Source: an uncultured bacterium | GTDB lineage: Bacteria; Patescibacteriota; Minisyncoccia; UBA6257; 2-01-FULL-56-20 | NCBI GenBank assembly: GCA_963844965.1 | Contig: CAWJQC010000004.1 | Location: 41,609-105,608, forward strand | Direction: 5' to 3' | Length of the DNA stretch: 64,000 nt | Shown here: positions 1 to 64,000 of the stretch, in pieces | How the letters are laid out: each line of letters begins with the position of its first letter | Position numbering within the stretch: position 1 is the first letter of the stretch | Position numbers and translations under genes: made by a program | Notes under the pieces: model-generated | The model's input: the letters and a program-made list of their open reading frames with translations, nothing else | Database searches by the model: none | Told to the model about the DNA's origin: nothing

Positions 1-644
1 TTTTCCAATCCGCCGACCATCAAAAGCTGTTTATACTGCTGCGGCGACTGCGGCAAAGCGTAAAACTGTCCTTTGAAAATGCGTGACGGCACAAGATAAT
101 CGCGTGCGCCTTCCGGCGTGGATTTTGACAGCACCGGCGTTTCTATTTCCAAAAATCCTTTCCCATCCAGAAAATCTCGTATTAACTTGATTATTCTGTG
201 CCGCGAAATCAAGTTTTTCTGCAAGCGCGCGCGCCGCAAATCCAAATATCTGTATTTCAGGCGGGTTTCCTCGTTGATCTCGTAACCGTCGGCGTCAACG
301 GAAATCGGCGTGGCTTCCGAGCGATTCAGGATTTCCAGTTCGGTCGCGCTGACTTCATAGTGACCGGTCGGCAACTTGTCGTTCACCATCGCCGGCGGCC
401 GCTTCTTGACCTCGCCTTTCACTCGCACGACATATTCCAGCCGCAGGTCGCCGGCGCCTGATAATGATGGCCCTCCGCCAGAGGCGGATCCGCCTTCGGC
501 GGAAAAAACGACCTGCGCTAAACCGCTCCGGTCGCGGAGGTCAATAAAAACCAATTTCCCGTGGTCGCGCCGCGCGTGAACCCAACCGCAAAGCTCAACT
601 TCTTTGCCTTCGTTTTTTATGATTTCTGATACAGATACCCGCAT
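1..644 (-). CDS. aspS: aspartyl-tRNA synthetase, N-terminal ~214 codons (rest lies left of the window)
   Basis: Reverse translation from the ATG at 644-642 gives [47 protein letters not shown]...YLDLRR...[46 protein letters not shown]. This is the OB-fold plus class II core of AspRS. It is absent from the ORF track because it runs off the window edge. Confidence 0.85.
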
Positions 645-656
645 GGATTGGCGTCC

Positions 657-920
657 TTATTTAGCTCTTGCCTTATCAACCCTATCTATGGCGCTCTGAT
701 ACTGATCGCGTATCTTTTCAAGCTCCTTGCGCTGATCGATCAGTGCATTTGCTGTCGCCTGACCATGCCTGACGCCATATTTTACTTGTTCTTGAATCTG
801 CTTCTGAAGCTCCGCAATCTCTGCTAACTTCTTCGCAAGTTCTTCCTTGTAAATTTCGTACATTTCCTCGTCTTCTTGCGAAGCTTCGCCGCTATTTTGA
901 ATTATTTCTTTCCCGTCCAT
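657..920 (-). CDS. hypothetical coiled-coil protein
   Basis: ORF 657..968; the likely start is the internal MDGKEII. The sequence is charged and heptad-like (EELAKKLAEIAELQKQIQEQ). I recognise no family. Confidence 0.4.
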   Translation of the reverse strand: MDGKEIIQNSGEASQEDEEMYEIYKEELAKKLAEIAELQKQIQEQVKYGVRHGQATANALIDQRKELEKIRDQYQSAIDRVDKARAK

Positions 921-950
921 ATGAGTATGATATAATTTCACTATACACCA

Positions 951-1439
951 ATGCTGACTTTTGAACAAATGATCTTGCGACTCATCGTCGCCCTCGCCCT
1001 CGGAGCGCTCATTGGCCTTGAGCGCGAACTCATCGGCAAAGAAGCCGGAATACGCACGACGATGCTTGTTTCAAGCGGAGCGACAATCTTCTCAATCATC
1101 GCGATGACTCTCCCCTACCTTGTCGCGACGGACGCGTCGCAGTTGCCCGACATCCTCGCGCACAACGGCGGCTTCCTCACAATAATAGGAAACATCATCG
1201 TCGGCATCGGCTTTATCGGCGCAGGCATAATACTCAAGGAAGAAGGGCGCGTGCGCAGCCTGACCACCGCGGCGGATGTCTGGTTCGCCGCCGCCGTCGG
1301 CATTCTTGTCGGTATTGGCCTGCTCAGCTTCGCTGTCGCTTCCGCAATACTCGTTGCCGGCCTTCTCTACTTACTGCGAAAAGTTAGGCTCTCCGAATAC
1401 GTGCGGCCGGAAGATAAGGCCGAAAACGTGTCGGACTAA
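951..1439 (+). CDS. MgtC/SapB family membrane protein
   Basis: 162 aa. The N-terminus LIVALALGALIGLERE is the MgtC family signature, followed by 4-5 hydrophobic helices. Confidence 0.75.
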   Translation: MLTFEQMILRLIVALALGALIGLERELIGKEAGIRTTMLVSSGATIFSIIAMTLPYLVATDASQLPDILAHNGGFLTIIGNIIVGIGFIGAGIILKEEGRVRSLTTAADVWFAAAVGILVGIGLLSFAVASAILVAGLLYLLRKVRLSEYVRPEDKAENVSD

Positions 1440-1463
1440 AAAACTTGTACCTTCTACGCAAAC

Positions 1464-1495
1464 AAAAACGCCCCGTTCATCGGGGTATTTTTGTT
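1464..1495. terminator. bidirectional intrinsic terminator
   Basis: aaaaaCGCCCCGttcatCGGGGtattttt: a GC stem flanked by an A-run and a T-run, lying between the convergent mgtC-like gene and rnpB. Confidence 0.7.
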
Positions 1496-1903
1496 GCTGG
1501 CAATCCGTAAGCCGGATTCTGTCGCGCCTGCCTGTCGGCAGACGATGCGATCATTTATCTGGGCCCTTGATTGCTCGCGGGCTCAAGCGGCACTTCCACC
1601 TCATCGGCGGACACGGCCTTGCACCCAGTAAGGATTTAGCCGTTTCATCTCCACTTTTTTATCCCTATGGCGGAGCTGGACCGACTAGCTTGGGATTGGG
1701 TCCGTCCGACTTTTTCAAATCGGACCGTTTCTGCTCGCACCTCTATTCTTACGAACGACGGCTGTTAGCCGCTACTATTTTATCCCTCCCCAGTTTTGCC
1801 AGTAATGTCACTGGCAAAACTGGGGAGGGATGGTGTCCGGACTTTCCTCCCTACATTTTCTAGAATTTTAAGAAAATGTAGGGCGATCGCCTAGATTGCC
1901 AGC
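1496..1903 (-). ncRNA. rnpB: RNase P RNA (bacterial type)
   Basis: The minus strand carries GGGAGGAAAGTCCGGACACC (CR-I) near the 5' end and ACAGAATCCGGCTTACGGATTGCCAGC (CR-V/P4 region) at the 3' end. The 5' GCTGGCAATC pairs with the 3' GATTGCCAGC to form P1. Confidence 0.9.
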
Positions 1904-1996
1904 TAACTACAGTGTAACATTCTATCAAAAAAAATCAAGTCCGGAAGCAGTGTTCGCGACTAGCCGGTGATATTTTAATTCACGGCGGACATACCT

Positions 1997-3091
1997 TCAA
2001 CTTATATTGAAAAGCAACTTGAATATGATAAAACACAACGCCGCGAGAACCCCACTCGCGATAATATTAACAAAGCAGACAAATCCCGAATCTTTTACCA
2101 GCCGCCAGCAAACCGCTTTAAAGCGGGATGCCACATCCGCTTCAGCTGTTGAGGATGAGATAACCTGCGCCGTGGAAAGCGGGTAACCGAAAATTGTAAA
2201 AGTATAAATCACGAACGCCGATGCCATTTGCGGCGCGAAGGCGCGCGTCGGTTTAACTTTGCGTGAACGCACCCCCACTGCCTTAATCGCCCTCCAACCG
2301 CCGGCCATCACGCCCGCGGCGATGCCAAGCGAACACAACGCTATCACCCACCACGGAATAACCACCGAATCTCCCGCTCGTAAGACATTAATGCCGACTA
2401 TCACAAGTGTGAAAGCAATGACGCCCATCGCCTTTTGTGCTTCATTCGCGCCACAAGAGAACGTCTGTGCCGCCAAAGACACAGCTTGCATATTTTTAAA
2501 CGATCTATCGGCGCGGTGTCCAAATAGTCCCGAAAAACGGACCGCCACTTTAGCAAAAATACGCGCGACAGCAAACCCGACGAGAGGAGCGATAAGCATT
2601 ATAACTACGATCAAGAGCACTTTCAGCCAATGAATCGGCTGAAATCCCCAAGCGATTAAAAACGCACCGACAAGCCCGCCGATGAGCGCGTAAGATAAGG
2701 AAGACGGGACCCTAAGGCGCCTGGCCAAGAAGTTCCACACTATCGCCCCAAGCAGCGCGGCTATAATTACGAACGCGCCTACGCTCCTTTCTCCCAAAAA
2801 GCTCGGGTCAATAATTCTCTGGCTAATGGTTCTCGCTACCGCCGTTCCCAAAAGAAACGCGCCGGCAAAATTTCCCGCCGCCGCGAGCAAAAACGCCCGG
2901 GTCGGTGAAACAGAACCAGACATAATCACCGCAGCTGTTCGGTCAGACGAATCGCCAAAACCATTCATGAAGTCAAAAAACAAGCCGAGCGCTATAGCGA
3001 TCGCCGCGAGCAAGATTGCCAATCCGGTCACCGGTTCTATGACTTGCATCAATGTAAAAGTTAAATCGTTCGCGAATCGGCGCCCTAACAA
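1997..3091 (-). CDS. PiT-family inorganic phosphate transporter-like membrane protein
   Basis: 364 aa and polytopic. It has two PiT-like half motifs: FMNGFGDSSDRTAAVI (compare NGFHDTANAIAT) and SCGANEAQKAMGVI (compare HGSNDAQKxMGII). Confidence 0.65.
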   Translation of the reverse strand: MLGRRFANDLTFTLMQVIEPVTGLAILLAAIAIALGLFFDFMNGFGDSSDRTAAVIMSGSVSPTRAFLLAAAGNFAGAFLLGTAVARTISQRIIDPSFLGERSVGAFVIIAALLGAIVWNFLARRLRVPSSLSYALIGGLVGAFLIAWGFQPIHWLKVLLIVVIMLIAPLVGFAVARIFAKVAVRFSGLFGHRADRSFKNMQAVSLAAQTFSCGANEAQKAMGVIAFTLVIVGINVLRAGDSVVIPWWVIALCSLGIAAGVMAGGWRAIKAVGVRSRKVKPTRAFAPQMASAFVIYTFTIFGYPLSTAQVISSSTAEADVASRFKAVCWRLVKDSGFVCFVNIIASGVLAALCFIIFKLLFNIS

Positions 3092-3162
3092 GTTAGTGGG
3101 CTCTAGAGTGCTTTGTTTATATTCAGTTAGCCCGCGAACTCGTCAACTGAACAATTTTTCAA

Positions 3163-3595
3163 CTATAACCCATTCTTGTTCAAAACCTCATTCACGACTC
3201 TATCCGCTTTTCTGTTCTCCTCGCGCGGCACGTGGCGGAATTCCACCATTTTAAAGTCAAATTTCAAATTCCATACACCGACGAACAGTGGCTGCAGGTT
3301 TTCTTCCATGATCTTATACTTGCCGTTCAGTTGTTTCACCACGAGTTCGGAATCCATCCTTATTTCAACATCCGACTCCTTCGCTTTCGCTTTGCCAATG
3401 AGCTGTTTTATTTTTTTAAGCGCGAAAATGACCGCTTCGTATTCGGCCTGATTGTTGGTCTTCTCGCCTAGATATTCGCCATATTCTTTATTATCAATCA
3501 CAACCCCGATAGCGGCCGGACCTGGATTTCCCCTGGAACCGCCGTCGGTATAAACGACGTATCTTTGATTCTTTGAATAATTGACCCTTCTTCAT
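3163..3595 (-). CDS. rnhA: ribonuclease HI, interrupted by one frameshift near 3560-3590
   Basis: The ORF gives VVYTDGGSRGNPGPAAIGVVIDNKEYGEYLGEKTNNQAEYEAVIFAL...RHVPREENRKAD, the RNase H catalytic motifs. The in-frame upstream stretch has no start codon. An ATG at 3595 overlaps the upstream gene's stop as ATGA but sits in another frame. Confidence 0.7.
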
Positions 3596-4545
3596 TTTAG
3601 CCTTTCAACAACTTCCATAGCGACCCTTCCAGCGTCTTCCTTACTTTTGAAGAAAGCACCCGCGGCGCCCTTGTGGCCGCCGCCGCCGTATTTTGCCATA
3701 AGTTCACCAGCATGAATTTTTGCCTCGCGCATTCGCCAGGGATTCGCTGAAAGCCCTACCTCAAAAAGGTTGTCGCTCCTTTGCAGGCGGACGGCATAGA
3801 TGGTCTTCGGATAAAGATAGTATGGCGCGAACCGCAGCTTGCCGCTACCTGCCAATGTCAGGTCTATAAATGTCGCCTTGCCGCGAACTTTTATGTTCTT
3901 CCGGTAAAATCTCAATCCCAATCTTATCTTTTTGCGCGCACCGGCTGCGCATTCCTGAACGCGCGGGTCTTTAGCTATTTCCCTGAGCGACTTCCGGGAA
4001 AGAAGGTCTATGAGCGGCCGGCGCGTGCTGTTATCATTGGCGTTCTTTTCAATGAAGGCGTCAATGCGGAGTGCCGGCTCCTTTACTTCAAGCGTCTGCT
4101 TGGCGGATCCATAACCCGCTCCGTCAATAATGTCCAGCCATTTCGTCAACTCCTTGAAGTGCTTGGGTGGTTTCCAGTCGAAACCGACGCGCAGTGACGC
4201 CTCGGTAAAATGGCACGCCGACTTATACGACGGATCGTAACGGCGGAACTTGGATGGTCTGAACTTTTTCCGCCAGCTTTCTTTCTGAAAAGCGGTCGGA
4301 TGGTGGTCAAACCAAAAAAAAGCCCCTGGGTGGTATTGGAAATCCAAAACGATGGCCGGATTGCGCCTGCCGCGGAAGAGTTTGTGCTTCAAAAAGAATT
4401 TTTCGTCCCGCCACTGCGGTAAAATATCAAAACCGAGAGGAACATAACGCTCAATATCGTCGCCGCGGTCGCGCAAAAATGCAAGCATCACCGCCGCTGA
4501 CGCCCATCCGTCAAAATCGTTGTGAAAATAGACGTCGTAAGTCAT
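3592..4545 (-). CDS. DHH-family phosphoesterase (DHH/DHHA1)
   Basis: 317 aa. It has an N-terminal HNDFDGWAS motif (DHH motif I-like) and a C-terminal GGGGHKGAAG (DHHA1 GGGH motif). Confidence 0.6.
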   Translation of the reverse strand: MTYDVYFHNDFDGWASAAVMLAFLRDRGDDIERYVPLGFDILPQWRDEKFFLKHKLFRGRRNPAIVLDFQYHPGAFFWFDHHPTAFQKESWRKKFRPSKFRRYDPSYKSACHFTEASLRVGFDWKPPKHFKELTKWLDIIDGAGYGSAKQTLEVKEPALRIDAFIEKNANDNSTRRPLIDLLSRKSLREIAKDPRVQECAAGARKKIRLGLRFYRKNIKVRGKATFIDLTLAGSGKLRFAPYYLYPKTIYAVRLQRSDNLFEVGLSANPWRMREAKIHAGELMAKYGGGGHKGAAGAFFKSKEDAGRVAMEVVERLK

Positions 4546-4769
4546 TCTCTATTATGATAACGCCTGCCGCCCCTCCTCGCCAACTATCTGAAGTCATCGG
4601 CGAAAAATTCATAACCGCAGATTAGCACGGGCGTGGAAAGAAAATACCAGAATACCACGTCGTCTATGGGAAAAATATGGCCGAAAACAAGAATTGGAAA
4701 GATATATTTTCCGGGTGACCAGGACCCCGTAATTTAGACACAAAGGTCGAAACAAACTACCATTGTGTC

Positions 4770-5033
4770 ATGAGCAACAAAAAAGGGCATCGGATTGCAA
4801 AGGAAGTGAAGGCGGACATCCTCCGCCGCGTGAAGGAAGAAGGCGTTTCGGTGGCCCAAGCCGCGAAGGACCACGGCTTGCACGAGTCCACCATCTATAA
4901 CTGGCTCGGAGCCGGAGCGGCAGGCGCTCCCTCGTGGAGCGAGTTCTCCCGCCTGCAGAAGCAGAACCGCGAGCTCTTTGAGGTGGTGGGCGAGCTCACC
5001 GTGAAGCTCTCTCAGGCCCAAAAAAAGAGTTGA
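4770..5033 (+). CDS. IS3-family transposase OrfA (HTH)
   Basis: MSNKKGHRIAKEVKADILRRVKEEGVSVAQAAKDHGLHESTIYNWL is a helix-turn-helix of IS3/IS911 OrfA type, followed by a leucine-zipper-like tail. Confidence 0.85.
   Translation: MSNKKGHRIAKEVKADILRRVKEEGVSVAQAAKDHGLHESTIYNWLGAGAAGAPSWSEFSRLQKQNRELFEVVGELTVKLSQAQKKS
5020..5027 (+). promoter_or_regulatory. programmed -1 ribosomal frameshift site (A7G) giving OrfAB
   Basis: The run AAAAAAAG sits just before the orfA stop. Slipping by -1 reads ...QKKELTEKRDKS, continuous with OrfB. This is the canonical IS3-family arrangement. Confidence 0.75.
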
Positions 5034-5812
5034 CGGAGAAACGGGACAAGTCGGCCCTGGCCAGGGCCATGGGCGTCTCACGGGCATCGCTCTACTACGT
5101 TCCGAAACAGTACGCGAAGGATTGGGCATTCAAGATCCTGATCGAGGAAGAGCTGCGGCGCCATTCCTCGTACGGCTCGCGGCGCCTGGCGCAAGCCCTC
5201 CACGCGAACCGCAAACGGACCAGGCGTGTGATGAAGCTCTTTGGCATCAAGCCATACCGGAGGCGGGGCAAGAAATATCGTAAATCAAAGGCATCGCGGG
5301 CCTTTCCGAACCTCTTACTTGCCATCATGCCCTCGTACGCGAACCACGTCTGGGCAACCGATTTCACGGAGTTCCTGTATCGCGGCAAGAAAGTGTACGT
5401 GTCCACGATACTCGATCTTTTCACGAGACGATTGATGGGCGTCCATGTGGCGTTGCGGAAAGGATCGCCCCTCACGATACAGACCCTGGCCAACGCGCTT
5501 TTCCACCATCCGCATCCGGTCATCTTCCATTCGGACAACGGCAGCGAGTACAAGGCACGAGCGTTCACCGATACACTGGGGGACTGTGGCATCACGATCT
5601 CGCGGTCGCGGCCCGGTGCCCCATGGGAAAACGGCTACCAGGAATCGTTCTATGACAAGTTCAAGATTGACCTCGGTGATCCCAACCGGTTCGGGACCTT
5701 CGGCGAGCTCGTGGCGGAGATCTACAGCACCTTGTGGCAGTACAACCACACGCGGATCCACTCCGCCCTCAAGATGCCGCCGTCCGTGTTTGCCGAGAAG
5801 ATTGCGGCTTAA
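5030..5812 (+). CDS. IS3-family transposase OrfB (DDE/rve integrase core)
   Basis: WATDFTEF, HSDNGSEYKA and PWENGYQESFY are rve-domain DDE motifs. It lies in the -1 frame relative to orfA. Confidence 0.9.
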   Translation: MTEKRDKSALARAMGVSRASLYYVPKQYAKDWAFKILIEEELRRHSSYGSRRLAQALHANRKRTRRVMKLFGIKPYRRRGKKYRKSKASRAFPNLLLAIMPSYANHVWATDFTEFLYRGKKVYVSTILDLFTRRLMGVHVALRKGSPLTIQTLANALFHHPHPVIFHSDNGSEYKARAFTDTLGDCGITISRSRPGAPWENGYQESFYDKFKIDLGDPNRFGTFGELVAEIYSTLWQYNHTRIHSALKMPPSVFAEKIAA

Positions 5813-5864
5813 CGAAAAAAAACGGCAAAAAGCCGTCGAATCACTGTCTAAAGAAACCTATCCT

Positions 5865-6098
5865 TTACAGGTGTTTATAGCTGCCATCTTCTGGTGCCCA
5901 AGACTCAAACAATTTCTTTAAGTCCTCTATGATTCCCACCTCCCACTCCATAATAACAAGCGCTGCAGTCGTTCCAAAAACGAATATGTGCGCGATTCCG
6001 TCCGAGAGGCCGGATTGCTTGACCACCGCAGCAACCCGATCGGTGATGTTTATAAAATCGTAGTGACCTTTTGTTTTGACGGAAAGGATCATCGCCAT
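5865..6098 (-). pseudogene. YjbQ/UPF0047-family gene truncated at the IS3 right end
   Basis: MAMILSVKTKGHYDFINITDRVAAVVKQSGLSDGIAHIFVFGTTAALVIMEWE...APEDGSYKH matches the first ~76 residues of a ~135 aa family. The stop codon is supplied by the IS terminus (cac cTG TAA). Confidence 0.6.
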
Positions 6099-6266
6099 AT
6101 TATCTCGAAAGTTGCGGGTGGGGTGCAAACGATTCTACCGCAAACTGGTTTTTTTTGCGGTTTTGACATGTCCATGTTTCCCAACTCTATCACTTTAATT
6201 CTATCAGAACAGAGAAAATTATATGCATCTCGGTCTGTCCGATACTAAAACTAGGTGCGGGGAGTA

Positions 6267-6285
6267 GTGGACGACGTTAGAACCT
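6267..6285. repeat. direct repeat, left copy (GTGGACGACGTTAGAACCT)
   Basis: It recurs as GTGGACGGTGTTAGAA...GTTAGAACCT at 7470..7510. The two copies bracket the AT-rich oxidoreductase gene. Confidence 0.5.
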
Positions 6286-6442
6286 GTTTGATGGAAAATG
6301 CCAGCAAATTCAGTATCCCGAGTCTTGTGAGTTAGGTTCCCCCACCCTATCACCCACCATATCTACTCCGGTGGTTGGACGACATAAGGGCCTGTAAAAA
6401 AACCGAACATTCTTATCGCGATCAGCTTTGAGAAATTAACTT

Positions 6443-7498
6443 CTAGTTCCCCATCTTCGGCCCGCTTACGTCGCCATTGTTATTATATCCAGACTTTTCC
6501 CACGTGCCTTTGTAATTAATATCATCGGACAACTCAATTTTGGTTATCCATTTTATCCATTTGTATCCCCATTTTTGTTCCGCAACAAGCTGAAACGGGA
6601 AGCCTTTTTCTGCCGGAATGACAACGTTATTCATTTTATAGGCCAAGAGAATATTATTATTTTCAATATAATCCAGGGGCAGTGAGGTGGTATAACCATC
6701 GCTCGCATAAAATATGACAACTTTTGCTTGTGCTTTAATACCGGCCGATTCCAAAAGGTCTTTGACCAAGACCCCTTCCCATAAAATTTTTGCAGTCCAG
6801 CCCTCGACACAATCAAGCTCCACAACCTTAGAATATTTCTGAAAATTTAGAACTTGATCGTAGGTATAACTTTTTGGAGTCTGGACCAAGCCAGAGATTT
6901 CCAATGAGTAATTATCAATGTCTATATATTGAGTTCCTTTAATCGCGTTATCCTGAATATCGGCAATTGATGATAATTTTTCTCCCTGGTACTCCTTAAC
7001 CTGACTATCTGTTAATTGTTTTGTTGCGTAATCAGACGATAATTTAATTCTGATAAAAGAAATGCTTGCGATTCCGGCCAGCACCAAAAAAATTATTAAA
7101 AACCAAATTTTGGTTCTCAAACCTAAAAATTTATTTTCAGGAGTTGCGTTGAGTGTTTTTTCGGAAACTTTAATTCGGCCCAAGACGATATTCATCAATG
7201 CCAAAACTACTATAATAATACCCGACCAATCATGTGCAAAATTTATCCAAAATAACGGCAAAGGCGCATAGCCAATTACATGATACAATTCCAAAAACTT
7301 AAAAACGCCCGTAATAACCAGTATTGGAACAAAAAATATCAAAACCAGTCGAACAATTTTTCTTAATGCAATCACGCTTTTATTATATCGTTTCCATCCG
7401 AAGTCAACAAAAGCGAAGAGCGTCAAAAAACCACCCCGTGTGCGGAGCGGCGGAAATTTACTCCAACGGGTGGACGGTGTTAGAATATAAATCGCCAA
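6443..7498 (-). CDS. membrane-anchored molybdopterin-dependent oxidoreductase (sulfite oxidase / MsrP-YedY-like domain)
   Basis: The C-terminal half reads LDCVEGWTAKILWEGVLVKDLL...FYASDGYTTSLPLDY...LLAYKMNN..IPAEKGFPFQLVAEQKWGYKWIKWITKIEL, typical of the Mo-cofactor oxidoreductase fold. The N-terminus is hydrophobic. The true start is uncertain. The gene is visibly AT-rich. Confidence 0.65.
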   Translation of the reverse strand: MAIYILTPSTRWSKFPPLRTRGGFLTLFAFVDFGWKRYNKSVIALRKIVRLVLIFFVPILVITGVFKFLELYHVIGYAPLPLFWINFAHDWSGIIIVVLALMNIVLGRIKVSEKTLNATPENKFLGLRTKIWFLIIFLVLAGIASISFIRIKLSSDYATKQLTDSQVKEYQGEKLSSIADIQDNAIKGTQYIDIDNYSLEISGLVQTPKSYTYDQVLNFQKYSKVVELDCVEGWTAKILWEGVLVKDLLESAGIKAQAKVVIFYASDGYTTSLPLDYIENNNILLAYKMNNVVIPAEKGFPFQLVAEQKWGYKWIKWITKIELSDDINYKGTWEKSGYNNNGDVSGPKMGN

Positions 7499-7510
7499 AA
7501 GTTAGAACCT
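7470..7510. repeat. direct repeat, right copy (split form)
   Basis: GTGGACGGTGTTAGAAtataaatcgccaaaaGTTAGAACCT; compare 6267..6285. Confidence 0.5.
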
Positions 7511-7555
7511 CAAATTGCTTACCGGATAAGCGTTAACCGAGAAAAATTATCGTAG

Positions 7556-7626
7556 CGGGGGCAGTAGGAATCGAACCCACGTTAGCGGTTTTGGAGACCG
7601 CTGTCCTGCCACTGAACGATGCCCCC
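7556..7626 (-). tRNA. tRNA-Trp (anticodon CCA)
   Basis: The minus strand reads GGGGGCATCGTTCAGTGGCAGGACAGCGGTCTCCAAAACCGCTAACGTGGGTTCGATTCCTACTGCCCCCG, a cloverleaf with anticodon loop CTCCAAA. No CCA is encoded. Confidence 0.9.
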
Positions 7627-7724
7627 TTGCGCTCCGACCATGGTCGGAGCGCAATTTTCAAATCACAATTTCCAATTTTCAAACCATTACTGAATTACCA
7701 CTAATTACAACTGAATTACATCTA

Positions 7725-7907
7725 TTACTTCCCTCCTATCTTAACCTCCTTGTGTGCCGTATGTTTTCGGCACCACTTGCAGAATTTTTTATATTCCAGT
7801 TTCCGCTCAACTTTCTTCTTGTTCTTGGTCGTATAATAATTCCGCCGTTTGCAGACGGAACAACGCAGGGCTATTAAATTCTCGGAATGCTTGGATTTAG
7901 CTGCCAT
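7725..7907 (-). CDS. rpmG: 50S ribosomal protein L33
   Basis: MAAKSKHSENLIALRCSVCKRRNYYTTKNKKKVERKLEYKKFCKWCRKHTAHKEVKI is the L33 zinc-ribbon pattern. The longer ORF-track start is unlikely. Confidence 0.85.
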   Translation of the reverse strand: MAAKSKHSENLIALRCSVCKRRNYYTTKNKKKVERKLEYKKFCKWCRKHTAHKEVKIGGK

Positions 7908-8027
7908 GGAATCAGAAAGTAGAAGGTAGAAAATAGAATTTAGAACATAGAACTGAGGGCGCGGAGAGAACAATCCTCAAAATTCCACACAGGAAATCTT
8001 AGCAGAAAACCGGTTTTCGCGCAAATC

Positions 8028-9906
8028 TTAAACGGTCCCTCGGGGTGACGCGCGGAACGCAGCCTCAACATCCAGGTCCTCCCAGCCGGCTTTCTTCAAT
8101 TCGCCGCGAATCACGTCGTCCACAAACGCGGCGGCGCGGGCGGCCCTGATATATTCCACGAGCTCCGGATTCTGGGAACCGGCTTGGGTTGATTTCACTT
8201 CCGCGGCCGGAGAAGCGGCGGTTGCGGCGTCCGCGCTAACTTGCCGCGCGGCTTCAGGGTTCGCCGCTGAAGCCGCTGAATTGTTTTTCTCCGCTTCTTC
8301 CCGCGTCGCCTCATGTTTTATAAGTTCTTTCTCTTCCGTCTCCAGCTTCACTATTTCCTCCTCCTCTTTTTTCATCCGCTTGCGAAGCATGACTACGACA
8401 AACGCCGCTATTATCAGAACCAACACTCCGCCGCCCGCGATAAGCCACGCGGTGAGTCCGACTCCGCTCAGCCGCTCCTTTATGACATCCCATGGCGTAT
8501 CAAGCGACCCGCCCGCGGCGATAAGCGCCGCGCACTGCTCTATATACGGGTCAGCGTATTTGTTTACGGAGAATTTCGCGTCGGAATTCTCGGCTATCTT
8601 GAATTGCTCCGTCGCTTTCTTGCACTGCTTGGCGTGCAGAAGCGCGAGACCCTGTTCCATTGAATCGGTGAAGCCGCTTGTATCGTTTTTCAGCGACTGT
8701 GCGTCAAGCGCGGCTTTCGCCAGTTCAACCGGAACGGCGGATGCGAAATTATCCCCTAAAATGTCGCTGAGCCCCGATTCAAATGTCACCAAACCAATGA
8801 CCTCTCCGTCAGCTCCGAAGAGCGGCCCTCCGCTTGAACCTTCGGAGATCTTCGCGTCCGATTGCAATATTTTGAAATCCTTATTTTGGGAATCTTTGAT
8901 GGCGGTTATCACTCCCTGTGTGAACGTCGGCTCAAGATAATCTTGCGACCCGATACTGGGCCGTACCCGGAAAGCCAAACACGTAAATTTTCTGGCCGAC
9001 AGCGGCCAACGCCGAAGCGCCGAGCTTCATGGCCGCGAGGTTACTTTCGCCAATCTTAAGAATAGCGACGTCCTTGTCGTCAAGGTTGTAGTTATCATTC
9101 ACGCTCAAAACCGTTGCCGGAAACGAATCTTTGATAAGTTCGGTGAGTTTTTGTTTCGTTGATGTCGGATTCAGCACGACGACCTCCCGCAAGATGTCAA
9201 AGCGGCTGTTGGCTTCCAGGGCGGATAAAATTTTCTTTCCATATTCTTCTCCCATGCTTTCCGCATCCAGCGAGTCAATCCCTTTATCTTTATAATACTT
9301 TTCCAAGTCCTGTATTTCATTCGGTTTCAAGGAGAACATTTCTTTGAATATCACCGACGTCATAGCCGCGCCGAGTATCGCCTGCCGCATGGTCTCTTCC
9401 GAAACAACATGGGAGTTTGTGAGGACCAGGCCGGATGGATTCACGACGAAACCGCTGCCCGCGAGATACTGCTCCGTGGAAGTGCCGTTAACGGCGCCTG
9501 ATTTCGGAAACGACACGGCAAACGTTCGGAGGTCAATGCTAAAATCGGGCACCGTTGAGGTTACCAGGAAATGCGTGAGCACCCGAACAATGGACGGCTT
9601 CGTTATGTCCGCCAATTCCTCTTCGCTCATCGCGAGCGGCTGCGGCGTGGGCATGCTCCAAAGATCGGAGAGCGACGCCGTCCCCGATCTCCCACCGCCG
9701 GGCAAACTGCGGAGAGCAACGGCGCCCAAAAACGCCGTGCTCACAAAAAGCGCGACCAAAAACAAAAAGAGCGGTAGCCATATCCGTCCACCTTCCCTAC
9801 CGTTGCCGATAAATGGCATGTATAAATTATAACAAACCCGGAATGAGCCTGGCACTTCACGACAACTTAAACGTGGGTCTGAATTAACTCGTTCAAATCC
9901 AGCCAA
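8028..9906 (-). CDS. trypsin-like (S1C/HtrA-like) serine protease with a C-terminal TM segment, split by one frameshift near 8950-8965
   Basis: The upstream ORF carries the His and Asp regions (GSGFVVNPSGLVLTNSHVV, DVAILKI). The downstream ORF carries the Ser motif (SEGSSGGPLF). The frames join at ...IYVFGFPG / SIGSQDYLEPTFTQGVI. Confidence 0.7.
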
Positions 9907-9949
9907 AACTTAACCCGTTGCCCTAAACACTTCGTGTCGGGCAGCTAAA

Positions 9950-9984
9950 ACAAAAAAGCAGGCGATTCACCTGCTTTTTTGTTT
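9950..9984. terminator. bidirectional intrinsic terminator
   Basis: aaaaaaGCAGGcgattcaCCTGCtttttt, immediately downstream of tRNA-Thr(GGT) on the minus strand. Confidence 0.6.
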
Positions 9985-9991
9985 TAGGCTG

Positions 9992-10064
9992 AGCCGATGG
10001 CCGGATTTGAACCGGCGACCTACTCCTTACCATGGAGTTGCTCTACCAGCTGAGCTACATCGGC
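9992..10064 (-). tRNA. tRNA-Thr (anticodon GGT)
   Basis: The minus strand reads GCCGATGTAGCTCAGCTGGTAGAGCAACTCCATGGTAAGGAGTAGGTCGCCGGTTCAAATCCGGCCATCGGCT, with anticodon loop ATGGTAA. Confidence 0.9.
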
Positions 10065-10200
10065 GAACTTAGTCCCGACGCGCTTCGGGCATCGGTTTAA
10101 GTTTACTATTACGAAAACGCACAGTCAAAACACCGTGTTTTTATCCCGTCACACGGTCCTCATTTCTGGCGTGCCGGTGATTCTTCAAAAATAGCCCGGA

Positions 10201-10452
10201 CTAGGCGGCACCGGCCGTGTCGGATTTGTCCTTGCTTATGCCGAGCTTGTTCATTAAACCCTTTCTCGTTTTCTCCAGCTCGGGCAACAGCACTCGGTCC
10301 TCTACCGTAGAATTACCGGCTCCCATCCACATGTTCAATTCTGCAATCCGCTTCTCAAGATTCTTAAGCTCGGCTATATCGGCCTCGCGCCTTGCCATTT
10401 TTGCCTCATCCTCTAACCTTTTTTCTTTTCGTTCAAACCATCCCATAAACAA
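10201..10452 (-). CDS. hypothetical small coiled-coil protein
   Basis: An 83 aa ORF between tRNA genes with charged repeats (EDEAKMARREADIAELKNLEKRIAEL). No family recognised. Confidence 0.4.
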   Translation of the reverse strand: MFMGWFERKEKRLEDEAKMARREADIAELKNLEKRIAELNMWMGAGNSTVEDRVLLPELEKTRKGLMNKLGISKDKSDTAGAA

Positions 10453-10540
10453 ATGTTAGCAAGCAAACGCCACAATATCAATATTTATGCCTACGCGTCT
10501 TATTTAAACCGAACTGTTTTACCCCACACTTTCCGCCGAA

Positions 10541-10600
10541 TGAGCCGAGGAGAGGAGTCGAACCTCCAACCTACGGTTTATCCCGATTTTGCAAAATTTG
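10541..10600 (-). pseudogene. tRNA-like 3' fragment (variable region, T-arm, acceptor 3' strand) lacking an anticodon arm
   Basis: The minus strand reads ...GTAGGTTGGAGGTTCGACTCCTCTCCTCGGCTCA: T-stem GGAGG/CCTCT, T-loop TTCGACT, acceptor 3' strand CCTCGGC. No D or anticodon arm can be drawn from the adjacent sequence. Confidence 0.55.
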
Positions 10601-10605
10601 CCTTG

Positions 10606-10677
10606 AGCCGGCGGTCGGATTTGAACCGACGACCTGCTGTTTACAAAACAGCTGCTCTGCCGCTGAGCTACGCCGGC
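10606..10677 (-). tRNA. tRNA-Thr (anticodon TGT)
   Basis: The minus strand reads GCCGGCGTAGCTCAGCGGCAGAGCAGCTGTTTTGTAAACAGCAGGTCGTCGGTTCAAATCCGACCGCCGGCT, with anticodon loop TTTGTAA. It is flanked on both sides by the palindrome ATTTTGCAAAA. Confidence 0.9.
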
Positions 10678-10792
10678 AATTTTTTTGCAAAATCGCGGAC
10701 TCGCGATATTGTAAGCAAATCGTAGATTTGCACAATATCGGAGCAAAACCGTTGCTCCCTGCCCCGCACCGAGCTTTGCTCTGGTGCGCGGG

Positions 10793-10812
10793 TGCCATTG
10801 AACTACCTCGAC
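10793..10812 (-). other. tRNA-like 5' fragment (acceptor 5' strand plus D-loop motif)
   Basis: The minus strand reads GTCGAGGTAGTTCAATGGCA. GTCGAGG pairs 7 of 7 (one U-G) with the CCTCGGC of the 3' fragment at 10544..10550. TAGTTCAATGG is a standard D-arm/loop motif, but the D-stem 3' strand is missing. Confidence 0.45.
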
Positions 10813-10871
10813 AAATATGCCTGAACCCAAAAATTATTCTAACAGAAAATTGAAAAATCGGCAATTTTCAT

Positions 10872-10901
10872 CAAAAAAGCCCCGCGCTCGAAGCACGGGG
10901 C
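10872..10901 (-). terminator. intrinsic terminator after the 10913..11152 ORF
   Basis: The minus strand reads GCCCCGTGCTTCGAGCGCGGGGCTTTTTT. Confidence 0.65.
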
Positions 10902-10912
10902 TACTCAAAATA

Positions 10913-11152
10913 TCATTGCGCCAATACCTTGTTAGGTTGAGCAACTTGCCGTCTCCCGGTGTATCCCCTGATCTCACTCAGCCCGGCATAAATGACGTGA
11001 CCAACCATCAATTCCGGACGATCTTCGTCCATACCCCCTACAAACTCACAGGGAAAACCGGCTCCCATAACAAGCTGGCAAGCATCCCTTGATTCGTTTG
11101 ACACTCCAAAGATCAGAAGGGCTTCATCTCTGATGGGGATTTCTGTTGCCAT
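10913..11152 (-). CDS. hypothetical protein
   Basis: An ORF with its own terminator; the likely start is MATEIPIRDEALLIF. No family recognised. Confidence 0.35.
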   Translation of the reverse strand: MATEIPIRDEALLIFGVSNESRDACQLVMGAGFPCEFVGGMDEDRPELMVGHVIYAGLSEIRGYTGRRQVAQPNKVLAQ

Positions 11153-11311
11153 TACAAGTCTCCTTTCGTAATTCATAATAAACTACTTTCATAATAAGTC
11201 GCGGCGCAAATTTTGTCAAATTTTCACGCATATGTGCATAAATCCTCTTTCGCGGACGCGAGAATTTCTCTATGATTAAGGAAACAACAACCGAGACCGT
11301 CAAAATTTTTT

Positions 11312-14300
11312 ATGTCCAAGTTCACGCATCTCCATATCCACTCCCACTATTCTCTGCTTGACGGCCTCACAAAAATTGACGACCTTGTCGCGCGGGTAAA
11401 GGAACTCGGAATGGATTCGGTAGCGCTCACCGACCACGGCGTTCTCTACGGCGCCGTTGAATTTTACAAAAAGGCGCGGGCCGCCGGCATAAAACCGATC
11501 CTCGGCCTCGAAACCTACGTCGCGCCGAGGGACAGGTTCAGTAAAGAAACGAGTGAGCGGTATTATCACCTCATACTCCTCGCGGAAAGCAACACCGGCT
11601 GGAAAAATCTCATAAAACTTTCCACCAAAGCGCACCTGGAAGGGTTTTATTACAAACCCCGCGTTGACAAAGACCTTCTGCGGGAATGCCACGAGGGACT
11701 CATCGCGCTCTCGGCATGCCTAGGCAGCGAGATCGGCCAGGCGCTCCTTGAAGGCAACACGGAAAAAGCTGAGCGCATCGCTCGGGAGTATGAAGAAATA
11801 TTCGGCAAAGGAAATTATTTTCTGGAGATCCAAAAACATCCGCGCATTGCCGATTCAGAAAAGATAGAGACGGGACTCATAGACCTGTCGCGCGCTACCG
11901 GCATCCCTCTCGTCGCCACGCAGGACAGCCACTACCTCCGCTCAGAGGATGCGGAATACCACGACGTGCTTCTCGCTGTGCAGACCGGCAATCAACTCGC
12001 CGACCAGGACCGCCTGACGATGAAAGACGATGACTTCTCCCTCCTTTCTCCGGAAGCAATGGCGGAAAAATTCGTGCGCGTTCCCGAAGCCATCGCCCAG
12101 ACTTCCGTTATCGCCGAGCGCTGCAATGTTGAACTGCAACTCGGAAAAGTTATCCTGCCGAATTTTCCCAAGCCGGAGGATAAAACCGCGAACGAATACC
12201 TGAGCGACTTGATAAACGAAAAGATCGGTAATCGCTTCACAAAAGAAAAACAAACTCCTGAACTTTTGAAGCGATTGGAATACGAGCTCACTACGATCGA
12301 GAAGACCGGATTCGCCGATTACTTTTTGATAGTCGCGGACATGATCAACTGGGCCAAAACCCACGGCATAGCCGTAGGCCCTGGCCGCGGTTCCGCCGCC
12401 GGAAGCCTGGCTTCGTATATCCTCGGCATAACGGACATCAATCCGCTTGAATACAACCTCCTTTTTGAGAGATTCCTGAACCCCGACAGGGTTCAAATGC
12501 CGGACGTTGACATGGATTTCGCCGACACGCGGCGCGATGAGGTCCTGGCATATCTGCGCGAAAAGTACGGCACCGACCATGTGGCGCAGATAATAACTTT
12601 CGGAACGATGATGGCGAGAGCGGCGTTGCGGGACGCGGGCCGCGCGATGGGATTTAGCTATAATTTCTGCGACCAAATCGCCAAGCTGATCCCGTTCAAT
12701 CCGACACAAGGAATGAAAGAAGGATGGCTGGACAGGTGTCTCGCCATGGTGCCGGAACTTAAATCCACCTACGAAGGCAATGTGGACGCCAAGCGCCTCA
12801 TTGACACCGCACGGCATCTTGAAGGAGTGGCGCGCCACGCGTCGGTCCACGCCTGCGGTACGGTGATCTCCAAAGAGCCGCTCGTGAATTACCTGCCGTT
12901 GCAGCTCGCGCCACAGGACAAAAACAATGTCATCACACAATTTGAGATGCACAGCGTGGAAGACCTGGGACTCCTCAAAATGGATCTCTTGGGACTCAGG
13001 AACCTCACCGTAATAGAGGAAACCGTACGCCTCGTGAAAGACACGCGCGGCGAGGAGTTGAAAATTTCCGAACTGCCGCTCAACGACAAAAAAACATTTG
13101 AACTTCTGCGGGCGGCGAACACCACGGGCGTCTTCCAGTTCGAAAGTTCCGGCATGAAACGCTATATGAAGGAAATTGAACCGACAAGCATTGAAGACCT
13201 AATCGCCCTCGTCGCTCTTTTCCGCCCCGGCCCGATGGAACTTATTCCGTCCTTTATCAATCGCAAGCATGGGCGGGAAAAAATCACATATCTTCATCCC
13301 CTGCTTGAACCAATCCTAAAAAACACCTACGGCATCGGCGTTTATCAGGAACAAATGATGCAAATCGCCCGCGACCTCGGCGGCTACACGCTCGCGGAAG
13401 CCGACACCCTGCGGAAAGCGATCGGCAAGAAAATAAAAAAACTTCTGGACGAACAGAAAGAAAAACTCATAAGCGGCATGCGCAAAAAAGGCATACCGCA
13501 AAAGACGGCGCAAGCTATCTGGGAACTCTTCCCACCTTTTGCGCGCTACGGTTTCAACAAATCGCACGCCGCCTGCTACGCCCTGATCGGCTACCGGACT
13601 GCATATCTCAAAGCGCACTATCCGGAGGAATTCATGGCGGGACTCCTCAATTCCGAGCTGAGCGATATTGACCGCATCTCGGTTCTCATAGAAGAAGCGA
13701 AGCAGTCCAACATCGGGATACTGCCGCCGGACATTAATAAAAGTTTCGTAAATTTCACACCAGAGGGAGAAAAAATCAGGTTCGGTCTGGTAGCTGTGAA
13801 AAATGTCGGCGAAGAGATAGCGAAGAACATCATAGAAGAACGGATCCGCGGCGGCCCGTTCAAGAATTTTGAGGATTTCCTCTCGCGGGTTCAGCACAAA
13901 GACCTGAACAAAAAATCCCTGGAGTCGCTCATAAAAGGCGGCGCGTTTGACTCGCTTGGCGTGGAGCGCAATCAGGCCCTCCAAGGAATGGAGGATGTGC
14001 TCAGGTTCGCGAACGTTTTCCGCAAAGGCGCAGCATCCATGAATGGCAGAAGTACTTCCCTCTTCGGTGTGAGCACGCCCAAAGCTTCGTTAAAATTGAA
14101 AATTGTTCCGCCGGCGACAAACGAGGAAAAGCTTGCCTGGGAAAAGGAACTCCTCGGATTCTACCTGTCCGAGCATCCTCTGAAGGCCTACGAGAAAAAA
14201 ATAAACGGCTACAACGCGAAGCCGATATCCGAAGTGCGGAAGATAACGAACGGCCAGCTTACGGTGCGGACCGCGGGCCTTGTCTCACAAATCAAAAAAA

Positions 14301-14509
14301 TTCTCACGAAGAACGGCCAGCCGATGCTCTTCGCGAAAATTGAGGACCTCTCCTCGCAGCCTATTGAGGTTGTCGTATTCAACAGCACTTTAGAAAAAAC
14401 GGCGAAGGCCTGGGTTCTAAACAACGTCGTCCTGCTTGAAGGCCGCGTCAACTGGCGCGACAACGAACCCAAAATCATCTGCGAGCGAGCGGCGAAGCTG
14501 GAAGCGTAA
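11312..14509 (+). CDS. dnaE: DNA polymerase III alpha subunit
   Basis: 1065 aa. It has a PHP domain (HLHIHSHYSLLDG), a polymerase core (GPGRGSAAGSLASYILGITDINP, MPDVDMDF) and a C-terminal OB region. The reading frame is intact. Confidence 0.95.
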   Translation: MSKFTHLHIHSHYSLLDGLTKIDDLVARVKELGMDSVALTDHGVLYGAVEFYKKARAAGIKPILGLETYVAPRDRFSKETSERYYHLILLAESNTGWKNLIKLSTKAHLEGFYYKPRVDKDLLRECHEGLIALSACLGSEIGQALLEGNTEKAERIAREYEEIFGKGNYFLEIQKHPRIADSEKIETGLIDLSRATGIPLVATQDSHYLRSEDAEYHDVLLAVQTGNQLADQDRLTMKDDDFSLLSPEAMAEKFVRVPEAIAQTSVIAERCNVELQLGKVILPNFPKPEDKTANEYLSDLINEKIGNRFTKEKQTPELLKRLEYELTTIEKTGFADYFLIVADMINWAKTHGIAVGPGRGSAAGSLASYILGITDINPLEYNLLFERFLNPDRVQMPDVDMDFADTRRDEVLAYLREKYGTDHVAQIITFGTMMARAALRDAGRAMGFSYNFCDQIAKLIPFNPTQGMKEGWLDRCLAMVPELKSTYEGNVDAKRLIDTARHLEGVARHASVHACGTVISKEPLVNYLPLQLAPQDKNNVITQFEMHSVEDLGLLKMDLLGLRNLTVIEETVRLVKDTRGEELKISELPLNDKKTFELLRAANTTGVFQFESSGMKRYMKEIEPTSIEDLIALVALFRPGPMELIPSFINRKHGREKITYLHPLLEPILKNTYGIGVYQEQMMQIARDLGGYTLAEADTLRKAIGKKIKKLLDEQKEKLISGMRKKGIPQKTAQAIWELFPPFARYGFNKSHAACYALIGYRTAYLKAHYPEEFMAGLLNSELSDIDRISVLIEEAKQSNIGILPPDINKSFVNFTPEGEKIRFGLVAVKNVGEEIAKNIIEERIRGGPFKNFEDFLSRVQHKDLNKKSLESLIKGGAFDSLGVERNQALQGMEDVLRFANVFRKGAASMNGRSTSLFGVSTPKASLKLKIVPPATNEEKLAWEKELLGFYLSEHPLKAYEKKINGYNAKPISEVRKITNGQLTVRTAGLVSQIKKILTKNGQPMLFAKIEDLSSQPIEVVVFNSTLEKTAKAWVLNNVVLLEGRVNWRDNEPKIICERAAKLEA

Positions 14510-14512
14510 TTT

Positions 14513-14608
14513 TAGAAAATAGTAAGTAGAAATTAGAAAATAGAATTTTGTCGGGATTTTCGGCGAAGTTCCGATTTCTATTTTCTATTTACTATTTTCT
14601 ACTTTCTA
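14513..14608. repeat. AT-rich low-complexity inverted repeat / bidirectional terminator hairpin (TAGAAA-word family)
   Basis: TAGAAAATAGTAAGTAGAAATTAGAAAATAGAA ... TTCTATTTTCTATTTACTATTTTCTA lies between convergent dnaE and the cytidylyltransferase gene. Related word repeats occur in many intergenic gaps. Confidence 0.6.
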
Positions 14609-15006
14609 TCTACGATATTGCTTTTATATCTATGCGGCTCGTGCGCCCTCAAAACAACCATCTTCGGCCGCCAACGAAATTCCTTGCGGTGATTTTTCAG
14701 GTCCTCTTTGAGCGCCACCTGGTCGTAACCCAAAGCGATAACGTCGGGCTTGTGCTTTTTCACGACCTCGTAAACGCCGAGTTCAGCGTCGCCGAGCGCG
14801 ACCTCGTCAACAAGAGGTTCTTTTCGCAGGTCGTCAATTCTCCGCGCGAGATTTCTCTGCGGCAGACGGCCCTTCAAGTACTCAGCCGTATGGTCCTGCG
14901 CGACTGCGACGAGCAAATAATGGCCGTATTCCCTGGCTTGTTTAAAAAATTGACGGTGACCTTCATGGATGCCGTCAAAAACGCCGAAGACCAGAACTTT
15001 TTTCAT
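14599..15006 (-). CDS. cytidylyltransferase-like (HxGH) nucleotidyltransferase
   Basis: MKKVLVFGVFDGIHEGHRQFFKQAR carries the GxFDxxHxGH nucleotidyltransferase motif, as in the RibL/TagD-like family. 135 aa. Confidence 0.6.
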   Translation of the reverse strand: MKKVLVFGVFDGIHEGHRQFFKQAREYGHYLLVAVAQDHTAEYLKGRLPQRNLARRIDDLRKEPLVDEVALGDAELGVYEVVKKHKPDVIALGYDQVALKEDLKNHRKEFRWRPKMVVLRAHEPHRYKSNIVDRK

Positions 15007-15068
15007 GTATCACGCAACATGAAACATGTAGCAGTTAAAACGGTGCTACATGTTTCGTGTTATATGTT

Positions 15069-16517
15069 TCATTTTTTCGGACGCATCAGCGGGAAAATCA
15101 CGGTCTCGCGCACGGGCTTGTCCATCAAAATCGCGAATAGGCGCTCTGACATGCCGAAACCGGCGGCGGGCGGCATACCGTACTCCATAGCTTCCAAGTA
15201 ATCCTCGTCCAGCCGCTGGGCTTCATTGTCCCCTTCCGCACGCAACTTCATCTGCTCCTCAAACCGCGCGCGCTGGTCAAGGGGGTCATTCAGTTCCGAA
15301 AAACCATTTCCCACTTCCGTGCCACAGGCCACTACCTGAAACCGTTCCGCGACTTTCGGATTTTTCCGACTGCGTTTGGCCAAGGGTACTAATTCAACCG
15401 GTGGGTCAACCAAAAAGCACGGCTCAATCAGTTTGGGTCGGATGGCTTTCTTATATATCAGATCAATAAGGCGTCCTCTGCCGAGATTTTCCTCCGGCTG
15501 CAGGCCGAAAGAACGTGCCGTGATAAAAAGCTCTTTGCGCGTGGCAACCGTCGGGTCAAGCCCGGCAGCTTTCTTAAATTCCTCCACGTAATTCACTTTC
15601 GGCCACCTCTTCCCCCAGTTTATTTTTTTGCCGCCGAAGGTCACGGTAAAACCGCCGCAGGTTTTTTTGACAACGGCTTTGTACATTTTTTCCACGGACG
15701 CCATCATGTCGTTGTAATCGGCGTAAGCCCAGTAGTATTCCATGTGCGTGTAGTCCTGCAGATGTTCCTTGTCTATGCCTTCGTTGCGGAACACGCGGCC
15801 AATCTCAAAGACCCTTTCAAAACCGGCGACGAGAAGTTTTTTCAAAGACAGTTCCATGGATATGCGCAGGTAGAAGTCAACATCCAGCGCATTGTGATGC
15901 GTTTTGAACGGCTCGGCGTCCGCGCCTCCGGGAACGCTCTCCAGAACGGGCGTTTCCACTTCCAAAAATCCTTCGCCCTTAAGATAATTGCGGATAGTTT
16001 CCCAAAAAACGGCTTTCTTCTCAAAAAGCACCTTTGCTTCCGGATTCATAAGCAAATCCAGGTATCGTTTCCGCAGGCGCGTTTCAATGTCTTCCAGCCC
16101 GTACCACTCGCTCGGCAACGGACGCAGGGATTTCGCCAGTATTTTAAGCTCTTTAACTTCCAGACTTTCCTCTCCTTTTTTCGTCTTGAACAACGAGCCA
16201 CCCGCGTAAATAAAATCGCCGATGTCCAAAACGGATTTCCAAAATTCAAAATCCGGCAAATTGTCTTTCTTCAAAACCAGCTGCAGCTTGCCCGTGGCGT
16301 CTGCCAGATCAAGAAACACGATATTCCCCTGGTCGCGCGAGCCCAAAATGCGCCCGACCAAAGAAATCTTCTTCCGGGATTTCGCCAGCGCGTTGAATCT
16401 TTTCCGCGCCTCGGCAATCGCAAGCGTCCGCTTCGCCTCCGGCGGATACGGGTCGAGCTTCACTTTCTTTATTTCTTCCAGCTTCTTCAACCGCTCTTTG
16501 ATAAGATCGTCAAGCAT
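15069..16517 (-). CDS. lysS: lysyl-tRNA synthetase, class II
   Basis: 482 aa. It has an OB N-domain and class II motifs (FLEVETPVLE, RISMELSLKKLLVAGFERVFEIGRVFRNEG, GMPPAAGFGMSERL). Confidence 0.95.
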   Translation of the reverse strand: MLDDLIKERLKKLEEIKKVKLDPYPPEAKRTLAIAEARKRFNALAKSRKKISLVGRILGSRDQGNIVFLDLADATGKLQLVLKKDNLPDFEFWKSVLDIGDFIYAGGSLFKTKKGEESLEVKELKILAKSLRPLPSEWYGLEDIETRLRKRYLDLLMNPEAKVLFEKKAVFWETIRNYLKGEGFLEVETPVLESVPGGADAEPFKTHHNALDVDFYLRISMELSLKKLLVAGFERVFEIGRVFRNEGIDKEHLQDYTHMEYYWAYADYNDMMASVEKMYKAVVKKTCGGFTVTFGGKKINWGKRWPKVNYVEEFKKAAGLDPTVATRKELFITARSFGLQPEENLGRGRLIDLIYKKAIRPKLIEPCFLVDPPVELVPLAKRSRKNPKVAERFQVVACGTEVGNGFSELNDPLDQRARFEEQMKLRAEGDNEAQRLDEDYLEAMEYGMPPAAGFGMSERLFAILMDKPVRETVIFPLMRPKK

Positions 16518-16617
16518 TAGATTAATTATGCCCCATTATCAATCAAAATTCAAAATCGGGATAACATAAAAAGCTGTTTTTGCCGACAGGCTAAAACACC
16601 TTATATCCAAAAGAATT

Positions 16618-16748
16618 GAGTGGCGTTTCTTGGGAAACCCGCAGCCGATTTAGCTAGGTCTTTGCCGAAAGGCAAAGTAAATCGGCGAGGACAAGTCGAA
16701 TTTGCCGCCGGAGCAAATTCGACGGGTTCCCAAGAAATCTCGCCGCTC
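16618..16748 (-). other. 131-nt three-helix structured element (ncRNA, leader or palindromic element) between greA and lysS
   Basis: The outer stem is GAGTGGCG-TTTCTTGGGAAACCCG / CGGGTTCCCAAGAAAtctCGCCGCTC. It encloses two near-perfect hairpins: CCGATTTA..CTTTGCCgaaaGGCAAAG..TAAATCGG and GTCGAATTTGCcgccggaGCAAATTCGAC. Confidence 0.5.
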
Positions 16749-16755
16749 GATTCCC

Positions 16756-17215
16756 TCACTCTATCTTAGTAATCTGGTATACAATCTGTCCCGCCGGCGC
16801 GTTAACGGTCACGCTGTCGCCGACTTTCCTGCCGATGAACGCTCTGCCGAGCGGCGATTCGTCGGAAATCTTTCCTTCCTCCGGCTTCGCTTCATAAGAA
16901 CCGACTATCGTGTAACGCGCAATCTGATTCTCCTTTCTTGGCGAAAACCGTGGAGCAGACGCCAACTTTCTCCGCTCCTTCTGTCTTCTTTATAATCACC
17001 GCTTTTTTCAGAAGTTCCTCCAGATCAAAAATCCGCGTCTCAACGAGCGCCTGCTCTTCCCTCGCCTCCGCGTACTCGGAATTTTCCGAAAGGTCGCCGT
17101 ATTCCTTCGCGTGACGCAAACGCTCCGCGATTTCCGCGCGTTTCGTATTTTTCAGAACGTCAAGTTCCTGCTTCAATTCCTCAAGACGTTCTTTTGTTAA
17201 GTAATATCTGTCCAC
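16756..17215 (-). CDS. greA: transcription elongation factor GreA, split by one frameshift near 16930-16940
   Basis: The N-terminal coiled coil (EYGDLSENSEYAEAREEQ) is in one ORF. The C-terminal domain (ARYTIVGSYEAKPEEGKISDESPLGRAFIGRKVGD) is in the next frame. Removing one A from gccaagAAAgg restores ...FAKKENQIARYTIVG. Confidence 0.85.
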
Positions 17216-17277
17216 GATAGAAAATTAAAAAATTTAAAAATCAAAATGCAAAATTTGGGTGTCCTACGGACCAGATT

Positions 17278-18141
17278 TTATAATTTGTCAATTTTAAATT
17301 TTTCATTGTTATTTTGAACTTTGATTTTTACATTTTCAACTTGATACTTGCCGGTCCACAGCCACCAACGAATTTTACACGTTTCCCATAAAGTTTTCAA
17401 GTAGGCGGAAGCCGGAAGCCTTGAGCGGGCATCGTTCACCCAATGAACCGGAATTTCCTTAATTTTGTAGCCGAATTTCTTGGCCAATGCCAGGATCTCC
17501 ACGTCAAATCCCCAACCGCTGATTTTTGATAAATTGAAAATTTTTTCCGCTGCCTCATCCGTAAACGCCTTGAAGCCACACTGCGTGTCCCAAATCTTCG
17601 GCAACAGCAGTGCTTGAATGATCAAATTCCCGACCTTTCCCGGGATCTGGCGGTAGAAGGGCTGCGGCGGGTCAAGTTTGCTTCCTTTGAGCACGCGGTC
17701 ACAGATCACGACATCATATCTCTCGCGCGCCGCCACGGTCGGCGCAGAAAGCGTTCCCAGTTTCATATCATCCGAATCCGACTCAACTGGTACGCCTCCC
17801 GGAGCAAAATACGGCATCATGGCATTGAAGTGATCTATGGACGTAGAATTGTCGGCATCGGTGAAGAGCCGAATCTTCCCCCTTGCGAGAAGCATTCCCT
17901 GCCGGACAACTCCGCCCTTGCCCTTGTTCTCGGAATTATCTATCAGCTTGAGGTTTTTGATAAGCTTCGCCATATTGCTGACGATTTGGGCGGTGTTGTC
18001 CTTTGAGCCGTCGTTCACGACCAAAATTTCGTAGGAATATTCCGCGTCTGCCAGGCGCTTGTCAATATCAACGAGCGTCAAGGGCAGCCGCTCGGCCTCG
18101 TTGTAGGCGGGAATGATGATAGAAAGATAGGGCTGGGCCAT
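17278..18141 (-). CDS. family 2 glycosyltransferase (dolichyl/polyprenyl-phosphate glycosyltransferase-like)
   Basis: LSIIIPAYNEAERLPLTL...VVNDGSKDNT...DADNS are GT2 (GT-A) motifs. Confidence 0.8.
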   Translation of the reverse strand: MAQPYLSIIIPAYNEAERLPLTLVDIDKRLADAEYSYEILVVNDGSKDNTAQIVSNMAKLIKNLKLIDNSENKGKGGVVRQGMLLARGKIRLFTDADNSTSIDHFNAMMPYFAPGGVPVESDSDDMKLGTLSAPTVAARERYDVVICDRVLKGSKLDPPQPFYRQIPGKVGNLIIQALLLPKIWDTQCGFKAFTDEAAEKIFNLSKISGWGFDVEILALAKKFGYKIKEIPVHWVNDARSRLPASAYLKTLWETCKIRWWLWTGKYQVENVKIKVQNNNEKFKIDKL

Positions 18142-18144
18142 TGA

Positions 18145-18232
18145 AATAGAAAATAGAATTTAGAAAGTAGAAAGTAGTAGGTAGTAGGAAGAAAAAACTG
18201 AAAATTTCTAAATTCTAATTTCTGATTTCTAA
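18145..18232. repeat. AT-rich low-complexity inverted repeat (TAGAAA/GTAGTAG words)
   Basis: AGAAAATAGAATTTAGAAAGTAGAAAGTAGTAGGTAGTAGG ... TTTCTAAATTCTAATTTCTGATTTCTA lies between the GT2 gene and map. Confidence 0.5.
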
Positions 18233-18276
18233 ACAATTAAAATTATAACACAAAAGAAACAGCTGAAATTCCACGC

Positions 18277-19038
18277 TCAAATCTTGGTTAGTATTCTTGT
18301 TCCCTGTTCTGTTATAGCAACCGTATGTTCCCAATGAGCGGATGGTGAGCCGTCGGCGGTGATAAAACTATCGTCGGCGAGCTGCTTTGTCGCCCCGGAG
18401 CCCATCGCTACCATCGGCTCAATCGCGAGCACCATTCCTGGCACAAGTTCTTCGCCTTCGCCTTTGCGGCCAAAATTCAGAACTTGCGGCTCTTCGTGAA
18501 GGTCGCGGCCGATACCGTGACCCGTGAGCGAACGAACGACCGAGAAACCATTTTTTGTCACGAACTTTTCAATAGCACAACCGATGTCCCCCACCATTTT
18601 TCCAGGCCTCGCTTCCGCAATACCAATATTAAGTGCTTCTCTCGTGACGTGAATTAATTTCTGTGCTTCACGGCCGATAGCGCCAACGGGAACGGTAATC
18701 GCCGAATCGGAATAAAATCCCTTGTATTTTAGTCCCAAATCCAATTTAAGAAGATCGCCGCTCTTCAGCGCGTAATCCGACGGCAACCCGTGCACGACAA
18801 CGTCGTTCAGGGATGCGCAAATCGTAAATGGATATGGCTTTTCGGAGCCCGCTGGTCGGTAACCCAAAAACGCCGGCTCGGCTCCAGATTCTTTTATCAG
18901 CTTCTTCGCCAATTTGTCCAAAAAAATTGTGGTGACGCCCGCGCGGACCTCTTTCCTAAGCGCCTCAACAACCGAAGCGAGCCGCTGCCCAGCCTCGGCC
19001 ATGATTTCAACCTCAGCGGGAGTTTTTATGGTGGTCAT
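18277..19038 (-). CDS. map: type I methionine aminopeptidase
   Basis: 253 aa. Metal ligands sit in the conserved context (VVHGLP, DLGLKYKGFYSDSA, LTGHGIGRDLHE, LAIEPM, HWEHTV). Confidence 0.95.
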   Translation of the reverse strand: MTTIKTPAEVEIMAEAGQRLASVVEALRKEVRAGVTTIFLDKLAKKLIKESGAEPAFLGYRPAGSEKPYPFTICASLNDVVVHGLPSDYALKSGDLLKLDLGLKYKGFYSDSAITVPVGAIGREAQKLIHVTREALNIGIAEARPGKMVGDIGCAIEKFVTKNGFSVVRSLTGHGIGRDLHEEPQVLNFGRKGEGEELVPGMVLAIEPMVAMGSGATKQLADDSFITADGSPSAHWEHTVAITEQGTRILTKI

Positions 19039-19793
19039 TACGAAAACAAAACCCGATAAAAGTCCACTGAGCCGGCGGAGGCCTTCCTCACGGTGGTTTT
19101 TCTGCCGATGCCGCGCGTTCGCAGCATAATCGTACCAATTATCTTGTTGAGCACTTTATATGGCGCGGCTCTGGCGTTAATAACTTCCAGGTTGTAACCC
19201 AATTTATCCAAAATATTGAAAACCGGCTCGGTGCGATTCTTATACTCCTTAAGACGTACCTTGATCACCTCCGGTTTATCCAATGAACGTCTGTAAAAAT
19301 TTCCGCCGCACACGGGGCAATACCTCGGCTTAACCTTGGGGTAATATTTCGCAAGCAGCGTGTAGCCGCAGGATTTACACACCATGCGGGCGCCGTTTCT
19401 CTTGATTGAATATTCTGCCGGCAGCCGCAACTCAAAAATAAATATATTCTCCCGGCCATAAAGCCGATCCAAAATCGGCATAAGCCGCTCGCCTTCGTAA
19501 ACGGTGCGCGGCGAGCCGCTGAAAGCGACGCCGAATCCCGCCTGCGCGATCTTCGTGACCGCGTTCGCCACCTCGCGCGAAACAAAGCTCGGTGTCATCA
19601 AAATCCCGCCATCAAAAAGTTTCCGCTCGCGCTTTACAATTTTTTCTTTCTGCCGCGCCTGGTCGTGCACAACCGATTCCAAAAATTTTCCCGTGTCAAA
19701 ATGAATCAGGTTCAGTTTTTGCGCCAATAAATTCGCCTGTGTTCCCTTACCCGAACCCGGCGGCCCGTAAATTATAATGGCGATTTTTTTCAT
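19038..19793 (-). CDS. adk: adenylate kinase (zinc-lid type) with a basic C-terminal tail
   Basis: P-loop IYGPPGSGKGTQA and lid CKSCGYTL...YCPVCGG. The last ~30 residues are atypical and may be read-through. Confidence 0.9.
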   Translation of the reverse strand: MKKIAIIIYGPPGSGKGTQANLLAQKLNLIHFDTGKFLESVVHDQARQKEKIVKRERKLFDGGILMTPSFVSREVANAVTKIAQAGFGVAFSGSPRTVYEGERLMPILDRLYGRENIFIFELRLPAEYSIKRNGARMVCKSCGYTLLAKYYPKVKPRYCPVCGGNFYRRSLDKPEVIKVRLKEYKNRTEPVFNILDKLGYNLEVINARAAPYKVLNKIIGTIMLRTRGIGRKTTVRKASAGSVDFYRVLFS

Positions 19794-19917
19794 CCCGTTA
19801 GAGACAGGGAACGCTTCGCCAGTTAGACGAACCGCTATCTGTCATTATTATTTTTGATAAATGAAGTTGGTTTGTGTAAATTAAGCGTCCCCGTAGCGAA
19901 GCGGTCTCTAACGGGAT
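19792..19917. repeat. long imperfect inverted repeat abutting the adk start codon
   Basis: ATCCCGTTAGAGAC(agggaa)CGCTTCGC ... GCGAAGCGGTCTCTAACGGGAT: arms of 14+8 bp around a ~75 nt AT-rich loop. One arm ends at the adk ATG. Confidence 0.5.
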
Positions 19918-20040
19918 TCATGCACTTGAAACAATTCTAACACAAGATGCCCCTGCAATTTAAGGGGGATTTATGCACAGCAAATCGGCACACGCCATGT
20001 CGCGACAAACAAAAACCCCGATTCTCATCGGGGATGCAAA

Positions 20041-20706
20041 CTATTCCGGCTCAATACCAAGAACATCGCAAACGGCGCAGAAAAGGCGCTCTTTCTTCTT
20101 TTTGAAACCTGTAGAATTATCAATTACCGTCAAATTTCTGTGTGGTCGCCAACCGGCGAGAATGCGCCGATCCAAAGCGCGGGCTTTTTTAGGGGTCTCG
20201 TATCTCACTTCGTTGCTTTTATTCCCATAATGCTTCTCTGCGCCCAACGCGGCCGTCACAAGGTGTATCACGGCGTCGTATCTCGTATAGATGTCGTGAA
20301 GCAACATTTCCTTGTCTTTCAAAATCTTTTCCAATGAAACTAGACCGTCGTATCCAACCCGATCGACGATTCCACGATCGCACAAGATTACTATATTTTC
20401 ACGGGGCAAGGTTTTTGCCAAAACCTCAGTCCCGTCTTCAAGGGCTAGTTGCAAATCAACAATATATCTCCCCATAAGGAAAGAGGTGTGTGAATCTTCC
20501 GCAACAATTCTCTTTATGTCGTATGCGCCCGTGCCTATACCGAAAAGGATGGTTGCAGCTTCCGGAACGAGCAATGGTTGCCAACCAGCCGCCTTCAACT
20601 TTCTAACGACGTACTTTATTCCCAGCGTTTTTCCCGAACAAGGCCCACCGGTAATGGCAATCTTTATAATCCTTCCCATTTGCGACCTCCCGGAAGATAA
20701 TTTCAA
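20041..20706 (-). CDS. AAA_28-type P-loop ATPase / predicted nucleotide kinase
   Basis: Walker A ITGGPCSGKT and Walker B-like ILCDRG, with an overall NadR-C/AAA_28-like layout. The start is probably the internal MGRIIKIA. Confidence 0.55.
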   Translation of the reverse strand: MKLSSGRSQMGRIIKIAITGGPCSGKTLGIKYVVRKLKAAGWQPLLVPEAATILFGIGTGAYDIKRIVAEDSHTSFLMGRYIVDLQLALEDGTEVLAKTLPRENIVILCDRGIVDRVGYDGLVSLEKILKDKEMLLHDIYTRYDAVIHLVTAALGAEKHYGNKSNEVRYETPKKARALDRRILAGWRPHRNLTVIDNSTGFKKKKERLFCAVCDVLGIEPE

Positions 20707-20836
20707 TTTCGCTGCCTAAAATATATCAGAACCTTAAAATTTGTGCAACAAAAAGTTTTGTATGGTAGCGGTCAATGGACAACAACGTAGGAATGATTTA
20801 GAATTTAGTCAGCATCACAAAATACGGGAGGTGGCA

Positions 20837-21193
20837 ATGGCTACTAAGAAAAAATTCAGATTGACGAAGAAAGAGCGCACAAAACGGAATCCGAAAGGAA
20901 AAATTTCCCGCCGAATTGCCGAATTGCGCCGGAAATTTAAAAAATTTTCAAAGACGCCTACAGACAACGTGTCTATTCGTTCCTTGGTTCGCTCTAATAT
21001 TAAGCGCAAGATTAAGATGCTGAACGACCACCTGAAGGGCAAGATTGATATTTTTGCCGAGATTGCGAACGAAAAACCCAAGACCGAAGTTCTGCGTTCG
21101 GCAGAGCAGCAATTATCTTTAGCTCAAATCAGGGTAGACACGCTCAAGAAAGAATTGCAGAGAATTGTCTGGCTCAAAGATTTGGTCGGTTAG
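20837..21193 (+). CDS. hypothetical highly basic coiled-coil protein
   Basis: GGAGGTGGCAATG Shine-Dalgarno plus start; MATKKKFRLTKKERTKRNPKGKISRR.... This is one of the few plus-strand genes. Confidence 0.4.
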   Translation: MATKKKFRLTKKERTKRNPKGKISRRIAELRRKFKKFSKTPTDNVSIRSLVRSNIKRKIKMLNDHLKGKIDIFAEIANEKPKTEVLRSAEQQLSLAQIRVDTLKKELQRIVWLKDLVG

Positions 21194-21379
21194 ATGTGGA
21201 ATTTACCAGACAAAATAACGGCGCCCCCTCGGCGCCGGATTTTTTTCGGCAGTTGCACATGCTTAGTTATCTAAATTTTCCCAATGCGGAGGCCATTGCC
21301 TCTCAAAAAAGAAAGGGCCGGATTATCCATCCGGACCCTGCGGCCTGCCGTGGCCGCTTCAAACCGGTCTCGCCCCGCC

Positions 21380-21814
21380 TCATTTGCCAACTTTCGGAGT
21401 GACGTCAGCCGCCGGAACGGCAAACTTGATCTCTTCTATGTCGCTGCCAAAGTCAGTACCAAGGTTATAGACAAACCTACCAACACATACCTGCTCTCCG
21501 ACTACCATCTTCAACCCTGGTTTAACAGGAACAGAACGGATCCTGTCACGCTGACTCTTGATTGCGACCCTGTCGAGGCCGAGGACCCCATCAGGTATCA
21601 CCTTCACGACGGTATAACGATAATCGTCAATGCCCTTGACATAGATGCGCAGGGACTCCCGACTGACGAGATCAATGTCTTTTTGTTCGCGCAACGCTTC
21701 TTGCTTGACGACATCGCGGGCGTGATCGTAGGCGGGTTGAGTTGCCCTCCAAACGATTCCCGCCAGAAGCAATACCGCAGAAATTAATAAAGCGACCGTA
21801 AAGTTCTTCCCCAT
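21380..21814 (-). CDS. hypothetical N-terminally anchored protein
   Basis: 144 aa with a single N-terminal TM helix (FTVALLISAVLLLAGIVW). No family recognised. Confidence 0.4.
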   Translation of the reverse strand: MGKNFTVALLISAVLLLAGIVWRATQPAYDHARDVVKQEALREQKDIDLVSRESLRIYVKGIDDYRYTVVKVIPDGVLGLDRVAIKSQRDRIRSVPVKPGLKMVVGEQVCVGRFVYNLGTDFGSDIEEIKFAVPAADVTPKVGK

Positions 21815-22291
21815 GTTTCTTCCCTCCGATTTGAGATACCCAACCAGAAAAAGCTGGGCTATAAGACCGAAAACTAGATTGTGCAGAACTACTTATATGT
21901 TAGCATATAGTCAATAATAAGTCAAGTGCTTAAAAACGCTTGATTTTGTTGGCTAAAACGTACTTCGCCCTGCTATCAAGAAAGCGCACGGAGATTCTTC
22001 GCATGGCTCAGAATGACACCGGCTCTTTATAAAAAATCCGTTTTGCGCCAGCAAAACTCCTTATTTCCTACAGCATTGAGGGATGTTTCTTTGGAACCAG
22101 AAGCGGAGGCCGCGCAAAAATGAATGAGTGCGGCGAAGATTTTTAAAAGCCGATTTTGCCGTGAGGCAAAATCACCTTAAGCACTCGCAGAAGTTTTTGT
22201 TTCGCGAGGGTGTATCGCAGGAGCGAAGGCGACGAGATGCAGCGCGTTTTCAGCAGAAAACGACGCGACCATCGCGAAATAAAAACTGGAG

Positions 22292-23564
22292 CTACTCGAT
22301 GCCCTCGTATTCGCGAACCGTCAGCTGCGAATCCACCTGCCTCATTGTCTCCAAGCGCTACCGCGACAACGATCAGAAGCGCCGTGCCCGAAATATTCAG
22401 GACCTGGACGCCGGTAAAGCGCTGGATGACGAGCGGCAAAACCGCGATCAAACCCAGAAACGCTGCGCCGAAAAACGTGATGCGGTTAACGATACCGGAA
22501 AAGAATTGGGTGGTCGCCTCGCCGGGCCGGATACCCGGAACGAATCCGCCACCCTTCTGGAGATTTTTGGCGACCTCTTCCGGATTGAACGTAATGGCGG
22601 TGTAGAAATATGTGAAAATGAAAACCAGGGCGAAGTAGAAAATTCCGTAAAAAATCTGATTGTTCAAAAACGCCGTCACGAAGCCGTTTATTTTAAGCGC
22701 GAGACTCGGAGAAAAAATGGTCGCGGCCTGAGCGATGAACTGCGGGAACAGAAGGACCGAGATCGCGAATATCAAGGGAATCATTCCGGCCTGGTTCACC
22801 TTGAGCGGTAGATAGCTTTGCGCGCCGCCATACATTTTCATGCCGCGAACCCGCCGCGCGTAGGCGACGGGAATTTTCCGTTCTCCCTCGTTCAGATAAA
22901 CCACGCCGGCGATAAGCAAGACGGCCACTACAACGAAACCGATATACGTCGGCAAAAGCGCCGGCTGATACGAAAGAAGCGCGAGTCCGAAAGACGAAGG
23001 CAGACGGCTCACGATACCCGCTAAAATTATGAGCGATATGCCGTTCCCCACCTTCTCTTCGCTTATAAGTTCTCCGAGCCACAAGGCGAGCATGGAACCC
23101 GTAACGATTACCACGACGTTCCTTATCATACTGAAAGGATCCGGCCTGTCTATGACGTTCTGGGATATGAGGAGCGTCAAAAATCCGTAAGCCGAAACGA
23201 CGGCCAGCGGCACGGTTATGAAACGCGAGTAGCGGTTGAACTTCGCCTGGCCGCGGGCTCCTTCCTCGTAATACATCTGCTTAAACTTCGGGAAAATAAT
23301 CGTGAGAAGCTGCATGATGATCGTAGCCGTGATATATGGTCCAACGCCAAGCATGACAACGGACATGTTCACAAGTCCGCCGCCCGAGAAGAAATTCAAA
23401 AATCCTAAGAGCTGATTGGAGTTGAAATAATTCTGAAGTCTAAGCGCGTCCACCCCCGGAATAGGTATCGCGGCCAGGAGCCGGTAAGCGATCAAAAACA
23501 GTGCGACCTTCAAAATTTTGTTGCGAAGGTCCTTGATTTTAAAAATTTGGAGGAATCTGTTCAT
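22292..23564 (-). CDS. secY: preprotein translocase subunit SecY, frameshift ~20 codons before the true stop
   Basis: A typical SecY throughout (GIPIPGVD..., GGGLVNMSVVMLGVGPYITATIIMQLL). After ...LLIVVAVAL the conserved tail ETMRQVDSQLTVREYEGIE* is in another frame (stop at 22292). The ORF-track extension to 22143 is an artefact of an extra base near 22352-22358. Confidence 0.9.
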
Positions 23565-23656
23565 CTCAATAGTAAACCGCAGAATGCGACGTATTTAATG
23601 GTTGCTTGATCGCGGTTGTGTCAAATCCGATCATTTTACATGTCGCGTTGTCCATT

Positions 23657-24097
23657 CTACTTTATTGTGCCGCCGGCTTTTTCAATCTTCTCCTTGGCGC
23701 TTTTTGATACCCCGATGCCTTCCACCGCAACCGGCACGGTAATTTCCCCGTCACCTAAGATTTTAACATCTCCCGGGTAATTCGCCTTCAAAAGTCCGCT
23801 TTGCGCCAAAAAATCCTTGTCCAGCAAAATTTGCTTCCCGCCGCTTCCGGCGACCTTCAGAACAAGCGACAAATCGTCAAGATTGAATATCGTAGGCTTG
23901 GAACTCTTCGGTTTGTTCCTAAAACCCCGGCGTTTGGGAATGCGCAAAATCAAGTCGCGCTCCGCTGGGCGAATCCTGTGGCCAGCCCTGGATTTTTGAC
24001 CCTTCTGTCCGCGTCCGGAAGTCGTGCCGCGCTTGCCGCCGCGGCCAATGCGCTGCGCCTTCTTGTGGCTTTTAACTTGTAGTTGATGCAGTTGCAT
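23657..24097 (-). CDS. rplO: 50S ribosomal protein L15
   Basis: RIGRGGKRGTTSGRGQKGQKSRAG; the position after S5 matches the expected order. Confidence 0.93.
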   Translation of the reverse strand: MQLHQLQVKSHKKAQRIGRGGKRGTTSGRGQKGQKSRAGHRIRPAERDLILRIPKRRGFRNKPKSSKPTIFNLDDLSLVLKVAGSGGKQILLDKDFLAQSGLLKANYPGDVKILGDGEITVPVAVEGIGVSKSAKEKIEKAGGTIK

Positions 24098-24562
24098 TTA
24101 GGCTTTAAGTTTCTTCAACGCTTCTATGGTCGCCAGGGCATTAGTCAGTTTATTTGGCGTTCTGCCGAGACATTTTGCCGTCGCGTCCTTTACGCCGGCC
24201 AAAGACAGCACAAATCTTACCGCCCCGCCCGCCCTAAGACCGTGCCCGGCCACGGCCGGTTTGAGCAATACCTCAGCCGCGCTGAACTTCGCCGTTACTT
24301 CGTGGGCTATCGTGCGGCCGTCCTTCAGATTCACTTTCAAAATATTTTTCTTCGCCGCCGACTTTGATTTGGCGATTGCCTGCTGGACATCCGCGCCCTT
24401 GGCAACCCCTATCCCGACTCTGCCCTTCTCGTCACCAATGACCAAAGTCGCCCGGAAACGGAATCTTTTGCCTCCGGCGACAACGCGCGTCACGCGGCGA
24501 AGGTCCAGAACCTTCTCCTTGAATTCCTCCCTTTTTGCGATTGTTTCTCTACGCTTGAACAT
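24098..24562 (-). CDS. rpsE: 30S ribosomal protein S5
   Basis: RRVTRVVAGGKRFRFRATLVIGDEKGRVGIGVAKG. Its stop directly abuts the rplO start, so no L30 gene lies between them. Confidence 0.93.
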   Translation of the reverse strand: MFKRRETIAKREEFKEKVLDLRRVTRVVAGGKRFRFRATLVIGDEKGRVGIGVAKGADVQQAIAKSKSAAKKNILKVNLKDGRTIAHEVTAKFSAAEVLLKPAVAGHGLRAGGAVRFVLSLAGVKDATAKCLGRTPNKLTNALATIEALKKLKA

Positions 24563-24574
24563 GTTGGCGTTAAA

Positions 24575-24700
24575 TTTCTAATATCTAATTTCTAATTTCT
24601 AAACAATATTTGAAATTCCAATGACAAAAACTTAAAATGGTCTGTTTTCAATTTGGGACTTAGAAATTGGGGTTTGTTTAGGATTTAGAAATTAGGAATT
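24575..24700. repeat. AT-rich low-complexity inverted repeat (TTTCTAA words)
   Basis: AAATTTCTAATATCTAATTTCTAATTTCTAAAC ... TTAGAAATTGG..TTTAGAAATTAGGAATTAGG lies between rpsE and rplR. Confidence 0.5.
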
Positions 24701-24707
24701 AGGGCTT

Positions 24708-25070
24708 TTATATCCTAAGTCCGCCCTTTCTGGCTCCTTCGGCCAGCGCTTTGACGCGACCATGGTACTTATACGCGCGGCGGTCCAACACCGCCTCCTT
24801 GACGCCCAACTCCACCGCTCTTTTCGCGATGAGTTCGCCGACCATCAGAGCTTCTTCGCTTTTGGATTTCTTCGCAGCCTTAATTTCGCGCGACGACGCC
24901 TGGGCAAGAGTGTGCGATTTGCCATCATCGATCAGCTGAGCGTAAATGGAACGACTGCTCCGCGAAACCGCAAGACGCGGCTTCGTGGCCGTGCCAAAAA
25001 TCCTGGCTCTGTTACGCGCCGTCCGCCGCACCCTTTTTTCGTTTAACAGTTTTTTCGGATTCATATCCAA
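24708..25070 (-). CDS. rplR: 50S ribosomal protein L18
   Basis: [35 protein letters not shown]...[15 protein letters not shown]. Confidence 0.93.
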
Positions 25071-25074
25071 AGCA

Positions 25075-25629
25075 TTATGCCGGGGCCGTTGTCGCCGCTC
25101 CGGCTTTTTTGCCGACTTTTCGCTTTATTACCTCGCCGCGATAGTGTATCCCCTTTCCCTTATATGGTTCGGGCTTCTTCAGCGCCCTGATATTCGCGGC
25201 CACCTTGCCGACCAGATCTTTATCAATGCCGGAAATCTTTATCGCGTTCTTCTCTACCACTACGGCAATGCCTTCCGGAATTTTCAGGCGAACCGGTTGC
25301 GCGTACCCCAAGAAAAGAACAAGCTCGTTCTTTTCGGTTTGAGCGCGATAGCCAACGCCCTCAATTTCCAGATTCTTCTCAAAGCCATTTGTGACTCCCT
25401 CAACGGAATTTTTAACCAGAGACCAAGCCGTGCCAGCAAGCGCCCGAGCGCGTCCCTCGTTGTCAGTTCCTTCGATCCGGATATCCTCACCCTCTACCTT
25501 AACACGAATTCCCGGATTGACGGCAATCTTTATTTCCCCGCGAGGTCCCTTAAAGATCAAAAAGGAACCCTCGTTTTTCACGGTAACGCCCGGCGGTAAT
25601 TTGACTGGTTTTTTGATTAAACGGCTCAT
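25075..25629 (-). CDS. rplF: 50S ribosomal protein L6
   Basis: [18 protein letters not shown]...GVGYRA...[11 protein letters not shown]. Confidence 0.93.
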
Positions 25630-25736
25630 TGATAACAAATGGAAAATGTAAATATCAAAATGTAAAATGACAACCCAAAATGCAAAAATTTTTAATTCTG
25701 AATTGTAATTTTGATTTTTGCATTTTAAATTTTACG

Positions 25737-26117
25737 TTACCATATTTGAAATAAATATTCCCCGCCGACTTTGTTTTTCCTGGCGGTTTTGTTACTCATT
25801 ATGCCTTTAGGCGTGGAAATAATACCGACGCCGTAGCCGTGTTTTACCGGCTTCAGGCTTCTGTAATCCGCATAGATGCGCCGGCTCGGCTTGCTTAATA
25901 TTTTGAAATCGTTTATGGCCGGTTTTTTACCGCCACCGGCAAGTTTAATTTCTATCGCGCCGCGCACACCGGCACTTTTCTTTTCAACGGCTTTCACGTA
26001 GCCCTCTTCGGCCAAAACTTTGGCGACGGCAAAATCAAACTTTGAGAGGGGGGTGGTGATTTTTTCTTTCCCCGAACGCTCGGCGTTTTTTATTTTTACC
26101 AGCAGATCGTAGTACAT
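25737..26117 (-). CDS. rpsH: 30S ribosomal protein S8
   Basis: The internal start gives MYYDLLVKIKNAERSGKEKITTP...GIISTPKGIMSNKTARKNKVGGEYLFQIW. The ORF-track 5' extension overlaps rpsZ and is unlikely. Confidence 0.9.
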   Translation of the reverse strand: MYYDLLVKIKNAERSGKEKITTPLSKFDFAVAKVLAEEGYVKAVEKKSAGVRGAIEIKLAGGGKKPAINDFKILSKPSRRIYADYRSLKPVKHGYGVGIISTPKGIMSNKTARKNKVGGEYLFQIW

Positions 26118-26125
26118 AAATTTTA

Positions 26126-26311
26126 TTACCAAGACGCCTTTTTGACCCCGGGTATTTCCTGCTGCGTTGCCATTTCCCTGAAGCAAATCCTGCAAAGATT
26201 GAATTTCCTTATGTAGCCGCGTTTTCTGCCGCAACGAAAACACCGCCGCACAATTCGCGTGGAATATTTTGGCGTTTTTTTGCTTCTTGCGATGACAGAT
26301 TCTTTGGCCAT
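26126..26311 (-). CDS. rpsZ: 30S ribosomal protein S14, short zinc-binding (type Z)
   Basis: 61 aa with [20 protein letters not shown]. Confidence 0.93.
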
Positions 26312-26392
26312 GATTATAAATAAATTTTCAATTTTTAATTTTCAATTTTAAAATGTTTGGAAATTGTAAAATTGAGAATTATAAAATTGTTT

Positions 26393-26911
26393 TCATTTCT
26401 TCTTTAGCGGCAATCCTAACTCCCTAAATTTCTCTATCGCCCATTGCCGATCTTTCTTGCGCGGAACGATGCTCACTCCCAACGAAAAAGAGAGTGGCGA
26501 TTCTTCCGGCTTCACTTCAGGAAAAACAAATTGTTCTTTAAAGCCGACGTTCAGAACGCCTCCGCGATCAACCGCGCCAAGATCTACCCCCCTGAAATCT
26601 CGGACCCTTGGCCATACTATCTTAACCAAGCGCTCAAAAAAATCAACCATTTTTCCGCGCCTTAATGTAGCTTTCAAGCCGACGATCTGGCCTTCGCGCA
26701 CCTTGAAGCCGGATATCGATTTTTTGGCGCGCCTTACCTGAGGCTTCTGGCCCGCAATGAGCGCGATGTCGCGCGATACCTGCGGCAGCCCCCTTTCCTC
26801 AAAGTTGGGGTTTTGAGCTGCGCGACCCACGCCGGCGTCAATGACGATCTTCTCTAAAAACTGTGTTACACGCCGACTGTTCTCGGATTGTTTTGGCTGT
26901 TCGTATTTCAT
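26393..26911 (-). CDS. rplE: 50S ribosomal protein L5
   Basis: KIVIDAGVGRAA...GQKPQVRRAKKSISGFKVREGQIVGLKATLRRGKMVDFFERL. The start is taken at the internal MKYEQ. Confidence 0.9.
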   Translation of the reverse strand: MKYEQPKQSENSRRVTQFLEKIVIDAGVGRAAQNPNFEERGLPQVSRDIALIAGQKPQVRRAKKSISGFKVREGQIVGLKATLRRGKMVDFFERLVKIVWPRVRDFRGVDLGAVDRGGVLNVGFKEQFVFPEVKPEESPLSFSLGVSIVPRKKDRQWAIEKFRELGLPLKKK

Positions 26912-26912
26912 T

Positions 26913-27218
26913 TTATGTTGTGGCATTACATTTCTTGCAATATCGGACTTTTCGCCCAGATTCAAAACGGTAACCAACGCGCGTCGCTTTCTTGCAACCT
27001 GAACATACCAGCATCACCTTGGATGCCGGCATCGGACGCGGAACCATGACCGTTTCGCCTTTCTGCCCCTGTCTCTTCGGACGCACGCGCTTCTTATAGA
27101 GATTTAGTCCTTCAACGGTAGCGCGTCCATCGTCTGGAAAAACATTCAAAACGGTGCCGCTTTTGCCGCGATCTTTGCCGGATAATATTTTAACTTGGTC
27201 GCCTTTCTTTATGTGCAT
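26913..27218 (-). CDS. rplX: 50S ribosomal protein L24 with a C-terminal zinc-ribbon extension
   Basis: MHIKKGDQVKILSGKDRGKSGTVL (KOW), followed by CSGCKKATRVGYRFESGRKVRYCKKC. Confidence 0.9.
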   Translation of the reverse strand: MHIKKGDQVKILSGKDRGKSGTVLNVFPDDGRATVEGLNLYKKRVRPKRQGQKGETVMVPRPMPASKVMLVCSGCKKATRVGYRFESGRKVRYCKKCNATT

Positions 27219-27229
27219 GATTGAAGTTC

Positions 27230-27599
27230 TTATACAATTTCTTCGGCCATCGTCATTAATTTTTCAAAACCTTTTTCCTTGAGCTCGCGCGGTAAAGGAC
27301 CGAAGATCCTGGTCGCTATCGGTTCCTTCTTGGCGTCAATCAGCACAACCGCGTTCTCGTCAAAACGCACGTAAGAACCATCCAAACGCCTTATGGGACT
27401 CTTTCGTGCGCACGATGAGCACCCGGACGATGTCCTTTTTCTTCACGGTTTTTCTGGGCTCGGCGACCTGAACGGAGGTCACGATAACGTCACCCACACC
27501 TCCATATCTCCTGCGCGTTGCTCCCAAAATTCTAAAGCAACGGACGATTTTCGCGCCGGAATTATCAGCAACCTTTAAAATACTCCTTTCTTGTATCAT
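27230..27599 (-). CDS. rplN: 50S ribosomal protein L14, split by one frameshift near 27390-27400
   Basis: [26 protein letters not shown]...VRTK continues in another frame as [19 protein letters not shown]...[28 protein letters not shown]. Confidence 0.88.
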
Positions 27600-27668
27600 T
27601 GCTTTGTAAAATGTTTACTGCGACATGTGAAATGTTTTATTTATATGATCTTTCCATGTCGCTTGTCG

Positions 27669-27929
27669 CTATTCTACTTTTGCCACGATTCTCCATCTTT
27701 TCTCTTTTGATGTCGGCCTTGTTTCCTCTATGACAACCTTATCGCCAACGCGATATTCGTTTTTCTCGTCATGCACTTTAAACCGCGCGGTGACCCTATA
27801 GTACTTTTGGTACTTGGGATGCTTTTTAAACCTTTCTATTTCAATTACCCTCGTCTTCTGCATCTTGTCGCTTACCACCACGCCCTCAAGCTTCCTATGA
27901 TTTAATTTTGCGTTGGATTTTTCCGCCAT
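27669..27929 (-). CDS. rpsQ: 30S ribosomal protein S17
   Basis: KLEGVVVSDKMQKTRVIEIERFKKHPKYQKYYRVTARFKVHDEKNEYRVGDKVVIEETRP. Confidence 0.93.
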   Translation of the reverse strand: MAEKSNAKLNHRKLEGVVVSDKMQKTRVIEIERFKKHPKYQKYYRVTARFKVHDEKNEYRVGDKVVIEETRPTSKEKRWRIVAKVE

Positions 27930-27934
27930 GATAA

Positions 27935-28144
27935 TTATTTGTTGCCGTTATTTTCGGCCTCGCGCATGAAGGTAAGCACCCTCGCGATATCTCTGCGCAG
28001 TTTTCTTAATTCTTCCACGTTCTTGACCTTGCCGGCTGCCAAATCAAACTTCAAAACTCTTAGGCGCTCTCTCCACTCCTTGAGGAGTTTCGCAAGTTCC
28101 GGCATCGGCTTGGTTTTTAATTCTTGGATCTCTTTACGTTTCAT
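27935..28144 (-). CDS. rpmC: 50S ribosomal protein L29
   Basis: A 69 aa helical protein in the conserved L16-L29-S17 position; ELRKLRRDIARV. Confidence 0.88.
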   Translation of the reverse strand: MKRKEIQELKTKPMPELAKLLKEWRERLRVLKFDLAAGKVKNVEELRKLRRDIARVLTFMREAENNGNK

Positions 28145-28148
28145 ATCG

Positions 28149-28560
28149 TTATTTACTAATGACCTTGCTTTTGAACGGCAGTTTATATCCGGCGAGGCGC
28201 AGGGCTTCCTTTGCCATATCCCCGTCCACGCCGTCTATTTCAAATATAACCCGACCGGGCTTCACGGGGAATACGTAGTGGTCAACGCTTCCTTTCCCGC
28301 CGCCCATGGTGGTTTCCGGCGGCCGCATGGTGACCGGCTTATCCGGGAAAACGCGTATCCAGAGCCGGCCGCTGCGCTTCAAGTGATTCGTAATGGTTTT
28401 CCTCGCAGCTTCAATCTGCTTGGAATTCAACCACGACGGCTCAAGCGCCTTCAGACCGTACTCGCCGTAATTCAACCCCAAACCGCGCGTTTCCACCGGC
28501 GCGCTTGCGCGACCTGCCCTTTTGCCACTTCCTATGTTTTACTTTTTTGGGAATCAACAT
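28149..28560 (-). CDS. rplP: 50S ribosomal protein L16, split by one frameshift near 28490-28500
   Basis: The ATG at 28560 gives [22 protein letters not shown], then the frame changes to [20 protein letters not shown]...[13 protein letters not shown]. Confidence 0.88.
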
Positions 28561-28645
28561 GGTTTTATAAATTCGAAACTTAAAAATCAAAAGGCAAAAG
28601 TGGGATTAAAAAGTTTTAAATTTTGACCTTTGATTTTGTTATTTG

Positions 28646-29329
28646 CTACTTTTTGTTTTCTGTTTTGTCTTTTTGGAATATCTCTCCTTTATATATCCAA
28701 ACCTTGACTCCCACCGTTCCATACGTGGTGTAGGCGACGGCGTGGCCGTAATCTATATTGGCGCGGAGGGTGTGGAGCGGCAAAGAACCGCCCTGCGCCG
28801 CAAGCCACTCGCGCCTCGCAATCTCGTTGCCGTCAAGCCGGCCGGAAAGAAGCACTTTTGCGCCTTTCACTTCCTTGTTTTGTTTGACGCCTTCAAGATA
28901 TTTTTTCATCGTCCTGCGGTAAGGCATGCGTTTTTCCAGATCCCAGGCGATCTGCTGCGCAACGTATTGTGCAGAAATTTCGGACCTTTTCAGTTCCTCA
29001 ACGTTCACACTCAAGTTCCCGGTCAATTTCTTGACTCCCTTGAGCTTCCTTACTGCCGCCTCAATCGCCTTGTTCAGTTCTTCTATGCCTTTGCCGCCCC
29101 TGCCGATTATGAAACCCGGCCTTGCGGCTTTTATCCAAATCTTGATATTTCCGCCGGTGCGTTCTATCTCCACGGCAGCGATGCCCGCCTGCCCGATTTT
29201 ATCCGTAATCACCCTTCTAACTGCTTCATCCTCTTCCAGAAATTTTGCGTAATTCTTGGAAAACCAGCGCACTGGCCAATTCTTGGTAACACCAAGCCGA
29301 TATGATAACGGATTTATTTTTTGTCCCAT
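28646..29329 (-). CDS. rpsC: 30S ribosomal protein S3
   Basis: MGQKINPLSYRLGVTKNW...IIGRGGKGIEEL (KH domain). Confidence 0.95.
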   Translation of the reverse strand: MGQKINPLSYRLGVTKNWPVRWFSKNYAKFLEEDEAVRRVITDKIGQAGIAAVEIERTGGNIKIWIKAARPGFIIGRGGKGIEELNKAIEAAVRKLKGVKKLTGNLSVNVEELKRSEISAQYVAQQIAWDLEKRMPYRRTMKKYLEGVKQNKEVKGAKVLLSGRLDGNEIARREWLAAQGGSLPLHTLRANIDYGHAVAYTTYGTVGVKVWIYKGEIFQKDKTENKK

Positions 29330-29337
29330 GATTTTAT

Positions 29338-29853
29338 TTATTTGGCGAATCCAGCCTTTCTGCTGAAAATTCTCCTGAAGAAACCGGGTCTTTTCTTCGG
29401 CTCGGCGACTTCTTTTTTGGCCTTTTCAACTCTTTTCTTTTTCGCCGGTTTTTCCTCTCCCGGCGGCAACTTAACTTTTTTAGGAACAACTATCTTGAAC
29501 CGCGGCGAAGCCAGATCCGGTTTCTCCGCTAAAATCATAGTAACGTGGCTCATTTTTCTCTGTATCGGCGTGGCTGTGCCGCGCGCGCGGGGCAGATATC
29601 TTTTGAGCATGGGGCCCTGGTCAACGCGCACACTCTCAACGAGAAATCTTTCTTCGGCTAAGCGCTTATTGTTCTTGATATCGGCGACGGCGGAACGCAA
29701 AAGCTTCAAAAGCGGTACGGCGGCTCGGCGCCTTATGGACATAAGCTGCGCTTCCGCTTCGTGGATAGGCAGTCCTTTAAGCAGATCGGCAATGGCGCGC
29801 ACCTTGCGCGGAGTCATTCTAAGATAATTCAGTTTTACTGTTTGCTTATTCAT
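29338..29853 (-). CDS. rplV: 50S ribosomal protein L22 with a basic C-terminal extension
   Basis: RMTPRKVRAIADLLKGLPIHEAEAQL...ARGTATPIQRKMSHVTMIL. Confidence 0.92.
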   Translation of the reverse strand: MNKQTVKLNYLRMTPRKVRAIADLLKGLPIHEAEAQLMSIRRRAAVPLLKLLRSAVADIKNNKRLAEERFLVESVRVDQGPMLKRYLPRARGTATPIQRKMSHVTMILAEKPDLASPRFKIVVPKKVKLPPGEEKPAKKKRVEKAKKEVAEPKKRPGFFRRIFSRKAGFAK

Positions 29854-29865
29854 GCGTAATTTTTA

Positions 29866-30198
29866 TTATTTCTTGACCTCCTTTGCCGGCGCGGCAGCCG
29901 GTGCTCCAGCGACAGCGGCGCTCGCCTCCAACTCACGCTGCATCTTGCCGCCGTGCCGCGTGAACTTCCTCGTCGGCGCGAATTCTCCCAAGCGATGGCC
30001 GACCATTTCTTCGCTCACTTTAACCTCAATGAAGATCTTGCCGTTGTGAACGCCGAAAGTGAATCCCACCATTTCCGGTGAAATCTCCGAAGCCCGCGAC
30101 CATGTCTTAACAACCACCTTGTCGTCGGGCCTGAGTTTGGAAACCTTCTTAAGAAGTTTCGGGTCAACATAAGGACCTTTCTTTAGCGAGCGGCTCAT
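29866..30198 (-). CDS. rpsS: 30S ribosomal protein S19
   Basis: [19 protein letters not shown]...[17 protein letters not shown]. Confidence 0.95.
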
Positions 30199-30204
30199 AA
30201 TGAT

Positions 30205-30268
30205 AAATTTTCAATTTCCAATTTTCCAATTTCCAAACGTTTGGAAATTCTGAACTTGGAATTATTTT
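30205..30268. repeat. AT-rich low-complexity inverted repeat (CCAATTTCC words)
   Basis: TTTCCAATTTTCCAATTTCCAAACGTTTGGAAATTCTGAACTTGGAA lies between rpsS and rplB. Confidence 0.5.
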
Positions 30269-30274
30269 CTCCGT

Positions 30275-31087
30275 TTAATTATAAGTTTTGCTCGACCATT
30301 TTTTCTTATTGCGGGTCTTGTGCCCGCCGGTAACCTTACCCCACAACGTTTTTGGTTTTCTCGTGCCGCGCGGCTGTCTGCCCTCGCCGCCGCCGTAGGG
30401 ATGATCAACCGGATTCATGGCTGTGCCGCGGACGGTCGGCCTCACGCCAAGCCAGCGCGAGCGGCCGGCTTTTCCTATTGTAACCAAATTATGCTCGGGA
30501 TTGGAAAGTTGTCCGATGGAAGCGAAGGAGTTCCAGGAAACCCTTCGTATCTCGCCGGAGGACAACTTCAGGTCCGTATAGCCATCGGCGTTCGCGAGGA
30601 CCTCCACGTAAGAACCGGCGGAACGGGCCAGCTTCCCGCCCACGCCCGGCTTCAATTCTATATTATGTACTTGGTAGCCAACTGGAATATTCTTCAATCT
30701 TAACCTATTTCCGATTTTAAGAGGCGCGGTATCGGACGTCACGATGGTATCCCCGACCGCGAGCCCCTGAGCCGCGAGAACGTAGCGGCGCTCGCCATTG
30801 GCGTATAAAACCCTGGCGATGAATGTGGTTCTGTAAGGATCATATTCCAAAGTTTCAACCTTGGCCGGCATATCCGGGAATTCGCTCTGCACGAAATCTA
30901 CCATCCTGTACAGCTTTTTGTGACCGCCGCCCTGATGGCGCACCGTGATTCTTCCCTGCGAGTTCCTGCCCGCGTGGTCCTGAAGGCGCCTAAGCAGCGG
31001 CTTATACGGTTCTGTTTTTGTAAGCGCACCATAATCGGGTACCGTCATCTGCCTGCGTCCCGGAGTTGTTGGCTTGTAAGCTTTCAT
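30275..31087 (-). CDS. rplB: 50S ribosomal protein L2
   Basis: RNSQGRITVRHQGGGHKKLYR...RGTAMNPVDHPYGGGEGR. Confidence 0.95.
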   Translation of the reverse strand: MKAYKPTTPGRRQMTVPDYGALTKTEPYKPLLRRLQDHAGRNSQGRITVRHQGGGHKKLYRMVDFVQSEFPDMPAKVETLEYDPYRTTFIARVLYANGERRYVLAAQGLAVGDTIVTSDTAPLKIGNRLRLKNIPVGYQVHNIELKPGVGGKLARSAGSYVEVLANADGYTDLKLSSGEIRRVSWNSFASIGQLSNPEHNLVTIGKAGRSRWLGVRPTVRGTAMNPVDHPYGGGEGRQPRGTRKPKTLWGKVTGGHKTRNKKKWSSKTYN

Positions 31088-31094
31088 CGGAAAA

Positions 31095-31370
31095 TTATTG
31101 TATGTCTATTTTTTGTCCGGCCTTAAGCGTCACAATCGCTTTTTTGTATCCAGATTGTTTGCCGCGCAGGGCGCCGACGCGCTTATGCTTGGCCGGGCGA
31201 TTGACGATATTGACTGCGACCGCATCGGCTTTGTAAATTTCTTTCACCGCTTTTTTGATCTCCGGCTTGGTGGCGTCATTCCTCACGAGAAAAACGTATT
31301 TGCCGAACTTGGACAAGTCGGTCGCTCTCTCTGTCACCCACGGTTTTTTTATCAAAAATACGCTGCTCAT
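31095..31370 (-). CDS. rplW: 50S ribosomal protein L23
   Basis: 91 aa; KYVFLVRNDATKPEIKKAVKEIYKADAVAVNIVN...KKAIVTLKAGQKID. Confidence 0.92.
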   Translation of the reverse strand: MSSVFLIKKPWVTERATDLSKFGKYVFLVRNDATKPEIKKAVKEIYKADAVAVNIVNRPAKHKRVGALRGKQSGYKKAIVTLKAGQKIDIQ

Positions 31371-32011
31371 GATTTGTAACGTTTACCCATAATTTCAACG
31401 GCTTTTCTGTCCATGAAAATATTCTTATAGTTCAAAATGTCGTAGAGATTCAGCGACTCCGGAGGAACAGTTTTTGTCTTGACCAAATTCCGCGAGGCGC
31501 GCGCCAAATTTTTGTTTTCTTTGTTCGCGACAAGAAGTAGATCAAATTTTTTATCCTTCTTTTTCAAGTTCAAAACCGGCGCGAGCGCCGCGGCAAGAAC
31601 CTTGGTTTTCGGCCGCTCCACGTTCAAATCTTCAAAAATCCTCACGTCATTGTCTTTGAGTTTGCGCGAGAGCGCGCTCACGAGAGCCAGACGCTTCATT
31701 TTCTTGTTTATCTTCTGCGAATAATCGCGCAACTTGGAAGGTCCGTGCGCCTTGCCGCCGCCAACCCACAACGGCGAGCGGATAGAGCCATGCCTCGCGC
31801 GCCCCGTTCCCTTCTGCCGCCACGGCTTTCTGCCGCCGCCTCGGACTTCGGCGCGGGTCTTTGCGTGCGCCCACGGGCGTCTGGCGTTCGCAAGCTGGGC
31901 AACCAAAACCTGTTGCACAAGCTCCGGATTCCACTTCACGCCAAAAATCTTGTCGGGTAGTTCAATCTCGCCGACCACCTCGTTTTTTAAATTATAAACC
32001 GCGGCTTTCAT
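31367..32011 (-). CDS. rplD: 50S ribosomal protein L4
   Basis: RRPWAHAKTRAEVRGGGRKPWRQKGTGRARHGSIRSPLWVGGGKAHGP. Confidence 0.95.
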   Translation of the reverse strand: MKAAVYNLKNEVVGEIELPDKIFGVKWNPELVQQVLVAQLANARRPWAHAKTRAEVRGGGRKPWRQKGTGRARHGSIRSPLWVGGGKAHGPSKLRDYSQKINKKMKRLALVSALSRKLKDNDVRIFEDLNVERPKTKVLAAALAPVLNLKKKDKKFDLLLVANKENKNLARASRNLVKTKTVPPESLNLYDILNYKNIFMDRKAVEIMGKRYKS

Positions 32012-32012
32012 T

Positions 32013-32564
32013 CTATTTTCTATTTTCTATTTTCTGTACTTCCAAAATCCCTCCCCTCGCTCCGGGAACCGCTCCCTTTATAAAAAGCAATCCGTTCTCT
32101 TTATCAACGCCGGCGACCTTCAAATTTTTTACCGTCACGCGCTCGTCGCCCATGTGGCCGGCCATGCGGTGGCCCGGCGTAACCCGCTGGGGCGCGGTGC
32201 TGCCGATGGAACCGCCGGCGCGGAAACGGTTTTTCTGTCCGTGTGTTTTCGGTCCGCCGGCGAAACCATGGCGCTTGACGACACCAGCAAAGCCACGTCC
32301 CTTCATCGTGCCCGACACGCGCACCACATCACCTTCCTTGAAAGCATCAACCTCTATTGCGTCACCAACTTTAAATTTCTCGCTTTCGGTTCTGAATTCC
32401 CGCTTTTGCTTTCCGAGAGCGAGCTGAACGGCTTCATATCCGTCCCGTTCGTTAGTGCGAACAAAAGTTACCTTATTCGGCTGCGCGCGAAGCACCGTCA
32501 CGGGCACGACGGTTTTGTCCTTCCAAATCTGGGTCATCTTCAATTTTTTCGCCAGGATAAACAT
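32013..32564 (-). CDS. rplC: 50S ribosomal protein L3
   Basis: VTVLRAQPNKVTFVRTNERDGYEAVQL...SGTMKGRGFAGVVKRHGFAGGPKTHGQ. Confidence 0.95.
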   Translation of the reverse strand: MFILAKKLKMTQIWKDKTVVPVTVLRAQPNKVTFVRTNERDGYEAVQLALGKQKREFRTESEKFKVGDAIEVDAFKEGDVVRVSGTMKGRGFAGVVKRHGFAGGPKTHGQKNRFRAGGSIGSTAPQRVTPGHRMAGHMGDERVTVKNLKVAGVDKENGLLFIKGAVPGARGGILEVQKIENRK

Positions 32565-32570
32565 AACTTA

Positions 32571-32600
32571 ATAAAAATCCGCCCAAGCACACCCGGGCGG
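32571..32600 (-). promoter_or_regulatory. terminator-like hairpin plus U-run ~10 nt upstream of the rplC start (possible leader/attenuator)
   Basis: The minus strand reads CCGCCCgggtgtgcttGGGCGGATTTTTATTaagttATG. Confidence 0.45.
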
Positions 32601-32664
32601 TCCGGCTGTCCTTGTGAAAACGTTCTTAATTATTGTCCAGAACGTCCATTAAAGAGACAAGCTA

Positions 32665-32693
32665 ATACTACGCCGGAATGCCTGGAACGTCAA
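32665..32693 (-). promoter_or_regulatory. sigma70-like promoter for the rplC operon
   Basis: The minus strand reads TTGACG, a 17 nt spacer, then TAGTAT, about 100 nt upstream of the rplC ATG and just downstream of the island terminator. Confidence 0.5.
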
Positions 32694-32756
32694 TAGCACC
32701 CCCTCCACAAGCAAAATCGGCCTGATTTTGCCGCCTTGCCTTCTAAAATGTCGGTA

Positions 32757-32792
32757 AAATAAAAAGCCGGGCCGTTAGAACTTCAGCCCGGC
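32757..32792 (-). terminator. intrinsic terminator after the 367-aa island gene
   Basis: The minus strand reads GCCGGGCtgaagttctaacgGCCCGGCTTTTTATTTT. Confidence 0.7.
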
Positions 32793-32799
32793 AACTTGC

Positions 32800-33879
32800 T
32801 CACCGAAGAATGAAACGTCCCGGTTTGCTTGAGTAATCAGAGAAGAAATTCGCATACGGGAAACGCAGAACACCATAGCCGTGCGTCACGCTTTTTGAGA
32901 CGAACGCGGGCCTTTCTCGTTTCCATCGCTCATACTCTTCTTCCTTGAACAGCACGACGCGTAGCGGATTGCGCGATTCATCAATAACGGCAGGAAGAGC
33001 AAACTCCCAAAACGCCATGTCGTCCTGTTCGTCGCGCGTGAAGAGCGAACGAACGTCGGCGATATCGCCTTCGGCCCAGAACGCGAATCCGCCGCAGGAA
33101 GTCAAATATATTCTCTCCAACTCTTTCGGCCGAATACCCTCCAACTTCAACAAATCAAATCTGTTACAAACAGCCAAAGGCTTTAACCGAGAATAGTAAA
33201 AAAGTTGTCGCGCTTCCTTTCTTACACATTTGGCAAATATGTCCTCGATGTAGGCGGCGAGGAACGGGAGCTCGTGACTAATGTCGGCATCAAAACAGTT
33301 GACCGAATGTTCAACCGGCAGGGCGTATTTCCAAATGCTCGGAATCGTTTCTTGGAGAATGGCAAGTGTGTCCGGCACCGACCCGCCGATAGTACTGAGA
33401 GAATTGAGGCCGGGAACCGTTTCGCCGTGTATGAAGTGCCGGTGGCAAACCGACACATACCGGAGATATATACCCATGCCGTCGCTGTGCATGAATTCCA
33501 GAAGACGCAGGGTTTTTTCCGGCGCGAACATAACGAGCACGCATTTCTTCGTTTTCTCAATCGGCACCGTTTCGCCGGGCAGTACGTGCCCTTTATCCCC
33601 GAGCGCGCGGAGAAGTTCTTCGGCGGCTTCATCGCAACCGTCACGCCGGAGCTGGGCATAAAAATCGGCGAGAACGCGCGCATCGCTGAAAAGTCCGTTA
33701 AGTTCGTTCAAAAACGCGGTTGGGGTGTCGGCTTTATCGGCGATATTTGCCAACGTTTCCGTCATAAATCCGAGTTTGCCGCGCCTTCGCCCAAACACTT
33801 TATGGCCGGCGAGTTTCTGAAATAACCGGTCAAATTGCTGTCCACGAAGAACCGTCTTTCCTTCAGGCACCTGTTTCAT
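32800..33879 (-). CDS. hypothetical cytoplasmic protein (359 aa), first gene of the rpsJ-rplC island counted from the rplC side
   Basis: An intact long ORF. GGAGG lies 6 nt before the ATG (MKQVPEGKTVL...). No signal peptide or TM segment, and no family I recognise. Confidence 0.55.
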   Translation of the reverse strand: MKQVPEGKTVLRGQQFDRLFQKLAGHKVFGRRRGKLGFMTETLANIADKADTPTAFLNELNGLFSDARVLADFYAQLRRDGCDEAAEELLRALGDKGHVLPGETVPIEKTKKCVLVMFAPEKTLRLLEFMHSDGMGIYLRYVSVCHRHFIHGETVPGLNSLSTIGGSVPDTLAILQETIPSIWKYALPVEHSVNCFDADISHELPFLAAYIEDIFAKCVRKEARQLFYYSRLKPLAVCNRFDLLKLEGIRPKELERIYLTSCGGFAFWAEGDIADVRSLFTRDEQDDMAFWEFALPAVIDESRNPLRVVLFKEEEYERWKRERPAFVSKSVTHGYGVLRFPYANFFSDYSSKPGRFILR

Positions 33880-34082
33880 GGGAACCTCCTTGTTCCGAAA
33901 CACATCTGAAGCAACACTTCCTGGGAAATGCCTATTCGTCTGCCTTTCAGCAGACCGTCTCCTGGGAAACGTGGATTAGCGCATTTTCAAAGAACATGCA
34001 CCGAACAAATCATAAGCAATGCGGACTTCTAAGTCAAGCGCATCGTAGATGCGGCCGACACCGAAAATCTTCCGTTCCCAAT

Positions 34083-35000
34083 TTACTGTGCCACCATAAG
34101 CGTCCTCCTTATTGAGTCAAACTGATTAAGCAATGCCGTGCGGTCAAATTCATGGACAACGCCAGGCGGATAGTTATAAATATCCGTGGAGTGTATGAGA
34201 TAGCGCACCGCGAGGCAGGGATTTGTGCCGGGAACGGCCCAGACTTGTTCTTCGTAAAAATTGCCCGCCGCCCCTTCGGTCGTCGTAGCAACGGAATACT
34301 CCGCGCCGCCGTCGGTCACATTCTCTGCGACCAGATTTTGCCGGTCAAGAAAAGGAAGCGCGCTGCAATCCTTTATGTTCGGAGTTTCTTCAACCGACAC
34401 GCCCGTGTCGTAGTGTGAAAGATTGGTACCGGTCGCCATCGCGGCGGGAATAACAAATTTGACGCCGCTGATATCCTTGCCCGGGCCGAGTTCCTGATAC
34501 TTATACGAAGCGTCAACGGAGTAGCCCACGGGATAACGTATGGAAAAACCCGCCGTTCCGCTTGCGTAAGTTTGCGGCAAACCGCCCGAGTCTGGCGCAA
34601 GCACAATACAGCCAACGTAATTTTTCTCTTCGTTATTCTCAAAAACGAGCGCGCCGTTGCCCTTGCCCCAGAAAACGAACGACTCGTCACTGTTGGCGTA
34701 ACGTATTCCGTCCGCCGATATTGTTTGCGGCAAAGTGAATCTGCGCCCGTCGCTTAAAACCAAGGCAACGCTCCCACCGGGAACCGGCGGCTCGCCGGGC
34801 TTTACGGGCGGCGGAGTTCCCTTGTAAAAACTTGCGTCAATCGTCTTTCCGCCATTGCACAGATAGGTAACTTCATTGATAGGCGCGGGCGCCGCGGACT
34901 TTTCCGGCGCGCCGCGGCGGGCGTACCAAAACCACACGCCAAAAAACACCAAGATGACCGCGAGCACCGCAAACAATATTTTAATATTCCTAAATTCCAT
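34083..35000 (-). CDS. membrane-anchored protein with an N-terminal MliC-like (lysozyme-inhibitor fold) domain and an unknown C-terminal domain
   Basis: The start MEFRNIKILFAVLAVILVFFGVWFW forms a TM helix. It is followed by TYLCNGGKTIDASFYKG...VALVLSDGRRFTLPQTISADGIRYANSDESFVFWGKGNGALVFEN, which matches the MliC pattern (C..G......v.l..dg....L.q..SasG.rY......w.kG). Confidence 0.5.
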   Translation of the reverse strand: MEFRNIKILFAVLAVILVFFGVWFWYARRGAPEKSAAPAPINEVTYLCNGGKTIDASFYKGTPPPVKPGEPPVPGGSVALVLSDGRRFTLPQTISADGIRYANSDESFVFWGKGNGALVFENNEEKNYVGCIVLAPDSGGLPQTYASGTAGFSIRYPVGYSVDASYKYQELGPGKDISGVKFVIPAAMATGTNLSHYDTGVSVEETPNIKDCSALPFLDRQNLVAENVTDGGAEYSVATTTEGAAGNFYEEQVWAVPGTNPCLAVRYLIHSTDIYNYPPGVVHEFDRTALLNQFDSIRRTLMVAQ

Positions 35001-35098
35001 GATTTTAGTTTTTAGAAACGCCCGATCCGATAAGCACAGGTGGCACTCTGTGGAGATAGCGAGAGGCACCAGTTGCAACTTCGCCAAACCAACCGCCG

Positions 35099-35410
35099 TC
35101 AGCTGTAAGCCAAAATGATAAACACAATCGCGACGATTACGACGAGGAACGTAATGGTTGCCGCAACAAGATTTATCGCTTCCCTTTTTTTGCCGTTAAA
35201 GTACCAAAGAATCGGCCGGCCGAAGATAACAATGCCCATTACAGCCGCGGAAATCACAAAAACAAGAAGAAACGCCGAGACGACCAGCACCCCGCCCCCG
35301 GGACCGAAAACGTGGTTCGCGTTTGAAATCAAAAGAGCGACGAGCCCCACGTAGGCCGCGGCGGCAAGCGCGTTAAGCAAGCCGTAGCCGATTATTCGTT
35401 TTGTTTTCAT
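35099..35410 (-). CDS. small integral membrane protein (3 predicted TM helices)
   Basis: 103 aa, almost entirely hydrophobic helices. Confidence 0.5.
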   Translation of the reverse strand: MKTKRIIGYGLLNALAAAAYVGLVALLISNANHVFGPGGGVLVVSAFLLVFVISAAVMGIVIFGRPILWYFNGKKREAINLVAATITFLVVIVAIVFIILAYS

Positions 35411-35422
35411 TGTATAGAAATA

Positions 35423-36814
35423 TTACTGCTGGCATGCCTGGCCCGTCAGCCACGGTCCACTCGTGGCGTTGGGATCGTATGGCACGAGCGGCACTACGCA
35501 CGACCAGGAAAGGCCAGTGGATTTGAGCACGATTTTGCTATCGCTTCGGTCCGTTATTACGCTACGCAGTCCGATGGTAATTGTCGGGTCAACGCCGGAA
35601 ATGCCCATGCGGTGCACCCCCAATATTTCAATCGGGAGCATTCTCTGGGTGGTTGGTCCTAATGGGAAGGAAAACGGAACGTTAATGTTCTCTCCGCTGT
35701 GCGTGAAGGGAATAGATGGGTCAGCCGCCAGATTTTCCAGGTGATAATCGGTTGACGGATCATCAGCTACGCGCAAAACCAGCGGCGAATCGGCGACATT
35801 CAAAGCCGTGTAAGAAATATCAACGTTTAGTCCGGTAATCGTAATCTGGTTGGAATCTATATTGTTGAAAACAAGACCACCATTGTCCGTACTTTCCTGA
35901 AGCACGGTGCTCATGGCCGACGGCGAAGTGACGATCAGTTGGCCGGGGTCGGTCGTAAAGGAAAAATTTTTGGACTGAACCCGCTGGTCGTTTCCGGAAG
36001 TCTGAGCCAAACCGATGGCACAAGCGTATGAAGTTCTCACATCGAACATCGGATTTTGGTCGGTATCGTCGGAAGACGGGATATTCGGCGGCGGATTGCA
36101 GGAGAACGAAACGAAAAAACGCGGCACCGAACCGCTGCCGCCGATGGAAGTTTCGTCCAAACCCCATATTACACTGCTTTTTGTGCCTGCGAACGTGGTA
36201 AATTTTGCTTCGTATGGGCCGTCAAACCGTTCGTTCAAAGAAAGCGTGGTGGCGTCCAAAAACGTCCGCGCCGTAATTACCGCCGGGACGGAAGCGGCGG
36301 CTGTTGTCGGGGTCGTAGCGGATTTTGCCTGCGCTCCGGCCTTTTTACTTGTAGTTTTCCCACCGGACTGGGTGGTCGCGGCGGCCGTCGTGGCGGTCGT
36401 TGTGGAAAACGGCACATCCACGCTTGGCAATAGTCCCGCCACAATCTCCGTCTGTGCATCCAAACTCGCGACGCTTGAGGTGGCAACGCTTGAAGTAGCC
36501 GTGGAAGTTGAGAACGCAATAACACTTTGCATCATGGCAATCTCTTTCGGGACGCCTACTGCCATGCCCAGGCGTGCCTGCATGCCCATAACTTCAATCG
36601 TCTGTTTATAGGAAACAATTTCCGTCAAAGTTTTCGCCGCGAAAACTCCTCCGAAGAGGATTGCCGCGAGCCCGACAAGAAAAGGAACTCTCGTGCTGAA
36701 CAACTTCAAGATTTTTCCGGAGATATTTCCGCCGCCCAAAAAAATGGCCTTGAAGCCGCCGGGTCTGGCGGGCTTTTCACGGCGCACAATATCTTGTACG
36801 CGCCTGTTATTCAT
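35423..36814 (-). CDS. hypothetical secreted/anchored protein with a Thr/Ser/Ala-rich linker
   Basis: 463 aa. It has an N-terminal TM helix (VPFLVGLAAILFGGVFAA), low-complexity SSVATSSVAS..TTTATTAAATTQ, then a beta-rich C-terminal region. Confidence 0.5.
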   Translation of the reverse strand: MNNRRVQDIVRREKPARPGGFKAIFLGGGNISGKILKLFSTRVPFLVGLAAILFGGVFAAKTLTEIVSYKQTIEVMGMQARLGMAVGVPKEIAMMQSVIAFSTSTATSSVATSSVASLDAQTEIVAGLLPSVDVPFSTTTATTAAATTQSGGKTTSKKAGAQAKSATTPTTAAASVPAVITARTFLDATTLSLNERFDGPYEAKFTTFAGTKSSVIWGLDETSIGGSGSVPRFFVSFSCNPPPNIPSSDDTDQNPMFDVRTSYACAIGLAQTSGNDQRVQSKNFSFTTDPGQLIVTSPSAMSTVLQESTDNGGLVFNNIDSNQITITGLNVDISYTALNVADSPLVLRVADDPSTDYHLENLAADPSIPFTHSGENINVPFSFPLGPTTQRMLPIEILGVHRMGISGVDPTITIGLRSVITDRSDSKIVLKSTGLSWSCVVPLVPYDPNATSGPWLTGQACQQ

Positions 36815-37023
36815 TTGACGTATTGTTATATATTACCTCAGGACGCGTGGGGATTCAAACGTAGGCAAAATCGCAGTTTTGTTGCGGCAGGGCAAATCAC
36901 CCGGAGCGCTGAAGGATTAAAAAACAAAGCCGCAACCACGACTGTTCACTTTTTATGAACAATCATTTTATCGCTTGTTAAAAATTGAAACTGCCGACCG
37001 TGGATACAAAAATCTTTCAAAAG

Positions 37024-37064
37024 CCCGAAAAGAAAACACCCCGAAAACGAATTGGCTTTCGGGG
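37024..37064 (-). terminator. intrinsic terminator
   Basis: The minus strand reads CCCCGAAAgccaattcgTTTTCGGGGTGTTTTCTTTT. Confidence 0.65.
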
Positions 37065-37109
37065 CGACTTGTTAGAAAAAAACAGGAGTCAGGATTCTAT
37101 TCTCTGGTT

Positions 37110-37554
37110 TCAATTGAGGCCCGTTGCGGCAAGAAGTGTGCGGCGAATCACCGAATCGTGTCCCATCTCATTGTATGTGGCCGCCTCTATACGCCTCTCC
37201 AAAACAGCAGGAAGCCCAAGTATTTCTTTCTTGACCTCCCGTTCGGCAGAGCTCGCCACACCTTCCGTAATCATCGCGTATACCGCAGTCAACGGATAGT
37301 AGTCATTTTCCGCGGTGATGATGACACCGAGCGGCGTCAGCTTCCATCGGTGGGGTCTTTGCGCAGATACTCAAGAATACGCTGTAGTCGTAGATATCGC
37401 GCCCCAACAGTGCGCCGAAGAACAGCAACAAAACACCCTGAATTCCTACGACCACGTGATGACCTTGTATTTGATCTTTTGAAAAAAGAGCGAAAGCGGT
37501 GCATATTCCACCAAACACCAGCAGCACGACAAGCGATGGCTTAGCGCCCTTCAT
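37110..37554 (-). CDS. hypothetical membrane protein, probably one gene split by a frameshift near 37290-37330
   Basis: The 83-aa ORF (2 TM helices) ends where a second frame stays open (..KLTPLGVIITAENDYYPLTAVYAMITEGVASSAEREVKK..) and runs on to 37110. Confidence 0.35.
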
Positions 37555-37826
37555 ATACCCCCCCTTCCTCTTTTTTATCTTTGGCCTATCCAGCTGGCCT
37601 CAACCTAACACAGCGAAAGTTATTAGTCAAATGCGGCGGCTTTTTATAACTTGCGCGCTGATCACGGCAAAAATCTGCCGCCGGCCGGGAATGCGGGGGT
37701 TTAAACGAGGTCCAGCTGGTCCTCGGCCACAGGGTTTTAGAAAACCAATTCAAAACTGCCCTTTCCTGCGCTTCGCCGAAGGCTTCGGCAAGGCGAGCGG
37801 GCGGTGGTGAAAAAAATTACCTAGTT

Positions 37827-38174
37827 CTATTTGCCGTCGGCGCTGCTGGCCGGAAACTCGGAAGACGCGTCTCCGTCGTTCATCCATTGCCAAATTTCGG
37901 CTCGGCGCTTTTCGGCGCCGGGAAACACGTCATCGGGTATGGCAATACGCCGCAATTCTTCTTCGGTCAAGCTGCTGAGGTTAACCGACGAGGGGTCTTT
38001 GCCTAAAAGAGATTTGAGCGTTTTAAGGCTCGCTTTTATCCGTTTCGGGGCGAGAGCGTCCTTATTCCACAACTCTGAATCTTTTCTAATTGCGTCCAAA
38101 TTTTCGTGCGCCAGGGCGATCCTGTCGTTCCTGGAGAGTTCGTTCCCGCCAATCTTATCTGCAGGTTCTGGCAT
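37827..38174 (-). CDS. hypothetical protein
   Basis: A 115 aa ORF directly downstream of the rpsJ terminator. No family recognised. Confidence 0.4.
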   Translation of the reverse strand: MPEPADKIGGNELSRNDRIALAHENLDAIRKDSELWNKDALAPKRIKASLKTLKSLLGKDPSSVNLSSLTEEELRRIAIPDDVFPGAEKRRAEIWQWMNDGDASSEFPASSADGK

Positions 38175-38232
38175 AAATTTATATTACAACAATTTAATTT
38201 CTAAGTCCAAGCCCTGAATTAACAGAGAAATT

Positions 38233-38255
38233 CAAAACCGCCTTTTCGGGCGGCT
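38233..38255 (-). terminator. intrinsic terminator after rpsJ
   Basis: The minus strand reads GCCGCCCGAAAAGGCGGTTTTGAATTT, preceded by GCGCGGAACTACGCGGAATTACGCAGAAAC word repeats. Confidence 0.65.
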
Positions 38256-38287
38256 TTGTTTCTGCGTAATTCCGCGTAGTTCCGCGC

Positions 38288-38618
38288 TTAGACCATTTTG
38301 ATTTCCACATCTACGCCAGCCGGTAAATTCAGATTGCTCAGCGATTCCACGATTTTCTGACTGGGATTCAGTATTTCCACGAGGCGCTTGTGGACGCGGA
38401 GCTCAAACTGCTCGCGCGAGTCCTTGTGGACGAATGTTGAACGATTTACGGTGTAGCGCTTAATCTCGGTCGGCAGCGGAATCGGCCCTACGATGCGCGC
38501 GTCCTGCCTCTCGGCGGCTTCAATAATTTGCCGCGCCGAATTATCAATCAGCTTGTGATCTGTATGACTTGATTCTCAGCCTGATTTTTTGCGGAAGGTC
38601 CGCTACTTTTTTGGCCAT
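38288..38618 (-). CDS. rpsJ: 30S ribosomal protein S10, interrupted by a +1 base near 38558-38565
   Basis: [19 protein letters not shown] then a stop. Deleting one base in tcatacAgatcac restores [63 protein letters not shown]...VDVEIKMV*. Confidence 0.88.
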
Positions 38619-38627
38619 TATTTTTTC

Positions 38628-38948
38628 CTATTGAGGGAATTCATCCGGATGTTCGTCCTCGTATTTTTCAAGAAGTCCGTTGTACAGATTTATATCCCTT
38701 TCGAGTTTGGAGCAGGATTCAAGCTCCCAGTGCCCGATATCCCCTTGACGGGACGCCGCTGGCTCGCCACTTCCGCAAATTGGCTCTCTAATCGCTTAAC
38801 CAGGGCTTTCAGTTTTTCGTAGTCCTCGTGATTTTGAGGCGGATTTTTCAACCAGCTCCTGTTGTCAAAGTTAGTTTCTTTTTCCTCACCAAGCTAATTT
38901 TGGATTCACTGCGATTTTTTTCACCCATATTATTTCAGTATCTTAGTC
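38628..38948 (-). CDS. hypothetical ~106 aa protein inserted between tuf and rpsJ (two compensating frameshifts)
   Basis: Three consecutive frame pieces read [17 protein letters not shown].. / [44 protein letters not shown] / [35 protein letters not shown]. The start lies 1 nt after the tuf stop. Confidence 0.35.
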
Positions 38949-38949
38949 A

Positions 38950-40132
38950 CCGCTCCTGCGCCGACCGTCTTGCCGCCTTCGCGGATGGCAAAACGCTGTT
39001 TTTCTTCAAGCGCGACCGGGAAATGAGTTTCACGGTGAGTTTAACGGTGTCGCCCGGCATGACCATTTCCATGCCTGCCGGCAAGGGTCACTTCGCCCGT
39101 AACATCGGTCGTCCTGATATAGAACTGCGGCTTGTAGCCGTTGAAGAACGGCGAGTGGCGGCCGCCTTCCTCTTTTGAAAGCACGTAAACCTCGCGCTCG
39201 AATTCCGTGTGCGGCGTGACGCTGCCCGGCTTCGCGACAACCTGCCCGCGCTCCACGTCTTCTTTCTTCAGGCCGCGGAGCAGAACGCCGACGTTGTCGC
39301 CCGCCATGCCTTCGTCCAAGAGTCTTATTGAACATTTCAATGCCCGTGACGACGGTCTTCTGCCGTCGGCCTGCAGGCCGACGATCTCCACTTCTTCGTT
39401 CACTTTCACCTTGCCGCGCTCCACGCGGCCGGTCACGACCGTGCCGCGTCCTTCAATCGAGAAGATGTCTTCGATCGGCATAAGGAACGGCTTGTCGAAG
39501 TCGCGGACCGGATCGGGAATGAATGTCATCCACCGCTTTGATAAGGTCCAAGATCGGTTTCGCGTCCGGGTCGTCGGCGATTTCGCGGCCAACGCTTTCA
39601 AAGCCGAACCGCGGATGATCGGAGTCGTGTCGCCCGGGAATTCGTATTTCTTCAAAAGCTCGCGGACTTCGGACTCAACGAGATCAATGAGTTCCGGATC
39701 GTCCACCTGATCGCACTTATTAAGAAACACGACGATGGTCGGCACGCCGACCTGGCGGGCAAGCAAAATGTGCTCGCGCGTCTGCGGCATCGGGCCGTCG
39801 GTCGCGGCGACGACCAAAATCGCGCCGTCCATCTGCGCGGCGCCCGTGATCATGTTCTTGATATAGTCGGCGTGTCCCGGCGCGTCAATGTGCGCGTAGT
39901 GGCGCTTCTCGGATTCGTACTCCGAATGGTGCAGGGCGATCGTGATGCCGCGCGCCTTTTCCTCCGGAGCGTTGTCAATTTGGTCCACTCTCTCTTCTTT
40001 CTTCGTCAGACCCTTCAAATGCAAAACGTGCATAATCGCGGCGGTCAGGGTCGTCTTGCCGTGGTCAACGTGGCCGATCGTGCCGATGTTCATGTGCGGC
40101 TTGGCCCGGTAGAATTTTTCTTTTTCAGCCAT
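38950..40132 (-). CDS. tuf: elongation factor Tu, with four apparent single-base indels
   Basis: The N-terminus is canonical ([53 protein letters not shown]). A compensating pair near 39515-39527 and 39585-39600 scrambles [21 protein letters not shown]. Two more, near 39075-39085 and 39015-39020, break the C-terminus (..[20 protein letters not shown] / [29 protein letters not shown]). Confidence 0.88.
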
Positions 40133-40256
40133 GGTTTTATTATTTTATTTTTATTTATTTTTTTAGTGAGAACCTGGCCTGATGGATATCGCGTATGAAA
40201 AGCCCCAAACCAATCGACCGGGGCCGCGAACACATCATCGGACCTTATAATGCTAG

Positions 40257-40286
40257 ATTATATACCATTCCCCCAACTGCTGTCAA
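40257..40286 (-). promoter_or_regulatory. near-consensus sigma70 promoter upstream of tuf
   Basis: The minus strand reads TTGACA, an 18 nt spacer, then TATAAT, about 125 nt upstream of the tuf ATG. Confidence 0.6.
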
Positions 40287-40443
40287 TTGCCATTGTGGAA
40301 TGATTGTGGACGGCGAAAGGGGGCAGGATTTGGACAAATCATAGATAGATAGCATGAATTAATTTATTACTTATTAACGGATTAACGAATTGCGAATTGA
40401 ATCCGATGCGTTAATACGTTAATTCGTTAATTTTAATAGAATA

Positions 40444-40486
40444 AAAAACCCGCCGACGCTTACACCTAACGCGCGGCGGGCTCGTT
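40444..40486 (-). terminator. intrinsic terminator after the 40493..41296 gene
   Basis: The minus strand reads CCCGCCGcgcgttaggtgtaagcgtCGGCGGGTTTTTTAT. Confidence 0.7.
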
Positions 40487-40492
40487 CAAGAC

Positions 40493-41296
40493 TCATTTCC
40501 CTAGAGCGGAAAACGCCTCGTTGCCGGGATACTTTCTATGAAGGTAATCGTGGATATTAGCTTTGTCATCTGCGGTATATTGGCAGGCGTTTTTCTTGTC
40601 CGTGATTATCTTCAAAATCACGAACCAAACGTCGTCGGCGTACATACCGCCGTCCAGAGCCACCGATTCGAATATTAATTCCCGGCCGCGATAGTCGTTG
40701 TTCGGAATGCCGAACAGTGTTGTCACCACGGGATGCGACGACGCCCTATAGTTCGTAAGGCCGAGAAGGAATTTCGCGCCACGGTACTTTGAGGCGGAAG
40801 CGACGGCAACGGCGGACTGCAAGGTGTTTTTTGCCGCCCACCACGAGCCGCAGCCATACAACAGAACTGCCTTGGTATATAGAAGATTCGCCTCTACATA
40901 CTGATAAAAATCAATCTGCTTGCCGTTTCCTATTTTCTTATCAGCCTTGTTGATGCCCACATCAAGCAGCTTGAAAAAATCCGCGCGCGGGCCGTCCTCC
41001 AATTTAGGCGCGTCCTTTTTTTGTTCGTGCCGAAGCCGGAAAAGCCAGCTCAAAGATAGCCGCAGTTCACCGACGGGATCGTCCGGCTCCATTTCCGCGT
41101 ATTTTCTGAACTTGGCGTCGGCGCAGTTATAATCGCTGTTGTAAAAACAATTCAGGCCCGCCTCAAGCACAGCACGGCTCTCGGGCCTCATCTCACGGTC
41201 CGAGATAGAATCCGCAGAAAAAACCGGGGCAGCCGAACCCGAGAAGAGACACACCGACATAAAAAAGATGAGCATCCTCGTTCTCTTCGCGCCCAT
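40493..41296 (-). CDS. hypothetical secreted protein inserted between fusA and tuf
   Basis: 267 aa with signal peptide MLIFFMSVCLFSGSAAPVFSA. It has its own terminator. No family recognised. Confidence 0.5.
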   Translation of the reverse strand: MGAKRTRMLIFFMSVCLFSGSAAPVFSADSISDREMRPESRAVLEAGLNCFYNSDYNCADAKFRKYAEMEPDDPVGELRLSLSWLFRLRHEQKKDAPKLEDGPRADFFKLLDVGINKADKKIGNGKQIDFYQYVEANLLYTKAVLLYGCGSWWAAKNTLQSAVAVASASKYRGAKFLLGLTNYRASSHPVVTTLFGIPNNDYRGRELIFESVALDGGMYADDVWFVILKIITDKKNACQYTADDKANIHDYLHRKYPGNEAFSALGK

Positions 41297-41436
41297 TTTT
41301 CTCCTTTCAACGGCAAAATTTCAACGCAAGCCCATCAGCTACGAAGCATTATACGGAAATACTTCATAAAAGTCAAACAAATTGCCAAATTGCCCCGAGG
41401 GCGCAAGAGAACGCGACCAGGATCTCCGGCAAAAAA

Positions 41437-43541
41437 TTACCGTTTTTTGCCTTCGATAATCAACTGCGCAATGTTCTGCGGCACTGGCTCATAATGGTCA
41501 AATTCCATCGTGAACGCTCCCCTGCCTTGCGTCATGGAACGCAACTCGGTCGCGTAGCCGAACATTTCCGCGAGCGGAACTTTGGCGTCAATCACTTTCA
41601 CGTTGGGCCGGTCGGAAATTTCCTCAATCCTGCCGCGCTTGGAGTTCAAGTTGCCGCTCACCTCGCCCAAAAATTCTATCGGGATGATAACCTGAAGCTT
41701 CATTATCGGCTCCAATATGACCGGCTTCGCGCGCTTCGCCGCTTCCTGCAGGGCGATGGAGCCAGCAATTTTGAAAGCCGCCTCCGACGAGTCAACTTCA
41801 TGGAAAGAGCCGTCATAGAGCGAAACTTCAAGGTCGGTCATCGGGTAGTGGGCAACGACCCCCTTACTCAATGCTTCCACCACACCTTTTTCCACCGCCG
41901 GGATGAATTCGTTCGGAATGATCCCTCCCTGATATCGTCTATGAAAACAAATCCCTTGCCGCGCTCCAAGGACTTCACGCGCAGCCAGACATGTCCGTAT
42001 TGTCCGCGGCCGCCGGATTGCCTGATATATTTGCCTTCCGCCTCCGCTTCGCCCATAATCGTTTCTTTATAGGCAACCTGCGGCCGCCCCACCGAACCCT
42101 CAACACCGAACTCCCGCTTCATCCTGTCAACAATAATTTCCAGGTGCAACTCGCCCATGCCAGAAATAATCGTCTCGCCAGTTTCCAGGTCGCCCGCCAC
42201 GCGGAAAGTCGGGTCTTCTTCCGCCAAGCGGTGCAGGGCAATGCTCATTTTTTCCTGGTCGGCTTTCGTCTTCGGCTCAATGCGAATGCCGATCACCGGC
42301 TCGGGGAATATGATCTTCTCAAGCACTATCGGCGCGTCGGGACTGCAAAGCGTGTCGCCGGTCGTCGTATTCTTCAAACCGACGATCGCCGCGATATCTC
42401 CGGCATGCACTTCCTCCATTTCTTCGCGGTGGTTGGCGTGCATCCGCACCACGCGGCCGACACGTTCCTGCTGGTCCTTCTTGGAATTCAAAACGTACGT
42501 GCCGCGCTTCAAAACGCCGGAATAATTCCGGAAATAGGTTAAAGTGCCGACGTACGGGTCTGTCGCAACCTTGAAAGCCAGCGCCGAGAACGGCTCTTCG
42601 TCCTTGGGGTGCCGCACGATATCGGCGCCGCTCTTCGGGTCAATGCCCTTAACCGGAGGAAGGTCCGTCGGCGCGGGCAAATATTCCACAACCGAGTCAA
42701 GCATAAATTGCACGCCTTTGTTTTTCAGGGCCGAACCGCAAAGCACCGGCACAATTTTGTTGGCAATAACGGCTTTGCGCAAAACGCGGCGCAAATCTTC
42801 AATGTCAAGCTCAGTACCATCCAAATACTTGGTCATCAAGGCATCGTCATTGTCCACAATGCGTTCCACAAGTTCATGCCGCGCCTTCTTCACGTGCACT
42901 TTCATATTTTCCGGCATCGGAATTTCTGTAATCTTTTCGCCATGTTCACCCTCCGAGCCGTACGCCTTTTCGGTTAAGAGGTCTATCATTCCCACGAATT
43001 CACCCTCAAGGCCGATGTTCAACTGCAAAGGCAGTGCGTTCGGCGTGAGCCGTTCTTTGATTGACTGCAAACTTTTTTCAAAGCTCGCACCCAAGCGGTC
43101 AAGTTTGTTAATAAAGCAAATCCGCGGCACGTGGTACTCATCGGCATAGCGCCAGTTCGTTTCCGACTGCGGCTCAACACCTGCGACGCCATCAAAGACG
43201 ACAACCGCGCCGTCCAAAACGCGGAGCGAACGCTTCACCTCCACCGTAAAGTCAATGTGCCCCGGCGTGTCAATCAAATTTATCATATGCTCAAATTTTT
43301 TGTCGCCCTTGCGGTAAGTCGGAATCCAGAACGCCGTCGTTGCGGCGGAAGTAATCGTAATTCCCCTCTCACGTTCCTGCTCCATCCAATCCATCACCGT
43401 GTCGCCCGTGTGCACCTCGCCGATTTTGTGACTGACGCCCGTATAAAAAAGCACCCGTTCGCTCACGGTGGTTTTGCCGGCATCTATATGGGCGATGATG
43501 CCGATGTTACGGACCTTCTCGACAGGATACATTCTAGGCAT
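41437..43541 (-). CDS. fusA: elongation factor G, split by one frameshift near 41920-41933
   Basis: [35 protein letters not shown]. At ..FIDDIR the frame slips; adding one G in atcaGGGaGGGatc restores [30 protein letters not shown], which joins the two track ORFs. Confidence 0.9.
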
Positions 43542-43695
43542 TGAATTTGAATAAACTTATTTTAATTCTCGCGCATATTGATGCGGGAAAGGGGTCGGGA
43601 AAACGGGAGTTTTCCCGTATAGGAAAAAGGCCGGAGGCCGAGTTAAAAACCGAGAGGTTTTTAAGGAGCGGGTTGCTGTATAGCGACTCGCGACC

Positions 43696-43755
43696 GTCTA
43701 TATGCGCGATTATTCCTATATTTCTTACTTTTTCTACTGGATATTGTCGCGGCAT
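43696..43755 (-). pseudogene. orphan copy of the first 20 codons of fusA
   Basis: [20 protein letters not shown] versus the resident [20 protein letters not shown]. The amino acids are nearly identical but almost every third codon position differs. It lies 8 nt after the stop of the inserted ORF and ~155 nt upstream of the real fusA start. Confidence 0.7.
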
Positions 43756-43763
43756 AAAATAAA

Positions 43764-44150
43764 TTATTTATCTTCTTCAACTTCCGGCAAACCTGTTCCG
43801 CCTCTCACCCCTTGGCCGCCGCTCTCCACGTAAGACATGGTGACATCGAATGCGTTCCGGAGATAAGGAATTTTGGCGGGACTGCTGTTGCCTTCCTCTA
43901 TCTCCGACCAGCTAATTTTGCCTTTTTCCAAAAGAGCGCTCAGAACTTCTATTTTTGATTTGGTGCCGAAATCCAAAACCGTTTCCGGTGGTGCATAAGC
44001 GATGTTTTTACCCTGCCGAAGCGCTTCCAATTCGTGGCGTTTCGCTCGTTCCTTATATTCTTCCAATTTTAATCGCAATTGCTTTACGCGCCGTCCGTCA
44101 GTAGGCAAAACTATCTCTAAACCACTTTTTTCGGCTTCCGGACCTTTCAT
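43764..44150 (-). CDS. hypothetical protein inserted between rpsG and fusA
   Basis: 128 aa and charged (LRLKLEEYKERAKRHELEALRQGK...). It is flanked tightly by the rpsG-3' and fusA-5' remnants. Confidence 0.5.
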   Translation of the reverse strand: MKGPEAEKSGLEIVLPTDGRRVKQLRLKLEEYKERAKRHELEALRQGKNIAYAPPETVLDFGTKSKIEVLSALLEKGKISWSEIEEGNSSPAKIPYLRNAFDVTMSYVESGGQGVRGGTGLPEVEEDK

Positions 44151-44162
44151 CGTGGCAAATAA

Positions 44163-44201
44163 TTACCGGGCGAAGTGCGCGAATGCCCTGTTCGCTTCCG
44201 C
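44163..44201 (-). pseudogene. orphan copy of the last 12 codons plus stop of rpsG
   Basis: gcg gaa gcg aac agg gca ttc gcg cac ttc gcc cgg taa encodes [12 protein letters not shown], identical in protein to the end of the resident rpsG but different at most third positions. It lies 12 nt upstream of the inserted ORF start. Confidence 0.7.
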
Positions 44202-44278
44202 CCCCGCACCAAAGCTACGCTTGGTACGGGACTCCGCCTCTTCTAAATATCTTAAATTAAGGTGGCTACGCATTCTGT

Positions 44279-44746
44279 TTATCTGGCAAAGTGTGCAAAG
44301 GCACGATTAGCCTCAGCCATCCGGTGCATATCTAACTTCTTTTTGATTGCCGCGCCTTCATTCTTGGAAGCGGCAATGATTTCTTCCGCCAATTTGTCGG
44401 CCATGGGCTTGCCTTTGCGGCTGCGCGCAGTGCCGATTATCCAGCGGATTGCCAAAATAAACCTGCGTTCGGGGCGCACTTCAATCGGCACTTGATAGTT
44501 CGCGCCGCCGACCCGCCGCGATTTCACCTCCAATAAAGGCGAGGCGTTTTCAACGGCTTTCTCAAAAACCTTCAGGGAATCTTCTTTCGTGATTTCTTTC
44601 ACTTTATCAAACGCGTCATAGACAATTTTTTCGGCAATTGATTTCTTGCCGTCGCGCATCACGTAATTAATAAAACGCTCCACGTCTATGCGCTCATGCT
44701 TTATGTCCGGCTTGTGATATTTTTTGTAAACTCGTTTTTTGCGCAT
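44279..44746 (-). CDS. rpsG: 30S ribosomal protein S7
   Basis: [22 protein letters not shown]...[23 protein letters not shown]...[13 protein letters not shown]. Confidence 0.95.
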
Positions 44747-44760
44747 TGTTACATATGGTT

Positions 44761-44817
44761 GTCATTCCGAGCTTTGCGAGGAATCTCATGAGATCCTTCA
44801 CTTCGCTCAGGATGATG
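44761..44817. repeat. palindromic GTCATTCCGAGC...GCTCAGGATGA element (REP/MITE-like) between rpsL and rpsG
   Basis: GTCATTCCGAGCtttGCGAGGAATCTCATGAGATCCTTCacTTCGCTCAGGATGAT is an imperfect hairpin. A related half-copy (GATTCTTCGCATGGCTCAGAATGAC) occurs at ~21995..22020. Confidence 0.55.
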
Positions 44818-44829
44818 CTCTGCGGAGCG

Positions 44830-45240
44830 TCATTTCGGCCGCTTTACACCGTATTTACTGCGCTGCTGTTTCCTGTTATCCACTCCGGTCGTGTCCAAAA
44901 TTCCGCGGATAACGTGGTAGCGCACGCCCGGCAAGTCCTTCACGCGGCCGCCGCGCACGAGAACGATGGAGTGCTCCTGCAGGGTGTGGCCTTCGCCGGG
45001 AATATAAGCCGTGATTTCCATGCCGTTCGTGAGACGGACGCGCGCGACTTTGCGCAGAGCCGAGTTCGGTTTCTTCGGCGTTGTCGTGAAAACCTTGAGG
45101 CAAACGCCGCGCTTGAACGGTGAGCCGGAATCCACCGGCCGATTCTTCAGCGTGTTGAAATAATAAGACAGCGCCGGCGCCTTGGTCTTTGCTTTAAGCG
45201 GCTTCCTTCCTTTTTTAATTAGTTGACGGATTGTCGGCAT
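44830..45240 (-). CDS. rpsL: 30S ribosomal protein S12
   Basis: [12 protein letters not shown]...[22 protein letters not shown]...[15 protein letters not shown]. Confidence 0.95.
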
Positions 45241-45410
45241 CCTTAGATAATCTCCAATTTACAATACCCAATTTCCAACTAAATTTCCAGATTAACAAAA
45301 TTAGCAGCCAGCCACAGCCGCTACATTAGGAAAGTGTACAGTAAACGGCGGCCAGTGTCAAACCCACCACGCTTACCCACCGCGCCTAAGAGAGATAAAA
45401 AAAAGCCGCT

Positions 45411-46121
45411 TCAAAATCCGAAAGACTGCCCCGTGATGAGCGTGAAAAGAAACTGAATGATGGGCGCTATGAGCTGAAATCCGAAGAATACGAAAATGAG
45501 AACGAGAATCATGCCGTAGCGCTCCAGGAAATATGCCGCGCGGTAGCTCGCTTCGGTTTTCGGCAAAACGGCGAATAAAACCTTGGAGCCGTCAAGCGGC
45601 GGAATGGGAACAAGGTTGAATACGGCGAGCAGAATGTTAATAAGAGTTATCACAAAAAAAGCATATAAAATCATAGCAACTGGCGAAGTTAGTAAAGTTA
45701 AAACTAGGTCCGTTCTGCCAGAAAGCACGGCTATAGCCATATTATTTCGCAACATTTCGGATACTGGCAAAAACCGACTAGCAATTCCAAAAAAAATTGC
45801 TATTAACAAGTTTGAAGCTGGCCCAGCAACGGCGATTTTTCCAGCTCCAGAAAGAGGATCGCGCAGATTATTCGGGTTGTATGGCACGGGCTTCGCCCAA
45901 CCGAAGACCATGCTGCCTCCGGTCAAAAAATAAAGAGAAACCGGCAGCAGAAACGAGCCGAAGAAATCCAGATGTTTTATGGGATTCAAAGTCAGCCGCC
46001 CGGCGAGCCGCGCCGTGGGGTCGCCCAAGTGCTCGGCGACGACGCCGTGCGAAACCTCGTGGATTACGGCGGACATTATGAGTATCGCGAGCCAAAATAA
46101 AAAAGCGATTGTGGATGTCAT
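45411..46121 (-). CDS. site-2 protease family (M50) zinc metalloprotease
   Basis: HEVSHGVVAEHLGD (HExxH within a TM helix), NPIKHLD, and polytopic. The start is taken at the internal MTSTIAFLF. Confidence 0.75.
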   Translation of the reverse strand: MTSTIAFLFWLAILIMSAVIHEVSHGVVAEHLGDPTARLAGRLTLNPIKHLDFFGSFLLPVSLYFLTGGSMVFGWAKPVPYNPNNLRDPLSGAGKIAVAGPASNLLIAIFFGIASRFLPVSEMLRNNMAIAVLSGRTDLVLTLLTSPVAMILYAFFVITLINILLAVFNLVPIPPLDGSKVLFAVLPKTEASYRAAYFLERYGMILVLIFVFFGFQLIAPIIQFLFTLITGQSFGF

Positions 46122-46221
46122 ATCAACAATAATATCCGAAAACCGCGGTCTTTGCCAATTAAGAAAAAACAAATTAAAATGAGCATGTCGCCCTCGTGGT
46201 GAAACTTGCCCTCCCACCTTT

Positions 46222-46294
46222 GTCCCTGTAGCTCAACGGATAGAGCGTGTGGCTTCGAACCACAAGGTTGCAGGTTCAAATCCTGCCAGGGACG
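46222..46294 (+). tRNA. tRNA-Arg (anticodon TCG)
   Basis: GTCCCTGTAGCTCAACGGATAGAGCGTGTGGCTTCGAACCACAAGGTTGCAGGTTCAAATCCTGCCAGGGACG, with loop CTTCGAA. It is bracketed by the perfect inverted repeat CCCTCCCACCTTTG / CAAAGGTGGGAGGG. Confidence 0.9.
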
Positions 46295-46321
46295 CAAAGG
46301 TGGGAGGGTGAAGATATCATA

Positions 46322-46367
46322 TGTGGCTTCGAACCACAGGTTCCAGGTTCGAGTCCTGGCGAGGGCA
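46322..46367 (+). pseudogene. 3' fragment of a different tRNA-Arg(TCG) (anticodon arm to acceptor 3' strand)
   Basis: TGTGGCTTCGAACCACA is identical to the anticodon arm of the neighbouring gene. It is followed by a different T-arm (CCAGGTTCGAGTCCTGG) and acceptor strand (CGAGGGC). There is no 5' acceptor or D-arm. Confidence 0.7.
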
Positions 46368-46464
46368 CACACAACATTTCGTATCGCGGCATCGTGGGGG
46401 CCGACGCTCTAGCGCGACCCCGAGAGGCCTACCGATACGGAATATCGTCCTCCTTATTTCTCTA

Positions 46465-46832
46465 TTAAGAGCCGGCAAAAATACTTTTGATAAGGCTTGT
46501 AATGCCGCCTGCTATCAGCACGATCACAAAACCGACTGCCGCATACGTAAGGGTCTTCTTCCCTTTCGAAAATTTTTCAGGATCGCCAGCCGCCGTCATC
46601 ATTTGAAACCCGCCGACAAGCACCATTATACTTGTGAGCGGCGCTGCAATATCGTAAAAAAGAAATCCCGCCACACTATTCGCGACGGACACCAAGCTGC
46701 CCCCCCATTCGTACAATTTGGATCGAACGGATTAAAAAGTTGGTTGGGAGGGCACGCGGCAAAAGCTAACTTCGCGACGGTTAAGGCGCTGACTGTTATT
46801 AAAATCTTTGTTGTGCGGCGGATAATATGCAT
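46465..46832 (-). CDS. small two-TM pilin-like protein (TrbC/VirB2-like T4SS-pilin type seen in CPR), frameshifted in a C7/G7 run at ~46697-46705
   Basis: A signal-like N-terminus (MHIIRRTTKILITVSALTVAKLAFA) is in one frame. SLVSVANSVAGFLFYDIAAPLTSIMVLVGGFQMMTAAGDPEKFSKGKKTLTYAAVGFVIVLIAGGI is in the next. The family assignment is from memory of the pattern. Confidence 0.45.
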
Positions 46833-46883
46833 ATGGATTATTATAGCATACGAGATAGCGTGGCAGAAGCCCATTTTGTTTAG

Positions 46884-48221
46884 CTATTTCTGCAAGCTCA
46901 GAATTTTATTCCTGAACGTCAACTTACTCTTGAAGCAAGATAGCAATTCGCGTTTCTCGACCGTGCTGCCCTTTTTGAGAAGATATTTTGCGTACGTTTT
47001 AAGGTCAATTTCTTTAGTGGCCGCTTTCGATCCTTCTCCCAAGACATCGTTCGCGAATTTGCGATATCGTTCCATCTCGTCTTCGAATTTCTTCTGCATC
47101 CCAATCTCACTGATATCCATCTCGTCAATGATAGCGAGAAGTTGAGCGATCAATTCCTCTTCGCGAATGTATCCGCACTTGCAATCCTTATCTTTCGAGC
47201 GTGAGCATCCATAGTACACGTACCGCGCCGTCGTTCCATCCTTGTGCGCCTTATATTTCTCGCACGCACTGATGCCCGATCCGCATAGGCCGCACGAGAT
47301 CAGTTTCGTAAACGAAAATTCCTTTATCTCCGACCTGATGACAAAATCTCGGTGCAGCTGCTCCTGTACTTTATCGAACAGCTCCCGCGAAATGATTGCT
47401 TCGTGCTTGCCGCTGTACCAGTTACCGCTCTTCAGTGGATACTCAAAGATGCCGCAGTAAAATGGATTTTTGAGGATGATATAAATATTGGATAACGAAA
47501 GCACTTTCCCATTCTTTGTTCTGAATTTGATTTCCGACTTCAGCCAATGATAAAGCTTCCGGCCCGACCATTGTTCGTCGGCGACTTTCTGGAGCATTTG
47601 CTTGATGACGGGCGCTCGCAGGGGATCAATGATAACTTCACAAGGACGGTCGGTGCTCTTCTCGTTAAGATACCCTGTCGGTGCGATAGACGGACGCAAA
47701 CCTTGTTCGCACCGCATCCGTAATCCGCGCTTCACGTTTTCCGATTTGTTATCATTCTCAAGTTTCGCTTGGCTGCACAAAATCATCAACATGAATTTCT
47801 CGCTCGGCGAGTTCGTGAATTTCTGGCTGAAGGTTCTGATCTCGATAAGTAATTTTTGATCCATCAAGTCCACCAAGCCGCCAAGGTCGCCCGCGTTGCG
47901 GCTCAAGCGATCCGGCGCCCATGTAAGGATACCGTTGAATTCGCCGGAACGAATATCAATAAGCAACTCGTTAAAAATTTTTCGCTGGCCGACAGCTTTT
48001 GCGGAATGGCTTTCCTTTCTAACTTCGGCGATCTCAAGGTTATCGCGCTCGGCGATTTTCAGCATCTCCTTTATCTGACTATCAATGGAAAGCACTTGCT
48101 GTTCCTCGCTCTCCGTACTTTTCCTCGCATAGAGGCAGTATTTTATTTTTATCGCTTCGGCCTTTGTCGCAGAAACGCCCGACTGATCCCAGCCCTTTGG
48201 TATATTTGTTATTTTCTCCAT
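46884..48221 (-). CDS. large serine recombinase (resolvase domain, recombinase domain, zinc ribbon)
   Basis: YCLYARKSTESEEQQVLSIDSQ (catalytic Ser region), LTWAPDRLSRN, later CGLCGSGISAC...YYGCSR. About 445 aa from MEKITNIPKGW. Confidence 0.85.
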   Translation of the reverse strand: MEKITNIPKGWDQSGVSATKAEAIKIKYCLYARKSTESEEQQVLSIDSQIKEMLKIAERDNLEIAEVRKESHSAKAVGQRKIFNELLIDIRSGEFNGILTWAPDRLSRNAGDLGGLVDLMDQKLLIEIRTFSQKFTNSPSEKFMLMILCSQAKLENDNKSENVKRGLRMRCEQGLRPSIAPTGYLNEKSTDRPCEVIIDPLRAPVIKQMLQKVADEQWSGRKLYHWLKSEIKFRTKNGKVLSLSNIYIILKNPFYCGIFEYPLKSGNWYSGKHEAIISRELFDKVQEQLHRDFVIRSEIKEFSFTKLISCGLCGSGISACEKYKAHKDGTTARYVYYGCSRSKDKDCKCGYIREEELIAQLLAIIDEMDISEIGMQKKFEDEMERYRKFANDVLGEGSKAATKEIDLKTYAKYLLKKGSTVEKRELLSCFKSKLTFRNKILSLQK

Positions 48222-48377
48222 ACCTAAGGGATGCCGCAACGGCGGAAGGAGTCCAGAGCATCCTTGTCGGTAACTCAAAACTCGATATCAGGCGACGAAG
48301 GGGCAAAGAAGGCAAGCAGAGTGATTTCCCCAGCCACCCTCTTTAAGACCATTTATAAACGAGCTATAATAATTCTA

Positions 48378-49918
48378 ATGTTCAGTACCAATGCGCGACG
48401 GGTAATGTGTGTCGTTGCAGGTTTGATTTTGACTTCGCTCGCTTGGATCGGATGCGCGAATTATTTCAACTGGTACGCCGACACAATCGGTCCCGTGGCC
48501 TGGTTTGGCACCCTGTTCCTATTTGCCGCAGCAGGAGTCGGCGCCGGTCTGCTCTTCGAAAAATCGACCAGGGCTCATTATCAGTCTGCAATGACGGCAA
48601 ATCCCCAACTTAAGGAACGAATGGAAACTACTCTCGGAAGGCGCCTCAAGTTTGGCTACGTGCTTGCCGGGCTTTATGTCGCCTATAGGCTTTTCGGATA
48701 TTATCTGTTTTTTGTTCTCGGCTTCTCTTTATCTCCAGCGGCCCATCTTCAACTGATTCTTTCGGCGGTCGTTGAGGCGGTTGTCGCCTTAGTGTGTTTG
48801 TTGCTTTATTGGGAGCGCGGAGAAGATGCCAGTACGGCGAATATAAAAAAGCATTTGCTTGTCTATGTTATTTTCTTCTTCGTTCTCGCAGTGGTTGACG
48901 GTGTCGCACTGCTTGTCTTGAAGCCCGCTTCGGCGGTAGTTCAAACACCCGCAACTCTCGAATCCGCGCTCGAAGCATTTTCCGCCGAGGAATTTTCCGG
49001 GGCAGCAGCAAAAGGGGCGCAAGCGCTACAAGTAAAAGATATGGTCGGGATAGCTTCGGCGCTCCAGAAGATCAATGCTCATTTTAACCAATCATTAACC
49101 AGCGCGGATCTTTATGACATGCGGTACACCATTAATTGGGGCTTGAATGAAGCAATTGCATATTACCAATTCGAGGCCGACGATCAATCCATTTACGCTC
49201 TTCAGCTTACCGAAAATCTTGCGACCAGCAATATTGCCGAGAGTTATTATTCGTTTCCGGCAGGTAGCACCTCCGCTCTAACCGGACAGAGGTATCTCTT
49301 CGTGGCAAACGGATTCAAACGCGGCCGAAACTTTGTTCCTTGATACTGCAGGTGCTTATCTCAACCTACCTATGCAATCTCCGATTATGAACGAAGACCT
49401 TTATTATCCTTTAACGGCATCTGCTCCTTCGTGGACAGTGTCCGTCCTCTTTACGAGCACTACGGAGGAGGGACAACAGCAAGTTCACGCTCTATAATAC
49501 CTTTGACGCGAATACCGAGCGGGTGACGACGAGTACTTACGTTCCCTCCGGAAACTATTTGCCCTTGTCACCACAATCGCCATCCGTGTCGATGAACGTT
49601 GCTCCGCCTCCCTCAAATTCCTCCCTGAAAATAATTTCTCCTGCCAACGGACAGAAATTGAAGCAGGGGTCAACATACACGATTAGCTGGCAGTCGTCTG
49701 GTGATTTCAATTTTGTCGTCGGGAATATCGTCGCTCCCGTTCCGGGCGAAGGGGGTGTAGGAATATTCCAAGCCCCCGCGACTTCAAGCCGCTATAGCTG
49801 GACCGTGCCGACCGGCTTCCCACCTGGGATGTATAAACTGGGGCTTGCGGGCAGCGATCAAGATTTTGTGAATCATAATTTTGCCTCGTCCAGTGTTTCA
49901 ATCTACATCATTCCGTAG
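48378..49918 (+). CDS. membrane-anchored surface protein, probably one ~510-aa gene broken by two frameshifts (~49320-49345 and ~49480-49495)
   Basis: TM-rich N-terminal ORF (48378..49343), then the open frame ..SNAAETLFLDTAGAYLNLPMQSP..TSTTEEGQQQ, then KFTLYNTFDANTERVTTSTYVP... to 49918. The end carries an Ig-like YTISWQSSG motif. Confidence 0.4.
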
Positions 49919-49930
49919 TAAAACTTATTT

Positions 49931-50378
49931 AAGATGAGACGCGGCCTTGGGACACCCTTTTAGTGCCTCATTTGTCTCATTTGCATAAAAAAGCCTTATT
50001 TTATGGGCATCGATTTTTCGGAATGAGACACTGCTTTGTATAAATCGGACACGTCCAGAATGGCATTTCTGTGTCCGATTTGTCCGATTTGCCTCCAAAA
50101 TGTTACACACCACAAAGTGCAAAAGTTGTGTAACATTTGTAACATTTTGAGGAAAAGCGGGGGGTTGGAACATGGGAATGGGACACGAAAAATCGACCTC
50201 TTGTGTCCCATTTGTTCCATTTTGTAGAAATGAGCCCTGCTGCGTTACGTTTGCCGCGTTACATTCCGAACGCTCAGAAATCTTTGATTTATCTACCTAA
50301 CAGGACAGCTCCCCAAAAAAGTGCCGCCCTCTCAACTTTTCACATCGCGTTACATTTGTTACATGTTACATTTGATCC
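49931..50378. repeat. array of related hairpin / direct-doublet units with a covarying central triplet (GTGT-NNN-ATTTGT-NNN-ATTT(T)G)
   Basis: Units: AAATCGGACAC-18nt-GTGTCCGATTTGTCCGATTTG (50042-50091); AAAATGTTACAC-19nt-GTGTAACATTTGTAACATTTTG (50097-50149); AATGGGACAC-16nt-GTGTCCCATTTGTTCCATTTTG (50176-50224). CTC and TAC variants sit at 49963-50031 and 50242-50378. Confidence 0.7.
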
Positions 50379-50580
50379 CTCCGAAAACCGCGACCGTGAG
50401 CCTTCCAAGGGAAATTTGGGGTCGTCCTCAAAAACCCTTATACTGATTGCACAGGGAAAGTCCGCATCCGCGAGGGGGCACAACAAAACTATATCTTTTT
50501 AGTTACCGCACGGTTGTCGTCGAGACGCGTGAAAAACAAAAAAGGAGCTTGCAGAGCTCCTCTATCTAACTCAACCTAAC

Positions 50581-51300
50581 TCAACGGGATGCGGCGGAAA
50601 CATGGGACAGCACGTCCGCAATGGCGTTCACGAGAACTCTTAATCCGTCTCTCCGGTAGAAAATTTCCTCACCGTCTGCCGGTCCGAAGCGATCAATGTG
50701 GCGGTGAGATTTTTTCCTTATGAAACGACTGTTCGAAAGAGCGTGTAAGTTTACCCTTATGTTCTCAATCATTTTCTCGTGATAAGGGTTCTCCCTGCCA
50801 TGCCATTGCTCACAAAGGGCAATCTCGCCTTCGGCGGTCGTAAAAAACAACGACCGAAGGAAGTAATTAAAGTGACGCTCAACGGCAGTCTCAACCAATC
50901 TTTGCAACTCCGGCCCGCTTTTCGCGCTTCCCAAGACCGGTATCGCCGAGATATCGTTACCATACTTCTTTTTGGCCAAGTGGTCCCAGGCATAACCAAG
51001 AGCGATGAGCCAACGTTTGCCGTGGACGGTGGCAAGGAACACGTCGCCGTACTTCATATATAACCTTTCCGAATTATTGCCGTTGACGGCATGGTCGTCA
51101 ACGATCGCGTAGACAGATGACGGAATGGGCAACTCGATTTTCCTACGGGGACGCAATCTATAATCATCCCAAAGTCCGTGAAATACCCCGTAGGTAAGTT
51201 CCTCAGGCGTAATCAACCGCCTGAACGGATGGACAATAGAACGAAGAGCACCGTGCTTTCCTTCCAGCACTTCCTTCAGGCGTTTTCTAAAAATTTTCAT
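50581..51300 (-). CDS. hypothetical protein
   Basis: A ~239 aa ORF from MKIFRKRLKEVLEG. No family recognised. Confidence 0.45.
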   Translation of the reverse strand: MKIFRKRLKEVLEGKHGALRSIVHPFRRLITPEELTYGVFHGLWDDYRLRPRRKIELPIPSSVYAIVDDHAVNGNNSERLYMKYGDVFLATVHGKRWLIALGYAWDHLAKKKYGNDISAIPVLGSAKSGPELQRLVETAVERHFNYFLRSLFFTTAEGEIALCEQWHGRENPYHEKMIENIRVNLHALSNSRFIRKKSHRHIDRFGPADGEEIFYRRDGLRVLVNAIADVLSHVSAASR

Positions 51301-51628
51301 CCGACCCCCAATCAAAAGATTTTCACTCAAACAACTGCAAGCAGTATAACGAAATTTTTTGAATTTGGCAAATTTGATATTTTTCGCCGCAGAAGCCAAC
51401 GCCACTTCTCGGCCATAAAAATATCCGCAAACGGCAACCGTTTGCGGATTTCAACTTATCGCGACGCACTCTCAACGCACCTCACGCACAAAACACGCAC
51501 CTGCCGCCAAGGAATCTCGCCCTCAGCGGCGAGAAGAAAATCTCCGGCCAATATAAAGCCCATGGATTCAAGAATTCGCGCGCGGCATTTGCAACAATTC
51601 ACTTTCACGCCGACCTTCCTTAGAATTT

Positions 51629-52648
51629 TCAATCGCGCCTCTTCAAAACAGGCGGCTGCTCCTCGCCCTTATTACCTTTATTCTCGCCGCCCTGCTGTGT
51701 CTGGTCGGTCGGCTCGCGCTTCTTAAGCGTCGGCTTTCCTTCGGTTACTTTCCTTCTGCTCGTCACAATTTGCAGCCGATCTTTCACGTCATCAAACTCG
51801 GATGTAGACACGAGATACTGGTCCTTTTTCGGAAGAATTTCCTTAATCTCCTTCTCTATTTTTATAATCCTGTCACCAGTTGGCGGATGGTCGGCAAAAA
51901 CGTTTGGCACGCTTCCGGGTATTCGCCTTTCTTCTTCAATAACCTTGGAAAACATACCTACGTAGGACTCCGGGTCGTAGCCCGCCTTATACATGTACTG
52001 CAATCCCAGATAGTCCGCCTCGGCCTCGTCGTTGCGGCTGAATTTTAAAAACGCAATAGGTATGCCAAAGTTCATGGCCTCCATAGTCGCAATGTAAACA
52101 GGATAAGACATGGGTACGAAGATAAGAGGAATTGTGGCGTATTGGAGGAGCGTGGCTTTTGTCATCTGCGACGCCCAATGCCGGCACGCAACGTGCGCAA
52201 TCTCGTGCGCCATCACTCCGGCAACCTGACTTTCTCCATCGGCAACAAGAAGCAGGCCAGAATTAATATACAAGAACCCGCCAGGGAGAGCGAAGGCGTT
52301 GATTCCGGGCGCATCTATAACTTTCACCGTAAGAGGAACTTTCAGGTCCGAATTCCGCGCAATGTTCTGAGCGACGCGGTTGACATACTCGCCCACCACA
52401 GGGTCGGTCAAAAGTTTCGCCGATTTCTCAACTTCGGTGGAGTATTGTTTCCCGATGGCAATCTCTTTTTCAATGGAAATTATTGACTTGTGCGCGACCT
52501 TGCGGTTGCCGATTTCTTCGGGGTTGTCTTTGCTCTTCTGTCCGTCCGCCGAAGCGCCATAAGCCCTGGGAGGGCACGCCATAATGGCCAAAAGGATAGC
52601 AAGAATAATTACAAGAATCAGGTATCGTTTCTTGACCGTACCGCTCAT
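51629..52648 (-). CDS. M48-family zinc metallopeptidase (BepA/Ste24-like), N-terminally anchored
   Basis: GVMAHEIAHVACRH (HExxH) and NDEAEADYLGLQYMYKAGYDP, with an N-terminal TM helix (YLILVIILAILLAIMA). Confidence 0.8.
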   Translation of the reverse strand: MSGTVKKRYLILVIILAILLAIMACPPRAYGASADGQKSKDNPEEIGNRKVAHKSIISIEKEIAIGKQYSTEVEKSAKLLTDPVVGEYVNRVAQNIARNSDLKVPLTVKVIDAPGINAFALPGGFLYINSGLLLVADGESQVAGVMAHEIAHVACRHWASQMTKATLLQYATIPLIFVPMSYPVYIATMEAMNFGIPIAFLKFSRNDEAEADYLGLQYMYKAGYDPESYVGMFSKVIEEERRIPGSVPNVFADHPPTGDRIIKIEKEIKEILPKKDQYLVSTSEFDDVKDRLQIVTSRRKVTEGKPTLKKREPTDQTQQGGENKGNKGEEQPPVLKRRD

Positions 52649-52880
52649 AAGCCACCTCCTTTTCCAGATTCAACCAACTGCTTCCACTCTACCAAAAAGC
52701 GGGAAAAAATCCAGAACCTGTCCAAGTCGTTGCGGAAAGACGTTTTTGGATATAAAATAATAAAACCGGCCGCGAAGCCCGACATAATCAGCGCCATTCG
52801 GCTTAATAAAAATCCGCCCATAGCTCCCACCTTCGCCGAGGCTTCGGCGGGCAAGCAACTGGCCCCGCACCAAAATTTAT

Positions 52881-52953
52881 CCGCGCGTAGCTCAACTGGC
52901 AGAGCAGCTCCCTCTTAAGGAGACGGTTGCAGGTTCGACTCCTGCCGCGCGGA
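52881..52953 (+). tRNA. tRNA-Lys (anticodon CTT)
   Basis: CCGCGCGTAGCTCAACTGGCAGAGCAGCTCCCTCTTAAGGAGACGGTTGCAGGTTCGACTCCTGCCGCGCGGA, with loop CTCTTAA. It is bracketed by the inverted repeat CCCGCACCAAAATTTAT / ATAAATTTGGTGCGGG. Confidence 0.88.
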
Positions 52954-53132
52954 CTGGAAAAATTAAGGATAAATTTGGTGCGGGTTAGACGCCGCAGCTC
53001 TCCTCTTACAACCGCGTAGCGAGGCGAGGATAAAAATCGCCAATTTTTATTTTCGCCGAGCGAGCGGGTGGCGAAACAGGTTTTCGCAGGAAAAGGTTCC
53101 AGGTTCAAGTCCCTGCTTGCCAGCAGGCAGGC

Positions 53133-53182
53133 AGGTGGGCGGACACAGAATCGAGGATCTCCGGCAGCTCACCTCTTTTTTA
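53133..53182 (+). terminator. intrinsic terminator closing the tRNA-Lys transcription unit
   Basis: AGGTGGGCggacacagaatcgaggatctccggcaGCTCACCTCTTTTTTAT. Confidence 0.55.
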
Positions 53183-53252
53183 TTGACAACACACACGTTA
53201 TTTTTTAATCTAAACAGTAGCGTCTGTTAAAAATTAAAAATCGGGAGCGGCA

Positions 53253-53492
53253 ATGTATAGTCTGTTTGGAAGATTCGAGCGGATAGGCGAAGCGAAATAT
53301 TCCGCCGAGGAAATCTGTCTTTTCCGGTTAATCGACCTTCTATTACATCGCGGATGGAGATTCCTGGGATGCCTGTGGAACGGCAAAAAATATAAGATAA
53401 AAATAAAAAATCTCCGCACCGGCAAAAAACGCTCTTTCAAATCAGGACGCCCATATTGGCTCTCAAGCGATGCCGACGGAAATTTATTCTAA
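53253..53492 (+). CDS. hypothetical small basic protein
   Basis: A 79 aa ORF followed by the terminator AACCCCACCgaatgaacaGGTGGGTTTTTGTTTT (53492-53524). No family recognised. Confidence 0.35.
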   Translation: MYSLFGRFERIGEAKYSAEEICLFRLIDLLLHRGWRFLGCLWNGKKYKIKIKNLRTGKKRSFKSGRPYWLSSDADGNLF

Positions 53493-53515
53493 CCCCACCG
53501 AATGAACAGGTGGGT

Positions 53516-53543
53516 TTTTGTTTTGGGGTAAATTTGGTATAAT
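53516..53543 (+). promoter_or_regulatory. extended -10 promoter upstream of recG
   Basis: TGgTATAAT at 53535-53543. The -35 is weak. Confidence 0.45.
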
Positions 53544-53623
53544 ATGTGCGCGATGTGCTTGGCTCATATTGGGAAAACGTGGCGCCGGACACCGAACAAA
53601 TTCCGTTCTATGTATAAATCATT

Positions 53624-56305
53624 ATGAGTGGGATAAAAATAAATCTTTCTCTCAGCGAAATCCCAGGCATCGGCCCGCGTTTTCTGGAACGGCTGGGAAA
53701 ACTCGGCATAAAAACCGTCCGTGATCTCATTTATCATTTTCCGGCCCGCTACGAGGATTTCTCCCAGATATACAAAATTTCCGACGTTGAGCCGGGGGAA
53801 CAGGTAACAATACGTGGCGTTGTTGAAGACACCAAACTGCGGCGGACTTGGAGAAAACACATGACAATCGCCGAAGCCCTGATCCGCGACGATTCCGGAA
53901 CGATACGCGCCATCTGGTTCAACCAACCATATGTTTTGAACACTCTGCGGGTCGGGCGCACGGCGAATTTCGCAGGCAAAATATCCATATCGGACGAGGA
54001 CGAAATTTATTTGAGCCACCCGGCTTATGAAATCGTCGGCAGTCGGGAGTCGGGAACGGAGAAGCAAGAAACAAAACATACAGCGCGGCTCGTCCCCATT
54101 TATCCCGAAACGCGCGGCCTCACATCCAAGGGGTTGAGATATCTGATCCAGCCAATTCTGAAAAACAGCGAACAGCTGGAGGAATGGCTGCCGCCGGAAG
54201 TTCTGCGCGAAAATAATTTTCCCGAAATAAACCTTGCGCTCAGATCCATACACTTCCCCGAAAAAACCGAGGATGCTCTTGTCGCGAAAAAACGCTTCAC
54301 TTTTGAAAACCTGTTCCTGCTGCAACTCGCCAATCTTGAACAAAAATTGAAACTCGCGCGCGAAAAAGCGCCAGTGATCAAAACCGACATAGAACACCTG
54401 AAAAAAATGATCTCGGAACTGCCATACGAACTCACGTTTTCGCAAAAGAAATCATTGTGGGAAATCATCCAGGACCTCGCCAAAAAACAGCCGATGAACC
54501 GCCTGCTCCAGGGCGACGTGGGCTCCGGCAAGACGGTTGTCGCGGCGCTCGCCGCGGTAATTACCGCGGAAAACGGGCTGCAGACCGCGTTTATGGCGCC
54601 AACCGAGGTTCTCGCGAGACAGCATTTTGAAACATTGAAAAAATTATTCGCCGGAATTCCCTCGATCCATCAACCCGTAGTTGGGCTTCTCACGTCAAGC
54701 GAAGCAAAAATCCTCTACGCGACAGACCTTGAATCAAAAATCAAAAAACCGGAGTTGCAGGAAAAAATAAAAAACGGCGAGGTAAAAATAGCCATCGGCA
54801 CGCACGCTTTGATACAAAAAGACGTGGCGTTCGGCAATCTTGCCTTTATCATCATTGACGAACAGCATAGATTCGGCGTCTCACAACGAGCTGCGCTCGT
54901 TCGCGGACAGACGCAGAATGATAATACGCGGACAGACGCTGAACAACTACTATACGAAAAAACGACGTTTGAGATAAGAAAAAGTCTGTTTGAGGTGAGA
55001 AAACAACTGGGCCTTGGTCATAAAGAAGTGGTGTATCAGAAAGCATTGGAGGAGGAGTTCAAGAAATCCGGTGTAATATTTGAGAAAGAAAAGAAAATTC
55101 CTGTCGTTTATAACAAGAAAAAGATTGGCGTTTATCAACCGGATTTTGTCATAGATAATGAAGTAATTTTGGAACTTAAGGCTCTTCCCTTTATCGGCGG
55201 CATCGAAAAAAAACAGCTGTGGAATTATTTGAGGGGTTCGGATTACAAACTCGCGCTTATGGCAAACTTTGGACCGGAAAGATTATCCATAGAGCGGGTA
55301 GTATACGATATTGCGCGGAGTCGGCGGCTGTCAGCGTCCGGTCAGCAACTGTCCGCGCCTATCCCCCACCTCCTCTCAATGTCCGCCACGCCAATCCCAC
55401 GCACGCTCATGCTCACCGTCTTCGGCGATTTGGATATATCGCTCATCACCGAACTTCCCGCCGGCAGAAAAAATATCGTAACAAAAATAATCCCCCCACG
55501 GGGCAGGAGCGAAGCCTATGAATTCATCCGCGGCGAAGTGAGGGCCAGCCGGCAGGTTTTTGTCATCTGCCCCCGCATTGACAAACCGCAGACAGGCGCA
55601 GACCACACGCAGACAAACGCAGACAAGACACAGACAGACGCAGACAATTTTCAGCGGCTGTCTGCGTCAAGTCAGCGACTGTCCGCGTTAAGTCCACGTA
55701 AGTCCGCGTTAGTGTGGGAAGTAAGATCCGTGAAAGAAGAATTTGAAAAATTATCCAAGAAAATTTTTCCGGATTTGCGCGTCGCCATGCTCCACGGCCA
55801 GCTCAAGCCAAAAGAAAAAGCGGGTATCATGAAGGACTTCCGCAACTACAAAATAGATATTCTCGTTTCAACTTCCGTCGTGGAAGTTGGCGTGGACGTG
55901 CCGAACGCAACAATAATGATGATTGAAGGCGCCGATCGCTTCGGGCTGGCTCAGATCTACCAATTCCGCGGACGCGTGGGGCGCGGCGAACACCAATCCT
56001 ATTGCTTCCTGTTCACGGATTCGTCCGCCAAAACTACGCGCGAGCGGCTGCAGGCCGTCCTTGAAGCCAAGAACGGCTTTGAGCTCGCCGAGAAGGACCT
56101 GAAGATCCGCGGTCCCGGCGAATTCCTCGGCACGGCGCAGACCGGCTTTCCCGACACGGCGATGAGCGGCCTCATGAACCCGGAGCTCGTGAAAGCAAGC
56201 CGCGAAGCGGCGGCAAAAATCGTCCAAAAAGATCCGCTTTTCAAAAATTATCCGCTCCTGAAAACCAAATTAAACGAGTTCCGGAAGGAAATCCACTTGG
56301 AGTAG
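53624..56305 (+). CDS. recG: ATP-dependent DNA helicase RecG carrying two in-frame insertions
   Basis: Wedge/OB N-terminus; motif I GDVGSGKT; motif II [11 protein letters not shown]; motif III [9 protein letters not shown]; later [15 protein letters not shown] and QFRGRVGRG. 893 aa against ~680-700 expected. The excess is accounted for by 54908-55357 and 55589-55708. Confidence 0.92.
   Translation: [893 protein letters not shown]
54908..55357 (+). other. 450-nt in-frame insertion in recG encoding a GxxExxY-family (PD-(D/E)XK-like) domain flanked by inverted word repeats
   Basis: [87 protein letters not shown] matches the GxxExxY pattern. The flanks are cgcggacagacgcagaat..tacgcggacagacgctga and the reverse-complement-like ctgtcagcgtccg..ctgtccgcgc. 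Confidence 0.75.
55589..55708 (+). repeat. 120-nt in-frame palindromic insertion in recG (solo copy of the same word-repeat arms)
   Basis: cagacaggcgcagaccacacgcagacaaacgcagacaagacacagacagacgcagaca attttca gcggctgtctgcgtcaagtcagcgactgtccgcg. It translates as [40 protein letters not shown]. Confidence 0.7.
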
Positions 56306-56571
56306 TGCCTTCGGTAAAAATGCTTTTCGGTAAAACTCGTTTTCAAACGACCGTCCGCTCATTCCGACAATCAATAGGCGGTAGCAGTGCCGCAAACGCC
56401 GTTCAGATAATTTTGAAGCGTTGCTTCCCAAGCATAATCGTTGCCAGCGGCGCAGAAGTGGGACAAGTGGCTCCACTTGTTACCTATTTCACATAAGCCT
56501 GCGTTTCCTTCCGATGCTCTGCCGGATTCTTTTGATCGGCTCTCGCTATTTTCGTGGAACTTGTTATGTCA

Positions 56572-59017
56572 CTACTGCTCCATATGACCGACAAGGGTGC
56601 ATGTATAAAAGTTACCAGTGCATTGGGATGAATTAGTAACATCCCAACAAGTTGAATAAGTCTCCAGCGCGCCACTACAAGGAGTGGTATTAGCGCATGA
56701 ACTGTTGTAGTAACGAATATAAGTCATATACTGCGGGCAGAAGTAAATCGGCGTCCCGCCTGTAACTTTAAGAGTGCCGGGAATGATGACGTTGCCGTTT
56801 GCTAGAACCTGTATAGCTGCTCCGGTTGTAGTAGCTGTACCAGTATTCGGCATACTGCCGCCAATACCGACGTTGCCGGCATAGTTGATGACTAATTTAT
56901 TTGATTCTGCCGCACTAGGATAATTTCCCACCATAAGCATGGCGCCCTGATTAACATCGCCCACATCGAGCAGCACCGCATCCGCATTGGTCGTAGCCGC
57001 GGTGCCGTAGAACGTGCCGGTATTGGTATCCCTGTTCTGCTCGAACTGGGTGCCGTAATCACCGGTGTTATACAAGAACGAATAGGTGGGATTACTAAAA
57101 TCGCTGTACATCTCAAGGCCGGGGCCGGTACCGGCAGTATTTGAATATGCATAAAATTGATAGTTGGCGGGCGCCGCCGCTCCCACCCCGATTCCGGAGG
57201 TGAATAAACCTCCTCCAGTTACCGTCAGTTTCTGGGTCGGCGCCGTATTCCCGATGCCGACGTTGCCGGAGGAATTCCAAATACCGGTGCCAGGCATCGT
57301 AACGTTGCCAGTAAAGGTCGGGCTCGCTAAAAGCGCCGCTCCGGTAACCTGCGCTACCCCGTAGTCACCAGATGCCGCCACCACGGCTCCGGTTCCGCCA
57401 AATACCGAGGTGACGCCGCCGCTCGGCCAAGCCGTGATGCAATTCGCCCCGGAGATGCAATATTGAGTGGCGTTTGCGGTAACCGTTGACGTACAGAGCG
57501 TACCCTCCGCCTGAGTTTGTGAAATACCCACCGTAGCCGCCGGAGTTGGTGGCTAATCCATAAACTCCTACGCCGTTACCTGCCGCTGACTGTCCGGCAA
57601 CCCCTACCCAGTAAGAAGCGCCGACCTGTCCGCCGAGAATCCCATTCGTTGTGGCGTTGCTATTATTTCCCGTTACCGAGCCGACCCATGATGAATTGAC
57701 GGCGCTCGTGAAACTGCCTACGCCAGCAACAACCAACGGATATGCCGGCGTCGTCGTCCCGATGCCGACGTTGCCGTTCGTGATGGAGAAATATGGACCA
57801 CCCCCCATCCCAGTGCCAAGCGCCAAATTGAGGCCATAAGATTGTGACGTCAAATCAGCGTATGTAAATGCTCCGTTGCTGGTGGTGAACTTTATCCAAT
57901 CTACGTTTGACCCGTTTGTATTGTCTAGCCGTAAGGTAGACGTACTTCCACTCTGAATATCAAGTTTTGCGACCGGCGCCGTGTTCCCGATGCCGACGTT
58001 GCCGTTGTTATTTATAAACAAGGCGGGTGACGCGCCGGATGAGTCAGAACCCTGAGTCAAAAAGGCCATTGGAGAACCGTTACTGCCGATCCGGGCCCAG
58101 TTCGCAACTGCTGCCGGTCCAAGCTGTAGCAAGGCATCGGTACCGTTAGATGTCAAGTCAAACTTGGCGAATTTTGACCCGTTCACGACATGCAACGTCG
58201 TTGCCGGCGACGCCGTCCCGATGCCGACGTTGCCGCCATATGCAAGCGTCATTATTTGGGAGTACCAACTGCTGGGGTTCTGATACCCAATCGTCAAGAC
58301 CGAATTATCTGACGCTGGTGCAAAAACATACCCATTATTACTGCCAGCCATATCGCGGAGCTTGAAGGCTCCAAAGACATCAAGTGTATTTTGTGGTGAC
58401 GGCGTCCCGATGCCGACCGAGCCCGAGAAATACCCGCCGCCGTAGACGGAGAGGGCCTGCGGCAAGTTGCTGGCGGAGGATGTGGTAACGCCCAGAGCGG
58501 AAGAAACAAACACACTGTGGGGGAACCCGTAGGGAACGCCGGAATCGGCCTCTAGAGAATTGAACACCGCGGGCGTGACATAGCCGGCGTTGACGGTCCC
58601 GTTAAAATTGCCGTGGATCGTGCCGTTCACGTCAAGCTGGTAGCCAGGCGACGCCGTCCCGATGCCGACAGAACCGTCATTGCGCACGACAAGTATGGGC
58701 GACGAATTCGGATAAAGGATCTTCAATGTGTAATTCGCGGCATCAGCGGACGAAGAAGCAACGATGAGGAGTTTGGTTTCCGGCAGAGGCGTGGGCGTAC
58801 CAACGCCCAGATTCCCAGCCGCATTAGTGCTTACCGCTCCCGAACCGAAACCGGGGGTGGGAGGAGGAGAGGCAAACGCGTAGTAGGTAGTAGGTAGTAG
58901 GTAGTAGGTAGTAGCGAGAATGACGAAAAACAAAACGTGCGGCGCAAAACTCGGACGCACACCGTAAAACTTGCGGCGGAGCTTTTGCTGTTTTTGGAAC
59001 AAATCTGCGTCCATCAT
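56572..59017 (-). CDS. large secreted tail-fibre-like repeat protein (GNVGIG repeats), split by one frameshift near 57525-57540
   Basis: About 815 aa when ORFs 57365..59017 and 56572..57531 are joined (..GGGYALYVNGY / GISQTQAEGTLCTS..). The motif NGNVGIG(T/N)(A/T)(S/A)P recurs. It has an N-terminal hydrophobic segment and a Cys-rich C-terminus. Confidence 0.6.
58880..58914. repeat. heptanucleotide tandem repeat (GTAGTAG)x5 inside the 5' coding region of the tail-fibre-like gene
   Basis: gtagtaggtagtaggtagtaggtagtaggtagtag encodes ..ATTYYLLPTTYY.. on the minus strand. An inverted partner (TACTACC x3.5) lies at 59025-59049, upstream of the ATG at 59017. Confidence 0.8.
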
Positions 59018-59186
59018 AATAATTTACTACCTACTACCTACTACCTACCGCTTTTAATTGTTTCGGGGCGACAATCTCATAGCTTTATTATATAAGAACA
59101 GGGAAAGATATGTAGAAAGGGGTGTGCATAGGCGCGAAAACTGCCCGAGCGGCGGCCGCAAATTTCCCGGCCATCCGGGATATAAA

Positions 59187-59235
59187 AAAGGCTCTCGCGA
59201 GGAATTGCGAATTGCGAATCCTCACGAGAGCCAAA
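59187..59235 (-). terminator. intrinsic terminator after the 59252..59959 gene
   Basis: The minus strand reads GGCTCTCGTGAGGAttcgcaattcgcaatTCCTCGCGAGAGCCTTTTTTAT. Confidence 0.7.
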
Positions 59236-59251
59236 CATACCGGAGGGGAAT

Positions 59252-59959
59252 CTAGTGGCCGACGATGGGTGGAAGACCGGCCTGGTAGCGGCGGTAATTC
59301 CCCATGTACCGGTCCGCCACCTGAATATTCCGCACGCCGTACCAAACGTGAACCGTGCTAAGGTAACCGGCAAAGCCGATGCTTGCGAGACGCTCGGCCC
59401 TCACCATTCTCCTGCCCCACTTATGTCCCCCCCATTTATGCTCTGTCCAGCGAGGGATAGCCGAAGAAAAGTAGGAAAAAACGACATCGAACGCCGAGGC
59501 GCTCCCTAACACCCCAGCAATATTGCGATTGCCAAATTGGGTATATAGGGAGTCCGTCTCACGGGGGCCCTGCTGGCTAGCATAACGCAAACCGTTGCTA
59601 GCGACGTACTCTGGAATAAAGGGTGGCGTAGAGAGGGAACGGAACGTGGTTATGTTGTCAAACGCAAATGGCCCGCGCTCAACACCCCACATCCAAGCCT
59701 GTGTCCTCTCAAGCTTGCTCTGGTCCCGGTTTAACTTGCCGCCAGGCCAAGCCATAACCCTAAACACCTTATCAAAGGTTGATGGCTCAACCGGTGCCGC
59801 CGAACGCAAGGGCGAGATAGCGGGTGCGAGTGCCGGTGCAGACGCGGCGGATGCCGCCACGGGCGTTGACGCTAAGGGCAGTTCGGTAAGACCGTCTGCC
59901 GGAAACGCGCGAACCGAAATGATTGTCAAGATTGTCAACAAAAGCACCAGTCGCTTCAT
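59252..59959 (-). CDS. hypothetical secreted protein
   Basis: MKRLVLLLTILTIISVRAFPA is a signal peptide, followed by an Ala/Pro-rich linker. No family recognised. Confidence 0.5.
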   Translation of the reverse strand: MKRLVLLLTILTIISVRAFPADGLTELPLASTPVAASAASAPALAPAISPLRSAAPVEPSTFDKVFRVMAWPGGKLNRDQSKLERTQAWMWGVERGPFAFDNITTFRSLSTPPFIPEYVASNGLRYASQQGPRETDSLYTQFGNRNIAGVLGSASAFDVVFSYFSSAIPRWTEHKWGGHKWGRRMVRAERLASIGFAGYLSTVHVWYGVRNIQVADRYMGNYRRYQAGLPPIVGH

Positions 59960-60178
59960 AACGACCTCCTCAAAAAGATTTAATTTAATTGCGCAAAGCA
60001 ATTTGGCTACTCCCAAGAATAACCAAATCGCTTTGCGCAAGCAATATATTCATTTTTCAAGATACTTGCCTATCTATGCTAATTATAGCACAAATAAACA
60101 ACCTGTCAACCCCCACCTTTTTCCGAAAAGGTGGGGGTCAAGTGGCCGCGGCGGCTGACCCGCTGAAGCGACGATACC

Positions 60179-60438
60179 CTACAACTCATAAATCTCATCT
60201 CGCTTGCCTATTTTGAGTATATAAATTGCGCCATTTCTAACGTCAAATACCAACCTATAATCGCCCACGCGAAATCTGAACTCCCCGCCGCGGTTGTCAG
60301 CCAAACGCTTGGCAAACCTCAACGGATTATCCTCTGACGCATAAATGCGCATCTTCTTTGCTTTGCGATGCGCACTTGAACTTCTCTCGGCAGGGATTCC
60401 AACTGCTTAGCCGCCCGCTTGGCATAGAAAATCTTCGT
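60179..60438 (-). pseudogene. decayed copy of the RelE/ParE toxin gene
   Basis: About 97% identical by eye to 62204..62458, but the start ATG is mutated to ACG (cgt at 60436-60438) and a 5-nt insertion (ctttgctttgcg versus cttcgcg) shifts the frame. Confidence 0.7.
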
Positions 60439-60614
60439 TACAATCCCAACTTCTTAAACAGCTTATCCTGCGATATAGTTTTTTTTGCCTTGATTTCTTT
60501 TCTCGCTTCGCGGACATCCAAAATATGCGCGAGGTAGCCAAGCAGGGCGCCGAAGCGAGCATCCGTTTTCCTCAAACGCTCGTATTCTTGTTTTGGTATA
60601 GTAACCGTGGTCAT
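60438..60614 (-). CDS. antitoxin (copy 1) of the RelE/ParE pair, intact
   Basis: MTTVTIPKQEYERLRKTDARFGALLGYLAHILDVREARKEIKAKKTISQDKLFKKLGL, identical in protein to copy 2. Confidence 0.6.
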   Translation of the reverse strand: MTTVTIPKQEYERLRKTDARFGALLGYLAHILDVREARKEIKAKKTISQDKLFKKLGL

Positions 60615-60737
60615 ATAAGTGCATTATAGTAAACCGGCGGCGGATATCAACCCCCACACCAAACGAGGACTTTCCGGGTCCCGCGCCGAAGGCGCATGTC
60701 CTCGTTAGGATTCTCGATAGGAATTGCCGGTGCGACA

Positions 60738-60956
60738 TTACAACAGAGAAACAAACTGCTCCGGTGCAAGTTCGGCATCACGTAGTATTTTGCGAAGCAG
60801 AGAAACATCCACTGCCTTATAGTTCGGCACCGTTACGGATTTCTTGCCGGGACAGGACAAACGAATATGGCTGCCGCGCTGGCGAACTTCGCGATAACCG
60901 AACTTTGCCAAAGCAGAAATAATCTTGCGGCCGGAGATAACAGGCAGTTTAGACAT
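60738..60956 (-). CDS. hicA: HicA-family mRNA-interferase toxin
   Basis: 72 aa; ISGRKIISALAKFGYREVRQRGSHIRL... is the YcfA/HicA pattern. It lies downstream of a HicB-like gene. Confidence 0.7.
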   Translation of the reverse strand: MSKLPVISGRKIISALAKFGYREVRQRGSHIRLSCPGKKSVTVPNYKAVDVSLLRKILRDAELAPEQFVSLL

Positions 60957-60962
60957 GACGAG

Positions 60963-61214
60963 CTATACGGCAATTGTATGTAAGCTGATTTCCTGCGGCT
61001 TGTAATCCTGCAAAATTTGCCTGGACTGCTTTTCTTCCAAAATAAGCATTATAACCTCTCGGATATTGCGGAGCGCCTCGTCAATCGTCTTGCCCTGCGC
61101 ATAACATCCTTCAAAAACAGGGCATTCAACAACATAAAACCCGCTCTCTCCTTTTTCGGCGAGGAGCGGCAATTGCCGGCCGCGGCCTATAAATTTTGCT
61201 CTTGTTCTTGCCAT
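60963..61214 (-). CDS. hicB: HicB-family antitoxin (UPF0150 fold)
   Basis: GFYVVECPVFEGCYAQGKTIDEALRNIREVIMLILEE is the typical HicB N-domain motif. Confidence 0.7.
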   Translation of the reverse strand: MARTRAKFIGRGRQLPLLAEKGESGFYVVECPVFEGCYAQGKTIDEALRNIREVIMLILEEKQSRQILQDYKPQEISLHTIAV

Positions 61215-61493
61215 AGTGAAATAATACCACAACCCTTTAGGCGGTCAAGTGAAATTGGTAGCCAAAATCGCCCTGCCACACTAAAACCCCTTTAAATTCT
61301 TCCAGCAAGCAAACTGCCCGCGCTTTTCCGCGCGGGCTTTTTTTAAATCCCCGCTGAATACCCAGCCGAGACGTGGCGGAGACGAAACAGTGAGATATCT
61401 TTCTTTCCTCGCTTCGCAAGAAATCTTGCCGTTCCTCCGCGAGCCAATATCTACGGCCCCCGGCTGGAGGGATGAAATGAAATGGACGCTCAA

Positions 61494-61688
61494 CTATTTC
61501 TGTTTAATCTCTCTAATACCGAGGTCCCGGCAGATTTTCTTTGCCAAAAATTCATTGATTTCGCTATGGCGGGGCACCGTAGACGAACGTCTGACTTTGG
61601 GGTTAAAAAAGACGCTGTGCTTGGCGCCTTCCCGAACAAAAACACACCCCTCATGCTCAATGTGGCAAATTAAAACAACTCGCTTCAT
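61494..61688 (-). CDS. hicA: HicA-family toxin (second pair)
   Basis: 64 aa; REGAKHSVFFNPKVRRSSTVPRHSEINEFLAKKICRDLGI matches the HicA pattern (GSHxxf......tvPrH.eI...l...I.k.lgi). Confidence 0.65.
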   Translation of the reverse strand: MKRVVLICHIEHEGCVFVREGAKHSVFFNPKVRRSSTVPRHSEINEFLAKKICRDLGIREIKQK

Positions 61689-61691
61689 TCA

Positions 61692-61916
61692 TCAAACTGT
61701 AAGCAGCTGCCGCGTCAACTTCTGTTTGCCGGCCTCGGCATCAGCCAGCGCCCGGTTGGTTTCCAAAATTAGCCGAAGCGCTTCTTTAAGATTTTCTTTT
61801 ACTTCCTTCACGCTTTTCCCTTGAGTATTTACCCCGGGCACTTCCTCTATCCAGCCGACATACCATTTACCGCTTTTTTTAAACACGGCTGTAAATTTGT
61901 ATTTCATGACTGCCAT
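61692..61916 (-). CDS. hicB: HicB-family antitoxin (second pair)
   Basis: MKYKFTAVFKKSGKWYVGWIEEVPGVNTQGKSVKEVKENLKEALRLILE. Confidence 0.65.
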   Translation of the reverse strand: MAVMKYKFTAVFKKSGKWYVGWIEEVPGVNTQGKSVKEVKENLKEALRLILETNRALADAEAGKQKLTRQLLTV

Positions 61917-62203
61917 ACATTTAAGATAATCCCAAAGCATGTAGCTGTCAACTCCTCTCAACTCCCGAGAAAACCCAGATGGCGAGCTTCTCCCTGCCTC
62001 GATAGGGTAGAAAAACAACTCAAACAGCCCAACGAAATTCGTTGGGCTGGATTTTTTTAACCAATGGCGTCACCCGCCGTTGAATTCCTTAATATCTTTT
62101 GGCGAACACCGTTTAAACTACCTGTCAACCCCCACCTTTTTTCCGAAAAGGCGGGGGTCAAGCGGCCGCGGCGGCTGACCCGCTGAGCTGAAGCGACGAT
62201 ACC

Positions 62204-62458
62204 CTACAACTCATAAATCTCATCTCGCTTGCCTATTTTGAGTATATAAATTGCGCCATTTCTAACGTCAAATACCAACCTATAATCGCCCACGCGAAAT
62301 CTGAACTCCCCGCCGCGGTTATCAGCCAAACGCTTGGCAAACCTCAACGGATTATCCTCTGACGCATAAAAGCGCATCTTCTTCGCGATGCGCATTTGAA
62401 CTTCTCTCGGCAGGGATTCCAACCGCTTAGCCGCCCGCTTGGCATAGAAAATCTTCAT
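62204..62458 (-). CDS. RelE/ParE-family toxin (intact copy)
   Basis: 84 aa; ...GGEFRFRVGDYRLVFDVRNGAIYILKIGKRDEIYEL is the typical RelE/ParE C-terminal pattern. Its ATG overlaps the antitoxin stop (TAATG). Confidence 0.75.
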   Translation of the reverse strand: MKIFYAKRAAKRLESLPREVQMRIAKKMRFYASEDNPLRFAKRLADNRGGEFRFRVGDYRLVFDVRNGAIYILKIGKRDEIYEL

Positions 62459-62634
62459 TACAATCCCAACTTCTTAAACAGCTTATCCTGCGATATAGTT
62501 TTTTTTGCCTTGATTTCTTTTCTCGCTTCGCGGACATCCAAAATATGCGCGAGGTAGCCAAGCAGGGCGCCGAAGCGAGCATCCGTTTTCCTCAAACGCT
62601 CGTATTCTTGTTTTGGTATAGTAACCGTGGTCAT
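62458..62634 (-). CDS. antitoxin (copy 2) of the RelE/ParE pair
   Basis: 58 aa, the same sequence as copy 1, translationally coupled to the toxin. Confidence 0.6.
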   Translation of the reverse strand: MTTVTIPKQEYERLRKTDARFGALLGYLAHILDVREARKEIKAKKTISQDKLFKKLGL

Positions 62635-62678
62635 ATTAAGTGCATTATAGCAAACCGGCGGCGGATGTCAACCCCCAC

Positions 62679-62738
62679 ACCAAACGAGGACGCGCGCCTT
62701 CGGCGCAGGACCCGGAAAGTCCTCGTTTGGTGTGGGGG
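62679..62738. repeat. 20-bp perfect-stem hairpin (CCCCCACACCAAACGAGGAC ... GTCCTCGTTTGGTGTGGGGG)
   Basis: A perfect inverted repeat around a 28-nt loop. The loop is present in the opposite orientation in the copy-1 region (60671-60697). Confidence 0.8.
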
Positions 62739-62946
62739 TAAATTATGCCGAAAAAGCCGGAAGGAAAGATGCGATCTATGTTTCTCCCGCAAGAATACCC
62801 CCGCCGCAGGCGGGGGATGAATTGCGGTTCGAGAAACATAAACCCCGCCGATGGCGGGGTGAACTACCACCTAACATGCTGCATGTGCTAAGTATTTCGT
62901 GCGCAGCACGGCAGTTGAGATACCACCGCTGTGAGGCGGTGGTAGT

Positions 62947-64000
62947 TCATTTCAGAAGAGCGTCAACTTTTTCTTGGAGCGCGGCGTTCTGCGCCTGAAG
63001 AGCGCTGATCTCTTGTTGCTGCTCCTTGATGGATTCTATCATCGGCGCGATAAGCCCAGTATAATCCAGACCAAGGGTTCCGCTCGCGTCAGTTTCCACC
63101 AACTGCGGGAAAACCGTCTGTACATTCTGCGCGGTTAAACCGAGCTGCTCTCCACTGCCCATCAGTTTTGTATCTTTCCATTCAAAGGAAACCGGCGTCA
63201 GTAACTCAAGCTCCGCAAGCGAACCCGACAGTGGAACTATATTCTTCTTCAAACGCTCGTCGGAGCTATTTATCCACTGCCCAGCATTGTTTGTATACTC
63301 GCCGTGGGCTCCCTGAAAGTCATACGTACTGCCGGAACCATAGACGCCGATTGCAGCAGTTGAAAACACCCCATACCCTGCGGGATTACCGAAGTATCCA
63401 GCGGAACCGTTCGCGCCCGCGGTATCCGAATATCCTTCCACCCCAACCCCAGTACCAGCGTTGTAGCCATAGACGGCGGGAAGACCATTACCAGTACCGT
63501 AGCCATAGACCCCATACCCAGTCGCACCAGCAGTGCCATAGACACCATACATAGAGCCGGTGCCATAAATCCCTGCCCCAGCTTGCCCGGCGCCACCGAC
63601 GCTTAATGTTGACGCCGGTGCCGTCGTCCCGATGCCGACGTTGCCGTTCGTGATGGAGAAATATGGACCACCCCCCATCCCAGTGCCAAGCGCCAAATTG
63701 AGGCCATAAGATTGTGACGTCAAATCAGCGTATGTAAATGCTCCGTTGCTGGTGGTGAACTTTATCCAATCTACGTTTGACCCGTTTGTTTTGTCTAGCC
63801 GTAAGGTAGACGTACTTCCACTCTGAATATCAAGTTTTGCGACCGGCGCCGTGTTCCCGATGCCGACGTTGCCGTTCGTGATGGAGAAATATGGACCACC
63901 CCCCATCCCAGTGCCAAGCGCCAAATTGAGGCCATAAGATTGTGACGTCAAATCAGCGTATGTAAATGCTCCGTTGCTGGTGGTGAACTTTATCCAATCT
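62947..64000 (-). CDS. tail-fibre-like repeat protein with a C-terminal intramolecular chaperone (Peptidase_S74 / endosialidase-chaperone) domain; N-terminus beyond the right window edge
   Basis: The C-terminus reads SSDERLKKNIVPLSGSLAELELLTPVSFEWKD...LGLTAQNVQTVFPQLV...LDYTGLIAPMIESIKEQQQEISALQAQNAAL, the S74 chaperone domain plus coiled coil. Upstream are 76-aa tandem repeats containing GNVGIG. Confidence 0.75.
   Translation of the reverse strand, partial: DWIKFTTSNGAFTYADLTSQSYGLNLALGTGMGGGPYFSITNGNVGIGNTAPVAKLDIQSGSTSTLRLDKTNGSNVDWIKFTTSNGAFTYADLTSQSYGLNLALGTGMGGGPYFSITNGNVGIGTTAPASTLSVGGAGQAGAGIYGTGSMYGVYGTAGATGYGVYGYGTGNGLPAVYGYNAGTGVGVEGYSDTAGANGSAGYFGNPAGYGVFSTAAIGVYGSGSTYDFQGAHGEYTNNAGQWINSSDERLKKNIVPLSGSLAELELLTPVSFEWKDTKLMGSGEQLGLTAQNVQTVFPQLVETDASGTLGLDYTGLIAPMIESIKEQQQEISALQAQNAALQEKVDALLK
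63628..64000. repeat. 228-bp (76-codon) tandem coding repeat, at least 1.6 copies in the window
   Basis: cccgatgccgacgttgccgttcgtgatggagaaatatggacc... restarts at 63628 and at 63856 and is near-identical. The same ~255 bp block occurs at 57752-58006 in the paralog. Confidence 0.85.

Follow-up and report, generated by a model that had tools for sequence, protein, structure and literature searches.

In this study, the molybdopterin oxidoreductase gene beside tRNA-Trp was found to be compositionally foreign, and its horizontal acquisition from a much more AT-rich Parcubacteria lineage is well supported. The repeats on both sides of the gene lead to X, an intergenic element that, judging from its sequence distribution, appears to be widespread in Parcubacteria and undescribed, and that seems to mark sites where single genes come and go. 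On balance, we lean towards a gene import from an AT-rich donor by recombination at repeats carrying the X core. The features around the gene in the window, by which we mean the whole 64-kb stretch of DNA analysed, are as follows.

4716-5869, plus strand: IS3-family insertion sequence (orfA 4770-5033, orfB 5030-5812; HTH_Tnp_1 and rve domains)
5865-6128, minus strand: 5' part of a YjbQ/UPF0047 gene, cut by IS3; the ORF stops at the IS end
6257-6352, minus strand: copy of X, whose invariant 3' end AAACAGGTTCTAACGTCGTCCACTACTCCCCGC (6289 down to 6257) includes the left repeat 6267-6285
6361-6438, minus strand: left flank repeat F'', which starts 4 nt past the stop codon, pairs with 7456-7549 and includes the partial core 6376-6395
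6443-7375, minus strand: probable CDS of the oxidoreductase
7376-7410, minus strand: upstream region that travelled with the gene; nucleotide homology to loci L001 and L002 reaches 7410
7430-7451, minus strand: terminator-like hairpin and T run, between the right repeat and the oxidoreductase promoter region
7456-7549, minus strand: right flank repeat F', which starts 5 nt past tRNA-Trp and includes the right repeat 7470-7510
7555-7626, minus strand: tRNA-Trp(cca), found by ARAGORN and Rfam; last gene of the conserved block

The initial annotation described a 351-codon ORF, and this was recovered on the minus strand at 6443-7498, starting from TTG, with a match to PF00174 (Oxidored_molyb; E=1.7e-35, 122.6 bits against a Pfam cut-off of 24). 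Fourteen homologues of 294-325 aa align from the GTG at 7375, so the real CDS is probably 6443-7375 (310 aa, GTG start), and the right repeat lies upstream of the CDS instead of inside it. The reported AT-richness was borne out: the GC content of the CDS is 36.7% against a window mean of 50.1% (sd 3.3), the lowest among all 933-nt windows of the stretch. Per-gene GC (z=-4.3) and GC3 (0.387 against 0.590+/-0.063, z=-3.2; lowest of 51 ORFs), both computed on the 351-codon ORF and not on the 310-aa CDS, were likewise low. The proposed comparison of codon usage had a different outcome, as the codon-choice log-likelihood gave no separation and placed the gene at rank 23 of 51. A TATAAT box, read directly from the sequence, lies at 7382-7387, only 6 nt ahead of the GTG start; therefore, the leader of the mRNA may be very short or missing. 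The hairpin further upstream has a 9-pair stem, with 6 G-C pairs, followed by TTTTT (terminator scan). The non-coding DNA that separates the CDS from the repeats has 45-48% GC; it is not AT-rich, and is nearer to the host than to the gene. Besides the oxidoreductase gene, no ORF of at least 50 aa with a family match lies between the repeats.

A search for homologues, suggested earlier as a way to find the donor, placed the nearest protein relatives in AT-rich Parcubacteria and in other gene contexts. The closest homologues share 83% and 81% amino acid identity with the window protein, and 82% nucleotide identity over 6434-7410; their hosts are Parcubacteria with 36-44% GC, in which the gene has unrelated neighbours and no tRNA. 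Gene and genome GC are 35.5 vs 37.6% in L001 and 42.2 vs 44.6% in L003, against 36.7 vs 50.1% in the window. The actual donor lies outside the sampled genomes. As to the view that the acquisition was recent, GC3 has not ameliorated towards the host, which favours it, and the best available relative is merely 82% identical in DNA, which does not. As an event the transfer is ordinary, a move between Parcubacteria lineages within a gene family that is common among them.

The gene order shared with related genomes is broken at the insert. The conserved block consists of DnaE, two tRNA-Thr genes, L33 and tRNA-Trp, and the common order stops directly past tRNA-Trp. L33 stays within about 10 kb of DnaE in about 35 of 80 related loci; in most of the 12 loci scanned for tRNAs, L33/tRNA-Trp adjoins the two tRNA-Thr genes and DnaE. 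On the 3' side of tRNA-Trp every relative examined differs, with rplJ-rplL, large secreted proteins, a cytochrome-b-like gene or others in this place. The oxidoreductase protein had no match within 10 kb in the 80 related-genome loci, in which DnaE is 56-75% identical.

The left repeat, reported as GTGGACGACGTTAGAACCT and located at 6267-6285, belongs to the X family. X is an intergenic element of about 100 nt found in groundwater and sediment contigs; its final 35 nt or so are invariant, and conservation drops sharply past CCCCGC. A search by nhmmer with a profile of 22 metagenome copies aligned 6325-6257 with profile positions 33-101 (E=1.4e-11). The window copy is 80% identical to that of L133 over 91 nt (blastn), and 33-35 nt are identical to several loci. 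An exact 22-mer of X is present in 48 metagenome contigs, none of which comes from a close relative of the host. X arrays lie between same-strand genes. About 20 of 31 X copies contain a promoter-like pair, TTGATT-17-TAAACT, reading towards the core; the window copy is of a subtype that does not have this pair. In L087 and L132, hairpins follow X.

Several identities for X were considered and rejected. X as a known RNA found no support from Rfam or ARAGORN: none of the 4,227 covariance models matched over X at the gathering score in the window and 10 loci, nothing appeared in the X region of the window at E<=10, and ARAGORN reported no tmRNA. Sub-threshold Rfam matches in L094 lay on the opposite strand, over the upstream terminator hairpin. 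Apparent likenesses to tmRNA ends, the 3' half of 5S rRNA, 16S rRNA at about 880-915 and the T7 promoter had no model match and were treated as coincidence. An attC, REP or terminator-type hairpin was dismissed after single-strand DNA folds of 11 copies proved no better than shuffles (z-scores from -0.57 to +1.31). RNAalifold found zero consensus pairs in 31 copies, and the sketched helices AGAACC/GGTTCT and GAGTAGTGG/CCACTACTC are not kept across copies. A riboswitch or leader was rejected on account of heterogeneous downstream genes. The candidate genes that follow X, from translations that were read but not Pfam-checked, include GIY-YIG, methyltransferase, GNAT, IF-2, P-type ATPase, pilin-like and OMP decarboxylase genes, and others. 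A guide-RNA scaffold of the TnpB/IscB type was set aside, there being no conserved protein neighbour in the 48 loci; small candidate GIY-YIG ORFs recur near X in 7 loci, and none occurs in the window. A phage attP was dismissed as well, the 22-mer having no match in 2.9 million viral contigs.

In other genomes, X lies at points where genes are gained or lost. L088 contains X, a gene for 209 aa and X again, and L109 contains a single X; the junction falls in a stretch of about 22 nt of the invariant core. Over 4.2 kb the identity between L001 and L002 is 99.93%, and their divergence begins at an X-like copy. In L001 the homologous oxidoreductase gene lies within a five-gene stretch between X-like copies and is not a one-gene unit. 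L098 shows X, a candidate GNAT ORF (not Pfam-checked) and a core copy directly past its stop codon, and L114 has four cores with one or two same-strand genes between them. Four loci, L050, L113, L122 and L096, share the order tRNA-Trp, variable gene, X, and each holds another gene in the variable position; in L050, for example, tRNA-Trp is followed by one different gene and then X. The insert of L122 is surrounded by a 151-nt duplication that is 93% identical.

At the window locus, the right repeat had been reported in two parts, and these were found as GTGGACGGTGTTAGAA at 7470-7485 and GTTAGAACCT at 7501-7510; together, 7470-7510 is a degenerate copy of the X core in which the word TTCTAAC is duplicated. 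A third, partial copy, also reported earlier, was located at 6376-6395. These stretches form part of a longer imperfect direct repeat of about 80-95 nt and about 70% identity on the two flanks. Gapped local alignment of 7456-7549 with 6361-6438 scored 41; among 500 shuffles 4 scored as high, as did 8 of 567 random pairs (p of about 0.01 on its own). A 14/16 flank-to-flank match was also seen for 5 of 144 pairs of flanks picked at random in the window. Alone, therefore, the repeat pair is only modestly above chance. The right-copy core, ATTCTAACACCGTCCA, has 3 mismatches to the 16-nt core of the X family, and 3-mismatch core matches occur about 10 times per 2.9 Mb in block-shuffled sequence. 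What makes the repeats convincing is the membership of the left copy in a family whose conservation is independent of this locus, as the nhmmer match indicates. Each flank copy holds a degenerate core, GTTCTAAC-TCGTCCAC, and a near-complete X directly follows the left copy. No inverted partner of the core was found within the window. The description of these repeats as att-like thus holds in one respect: they are copies of a conserved element that lies at single-gene presence/absence junctions elsewhere (L088/L109; L001/L002). In other respects it fails, since they are not tRNA-derived, form no attC-like hairpin and have no linked recombinase, and no empty site was found.

From these observations we infer how the gene may have been inserted. 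The host is a Parcubacteria genome of about 50% GC, Paceibacteria- or 'Liptonbacteria'-like, and with the gene it acquired some 35 nt of the donor DNA ahead of the start. The gene now follows tRNA-Trp directly, in a place whose content differs in every relative examined, and would have entered by recombination at repeats bearing the X core. Either a circular or linear donor fragment with an X-core copy recombined with a resident copy, or a site-specific exchange took place at the core. Taken as a whole, we hold this explanation to be rather more probable than its negation, if only slightly.

Several observations weigh against this mechanism. The copy next to the tRNA is the fragment and the distal one is the full X, which reverses the order usually seen when integration takes place at the 3' end of an RNA gene. 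There is no adjacent recombinase: no tyrosine recombinase was found among about 60 window ORFs scanned, and apart from the IS3 transposase the window has only a serine recombinase, located at tRNA-Arg at a distance of 39 kb. The homology to donor-like genes (6434-7410) does not reach the repeats and ends 40-60 nt inside the stretch that they bracket, the non-coding flanks have host-like GC and the flank repeat is weak. An empty site in a relative, with one repeat copy, had been proposed as a check, and neither an empty site nor a circular form was found for the window genome. Look-ups by exact protein (L33 and the 310-aa protein) gave no match, and the look-up of the DHH protein yielded nothing beyond a 1.2-kb contig from the same strain.

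Homologous replacement after DNA uptake is an explanation that we regard as unlikely, if deserving serious attention. Crossovers in tRNA-Trp and X would swap the intervening DNA; the repeats would be incidental, and X would be a regulatory or promoter-like module. Exchange between conserved genes occurs in such a way in the minimal mobile elements of Neisseria. The locus resembles these in having a fixed site between conserved tRNA-Trp and X, with a different gene per genome, and differs in that the flanks are an RNA gene and a non-coding element of about 100 nt, not protein genes, and in that the flank is duplicated. Both potential crossover regions are conserved, given that tRNA-Trp of the window is 72-99% identical to those of relatives and that the end of X is invariant. 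The recurrence of tRNA-Trp, variable gene and X in four loci, the promoter-like pair in most X copies and the duplication in L122, which resembles homology-driven integration, also fit. However, a double crossover leaves no duplicated flank, and a duplicate is present at the window locus. The promoter-like pair is missing from the window's subtype of X, and arrays of the L114 type consist of only the core region of about 45 nt, with no promoter. In addition, the L088/L109 junction lies within a core that is short for RecA-type recombination.

A classical tRNA-targeting islet, in which an integrase would have acted at tRNA-Trp and left copies of the tRNA 3' end as attL and attR, is improbable. 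The tRNA-Trp had been annotated 50 bp beyond the right repeat and was found 44 nt past it, and the insert begins 5 nt past this tRNA. In L030, a relative, the 3' end of tRNA-Trp is repeated in tandem; therefore, the tRNA is used as an att site in the clade, in line with such an islet. As in tRNA- and tmRNA-linked islands, the insert lies directly 3' of a tRNA, has direct repeats and is foreign in composition. In contrast to such islands, it is a single-gene insert of about 1.1 kb, with no integrase gene between tRNA-Trp and IS3, and its repeats neither overlap the tRNA nor derive from it. Copies of the tRNA-Trp 3' end (ACTGCCCCC, GCT.CGAT by eye) were considered as an origin of the repeats and rejected, with Smith-Waterman scores at noise level: when 7 element copies were compared with 148 tRNAs of the fetched loci, tRNA-Trp was never the best match.

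Transport of the gene by IS3, through composite or one-ended transposition, is very improbable. The presence of an IS3-family element to the left was verified, at about 4716-5869; it ends 398 nt from the left repeat, and L134 has a related IS3 copy, 81% identical, at a distance of 1.2 kb from X, both of which are compatible with this route. However, the window has a single IS copy; no second IS3-like stretch was found in it, and nothing IS-like on the tRNA side. The element has its own imperfect terminal inverted repeats (TG...CA, read by eye) at about 4716 and 5869, and the flanking repeats do not correspond to IS ends. Its GC content is 57%, against 37% for the gene; therefore, its origin is different from that of the oxidoreductase gene. 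The truncated YjbQ gene and the full X separate it from the gene, and the interruption of YjbQ was a separate event. The YjbQ fragment covers positions 1-61 of 117 in PF01894 and 3-75 of 132 in TIGR00149; on the far side of IS3, the remainder was not recognisable in the three minus-strand frames of 4540-4780.

Equally remote is the case of no transfer, whether through an assembly chimera (several essential genes of the window appear frameshifted, and therefore the assembly is imperfect) or through a native gene made AT-rich by coding for a hydrophobic membrane protein (membrane helices make up the first third of the protein), since L006, a contig of a separate Logan assembly (ERR10755942) that may share the window's sample, covers the tRNA-Trp/gene junction at 99.7% identity, orthologues elsewhere carry the GC of their own genomes, GC3 is largely independent of amino acid content and is the lowest of the ORFs, and the gene is absent from this locus in the 80 relatives.

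Within the preferred explanation, recombination at X-core repeats, a more specific proposal is possible, and we advance it tentatively. Parcubacteria may have an undescribed gene-cassette system with integron-like logic, whose recombination site would be the invariant core, (A)GGTTCTAAC-R-TCGTCCACTACTCCCCGC; same-strand genes in arrays would each be gained or lost precisely there, through a recombinase that acts on a linear, unstructured, sequence-conserved site. The oxidoreductase gene would be one such cassette, captured beside tRNA-Trp. Similar to integron cassettes and attC arrays, including integrase-less CALINs, X arrays consist of mostly small same-strand genes split by a repeated site, which lies just past a stop codon and shortly ahead of the next start. 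One-gene presence/absence with the junction inside the site is also shared, and the core 8-mer GTTCTAAC starts with GTT and ends with AAC, as do core and inverse-core sites. Unlike attC, X has no imperfect-palindrome hairpin and is conserved in sequence, not in structure. Moreover, no IntI-type integrase was seen, and many X copies have a promoter-like pair.

The oxidoreductase has a membrane-bound N-terminus and a catalytic C-terminus. In the model, the N-terminal part forms three membrane helices with one invariant His (His48). This domain of the window protein reaches no Pfam cytochrome model; the N-termini of homologues score DUF4405, Ni_hydr_CYTB and Ferric_reduct, and PF14358 is reached by homologues P0009 (1.3e-9) and P0012 (6.8e-6). 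The C-terminal domain resembles MsrP/YedY, has a sulfite-oxidase fold and carries Cys189 in a CVEGW motif. Cys189 (LDCVEGW) is invariant in the alignment of 15 family members and aligns with the Cys of MRCVEAW in E. coli YedY (1XDQ), which we take to be Cys102, the Mo ligand of that enzyme. Sequence searches of the PDB matched SorA (E=3.5e-13) and YedY (E=4.3e-7), and Foldseek against 2CA3, 2BLF, 1XDQ and 1XDY (SorA and YedY) gave a probability of 1.0 with rmsd of 2.2-2.9 A over 165-185 columns. The AlphaFold model has a mean pLDDT of 72, which is moderate confidence, and is better in the domain core. The NCBIfam model for MsrP (NF003767) scored 66 bits against a cut-off of 207, below equivalog level; by this measure the protein would be a relative of MsrP and not its orthologue.

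The most likely function is that of a single-chain MsrPQ analogue. By analogy with the family, electrons would flow from a heme-b membrane domain to a molybdopterin domain of the MsrP/YedY type on the extracytoplasmic side, and this domain would reduce S- or N-oxides, for example the methionine sulfoxide of surface proteins; cofactor and substrate are here those expected from the family. Similar to MsrP-MsrQ (YedY-YedZ) of Gram-negatives, the protein has a SUOX-fold catalytic domain with no dimerisation domain, as in YedY; its CVEGW aligns with RCVEAW of E. coli YedY, and its model superposes on 1XDQ and 1XDY. The partner would in both cases be a heme-b membrane module; heme b binding and a likeness to MsrQ have been shown for DUF4405 (PMC11334425). 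Unlike MsrP-MsrQ, the window protein fuses both parts in one chain, has three helices and one invariant His where MsrQ has six helices, and has no Tat signal; no conserved twin-arginine motif was found in the family alignment. PruR, a small periplasmic pterin-binding protein (7KOM, 7RKB, 7KOS), has the same SUOX fold (TM-score 0.65-0.74 relative to the target) and a weak sequence match, and would offer a function of this fold with no molybdenum. However, PruR is soluble and has 134-149 aa, whereas the window protein keeps the Mo-ligand Cys of YedY and is closer in sequence to SorA and YedY.

Molybdenum enzymes were considered unusual in CPR genomes, and this was not upheld. The family, which combines the three-helix domain (a DUF4405 cytochrome b in relatives) with the MsrP/YedY-like domain, has at least 7,288 matches, and those that are named belong to Parcubacteria, Nealsonbacteria, Falkowbacteria, Pacebacteria or Patescibacteria. 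No moa, moe, mog or mob family was found among about 60 ORFs scanned in the window, and Moco synthesis is not known from the host clade.

In sum, the repeats beside this gene lead to an undescribed element of about 100 nt that lies at one-gene presence/absence junctions, is not represented in Rfam and shows no detectable fold. If X is a recombination site, it would explain how accessory genes are exchanged in tiny, largely host-dependent genomes that have no recognisable mobile-element machinery, and would provide a sequence tag for the flexible gene pool in metagenomes. Thousands of Patescibacteria encode the cytochrome-b/MsrP-like fusion with the Mo-ligand cysteine intact. If Moco synthesis is truly absent, Patescibacteria would scavenge the cofactor or use the fold in another way, as in the pterin-binding PruR.

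The 351-codon ORF, its repeats, tRNA-Trp and the IS3 element were all recovered where the initial annotation had placed them. The ORF runs on the minus strand from a TTG at 7498 to a stop at 6443 and matches the molybdopterin-binding domain PF00174 (E=1.7e-35). Its homologues have 294-325 aa, and their alignment begins at GTG 7375, where the window protein reads MIALRK versus MIAFKK in the closest full-length relative. Judged from this alignment, the oxidoreductase CDS is most likely 6443-7375 (310 aa), which would leave the right repeat outside the gene, in the upstream spacer. The features of the region, in window positions, are as follows.

4716 to 5869 (approximate ends): IS3-family element, orfA 4770-5033, orfB 5030-5812
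5865-6128: YjbQ/UPF0047 gene, truncated by the IS3 element
6267-6285: left repeat, GTGGACGACGTTAGAACCT
6376-6395: weaker third repeat copy
6443-7375, minus strand: most likely oxidoreductase CDS, from PF00174 and the homologue alignment
7470-7485: right repeat, part 1, GTGGACGGTGTTAGAA
7501-7510: right repeat, part 2, GTTAGAACCT
7555-7626, minus strand (shared with the oxidoreductase gene): tRNA-Trp

The IS3-family element lies 398 nt left of the repeat-flanked gene region; because it has its own ends and 57% GC and disrupts YjbQ, it is an event separate from the arrival of the oxidoreductase gene.

The gene is as AT-rich as had been claimed. Its CDS has 36.7% GC versus 50.1% for the window, the lowest among all 933-nt windows of the stretch. 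Among 51 non-overlapping ORFs, the gene has a GC z of -4.3 and the minimum GC3 (0.387 versus 0.590+/-0.063, z=-3.2), but synonymous-codon likelihood over these ORFs does not set it apart. The AT-rich stretch is essentially the CDS alone, which is separated from the repeats by spacers of 45-48% GC.

The protein belongs to a family with at least 7,288 matching proteins, and the organism-named members all come from Parcubacteria, Nealsonbacteria, Falkowbacteria, Pacebacteria or Patescibacteria; in terms of gene content, the supposed rarity of these enzymes in CPR genomes therefore does not hold. The two closest relatives show 83% and 81% protein identity, with 82% DNA identity over window 6434-7410. 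Their contigs have 36-38% and 43-45% GC; in both, the gene's GC fits its surroundings, and the neighbourhoods are unrelated and lack a tRNA. The host is a Paceibacteria/'Liptonbacteria'-like organism whose DnaE is at most 75% identical to that of any of 185,579 species representatives. Among 80 related loci picked by DnaE similarity, L33 lies within ~10 kb upstream of DnaE in about 35, with LysRS on the other side in most; of the 12 loci searched for tRNA genes, most show L33 and tRNA-Trp adjoining DnaE and the pair of tRNA-Thr genes. The oxidoreductase gene occurs within 10 kb in none of the 80. The sequence after tRNA-Trp is different in every relative examined.

L029: rplJ-rplL-tRNA-Val
L007, L017: large secreted proteins
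L050: cytochrome-b-like gene
L030, L113, L122, L096: other genes

Neither rplJ nor rplL is found anywhere in the window. A Logan contig (L006, run ERR10755942) matches window 6548-7582 at 99.7% identity, including the tRNA-to-gene junction. Composition, closest relatives, absence from the related loci and the variable site combined support the proposed horizontal transfer: the gene appears to have come into a hypervariable site from a Parcubacteria lineage that is AT-rich. The actual donor lies outside the sampled genomes, and "recently acquired" holds only relative to the time needed for composition to drift to that of the host.

L006 is the same strain in another assembly. Compared with the window, two substitutions place an in-frame stop in its gene (ACGATCAAG to ACGAATAAG) and one nucleotide is inserted in an A run, reflecting either inactivation or sequencing error. 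Some essential genes of the window also look incomplete: fusA (41437-43541) and a trypsin-like protease gene (8028-9906) each appear as two overlapping ORFs, and EF-Tu (39041-40132) lacks the last part of domain 3. Assembly-consensus indel errors are the probable cause, rather than pseudogenes; therefore, single-base differences such as the L006 stop should not be over-read.

In the structure model, residues ~135-310 adopt a sulfite-oxidase fold that superposes on SorA and E. coli YedY at 2.2-2.9 A. Cys189 in CVEGW is invariant in the family and aligns with the cysteine of YedY RCVEAW, which is the Mo ligand. Residues 1-111 are modeled as three long helices; in the family alignment, a TG..KF motif and a single His are invariant there. 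Relatives match DUF4405, cytochrome b561 or ferric-reductase-like families over this region, whereas the window protein has no significant score to them. DUF4405 was shown to bind heme b and resembles MsrQ (PMC11334425). The charge distribution, read by eye, suggests that the catalytic domain faces outward, and the family alignment has no conserved twin-arginine motif before the last helix. By analogy, the likeliest function would be that of a one-chain MsrPQ analogue repairing or reducing S-/N-oxides outside the cell. The protein does not reach the MsrP equivalog score, and its catalytic domain has the same fold as the PruR pterin-binding proteins; its Mo content is therefore not a given. No Moco-biosynthesis gene is among the roughly 60 ORFs of the window that were scanned.

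Elsewhere in the window, tRNA-Arg(tcg) (46222-46295) precedes a partial tRNA-like match (46307-46359) and a large serine recombinase gene on the minus strand (46884-48278; Resolvase, Recombinase and Zn_ribbon_recom). The region 46222-48278 looks like an element integrated at tRNA-Arg. Right of the recombinase are a RecG helicase gene (53624-56305), with a PD-(D/E)XK nuclease domain inserted between the helicase domains, and a gene whose product has a Peptidase_S74 (tail-fibre chaperone) domain (62947-63951); both may belong to the same element. A bacterial class A RNase P RNA lies at 1493-1902 on the minus strand (100.2 bits; Rfam gathering score 100), and the ORF over it (1276-1863) is spurious.

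A blastn search of the flanks against the related loci revealed 91% identity between window 6257-6289 and a stretch of L050. In L050, tRNA-Trp is followed by a single gene of another kind, and the matching stretch starts directly past the stop codon of that gene. The exact 22-mer TTCTAACRTCRTCCACTACTCC occurs in 48 contigs of a metagenome collection, with groundwater and sediment predominating, and in most of them it ends a conserved intergenic element of ~100 nt, here named X, whose invariant 3' end contains a conserved core. The majority-subtype consensus is TTAATTGATTTTAGC, ~10 nt, GATAAACTTGGTATAAAGAA, ~20 variable nt and AAAAYAGGTTCTAACRTCGTCCACTACTCCCCGC; an extra module, ATAGTGAGTAGCGGGGTGGGGTA, lies upstream in several loci, and similarity ends sharply past CCCCGC. 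Approximate search found more X-type copies in L030, L007 and L062, and the AT-rich contig with the closest homologue (L001) has 8-9 diverged X-like copies in 20 kb. By chance, matches to the 16-nt core turn up ~10 times in 2.9 Mb of block-shuffled sequence when three mismatches are allowed and almost never when the limit is two. A profile built from 22 X copies matches window 6325-6257 (E=1.4e-11). The oxidoreductase gene and YjbQ are therefore separated by a near-complete copy of X, of which the left repeat is the invariant end; the right repeat is a degenerate fragment of the core. In a gapped alignment, 94 nt from 5 nt past tRNA-Trp (7549 to 7456) resemble 78 nt (6438 to 6361) starting 4 nt past the oxidoreductase stop codon; the score of 41 was equalled in 4 of 500 shuffles and 8 of 567 random window-segment pairs. 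This alignment indicates that the insert lies between the two halves of an imperfect direct repeat (80-95 nt), each of which includes one core-like copy. The full X copy is next to the left flank repeat, on the far side from the gene.

About two-thirds of X copies have a conserved sigma-70-like pair (TTGATT, 17 nt, TAAACT) directed to the core; the pair is missing from the window's subtype and from the short copies of L114, so a promoter is not the whole explanation of X. A riboswitch is disfavoured because the downstream genes, judged from translations by eye, are functionally unrelated. An attC, REP or terminator hairpin was rejected because folding of 11 copies finds none, and a tRNA-Trp derivative because alignments of X to tRNA-Trp score at noise level. 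There is no consensus structure among 31 copies, no overlapping Rfam match, no predicted tmRNA and no protein family constantly next to X, and the viral collection does not contain the 22-mer.

Comparisons among other genomes show that X cores sit at the borders of small units gained and lost. L088 has a 209-aa gene between two X copies, and the related strain L109 has a single X. The sequence upstream of this X is 100% identical to that before the first L088 copy, and the sequence downstream is 96% identical to that after the second; the variable base of the L109 core is that of the first copy, which places the junction inside ~22 nt of invariant core. L001 and L002 share 99.93% identity over 4.2 kb and are unrelated from a diverged X-like copy onward. 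In L098, X is followed by a candidate GNAT ORF (by eye, without Pfam check), with a core copy immediately after its stop codon. The four cores of L114 are separated from one another by one or two same-strand genes, and L097 has two cores. L122 carries a 1.1-kb insert between tRNA-Trp and rplJ with X at its end, flanked by a 151-nt direct repeat of 93% identity (3140-3290 and 4281-4431).

The L122 insert contains two opposite-strand ORFs besides its X copy. Direct-orientation core arrays, with one or two same-strand genes between cores, lie at 5269, 7114, 8685 and 9537 in L114 (X orientation) and at 44, 709 and 1590 in L088; a toxin-antitoxin-like ORF pair (by eye, without Pfam check) lies ~4.5 kb to one side of the L114 array. 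In L030 (6330-6431), the 3' end of tRNA-Trp is repeated in tandem after the gene (GTAGGTTCGATTCCTACTGCCCCCGC), a classical att duplication that makes tRNA-Trp an integration target in the clade. In another genome (L134 1316-2462), an IS3 element with 81% identity to the window's is located 1.2 kb away from X; the left end is 90-91% identical there and at L126 13356-13454. Candidate GIY-YIG ORFs of 86-103 aa (by eye, without Pfam check) occur near X or adjoining tRNA in 7 of 48 loci (L088 1641-1949, L109, L089/L104/L129, L094 1285-1545, L122 4550-4810) and not in the window. They may be free-standing homing endonucleases exploiting the conserved sequence.

For this window, the evidence best supports entry of the oxidoreductase gene through recombination in which the core-bearing repeats took part; this would have been site-specific or homology-driven. 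The leading alternative is that tRNA-Trp and X served as two conserved anchors for simple homologous replacement of the sequence between them, which alone would leave no duplicated flank. A strong claim is not made, because no empty site was found for this genome and no linked recombinase was found, homology to the donor-like genes stops short of the repeats on their inner side, the spacers next to the CDS lack its AT-richness, and the order fragment-gene-full X copy is unusual. The initial interpretation is thus borne out for the transfer, half correct for the att-like repeats, which are real copies of a conserved element, and wrong on the rarity of the enzyme.

In sum, the transfer itself is ordinary. 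As far as the databases and literature searched show, X is undescribed, and it is the part most worth pursuing.

Follow-up and report, generated by a model that had tools for sequence, protein, structure and literature searches.

How do two halves of one tRNA gene come to stand on either side of another, complete tRNA gene? The question is raised by a locus on the minus strand of the window, by which we mean the whole stretch of 64,000 nucleotides analysed here, from an ultra-small bacterium of the Patescibacteria. The first-pass annotation had described complementary tRNA-like halves around a tRNA-Thr, and both proved real. The sequences it quoted were recovered at the right places on the minus strand; the acceptor strands GTCGAGG (10812-10806) and CCTCGGC (10550-10544) pair 7/7 with one U2-G71 wobble; a canonical T-arm (GGAGG-TTCGACT-CCTCT) lies directly 5′ of the acceptor 3′ strand; and a complete tRNA-Thr(UGU) at 10677-10605 was called by ARAGORN and scored 72.7 bits with the Rfam tRNA model. 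The accompanying statement that no anticodon arm could be drawn for the outer tRNA was wrong, as GAGC, A26, ACGGT and TTTG are found before the inserted cassette and TAA, ACCGT and AGGTT after it.

The minus strand from 10812 to 10541 contains an entire tRNA-Thr(UGU) gene interrupted by two clean insertions, a 35-nt GC-rich hairpin in the D-loop and a 163-nt cassette located exactly between G35 and U36. Exon a (10793..10812) comprises the acceptor strand GTCGAGG, U8 A9, the D-stem strand GTTC and the D-loop AATGGCA, and its homologues in relatives are intact tRNA-Thr genes of the GCCGGAG/GCCGAGG type. The D-loop insertion follows (10758..10792; CCCGCGCACC-AGAGCAAAGCTC-GGTGCGGGG, then CAGG); the hairpin CCCGCGCACC..GGTGCGGGG reported earlier is present, but is to be read as this insertion. 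Exon b (10744..10757) supplies the D-stem 3′ strand GAGC, A26, ACGGT and U32 U33 U34 G35, and exon c (10541..10580) supplies U36 A37 A38, ACCGT, the variable loop AGGTT, the T-arm, CCTCGGC, the discriminator T and CA. The gene is marked by the outer-specific 5′ sequence GUCGAGGUAGUUCAAUGG, and across joined exons (35/36) it would read ..ACGGUUUUG followed directly by UAAACCGU... When 10792-10758 and 10743-10581 were deleted in silico, ARAGORN called a canonical 73-nt tRNA-Thr(tgt) with four stems, 21/21 stem pairs (3 of them G-U), the D-loop AATGGCA, the T-loop TTCGACT and an anticodon arm with the stem ACGGT/ACCGT and the loop UUUGUAA, which is cut at 35/36. The whole 275 nt fold at −121.7 kcal/mol with the outer acceptor stem closed (z = −7.4 vs. 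shuffles). About 20 nt upstream of the outer 5′ end, a consensus scan located a TG-extended promoter-like site (TTGCCG-17-TAGAAT; 10836..10864, minus strand), preceded by a terminator-like hairpin (10902-10878, minus strand).

In the search for an uninterrupted cloverleaf, ARAGORN in default, intron and lowered-threshold modes and Rfam RF00005 saw only the inner tRNA. The intron-mode check that had been proposed for the outer gene likewise called the inner one alone; over the intron (0-400 and 0-3000 nt), tmRNA and lowered-score modes, the output consisted of the inner tRNA and a spurious low-score tRNA-Ala on the opposite strand. With the cassette removed and the D-loop hairpin kept, ARAGORN still called no outer tRNA. 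The gene is missed solely because of its two insertions, so that rejection by covariance models, which had been named as a possible refutation, did occur with both Rfam and ARAGORN but is misleading in that role.

The outer gene also bears probable signs of drift. It starts with GTC (U2-G71), while 87 of the 87 callable tRNA-Thr genes (ARAGORN tRNA-Thr genes of the window and the loci studied, one boundary-shifted gene included) start with GCC, and it departs from the identity set of the clade (G1-C72, C2-G71, C3-G70). The D-loop hairpin was found neither in intact relatives nor at locus L082; at L035 and L031, hairpins of a related kind (CCCGC..GCGGG) lie at this position, 21/22, and the outer genes of L011, L046 and L161 have a D-loop hairpin as well. 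Extra GC-rich hairpins build up in outer copies in general (D-loop, D-stem, T-loop), and no sole-copy tRNA-Thr with such a D-loop hairpin was seen. GC-rich palindromes, CCTGCCTGCCGGCAGGCAGG being one example, turn up at several places in these genomes. The RNase P RNA of the window has a 48-nt hairpin insertion of its own (1783-1830), without reliable placement in the model.

The cassette (10743-10581, minus strand) consists of a 66-nt 5′ arm, the complete tRNA-Thr(UGU) and a 24-nt 3′ arm; without its tRNA it amounts to only 90 nt. The 5′ arm (10678..10743) starts with CTCC and carries the hairpin GATATTGT..ACAATATC, already noticed earlier and conserved apart from its variable apex, then the invariant GAGTCC and the helix strand CGATTTTGCAAAA; it has homologues at L011, L046, L082, L161, L206 and L232. 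The inner tRNA (10605..10677) is presumably the working gene of the locus, and it is identical at 73/73 positions to the innermost tRNA of L206, although the DnaE of L206 is just 72% identical. The 3′ arm (10581..10604) ends with GGGA, carries the other strand of the leader-trailer helix (TTTTGCAAAATCG) and has 10-nt complementarity to the uninterrupted target loop GUUUUGUAAA. Below the inner tRNA the two arms form a stem that shows covariation in relatives. The two copies of the palindrome ATTTTGCAAAA that had been said to bracket the inner tRNA do so, but they are the two strands of this one covarying helix. Of the other hairpins listed in the first pass, GGAGCAA..TTGCTCC is better read as an alternative pairing of the exon (D-stem 3′ strand and A26) with the first cassette bases, and ATCGCG..CGCGAT is a second small hairpin with partial support. 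The consensus fold of five homologues has a continuous 12-bp helix, with the 5′ junction at its base and UCC after it; the 3′ junction comes after one unpaired A that follows the long helix. G-U pairs in the conserved hairpin point to a structure at the RNA level on the sense strand. The cassette ends are imperfectly inverted (CTCCGATATTG.. / ..CAAAATCGGGA; as a pattern, (C)TCCGAT(A/T)TTG / CAA(A/T)ATCGGGA) and can equally be read as an RNA stem. The 163-nt insert contains no ORF, and the consensus scan found no promoter-like site inside it.

The locus is not a group I intron, a bulge-helix-bulge (BHB) intron or a tmRNA. A group I core needs about 200 nt or more; the cassette is shorter, with 73 of its 163 nt taken by the inner tRNA. 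No Intron_gpI match (RF00028; catalytic core P3-P9) was obtained, either at the gathering score or, for 10350-10950, at E up to 10 with relaxed filters. The boundaries that restore UGU fall between G35 and C and between A and U36; the group I rule (exon-end U, intron-end G) would give the anticodon UAU in a Thr-type body and is less parsimonious. The consensus fold of the five homologues shows no bulge-helix-bulge, in which a 4-bp helix would separate two 3-nt bulges with the splice sites in them, and a Pfam scan of 55 ORFs in the 64-kb window revealed no EndA, RtcB, RNA ligase or cassette-linked transposase. As for tmRNA, ARAGORN -m found nothing, the best Rfam tmRNA match was 10 bits (E = 0.7), and the outer gene lacks tmRNA hallmarks, having C-G at 3:70 instead of G3-U70 and a U discriminator instead of A. 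In Rfam searches at gathering thresholds and at E up to 10, nothing rose above noise for group I/II introns, tmRNA, the known self-cleaving ribozymes or YrlA.

An integration scar, the second option raised in the first pass, finds no support in its classical form: the outer pieces do not overlap and complement each other as two halves of a single gene, unlike a duplicated att fragment, and there is no junction repeat. By inspection, no common core and no shared central dinucleotide fit both junctions as a tyrosine or serine recombinase would require, and no copy has a target-site duplication at its Thr 35/36 junctions. No phage genes, integrase or common core were found at the Thr locus when it was examined as a possible temperate-phage site. 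An origin by tandem triplication and deletion was rejected because the outer and inner genes share just 71-75% identity and many lineages show an exact junction.

The window DnaE had no exact match, and relatives were reached by a homologous-protein search with it. The comparison showed homologous cassettes at the identical 35/36 site at no fewer than seven Parcubacteria loci (the window, L011, L046, L082/L134, L161, L206 and L232), whose hosts differ in tRNA-Thr background and genomic neighbourhood; the outer acceptors read GTCGAGG, GCCGGAG, GCCAGGG, GCCACCC and GCCATCC. Removing the insertions in silico also gave an ARAGORN-called tRNA at L011 and L082. An empty site is provided by L208, where the gene is uninterrupted (..GCAGTGCTTTTGTAAAGC..), and its filled counterpart by L028, where an identical 5′ exon is followed by a cassette after TTTTG. 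Together with the anatomy, these comparisons bear out one of the options first listed, namely that a structured cassette with a tRNA-Thr on board has disrupted a tRNA gene, the disrupted gene being a tRNA-Thr(UGU) cut at 35/36. At L232, a type-1 cassette occupies position 35/36 of a tRNA (GCCATCC..) that is itself carried by another type-1 cassette, and further nesting layers are present at L204/205, L206 and L038. Nested tRNA-Thr remnants were found at about 18 loci in all: the innermost copy is always intact, and the outer shells range from intact to debris (decay is seen at L201, L202, L203, L028, L161, L206, L044, L031, L036 and L038). None of the loci examined has an interrupted copy as its sole one.

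In the closest relative, L201 (DnaE 89%), promoter and outer ends are retained, but the interior differs and so does the inner tRNA. Between the window and L201, conservation reaches about 88% in the block that runs from the promoter to the outer acceptor, while the surrounding intergenic DNA is unalignable, and the last 32 nt of the outer gene are identical; the outer anticodon loop of L201 is defective. At L046, the 3′ exon from AGGTT to the 3′ end is identical to that of the window but mismatched with its own 5′ exon. In these mosaic exons and in the identity of the inner tRNA at L206, recombination and transfer are visible at the nested loci.

To assess chance, we searched around 123 tRNAs for a downstream T-arm with an acceptor 3′ strand and a fully complementary upstream 5′ strand followed by the position 8-11 motif, and obtained 6 nested pairs on the sense strand and 0 on the opposite strand. 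A pattern scan of metagenomes with the conserved hairpin (GATATTGT N14-20 ACAATATCG) matched at least 120 loci; among the matches listed, nearly all are chance palindromes, and only L082/L134 and L161 are true homologues.

Two more tRNA genes of the window are nested in the same manner, both on the plus strand. The outer tRNA-Arg(UCG) at 46190..46367 is interrupted in the D-loop: GCCCTCG TG GTGAA precedes the insert and GATATCAT .. CGAGGGC A follows it. The insert is made up of ACTTGCCCTCCCACCTTT, a complete tRNA-Arg(UCG) (46222-46295) and AAAGGTGGGAGG(GTGAA), so that the 5-nt repeat GTGAA stands on both sides of the cassette, and without the insert ARAGORN calls a tRNA-Arg(tcg). At the tRNA-Lys locus (52814..53143), heavily decayed outer remnants (5′ CCGCCCA-TAGCTC at 52814; 3′ TGGGCGG-A at 53136; a degenerate anticodon-arm fragment at 52994-53013) surround an inner tRNA-Lys(CUU) (52881-52954) seated on a 16-bp helix (52863-52880 / 52969-52984). 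A split host tRNA with a complete cargo tRNA of the same isoacceptor, as in tRNA-dependent lysogeny, was thus found for Thr(UGU), Arg(UCG) and Lys(CUU). In relatives, nesting also occurs at Val (L023) and Trp (L037). The flank CTTGCCCTCCCACCTTT is common to the tRNA-Arg cassette of the window and to tRNA-Thr cassettes at L206 and L202, and the CTTGCCCTCCCACCTTT / AAAGGTGGGAGGG family carries Arg, Thr, Val and Trp; other cassettes have the ends TCCCG../..CGGGA or CCCC../..GGGG. In the sample examined, helix-flanked tRNA cassettes sit in cognate tRNA genes only, never in neutral DNA. An rve transposase is encoded in the window at 5.0-5.8 kb, and a large serine recombinase next to the tRNA-Arg; neither is demonstrably linked to the cassette.

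Probably, the locus records the action of a miniature, self-compensating insertion cassette, which destroys a resident tRNA gene but brings a replacement for it; the outer halves would then be a young relic. A non-autonomous, site-specific cassette would have invaded the resident tRNA-Thr(UGU), its arms pairing into a stem with the complete tRNA-Thr(UGU) at the tip. The insertion would destroy the resident gene, which is not expected to yield a working tRNA any longer, and the cell would survive because the cassette provides the same isoacceptor. The new copy would be transcribed from the resident promoter (10864-10836), and the inner tRNA presumably freed by RNase P and 3′ processing. The split gene would then drift; the window may already show this in C2 to U at an otherwise invariant position and in the 35-nt D-loop hairpin, and the outer genes of relatives, from intact to unrecognisable, would represent other stages. 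Invasion would recur because the currently intact copy can be struck again at the same site, and repeated invasion would lead to Russian-doll nests. It speaks for this reading that a cargo tRNA is needed only if splicing does not rescue the interrupted gene; for prophages, the principle has been demonstrated (PMC10865867).

Some observations count against this reading. No transposase or recombinase is tied to the cassette in the window, the Thr site shows no target-site duplication, and the junctions fit no tyrosine- or serine-recombinase core. A pure random-insertion-plus-selection model does not predict the restriction to cognate tRNA genes. The outer exons of the window, L011 and L082 keep nearly all their stem pairs (21/21, 21/21 and 20/21) while differing by compensatory changes, and they are as conserved as the inner tRNAs (83-88% vs. 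74-84%); the outer 3′ half is 100% conserved between the window, L201 and L046. The G-U pairs of the conserved hairpin, with the RNA-level structure they point to, and the state of the cassette core, which varies with that of the exons, count here too.

The well-kept exons are what one would expect if the outer gene were a working tRNA-Thr(UGU) with an anticodon-loop intron that hosts a second tRNA and is removed at the RNA level. Such a precursor had been suggested from the start; we regard it as possible but rather unlikely, and less likely than the insertion of a cassette. One transcript would give two tRNAs, for example by cuts of tRNA-processing enzymes at the helix ends followed by ligation or through a new ribozyme, and the intron would spread by homing, like mobile introns, into intron-less tRNA-Thr(UGU) copies. 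The insertion is indeed exact and free of target-site duplications at a single anticodon-loop position across many backgrounds, and this position, 35/36, is also preferred by self-splicing group I introns in Patescibacteria tRNAs (PMC13011429). An invariant core adjoins the would-be splice sites and the periphery covaries; in most copies the loop of the ligated exons finds its complement in the 3′ arm, in a guide-like manner; and the junction geometries in the consensus fold may resemble RNase P and RNase Z substrates. Moreover, loci with intact exons have an invariant core (GATATTGT/ACAATATC, GAGTCC, ATCGGGA), and at L206 and L204, whose outer genes are dead, the core is degenerate, a correlation that fits either element age or a splicing function. 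On the other hand, splicing that restores the host gene leaves no reason for a cargo tRNA with the same anticodon. The D-loop hairpin, present at three relatives too, would likewise have to be removed or tolerated. The change of C2 to U affects a position that does not vary among 87 tRNA-Thr genes, and the acceptor of L046 contains a mismatch. Most nested loci have plainly dead outer genes, the inner copy is never the one lost, no known ribozyme or intron family gave a match, and the cassette has just 90 nt of non-tRNA sequence.

The boldest form of the intron proposal, to which we give a little less credence still, is a bacterial tRNA intron of a new class, distinct from group I, group II and BHB introns, located at 35/36 of tRNA-Thr(UGU) and encoding a second tRNA. 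An RNase P-like cut at the base of the 12-bp hairpin and an RNase Z-like cut after the leader-trailer helix would be followed by ligation, homing would rely on the complementarity of the 3′ arm to an intact anticodon loop, and one transcript would yield two tRNAs, so that the family would be a mobile RNA-level element of Patescibacteria.

It is improbable that the nest is the debris of one or more integrase-bearing elements that entered tRNA-Thr with a cargo tRNA-Thr, lost everything but the essential cargo by deletion and were spread among relatives by homologous recombination, through conserved exons and flanks. Such a history could draw on the documented tRNA-dependent lysogeny (PMC10865867), on the gene for the large serine recombinase (46884-48278), which is 0.5 kb away from the nested tRNA-Arg, on the displaced 3′ tRNA fragments downstream of tRNA-Thr at L201 and L208, which are typical of island ends, and on the recombination revealed by the mosaic exons of L046. 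However, unlike random deletion remnants, the arms show conservation, complementarity to each other and covariation in lineages that are far apart, and the same small cassette re-invaded the identical site at L232. There are no phage or integrase genes next to the Thr nests of the window, L082 and L161, the junctions share no att core, and two scans of a viral collection with cassette motifs gave chance matches only.

Still more improbable, at least on its own, is the proposal that the outer acceptor stem and T-arm are kept as a module for RNase P and 3′-end processing, or for stability, that delivers the inner tRNA and does not decode; it could be combined with the insertion of a cassette as an add-on. 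The conservation of the last 32 nt and of the promoter-leader-acceptor block between the window and L201, despite the defective anticodon loop of the latter, argues for such a role, as does the minimum-free-energy fold closed by the outer acceptor stem. Yet the outer T-arm is lost or disrupted at L028, L206, L203 and L044 with the inner tRNA retained, and the identity of the 3′ halves may equally stem from recent recombination, as at L046. Finally, the comparative data effectively refute the ideas of a non-coding RNA that is tmRNA-like or tRNA-like in some other way, of a match by chance and of an artefact of assembly: acceptor and T-arm around a structured insert do resemble tmRNA topology and the window may contain indel errors (fusA, tuf and a protease are split), but the exons have ordinary tRNA-Thr genes as orthologues, more than 10 independent MAGs and metagenome contigs show the architecture again, and the control search gave 0 against 6.

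Among known systems, the insertion of a self-compensating cassette comes closest to the tRNA-dependent lysogeny of actinobacteriophages (Guerrero-Bustamante and Hatfull 2024, PMC10865867), in which the element enters an essential host tRNA gene without rebuilding it and its cargo compensates. Those prophages are 40-60 kb long and have a tyrosine integrase, a common core of about 10 bp and the cargo tRNA elsewhere in the prophage. The cassette, in contrast, has 163 nt, no enzyme gene and no shared core, sits in the anticodon (35/36), would use the resident promoter, nests serially and resides in Patescibacteria. Genomic islands and prophages in tRNA and tmRNA genes (Islander; Williams laboratory; PMC4383910) share the choice of tRNA genes as targets and the fragments of the old gene left behind. 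They restore the gene, so that classical integration gives an intact hybrid tRNA and a displaced duplicate fragment in direct repeat, whereas the nested locus has complementary halves of one gene, with no duplication, around a complete separate tRNA. The group I introns at 35/36 of Patescibacteria tRNAs (Nakagawa et al. 2026, PMC13011429) belong to the same phylum, occupy the same unusual anticodon-loop position and make the interrupted genes escape standard tRNA finders. They match the group I core or resemble it, obey the U(-1)/terminal-G rule, splice themselves in vitro, contain no tRNA and interrupt sole tRNA copies; the cassette has no group I signal, the boundaries G/C and A/U, 90 nt of non-tRNA sequence and a same-anticodon tRNA inside.

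MITEs and REP-like hairpins are also small and non-coding, with inverted ends that fold into a stem, but the cassette has a functional tRNA cargo, no duplication at the Thr site and, in the sample examined, insertions in cognate tRNA genes only. For integration into tRNA genes, the anticodon loop is reportedly, after Williams in 2002, a known crossover sublocation. Disrupted tRNA genes of archaea (multiple-intron, split and permuted, with bulge-helix-bulge motifs) can have introns that host C/D box RNAs. They resemble the nested locus in carrying several insertions per gene at non-canonical sites (D-loop, anticodon loop, T-loop), in the long helix formed by splice-site flanks and in an intron hosting another functional RNA; they differ in that the cassette has no BHB at its junctions, lives in a bacterium that is not known to have a splicing endonuclease, and hosts a tRNA with the same anticodon.

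Taken together, the recurrence in relatives and at two other tRNA genes of the window makes this look like a previously undescribed way of replacing tRNA genes. The cassette family offers an exact junction, a conserved core and both empty and filled sites. Were the outer gene spliced after all, bacteria would have a further kind of intron, one that encodes a tRNA. If the insertion reading is true, reduced genomes harbour a tiny selfish element that can hit an essential single-copy tRNA gene repeatedly because it brings the same tRNA along, and the principle of tRNA-dependent lysogeny would extend from prophages down to a 163-nt non-coding unit. This would explain the graveyards of tRNA halves beside working tRNAs, part of the odd behaviour of tRNA finders and completeness estimates in these genomes, and why Patescibacteria turn over their tRNA genes rapidly and exchange them horizontally.

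The minus-strand region at 10812-10541 contains a complete tRNA-Thr(UGU) gene with two interruptions, and not the anticodon-less tRNA halves proposed by the first-pass annotation; the complete tRNA-Thr(UGU) that it placed between the outer parts is indeed found at 10677-10605 (-), scoring 72.7 bits. The outer gene starts with exon a (10812-10793, GTCGAGG-TA-GTTC-AATGGCA), continues after an inserted 35-nt GC-rich D-loop hairpin (10792-10758) with exon b (10757-10744, GAGC-A-ACGGT-TTTG), which ends at G35, and resumes at U36, after a 163-nt cassette (10743-10581), with exon c (10580-10541, TAA-ACCGT-AGGTT-GGAGG-TTCGACT-CCTCT-CCTCGGC-T-CA). The cassette consists of a 66-nt 5′ arm, the inner tRNA and a 24-nt 3′ arm. 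When both insertions were deleted in silico, the resulting 73 nt were called tRNA-Thr(tgt) by ARAGORN, with 21/21 stem pairs; with the insertions kept, the outer gene was seen neither by ARAGORN in any mode nor by Rfam. A sigma-70-like promoter (10864-10836, -) lies directly upstream of the outer 5′ end, downstream of a terminator-like hairpin, and no promoter-like site was found within the cassette. The outer gene has C2 changed to U, at a position reading GCC in 87/87 callable tRNA-Thr genes. Between this gene and tRNA-Thr(GGU) there is an 83-aa coiled-coil-like ORF (10201-10452, -) without a Pfam match, which has its own promoter-like site (10481-10453) and is missing from the equivalent position in the closest relative, locus L201.

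Folding of the 275-nt stretch closes the outer acceptor stem (z = -7.4). When the surroundings of 123 tRNAs were searched by script for an enclosing T-arm/acceptor pair, the sense strand yielded 6 matches and the control 0. These data, and above all the conservation across independent assemblies, place the nested arrangement beyond chance. In the window, fusA is in two overlapping ORFs (41437-43541, -), tuf is apparently truncated in domain 3 (39041-40132, -), and a trypsin-like protease is in two ORFs (8028-9906, -), reflecting either assembly indel errors or real frameshifts. Because of these splits, indel errors are possible, but the nested architecture is backed by the independent assemblies. 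Judging from its sequence, the window belongs to a Patescibacteria genome (Parcubacteria/Paceibacteria, Liptonbacteria-like): its DnaE (11312-14509) is 60-75% identical to those of such MAGs and 89% identical to the one of GCA_040960625.1.

In many Parcubacteria, a tRNA-Thr(UGU) gene is found upstream of dnaE and in opposite orientation to it. A cassette that we call type 1, starting with CTCC and ending with ATCGGGA, carries the hairpin GATATTGT..ACAATATC, a GAGTCC motif, the leader-trailer helix (5′ arm paired with 3′ arm) and the inner tRNA-Thr. It occupies the identical 35/36 position in the dnaE-linked loci L011, L046, L206 and L232 of relatives, as well as in L082/L134 and L161, metagenome contigs with other gene neighbourhoods (def-mraZ; thrS-miaA). 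The tRNA-Thr genes that it interrupts are different, with the acceptors GTCGAGG, GCCGGAG, GCCAGGG, GCCACCC and GCCATCC. In a five-sequence alignment, 97% of the cells in the consensus fold are paired, with double changes at 23/67 pairs, support that was matched by 0/500 shuffles; 8/18 pairs of the leader-trailer helix covary, and the GATATTGT/ACAATATC stem, GAGTCC and the termini are invariant. The same TTTTG|TAAA site also holds cassettes of the types CGAAAGCCCCGCACC.. (L028, L035), CTTGTCCCTCACC.. (L202) and CCCGCCTGCC.. (L204). Since the 5′ half of the uninterrupted gene in L208 is identical to the L028 5′ exon, these loci represent an empty/filled pair, in which no target duplication is seen.

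L201, the closest relative, has retained the promoter and leader, together with the acceptor 5′ strand and the 3′-terminal 32 nt of the outer gene. It nevertheless differs from the window in its D-region hairpins, helix and inner tRNA, and its outer anticodon loop is defective. In L232, a type-1 cassette sits within the tRNA borne by another type-1 cassette, and extra nesting layers are present in L204/205, L206 and L038. In every case the innermost tRNA copy is intact, and none of the loci depends on the interrupted copy alone, as judged from a small sample (~18 nested loci) skewed to dnaE-linked loci and to one conserved hairpin pattern. The outer shells are graded from intact (window, L011, L082) through a single mismatch (L046) down to debris; L203 retains only a 5′ fragment, and the outer 3′ half is truncated in L028. 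Recombination is visible in the L046 3′ exon, which equals that of the window over the 32 nt that start at the variable loop and run to its 3′ terminus, yet is mismatched with the L046 5′ exon, and in the L206 inner tRNA, 73/73 identical to that of the window although the DnaE proteins are only 72% identical.

Several other insertion-like features were observed. A palindrome of ~20 nt, CCTGCCTGCCGGCAGGCAGG, turns up repeatedly (L011, L028, L206, L203, L038 and window 53112-53135). It lies upstream of dnaE as well as within outer tRNA copies, where its positions are D-stem 23/24 and the T-stem/acceptor junction, and its behaviour resembles that of a small mobile element of the palindromic kind. 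At L201 ~4290-4480 (-) and downstream of tRNA-Thr(UGU) in L208, inserts of ~150 nt precede a repeated 3′ tRNA-Thr fragment (..ATCCGACCATCGGCTCA; ..CCGTCGGCTCA); the picture resembles displaced att fragments of the classical kind, from integrated elements that have been reduced. The dnaE 5′ end repeats the pattern of the tRNAs: the remnant of an old start (ATGCCAAAGTTCACCCA.. or ATGYCAAARTTC) precedes a GC-rich hairpin (CCCCGCACC.. or CCTGCCTGCCGGCAGGCAGG), after which comes the complete gene, beginning from a start of its own. This is seen at L201 ~4900-5020 and L206 ~2380-2500, immediately upstream of dnaE in L028 and L038, and possibly in L207, and it suggests that hairpins insert, with local replacement, in a protein gene too.

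The nesting of a tRNA in its own kind is general and not limited to tRNA-Thr. An inner tRNA-Arg(UCG) (46222-46295, +) is situated on a 13-bp helix (CCCTCCCACCTTT / AAAGGTGGGAGGG) in the D-loop of an outer tRNA-Arg(UCG)-like gene (46190-46367, +; 30.2 bits in Rfam for a part, an ARAGORN call after removal of the insertion), where a GTGAA direct repeat flanks the insertion and the D-loop is without the conserved GG. An inner tRNA-Lys(CUU) (52881-52954, +) on a 16-bp helix lies inside heavily decayed remnants of an outer tRNA-Lys (52814-53143, +; acceptor CCGCCCA / TGGGCGG, 320 nt apart), along with further hairpins, a degenerate piece of a Lys anticodon arm (52994-53013) and, at 53112-53135, a CCTGC..GCAGG palindrome. 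Relatives also show cognate nesting at tRNA-Val (L023) and tRNA-Trp (L037). The flank CTTGCCCTCCCACCTTT / AAAGGTGGGAGGG is common to cassettes with different tRNAs (window Arg; Thr in L206, L202 and L201), and long leader-trailer helices are found at nested tRNAs only. A literature search of incomplete coverage turned up no account of a tRNA gene nested within a cognate one.

The window bears further signs of mobile or structured sequences. A large serine recombinase (Resolvase + Recombinase + Zn_ribbon_recom; 46884-48278, -) is encoded 0.5 kb downstream of the nested tRNA-Arg, and the ORFs that come after it, as far as the tRNA-Lys locus, match nothing in Pfam; an integrated element may lie between the two loci. 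An rve (DDE) transposase ORF (5030-5812, +) and an RNase H/RVT_3-like ORF (3163-3501, -), with a low-GC stretch near 6-8 kb, indicate other mobile DNA. RNase P RNA (1493-1902, -), just above the Rfam threshold (100.2 vs. 100 bits), has a 48-nt perfect hairpin TCCCTCCCC..GGGGAGGGA at 1783-1830 whose ends are C-rich/G-rich, as in the tRNA cassettes. Four strong intergenic GC-rich hairpins at 62671-62943 (+), the first being ACCCCCACACCAAACGAGGAC..GTCCTCGTTTGGTGTGGGGGT, match no Rfam family at the gathering score and may represent either a structured RNA or accumulated hairpin elements. The RecG helicase (53624-56305, +) has a PD-(D/E)XK nuclease domain between its two helicase lobes (residues 447-558).

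On the DNA evidence that the analysis covers, the tRNA-Thr locus is probably a miniature self-compensating insertion cassette in a resident tRNA-Thr(UGU) gene. This reading is favoured by the very existence of a cargo tRNA, by decay that always strikes the outer copy, by extra hairpins accumulating in outer copies only, by the C2 to U change, and by serial nesting and mosaic exons. It does not account for the lack of target duplication, the absence of cassettes from non-tRNA sites, the persistence of an invariant core, or the remarkably intact exons in the window, L011 and L082, with their compensatory differences. A less likely reading takes the outer gene as functional and the cassette as a novel type of intron that encodes a tRNA: the insertion site is exact, the conserved core adjoins the junctions, an intact core correlates with intact exons, and the 3′ arm has 10-nt complementarity to the intact anticodon loop, but this reading is at odds with the presence of a cargo tRNA, with the hairpins in the D-loop and with the large number of dead outer genes. 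That the locus is debris of a deleted prophage seems improbable, and a retained tRNA-like processing shell, as an add-on to the other readings, is more doubtful still. Self-splicing group I introns are known at 35/36 of other tRNAs in Patescibacteria (PMC13011429); here a group I intron was rejected in view of the missing core match, the G|C and A|U boundaries, and a non-tRNA part of 90 nt. A BHB intron, tmRNA and classical att-site duplication were likewise ruled out, and the junctions fit the logic of neither tyrosine- nor serine-recombinase insertion.

As a self-compensating unit, the cassette would kill the resident tRNA-Thr(UGU) gene by landing in its anticodon loop, and would compensate by providing the same tRNA under the control of the resident promoter. 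Left split, the resident gene would then decay, and the new cassette-borne copy would be open to the next hit. The logic would be the same as in tRNA-dependent lysogeny (PMC10865867), here scaled down to a 163-nt non-coding unit.

Follow-up and report, generated by a model that had tools for sequence, protein, structure and literature searches.

The greA–lysS junction

The DNA analyzed here, the window, is a contiguous stretch of 64,000 nt (64 kb) in which greA is followed on the minus strand by lysS, the two genes being separated by a spacer of 238 nt (Table 1). The window is assigned to Patescibacteria/Parcubacteria by its LysS homologues, which carry names such as Paceibacterota and Liptonbacteria. 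In the list of open reading frames, greA is divided between two overlapping frames, and a tblastn comparison with the GreA of a relative (L003) places amino acids 1-96 in frame -2 and amino acids 83-152 in frame -3; frameshifts are present in both greA and secY of the window. The order adk-map-(x)-glycosyltransferase-greA-lysS is kept among the relatives, and the length of the greA–lysS junction is highly variable, ranging from 0 nt to 2.2 kb. The junction is 0 nt in L003 and L004, whose LysS is 81% identical to that of the window, 7 nt in L019 (76%) and 289 nt, free of genes, in L022 (72%), and it extends to 0.7-2.2 kb, with one to three unrelated small genes, in L020, L024, L026, L027 and L028 (67-74%). 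Since the junction varies so strongly, the 238-nt spacer of the window is not the state ancestral to all the relatives. A protein search with the LysS of L022, aimed at moderately diverged relatives, returned nothing closer than 79%.

A predicted three-way junction after the greA stop codon

Folding predicts that the RNA of the spacer (16611-16755, minus strand) forms a three-way junction of 130-150 nt. The folding energy is -72.5 kcal/mol on the minus (sense) strand and -78.8 kcal/mol on the plus strand, against about -42 kcal/mol for shuffled sequences, giving z-scores of -8.1 and -8.8, respectively, and none of 200 shuffles folded equally well. When all 64 kb were folded in sliding segments of 150 nt, the element ranked second on the plus strand, behind RNase P RNA. 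A preliminary description of this DNA had placed at 16618-16748 an outer helix of ~24 bp that closes two hairpins, one of them nested, and our folds confirm that arrangement; the distances given there hold as well, the element's end as then drawn lying 7 nt from the greA stop and its start 100 nt from the lysS ATG.

The core of the outer helix comprises 15 bp and is perfect save for one bulged U within 16635-16637, and three more short helices lengthen it to about 28 bp, so that the whole occupies 16611-16755; the covariance-model match to the element spans 16608-16756. A second sample of the same species (L006) contains the 3′ two-thirds of the element, 99% identical and without the bulged U, and the bulge may be an indel introduced during assembly, given that greA and secY of the window are frameshifted. 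Hairpin B carries a bulge of 7 nt, ACCUAGC, on its 3′ side. The element of the window begins 2-7 nt past the greA stop, and an outer helix that begins 0-7 nt past the stop codon is common to the window, L022, L027 and a second copy located after secY.

Table 1. Positions of genes, structural parts and putative signals in the window
Feature	Position	Strand	Basis or remark
greA	16756..17215	-	ORF list; two overlapping frames, 16892-17215 and 16756-16965
greA stop codon UGA	16756-16758	-	
Whole element with extended outer helix	16611..16755	-	Folds; covariance-model matches of 180.8, 158.7 and 130.5 bits
Core outer helix, 5′ arm UUUCUUGGGAACCCG	16723..16737	-	Fold and alignment
Hairpin A, 10-bp perfect stem, loop UCCGGCG	16696..16722	-	Fold
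Junction strand between hairpins A and B, CUUGUCCUC	16687..16695	-	Alignment A7
Hairpin B, nested perfect stems (9-bp basal, 7-bp inner), loop UUUC	16644..16686	-	Fold
Core outer helix, 3′ arm CGGG(U)UUCCCAAGAAA	16626..16641	-	Fold
Terminator-like hairpin GUGUUUUAGCC-UGUC-GGCAAAAAC(AGC), then UUUUU	16568..16599	-	One mismatch
Promoter-like TTGAAT-17-CATAAT	16525..16553	-	Ends 7 nt before lysS ATG
lysS ATG	16515-16517	-	
lysS, class II lysyl-tRNA synthetase, downstream gene	15069..16517	-	ORF list and LysS homologues
Second, truncated family member (after secY)	22182..22295	-	Model R3 (four sequences), 37.4 bits, E 9.5e-8 in 64 kb
Terminator-like hairpin after secY copy, UAAGGUGAUUUUGCC-UCAC-GGCAAAAUC-GGCUUUU	22145..22179	-	
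Further terminator-like site 3′ of secY copy	22040-22057		
Promoter-like TTGACT-17-TAACAT	21897-21925		Before 144-aa gene

The 3′ arm of the three-way junction has no proper U-tract, and the extended outer helix is followed only by UUUU. A separate hairpin that resembles an intrinsic terminator, UAAGGUG-UUUUGCC-N4-GGCAAAA-C-GCUUUU, lies 21-27 nt past each of the two copies in the window; the two hairpins are ~84% identical to each other over ~37 aligned columns, and the one behind the secY copy has a perfect stem of 9-10 bp. A strict consensus terminator scan of 16300-17400 made no call, the hairpin at 16568-16599 included. Promoter-like sites precede lysS and the 144-aa gene in the window, and L027 has a similar site, TTGACT-17-TATAAT, for its next gene. 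In L028, the position after greA is occupied by an ordinary GC hairpin and a U-run.

The copy after secY begins 5 nt past the true stop codon of secY, UAG at 22292-22294; a frameshift makes the annotated-looking reading frame of secY read on, the canonical C-terminus, …REYEGIE-stop, being found in another frame. The antisense strand of this copy scores 14.3 bits, and its fold has a z-score of -5.6. The outer helix, hairpin A and the sequences CUGCAUCUCG and CUGCGAUAC have been preserved, hairpin B is nearly deleted, and the loop of hairpin A lacks the sequence CCRGCG that characterizes the family described below. With the filters turned off, the model search found no other significant match in the 64-kb window. 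A motif match at 6224-6250 was attributed to chance, the spacer there being unstructured (z -0.6).

Related elements in other Parcubacteria

A covariance model built from the window alone matched L022 at 2711-2857, on the sense strand and over its full length, with 40 bits (E ~2e-8), against 9.5 bits for the antisense strand of that locus, and a model built from the window and L022 matched L026 at 3912-4060 (40 bits, E 4e-9) and L027 at 3928-4083 (101 bits, E 8.5e-27), all of these E-values being rough. The three copies are found 3′ of greA and on the greA strand, in genomes with a LysS identity of 67-72%; the copy of L026 is located ~155 nt past the stop codon, and its outer helix has decayed. 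We count as the family four full members, those of the window, L022, L026 and L027, and one truncated member, the secY copy. Directly after greA, the region L024:1832-1977 has the same architecture (z -7) and two motifs in common with the family, CCAGCG and AUCUCGCUCG. Its score with the family models is just 12-15 bits; it is possibly a diverged family member and was left out of the count. The genes on the 3′ side of the element differ (lysS, a GGACT-domain gene, hypotheticals) and the constant neighbor is the upstream stop codon: in L026, L027 and L024, greA still precedes the element though other genes separate greA from lysS. The element is missing in L003/L004, L019, L020/L021 and L028, a patchy distribution for which repeated loss and a dispensable or mobile element are equally good explanations.

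The evidence for a conserved structure comes from the pattern of substitutions. In an alignment of the four full sequences (A7), which was fitted to the model and on which the pair counts rest, 91.7% of the pair cells are standard pairs, and in 40 of the 55 pairs both partners have changed. When the 3′ partners were displaced by 1-3 columns, the pairing fell to 33-49%, and not one of 500 shuffles matched the values of A7. RNAalifold, applied to A7, returned the three-way junction with 37 of 51 pairs compensatory and a covariation term of -17 kcal/mol, and the outer helix and hairpin A were still recovered from a structure-blind MAFFT alignment. Double changes affect 10 of the 12 pairs in helix 3 of A7 (hairpin A), where 100% of the cells are paired, and 8 of 9 and 4 of 7 pairs, respectively, in helices 4 and 5 (hairpin B). 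Between species, the sequence of the stems is almost wholly replaced and the pairing is kept.

Conservation, on the other hand, is higher in the unpaired columns than in the paired ones, in each of the six pairwise comparisons. The family motifs are CCRGCG in the loop of hairpin A, CUUG(c)AUCUCG in the junction, with the CUCG columns invariant in A7, RCCWRGC in the bulge of hairpin B and CU(c)CGAUAG on the 3′ side of hairpin B; the inner half of the outer helix is conserved as yUUUnnGrGrAyC, with a pyrimidine-rich partner. The greA copy of the window has lost part of the junction consensus. Compensatory changes combined with conserved unpaired positions, the general mark of a conserved structured RNA motif, are both found here, in homologues from several species, though the sequences are few. 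The preliminary description had proposed covariation among relatives as a check and had considered a complete absence of conservation; the stems do covary, the structure is conserved, and such an absence is not borne out. Judged from these comparisons, the elements are a previously undescribed family of structured 3′ untranslated region elements in one Parcubacteria clade.

Comparison with known RNA classes

A cmscan of the whole window against the 4,227 families of Rfam 15 identified, at the gathering score, RNase P and tRNAs only, and, for 16450-16850 at E<=10, returned nothing but chance matches to unrelated families. The homologous elements of L022, L024 and L026 matched no Rfam family either, and the literature searched yielded no description of the element family. 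The remark in the preliminary description that no T-box or L-box is present agrees with these results, as the scan included RF00168 and RF00230 and gave no credible match.

Several other identities were considered and rejected. A hammerhead ribozyme would need the core CUGANGA/GAAA, which is missing: the junction strands are absent/CUUGUCCUC/UG in the window and CC/UGCAUCUC/UCCGAUAGC in L022, and cmscan shows no ribozyme family. For an integron attC site, GTTRRRY occurs at neither end on either strand, and the neighbors are housekeeping genes in a conserved order. Open reading frames of 20-34 codons starting with UUG cross the element in three species, but an indel breaks the frame relative to a conserved motif, the positions of start and stop differ, and the covariation of the stems is incompatible with coding constraint. 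A pseudoknot between the loop of hairpin A and the bulge of hairpin B, evaluated by hand in A7, has one covarying position, with an adjacent mismatch in two of three sequences, and is not supported. A small RNA from the plus strand, finally, is favored by two G-U pairs in the helix extension of the window, but neither a promoter nor a terminator was found on that strand, and in each of the relatives the family models give the sense strand by far the higher score.

A proposed module at the transcript end

Our leading reading, held tentatively and at close to an even chance, is that the greA element is a cis-acting RNA module for stability or processing at the end of a transcription unit. The element would be transcribed as the tail of the upstream mRNA, that of greA here and that of secY in the case of the paralogue, and the RNA would fold as the three-way junction, with the outer helix of 24-28 bp beginning 0-7 nt past the stop codon; a conventional hairpin-plus-U terminator would follow, and the next gene would use its own promoter. 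So stable a fold, together with the terminator hairpin, would block 3′-to-5′ exonucleases, and the outer helix, at about two turns, would be a likely processing site for a double-strand-specific enzyme of the RNase III type. Barrier and processing would jointly determine how stable the upstream mRNA is and keep it insulated from the gene that follows. Among the possibilities raised in the preliminary description, a processing or stability element is the one that best fits the evidence, namely the position after the stop codon, the covarying fold and the terminator-like sites behind it. A quick six-frame search of the 64-kb window did not find the RNase III signature motif, a result that speaks for the window only.

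We infer that the element is transcribed and that selection acts on the sense RNA and not on the DNA, because the predicted transcript, extending from the stop codon to the terminator, holds the element and because the models score the sense strand much higher. The start of the outer helix would fall within or just past the footprint of the terminating ribosome. According to a published observation, the ribosome represses terminators that lie only a few base pairs past a stop codon (PMC4824070), which makes a structured spacer between stop codon and terminator plausible. That loops and architecture are both conserved speaks for selection acting on the folded molecule, and the nucleotides retained in loops and junction suggest that they are recognized by a protein or another RNA.

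Alternative explanations

It is rather unlikely that these sequences are small selfish or domesticated DNA repeats of the REP/BIME or MITE kind, spreading to sites just after stop codons and with any RNA effect secondary; the hairpins would then act as DNA, single-stranded or in cruciform, for a transposase or another DNA-binding protein. The window has at least two copies, 5.6 kb or less apart and after two different genes, and with them a common terminator module of ~84% identity. Terminal inverted repeats of the sort that define MITEs are present (arms 16723-16737 and 16626-16641, extending to 16611-16755), and this long terminal inverted repeat and the size of 130-150 nt recall ERIC, Correia and Rickettsia palindromic elements. 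The spacers of the window's genome are rich in long perfect inverted repeats, presence among relatives is patchy, and the greA–lysS junction, with spacers of 0 nt to 2.2 kb, is an insertion hot spot. The stems are near-perfect in Watson–Crick terms and the two strands fold about equally well, with stems in the window, L022 and L027 nearly free of G-U; such a combination is also compatible with DNA-level selection or generation. The four members together have 13 G-U pairs against 6 A-C mismatches on the sense strand, a weak bias.

Several observations, however, speak against a mobile repeat. Near-identical copies of the greA element are absent from the 64-kb window, where the only relative is the diverged and truncated copy at 22182-22295; the two copies differ strongly from each other, and the full-sensitivity model search of the 64 kb gave no further one. 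Exact-pattern scans with either outer arm plus 8 nt, run on 596 Gb of genomes, JGI metagenomes and IMG/VR, collections from which the source genome is absent, returned 6 genome, 6 metagenome and 0 viral single matches, all restricted to the pattern and in unrelated phyla; the matches in these three large collections are attributed to chance. A viral scan with TGCATCTCG…CTSCGATAG gave 36 matches, none of which has hairpin B, and these were likewise set aside as chance, and a blastn search with the spacer found nothing similar in the phage and plasmid collections. The search for copies of the arms proposed in the preliminary description thus has a divided outcome: identical copies amount to chance matches, and a diverged copy, the one after secY, does exist and was detected by the model search.

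Nor is there a target-site duplication, the flanks …GUGAGG/UUUUGG… of the extended element and …GGCGAGA/CGCCACU… of its core sharing no direct repeat. The gene tables list no transposase beside any copy, the site and the orientation are the same in four species, and the termini are unconserved and the loops and junctions conserved, the reverse of ends that a transposase recognizes. A REP/BIME unit would be a palindrome of ~35 nt with a conserved stem, and the element is a junction of 130-150 nt whose stems are not conserved between members. The palindromic mobile element, one of two readings favored in the preliminary description, is not supported, in the sense of a MITE, by these results, with no near-identical copies in the window, no target-site duplication and covarying stems at the same syntenic site at ~70% LysS identity.

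Returning to RNA, two further readings, each with a rather small chance of being correct, would assign the conserved nucleotides a more specific role. In the first, the element would be a sensor or protein-binding RNA of a new class peculiar to Parcubacteria, its base lying within the footprint of the terminating ribosome; termination of upstream translation, that of the transcription factor GreA or the translocon SecY, would gate the folding and the folding would gate RNase cleavage or use of the terminator, a translation-coupled switch at the 3′ end whose loops would bind a dedicated partner.

The second, which we think no less doubtful, is that a discrete small RNA, or a protein- or ligand-binding RNA, is produced, the outer helix serving as a processing stalk from which an RNA of ~95 nt with two hairpins would be released; the conserved C-rich loops and junction (CCRGCG, YCUCG, RCCWRGC) would act in trans or bind a factor. 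Unpaired motifs that are conserved while the stems covary are typical of molecules with a binding partner, and two tRNAs of the window are likewise enclosed by perfect helices of 13-14 bp. A7 additionally contains a short extra helix at the base of hairpin B, in which A-U of L022/L027 (CAUC/GAUAG) is replaced by U-A in L026 (CUUC/GAAAG). It is difficult to reconcile with a released RNA, however, that the secY copy has been retained without hairpin B and the loop CCRGCG, and that the junction consensus is incomplete in the greA copy of the window. No target, partner or own promoter was identified, and the pairing between loop A and the bulge of hairpin B, as judged by hand in A7, is inconsistently supported.

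Selection may also be dispensed with altogether. Template switching during replication creates perfect hairpins and, in one step, multi-base changes that appear compensatory (PMC8794818), and near-perfect stems that differ completely between species are as reported for that process (PMC8794818). The element could then be a functionless by-product, its palindromes being remade in dispensable spacers and its likeness among species reflecting ancestry and mutation; we consider this improbable. Besides the documented capacity of template switching to yield perfect hairpins (PMC8794818), the abundance of perfect inverted repeats in the genome and the several relatives that do without the element are in its favor. 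Such a by-product would hardly keep its loops and junctions more conserved than its stems over ~30% protein divergence, however, or retain a three-way form with the hairpins in unchanged order and in the same place after the stop codon, and neutral spacers this diverged should not align.

Very little remains of the idea that the element is a cis-regulatory leader, a riboswitch-like or T-box-like sensor, controlling lysS: it does lie upstream of lysS on the same strand and folds as a three-way junction in which the junction nucleotides are conserved, an architecture that many riboswitch aptamers share, but the lysine riboswitch, the T-box and the other Rfam families are all unmatched, a predicted terminator-like hairpin and a promoter-like site separate it from lysS, genes other than lysS follow it in L026, L027 and L024, secY has a paralogous element behind its stop, and the lysS of the closest relatives is only 0-7 nt past greA. 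The lysS-specific leader that the preliminary description had kept in view is largely refuted on these grounds, the intervening sites, the varying downstream genes, the secY paralogue and the 0-7-nt spacers all speaking against it.

Nearest known systems

Structured 3′ untranslated elements at operon boundaries are already known; what is new here is a family that is absent from Rfam and belongs to a little-explored phylum. REP elements are single imperfect hairpins of ~35 nt with a conserved stem, present in hundreds of copies and accompanied by a dedicated transposase, RAYT; REP/BIME palindromes are found near stop codons ahead of the terminator, are cotranscribed and stabilize the upstream gene against 3′ exonucleases. 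The element resembles them in being structured, 3′ untranslated, near a stop codon, ahead of a terminator and present in more than one copy, but it differs in having a three-way junction, covarying stems, conserved loops, two diverged copies in 64 kb and no transposase in sight. The sib site of phage lambda and other 3′ RNase III sites share with it a long near-perfect helix of about two turns just past the coding region. In lambda, sib is a single interrupted phage hairpin that acts by retroregulation, its cleavage exposing the upstream mRNA to decay, whereas the helix of the element encloses two further conserved hairpins and its cleavage is a proposal only. In its proposed function, the element comes closest to REP elements and to 3′ RNase III sites such as lambda sib.

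ERIC, Correia (NEMIS) and Rickettsia palindromic elements have a similar size, ~100-150 nt, long terminal inverted repeats and a big transcribed hairpin; these MITEs insert between operon genes and affect processing and stability. They occur in many similar copies with conserved termini and, for Correia, target-site duplications, whereas the greA element, unlike bacterial MITEs, is syntenic across species and has unconserved termini. The L-box and T-box are comparable as multihelix junction RNAs on the sense strand, in this case upstream of a lysyl-tRNA synthetase gene, but neither model matches and the element belongs to the 3′ end of greA, not to the 5′ leader of lysS. Clusters of hairpins past stop codons have been proposed as intrinsic terminators (PMC8355165), and the packing of several strong hairpins past a stop at the end of a transcription unit is a point of likeness (PMC8355165); the greA element, however, encloses its hairpins in a conserved junction, and a separate terminator-like hairpin follows it.

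Implications

The Candidate Phyla Radiation comprises a great many uncultured bacteria whose genomes are reduced, and, to our knowledge, almost nothing is known of its noncoding RNAs or of how it controls the ends of its mRNAs. A family with covariation support and no database entry, found right after stop codons and ahead of terminators, offers a handle on the ends and the stability of transcripts in this group. The stems, fully replaced and yet almost perfectly paired, also bear on the question of how palindromes are maintained, whether by template switching or by selection. Should the element turn out to be a translation-coupled switch or a protein-binding RNA, it would represent a new regulatory principle for bacterial 3′ untranslated regions.

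Structured stretches of the window

Several features of the window, listed below, carry long perfect helices.

Structured features and tRNA genes of the window
Feature	Position	Strand	Remark
RNase P RNA	1493-1902		22-bp perfect hairpin at 1782-1831
tRNA gene	10606-10677	minus	flanks form perfect helix, region 10584-10695
Helix at adk	19792-19917		3' arm over start codon
tRNA gene	46222-46294	plus	flanks form perfect helix, region 46209-46308
Partial tRNA match	46307-46359		model positions 9-63
Repeat-derived hairpin	55550-55750	minus	within 893-aa ORF 53624-56305, opposite strand
Inverted repeat	58880-59048		overlaps start of 550-aa ORF 57365-59017
Three-hairpin spacer	59900-60220	minus	fold z -10.7
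Hairpin-rich stretch	62580-63030		450 nt; fold z -9.3

Two of the listed stretches have no match in Rfam: the three-hairpin spacer, whose hairpins are perfect and 15-24 bp long, and the hairpin-rich stretch, in which at least six strong, near-perfect hairpins, among them a 21-bp perfect stem at 62671-62739, may represent a further structured RNA or several clustered elements. Repeats account for two more structures, one a 24-nt perfect inverted repeat of (GTAGGTA)n units enclosing 118 nt, the other a long hairpin (z -8) formed from GUCUGCG-like tandem repeats. Low-complexity, stop-codon-rich inverted repeats (TAGAAAATAG…, CTAATTTCTAA…) occupy the spacers 14513-14608, 18148-18223, 24578-24702 and 30216-30261, including one between the convergent dnaE and a CTP-transferase-like gene.

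Two translation starts also lie under the 3' arms of perfect helices that are long (14+10 bp and 21 bp) and enclose an A/U-rich spacer of 70-100 nt: the start codon of adk in the window and, at L003:3410-3543, in the locus of a relative, the greA AUG together with its Shine-Dalgarno sequence. Each of the two tRNA genes sits inside a perfect helix of 13-14 bp made by its own flanks, and these helices look like processing stalks. That of the plus-strand gene directly adjoins the acceptor stem, and its 3' arm is overlapped by the partial tRNA match that immediately follows the gene and scores 30.2 bits, the gathering score being 29. The RNase P RNA barely reaches its Rfam gathering threshold (100.2 against 100), and the perfect hairpin within it looks like an insertion.

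The sequence TGCATCTCGGTCTGTCCGATAC at 6224-6250 (plus) fits two family motifs, the conserved loop and junction sequences of the three-way-junction element between greA and lysS and its related copies; the surrounding spacer is unstructured (z -0.6), and the match is probably due to chance.

Reading frames of greA and secY

In the window, greA occupies two frames: with a relative's GreA as the tblastn query, amino acids 1-96 match in one frame and 83-152 in another, the shift falling within AAGAAAGGAGAA at about 16935-16950 (region 16892-16965). Taken by itself, this has two readings, an assembly indel or a genuine frameshift. The true end of secY is likewise overrun by a long ORF, 22143-23564 (3' region 22292-22360), and the canonical SecY C-terminus, LETMRQVDSQLTVREYEGIE*, sits in a different frame from it, with its stop at 22292-22294. 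Being the second such case in a conserved gene, the secY indel suggests that assembly indel errors lie behind both frame changes, and the same kind of error may explain the 1-nt bulge in the outer helix of the element.

The greA-lysS junction in relatives

The greA-lysS junction is an insertion hot spot. Across the relatives' loci (L001-L028), its length varies between 0 nt and 2.2 kb, and the small genes it contains are unrelated and include hypotheticals and one with a GGACT domain; in L002, greA itself is replaced by a DNA methyltransferase. The spacer after lysS also gains genes in some relatives, of the 23S-rRNA-IVP/bAvd-like or PDDEXK_3 kind.
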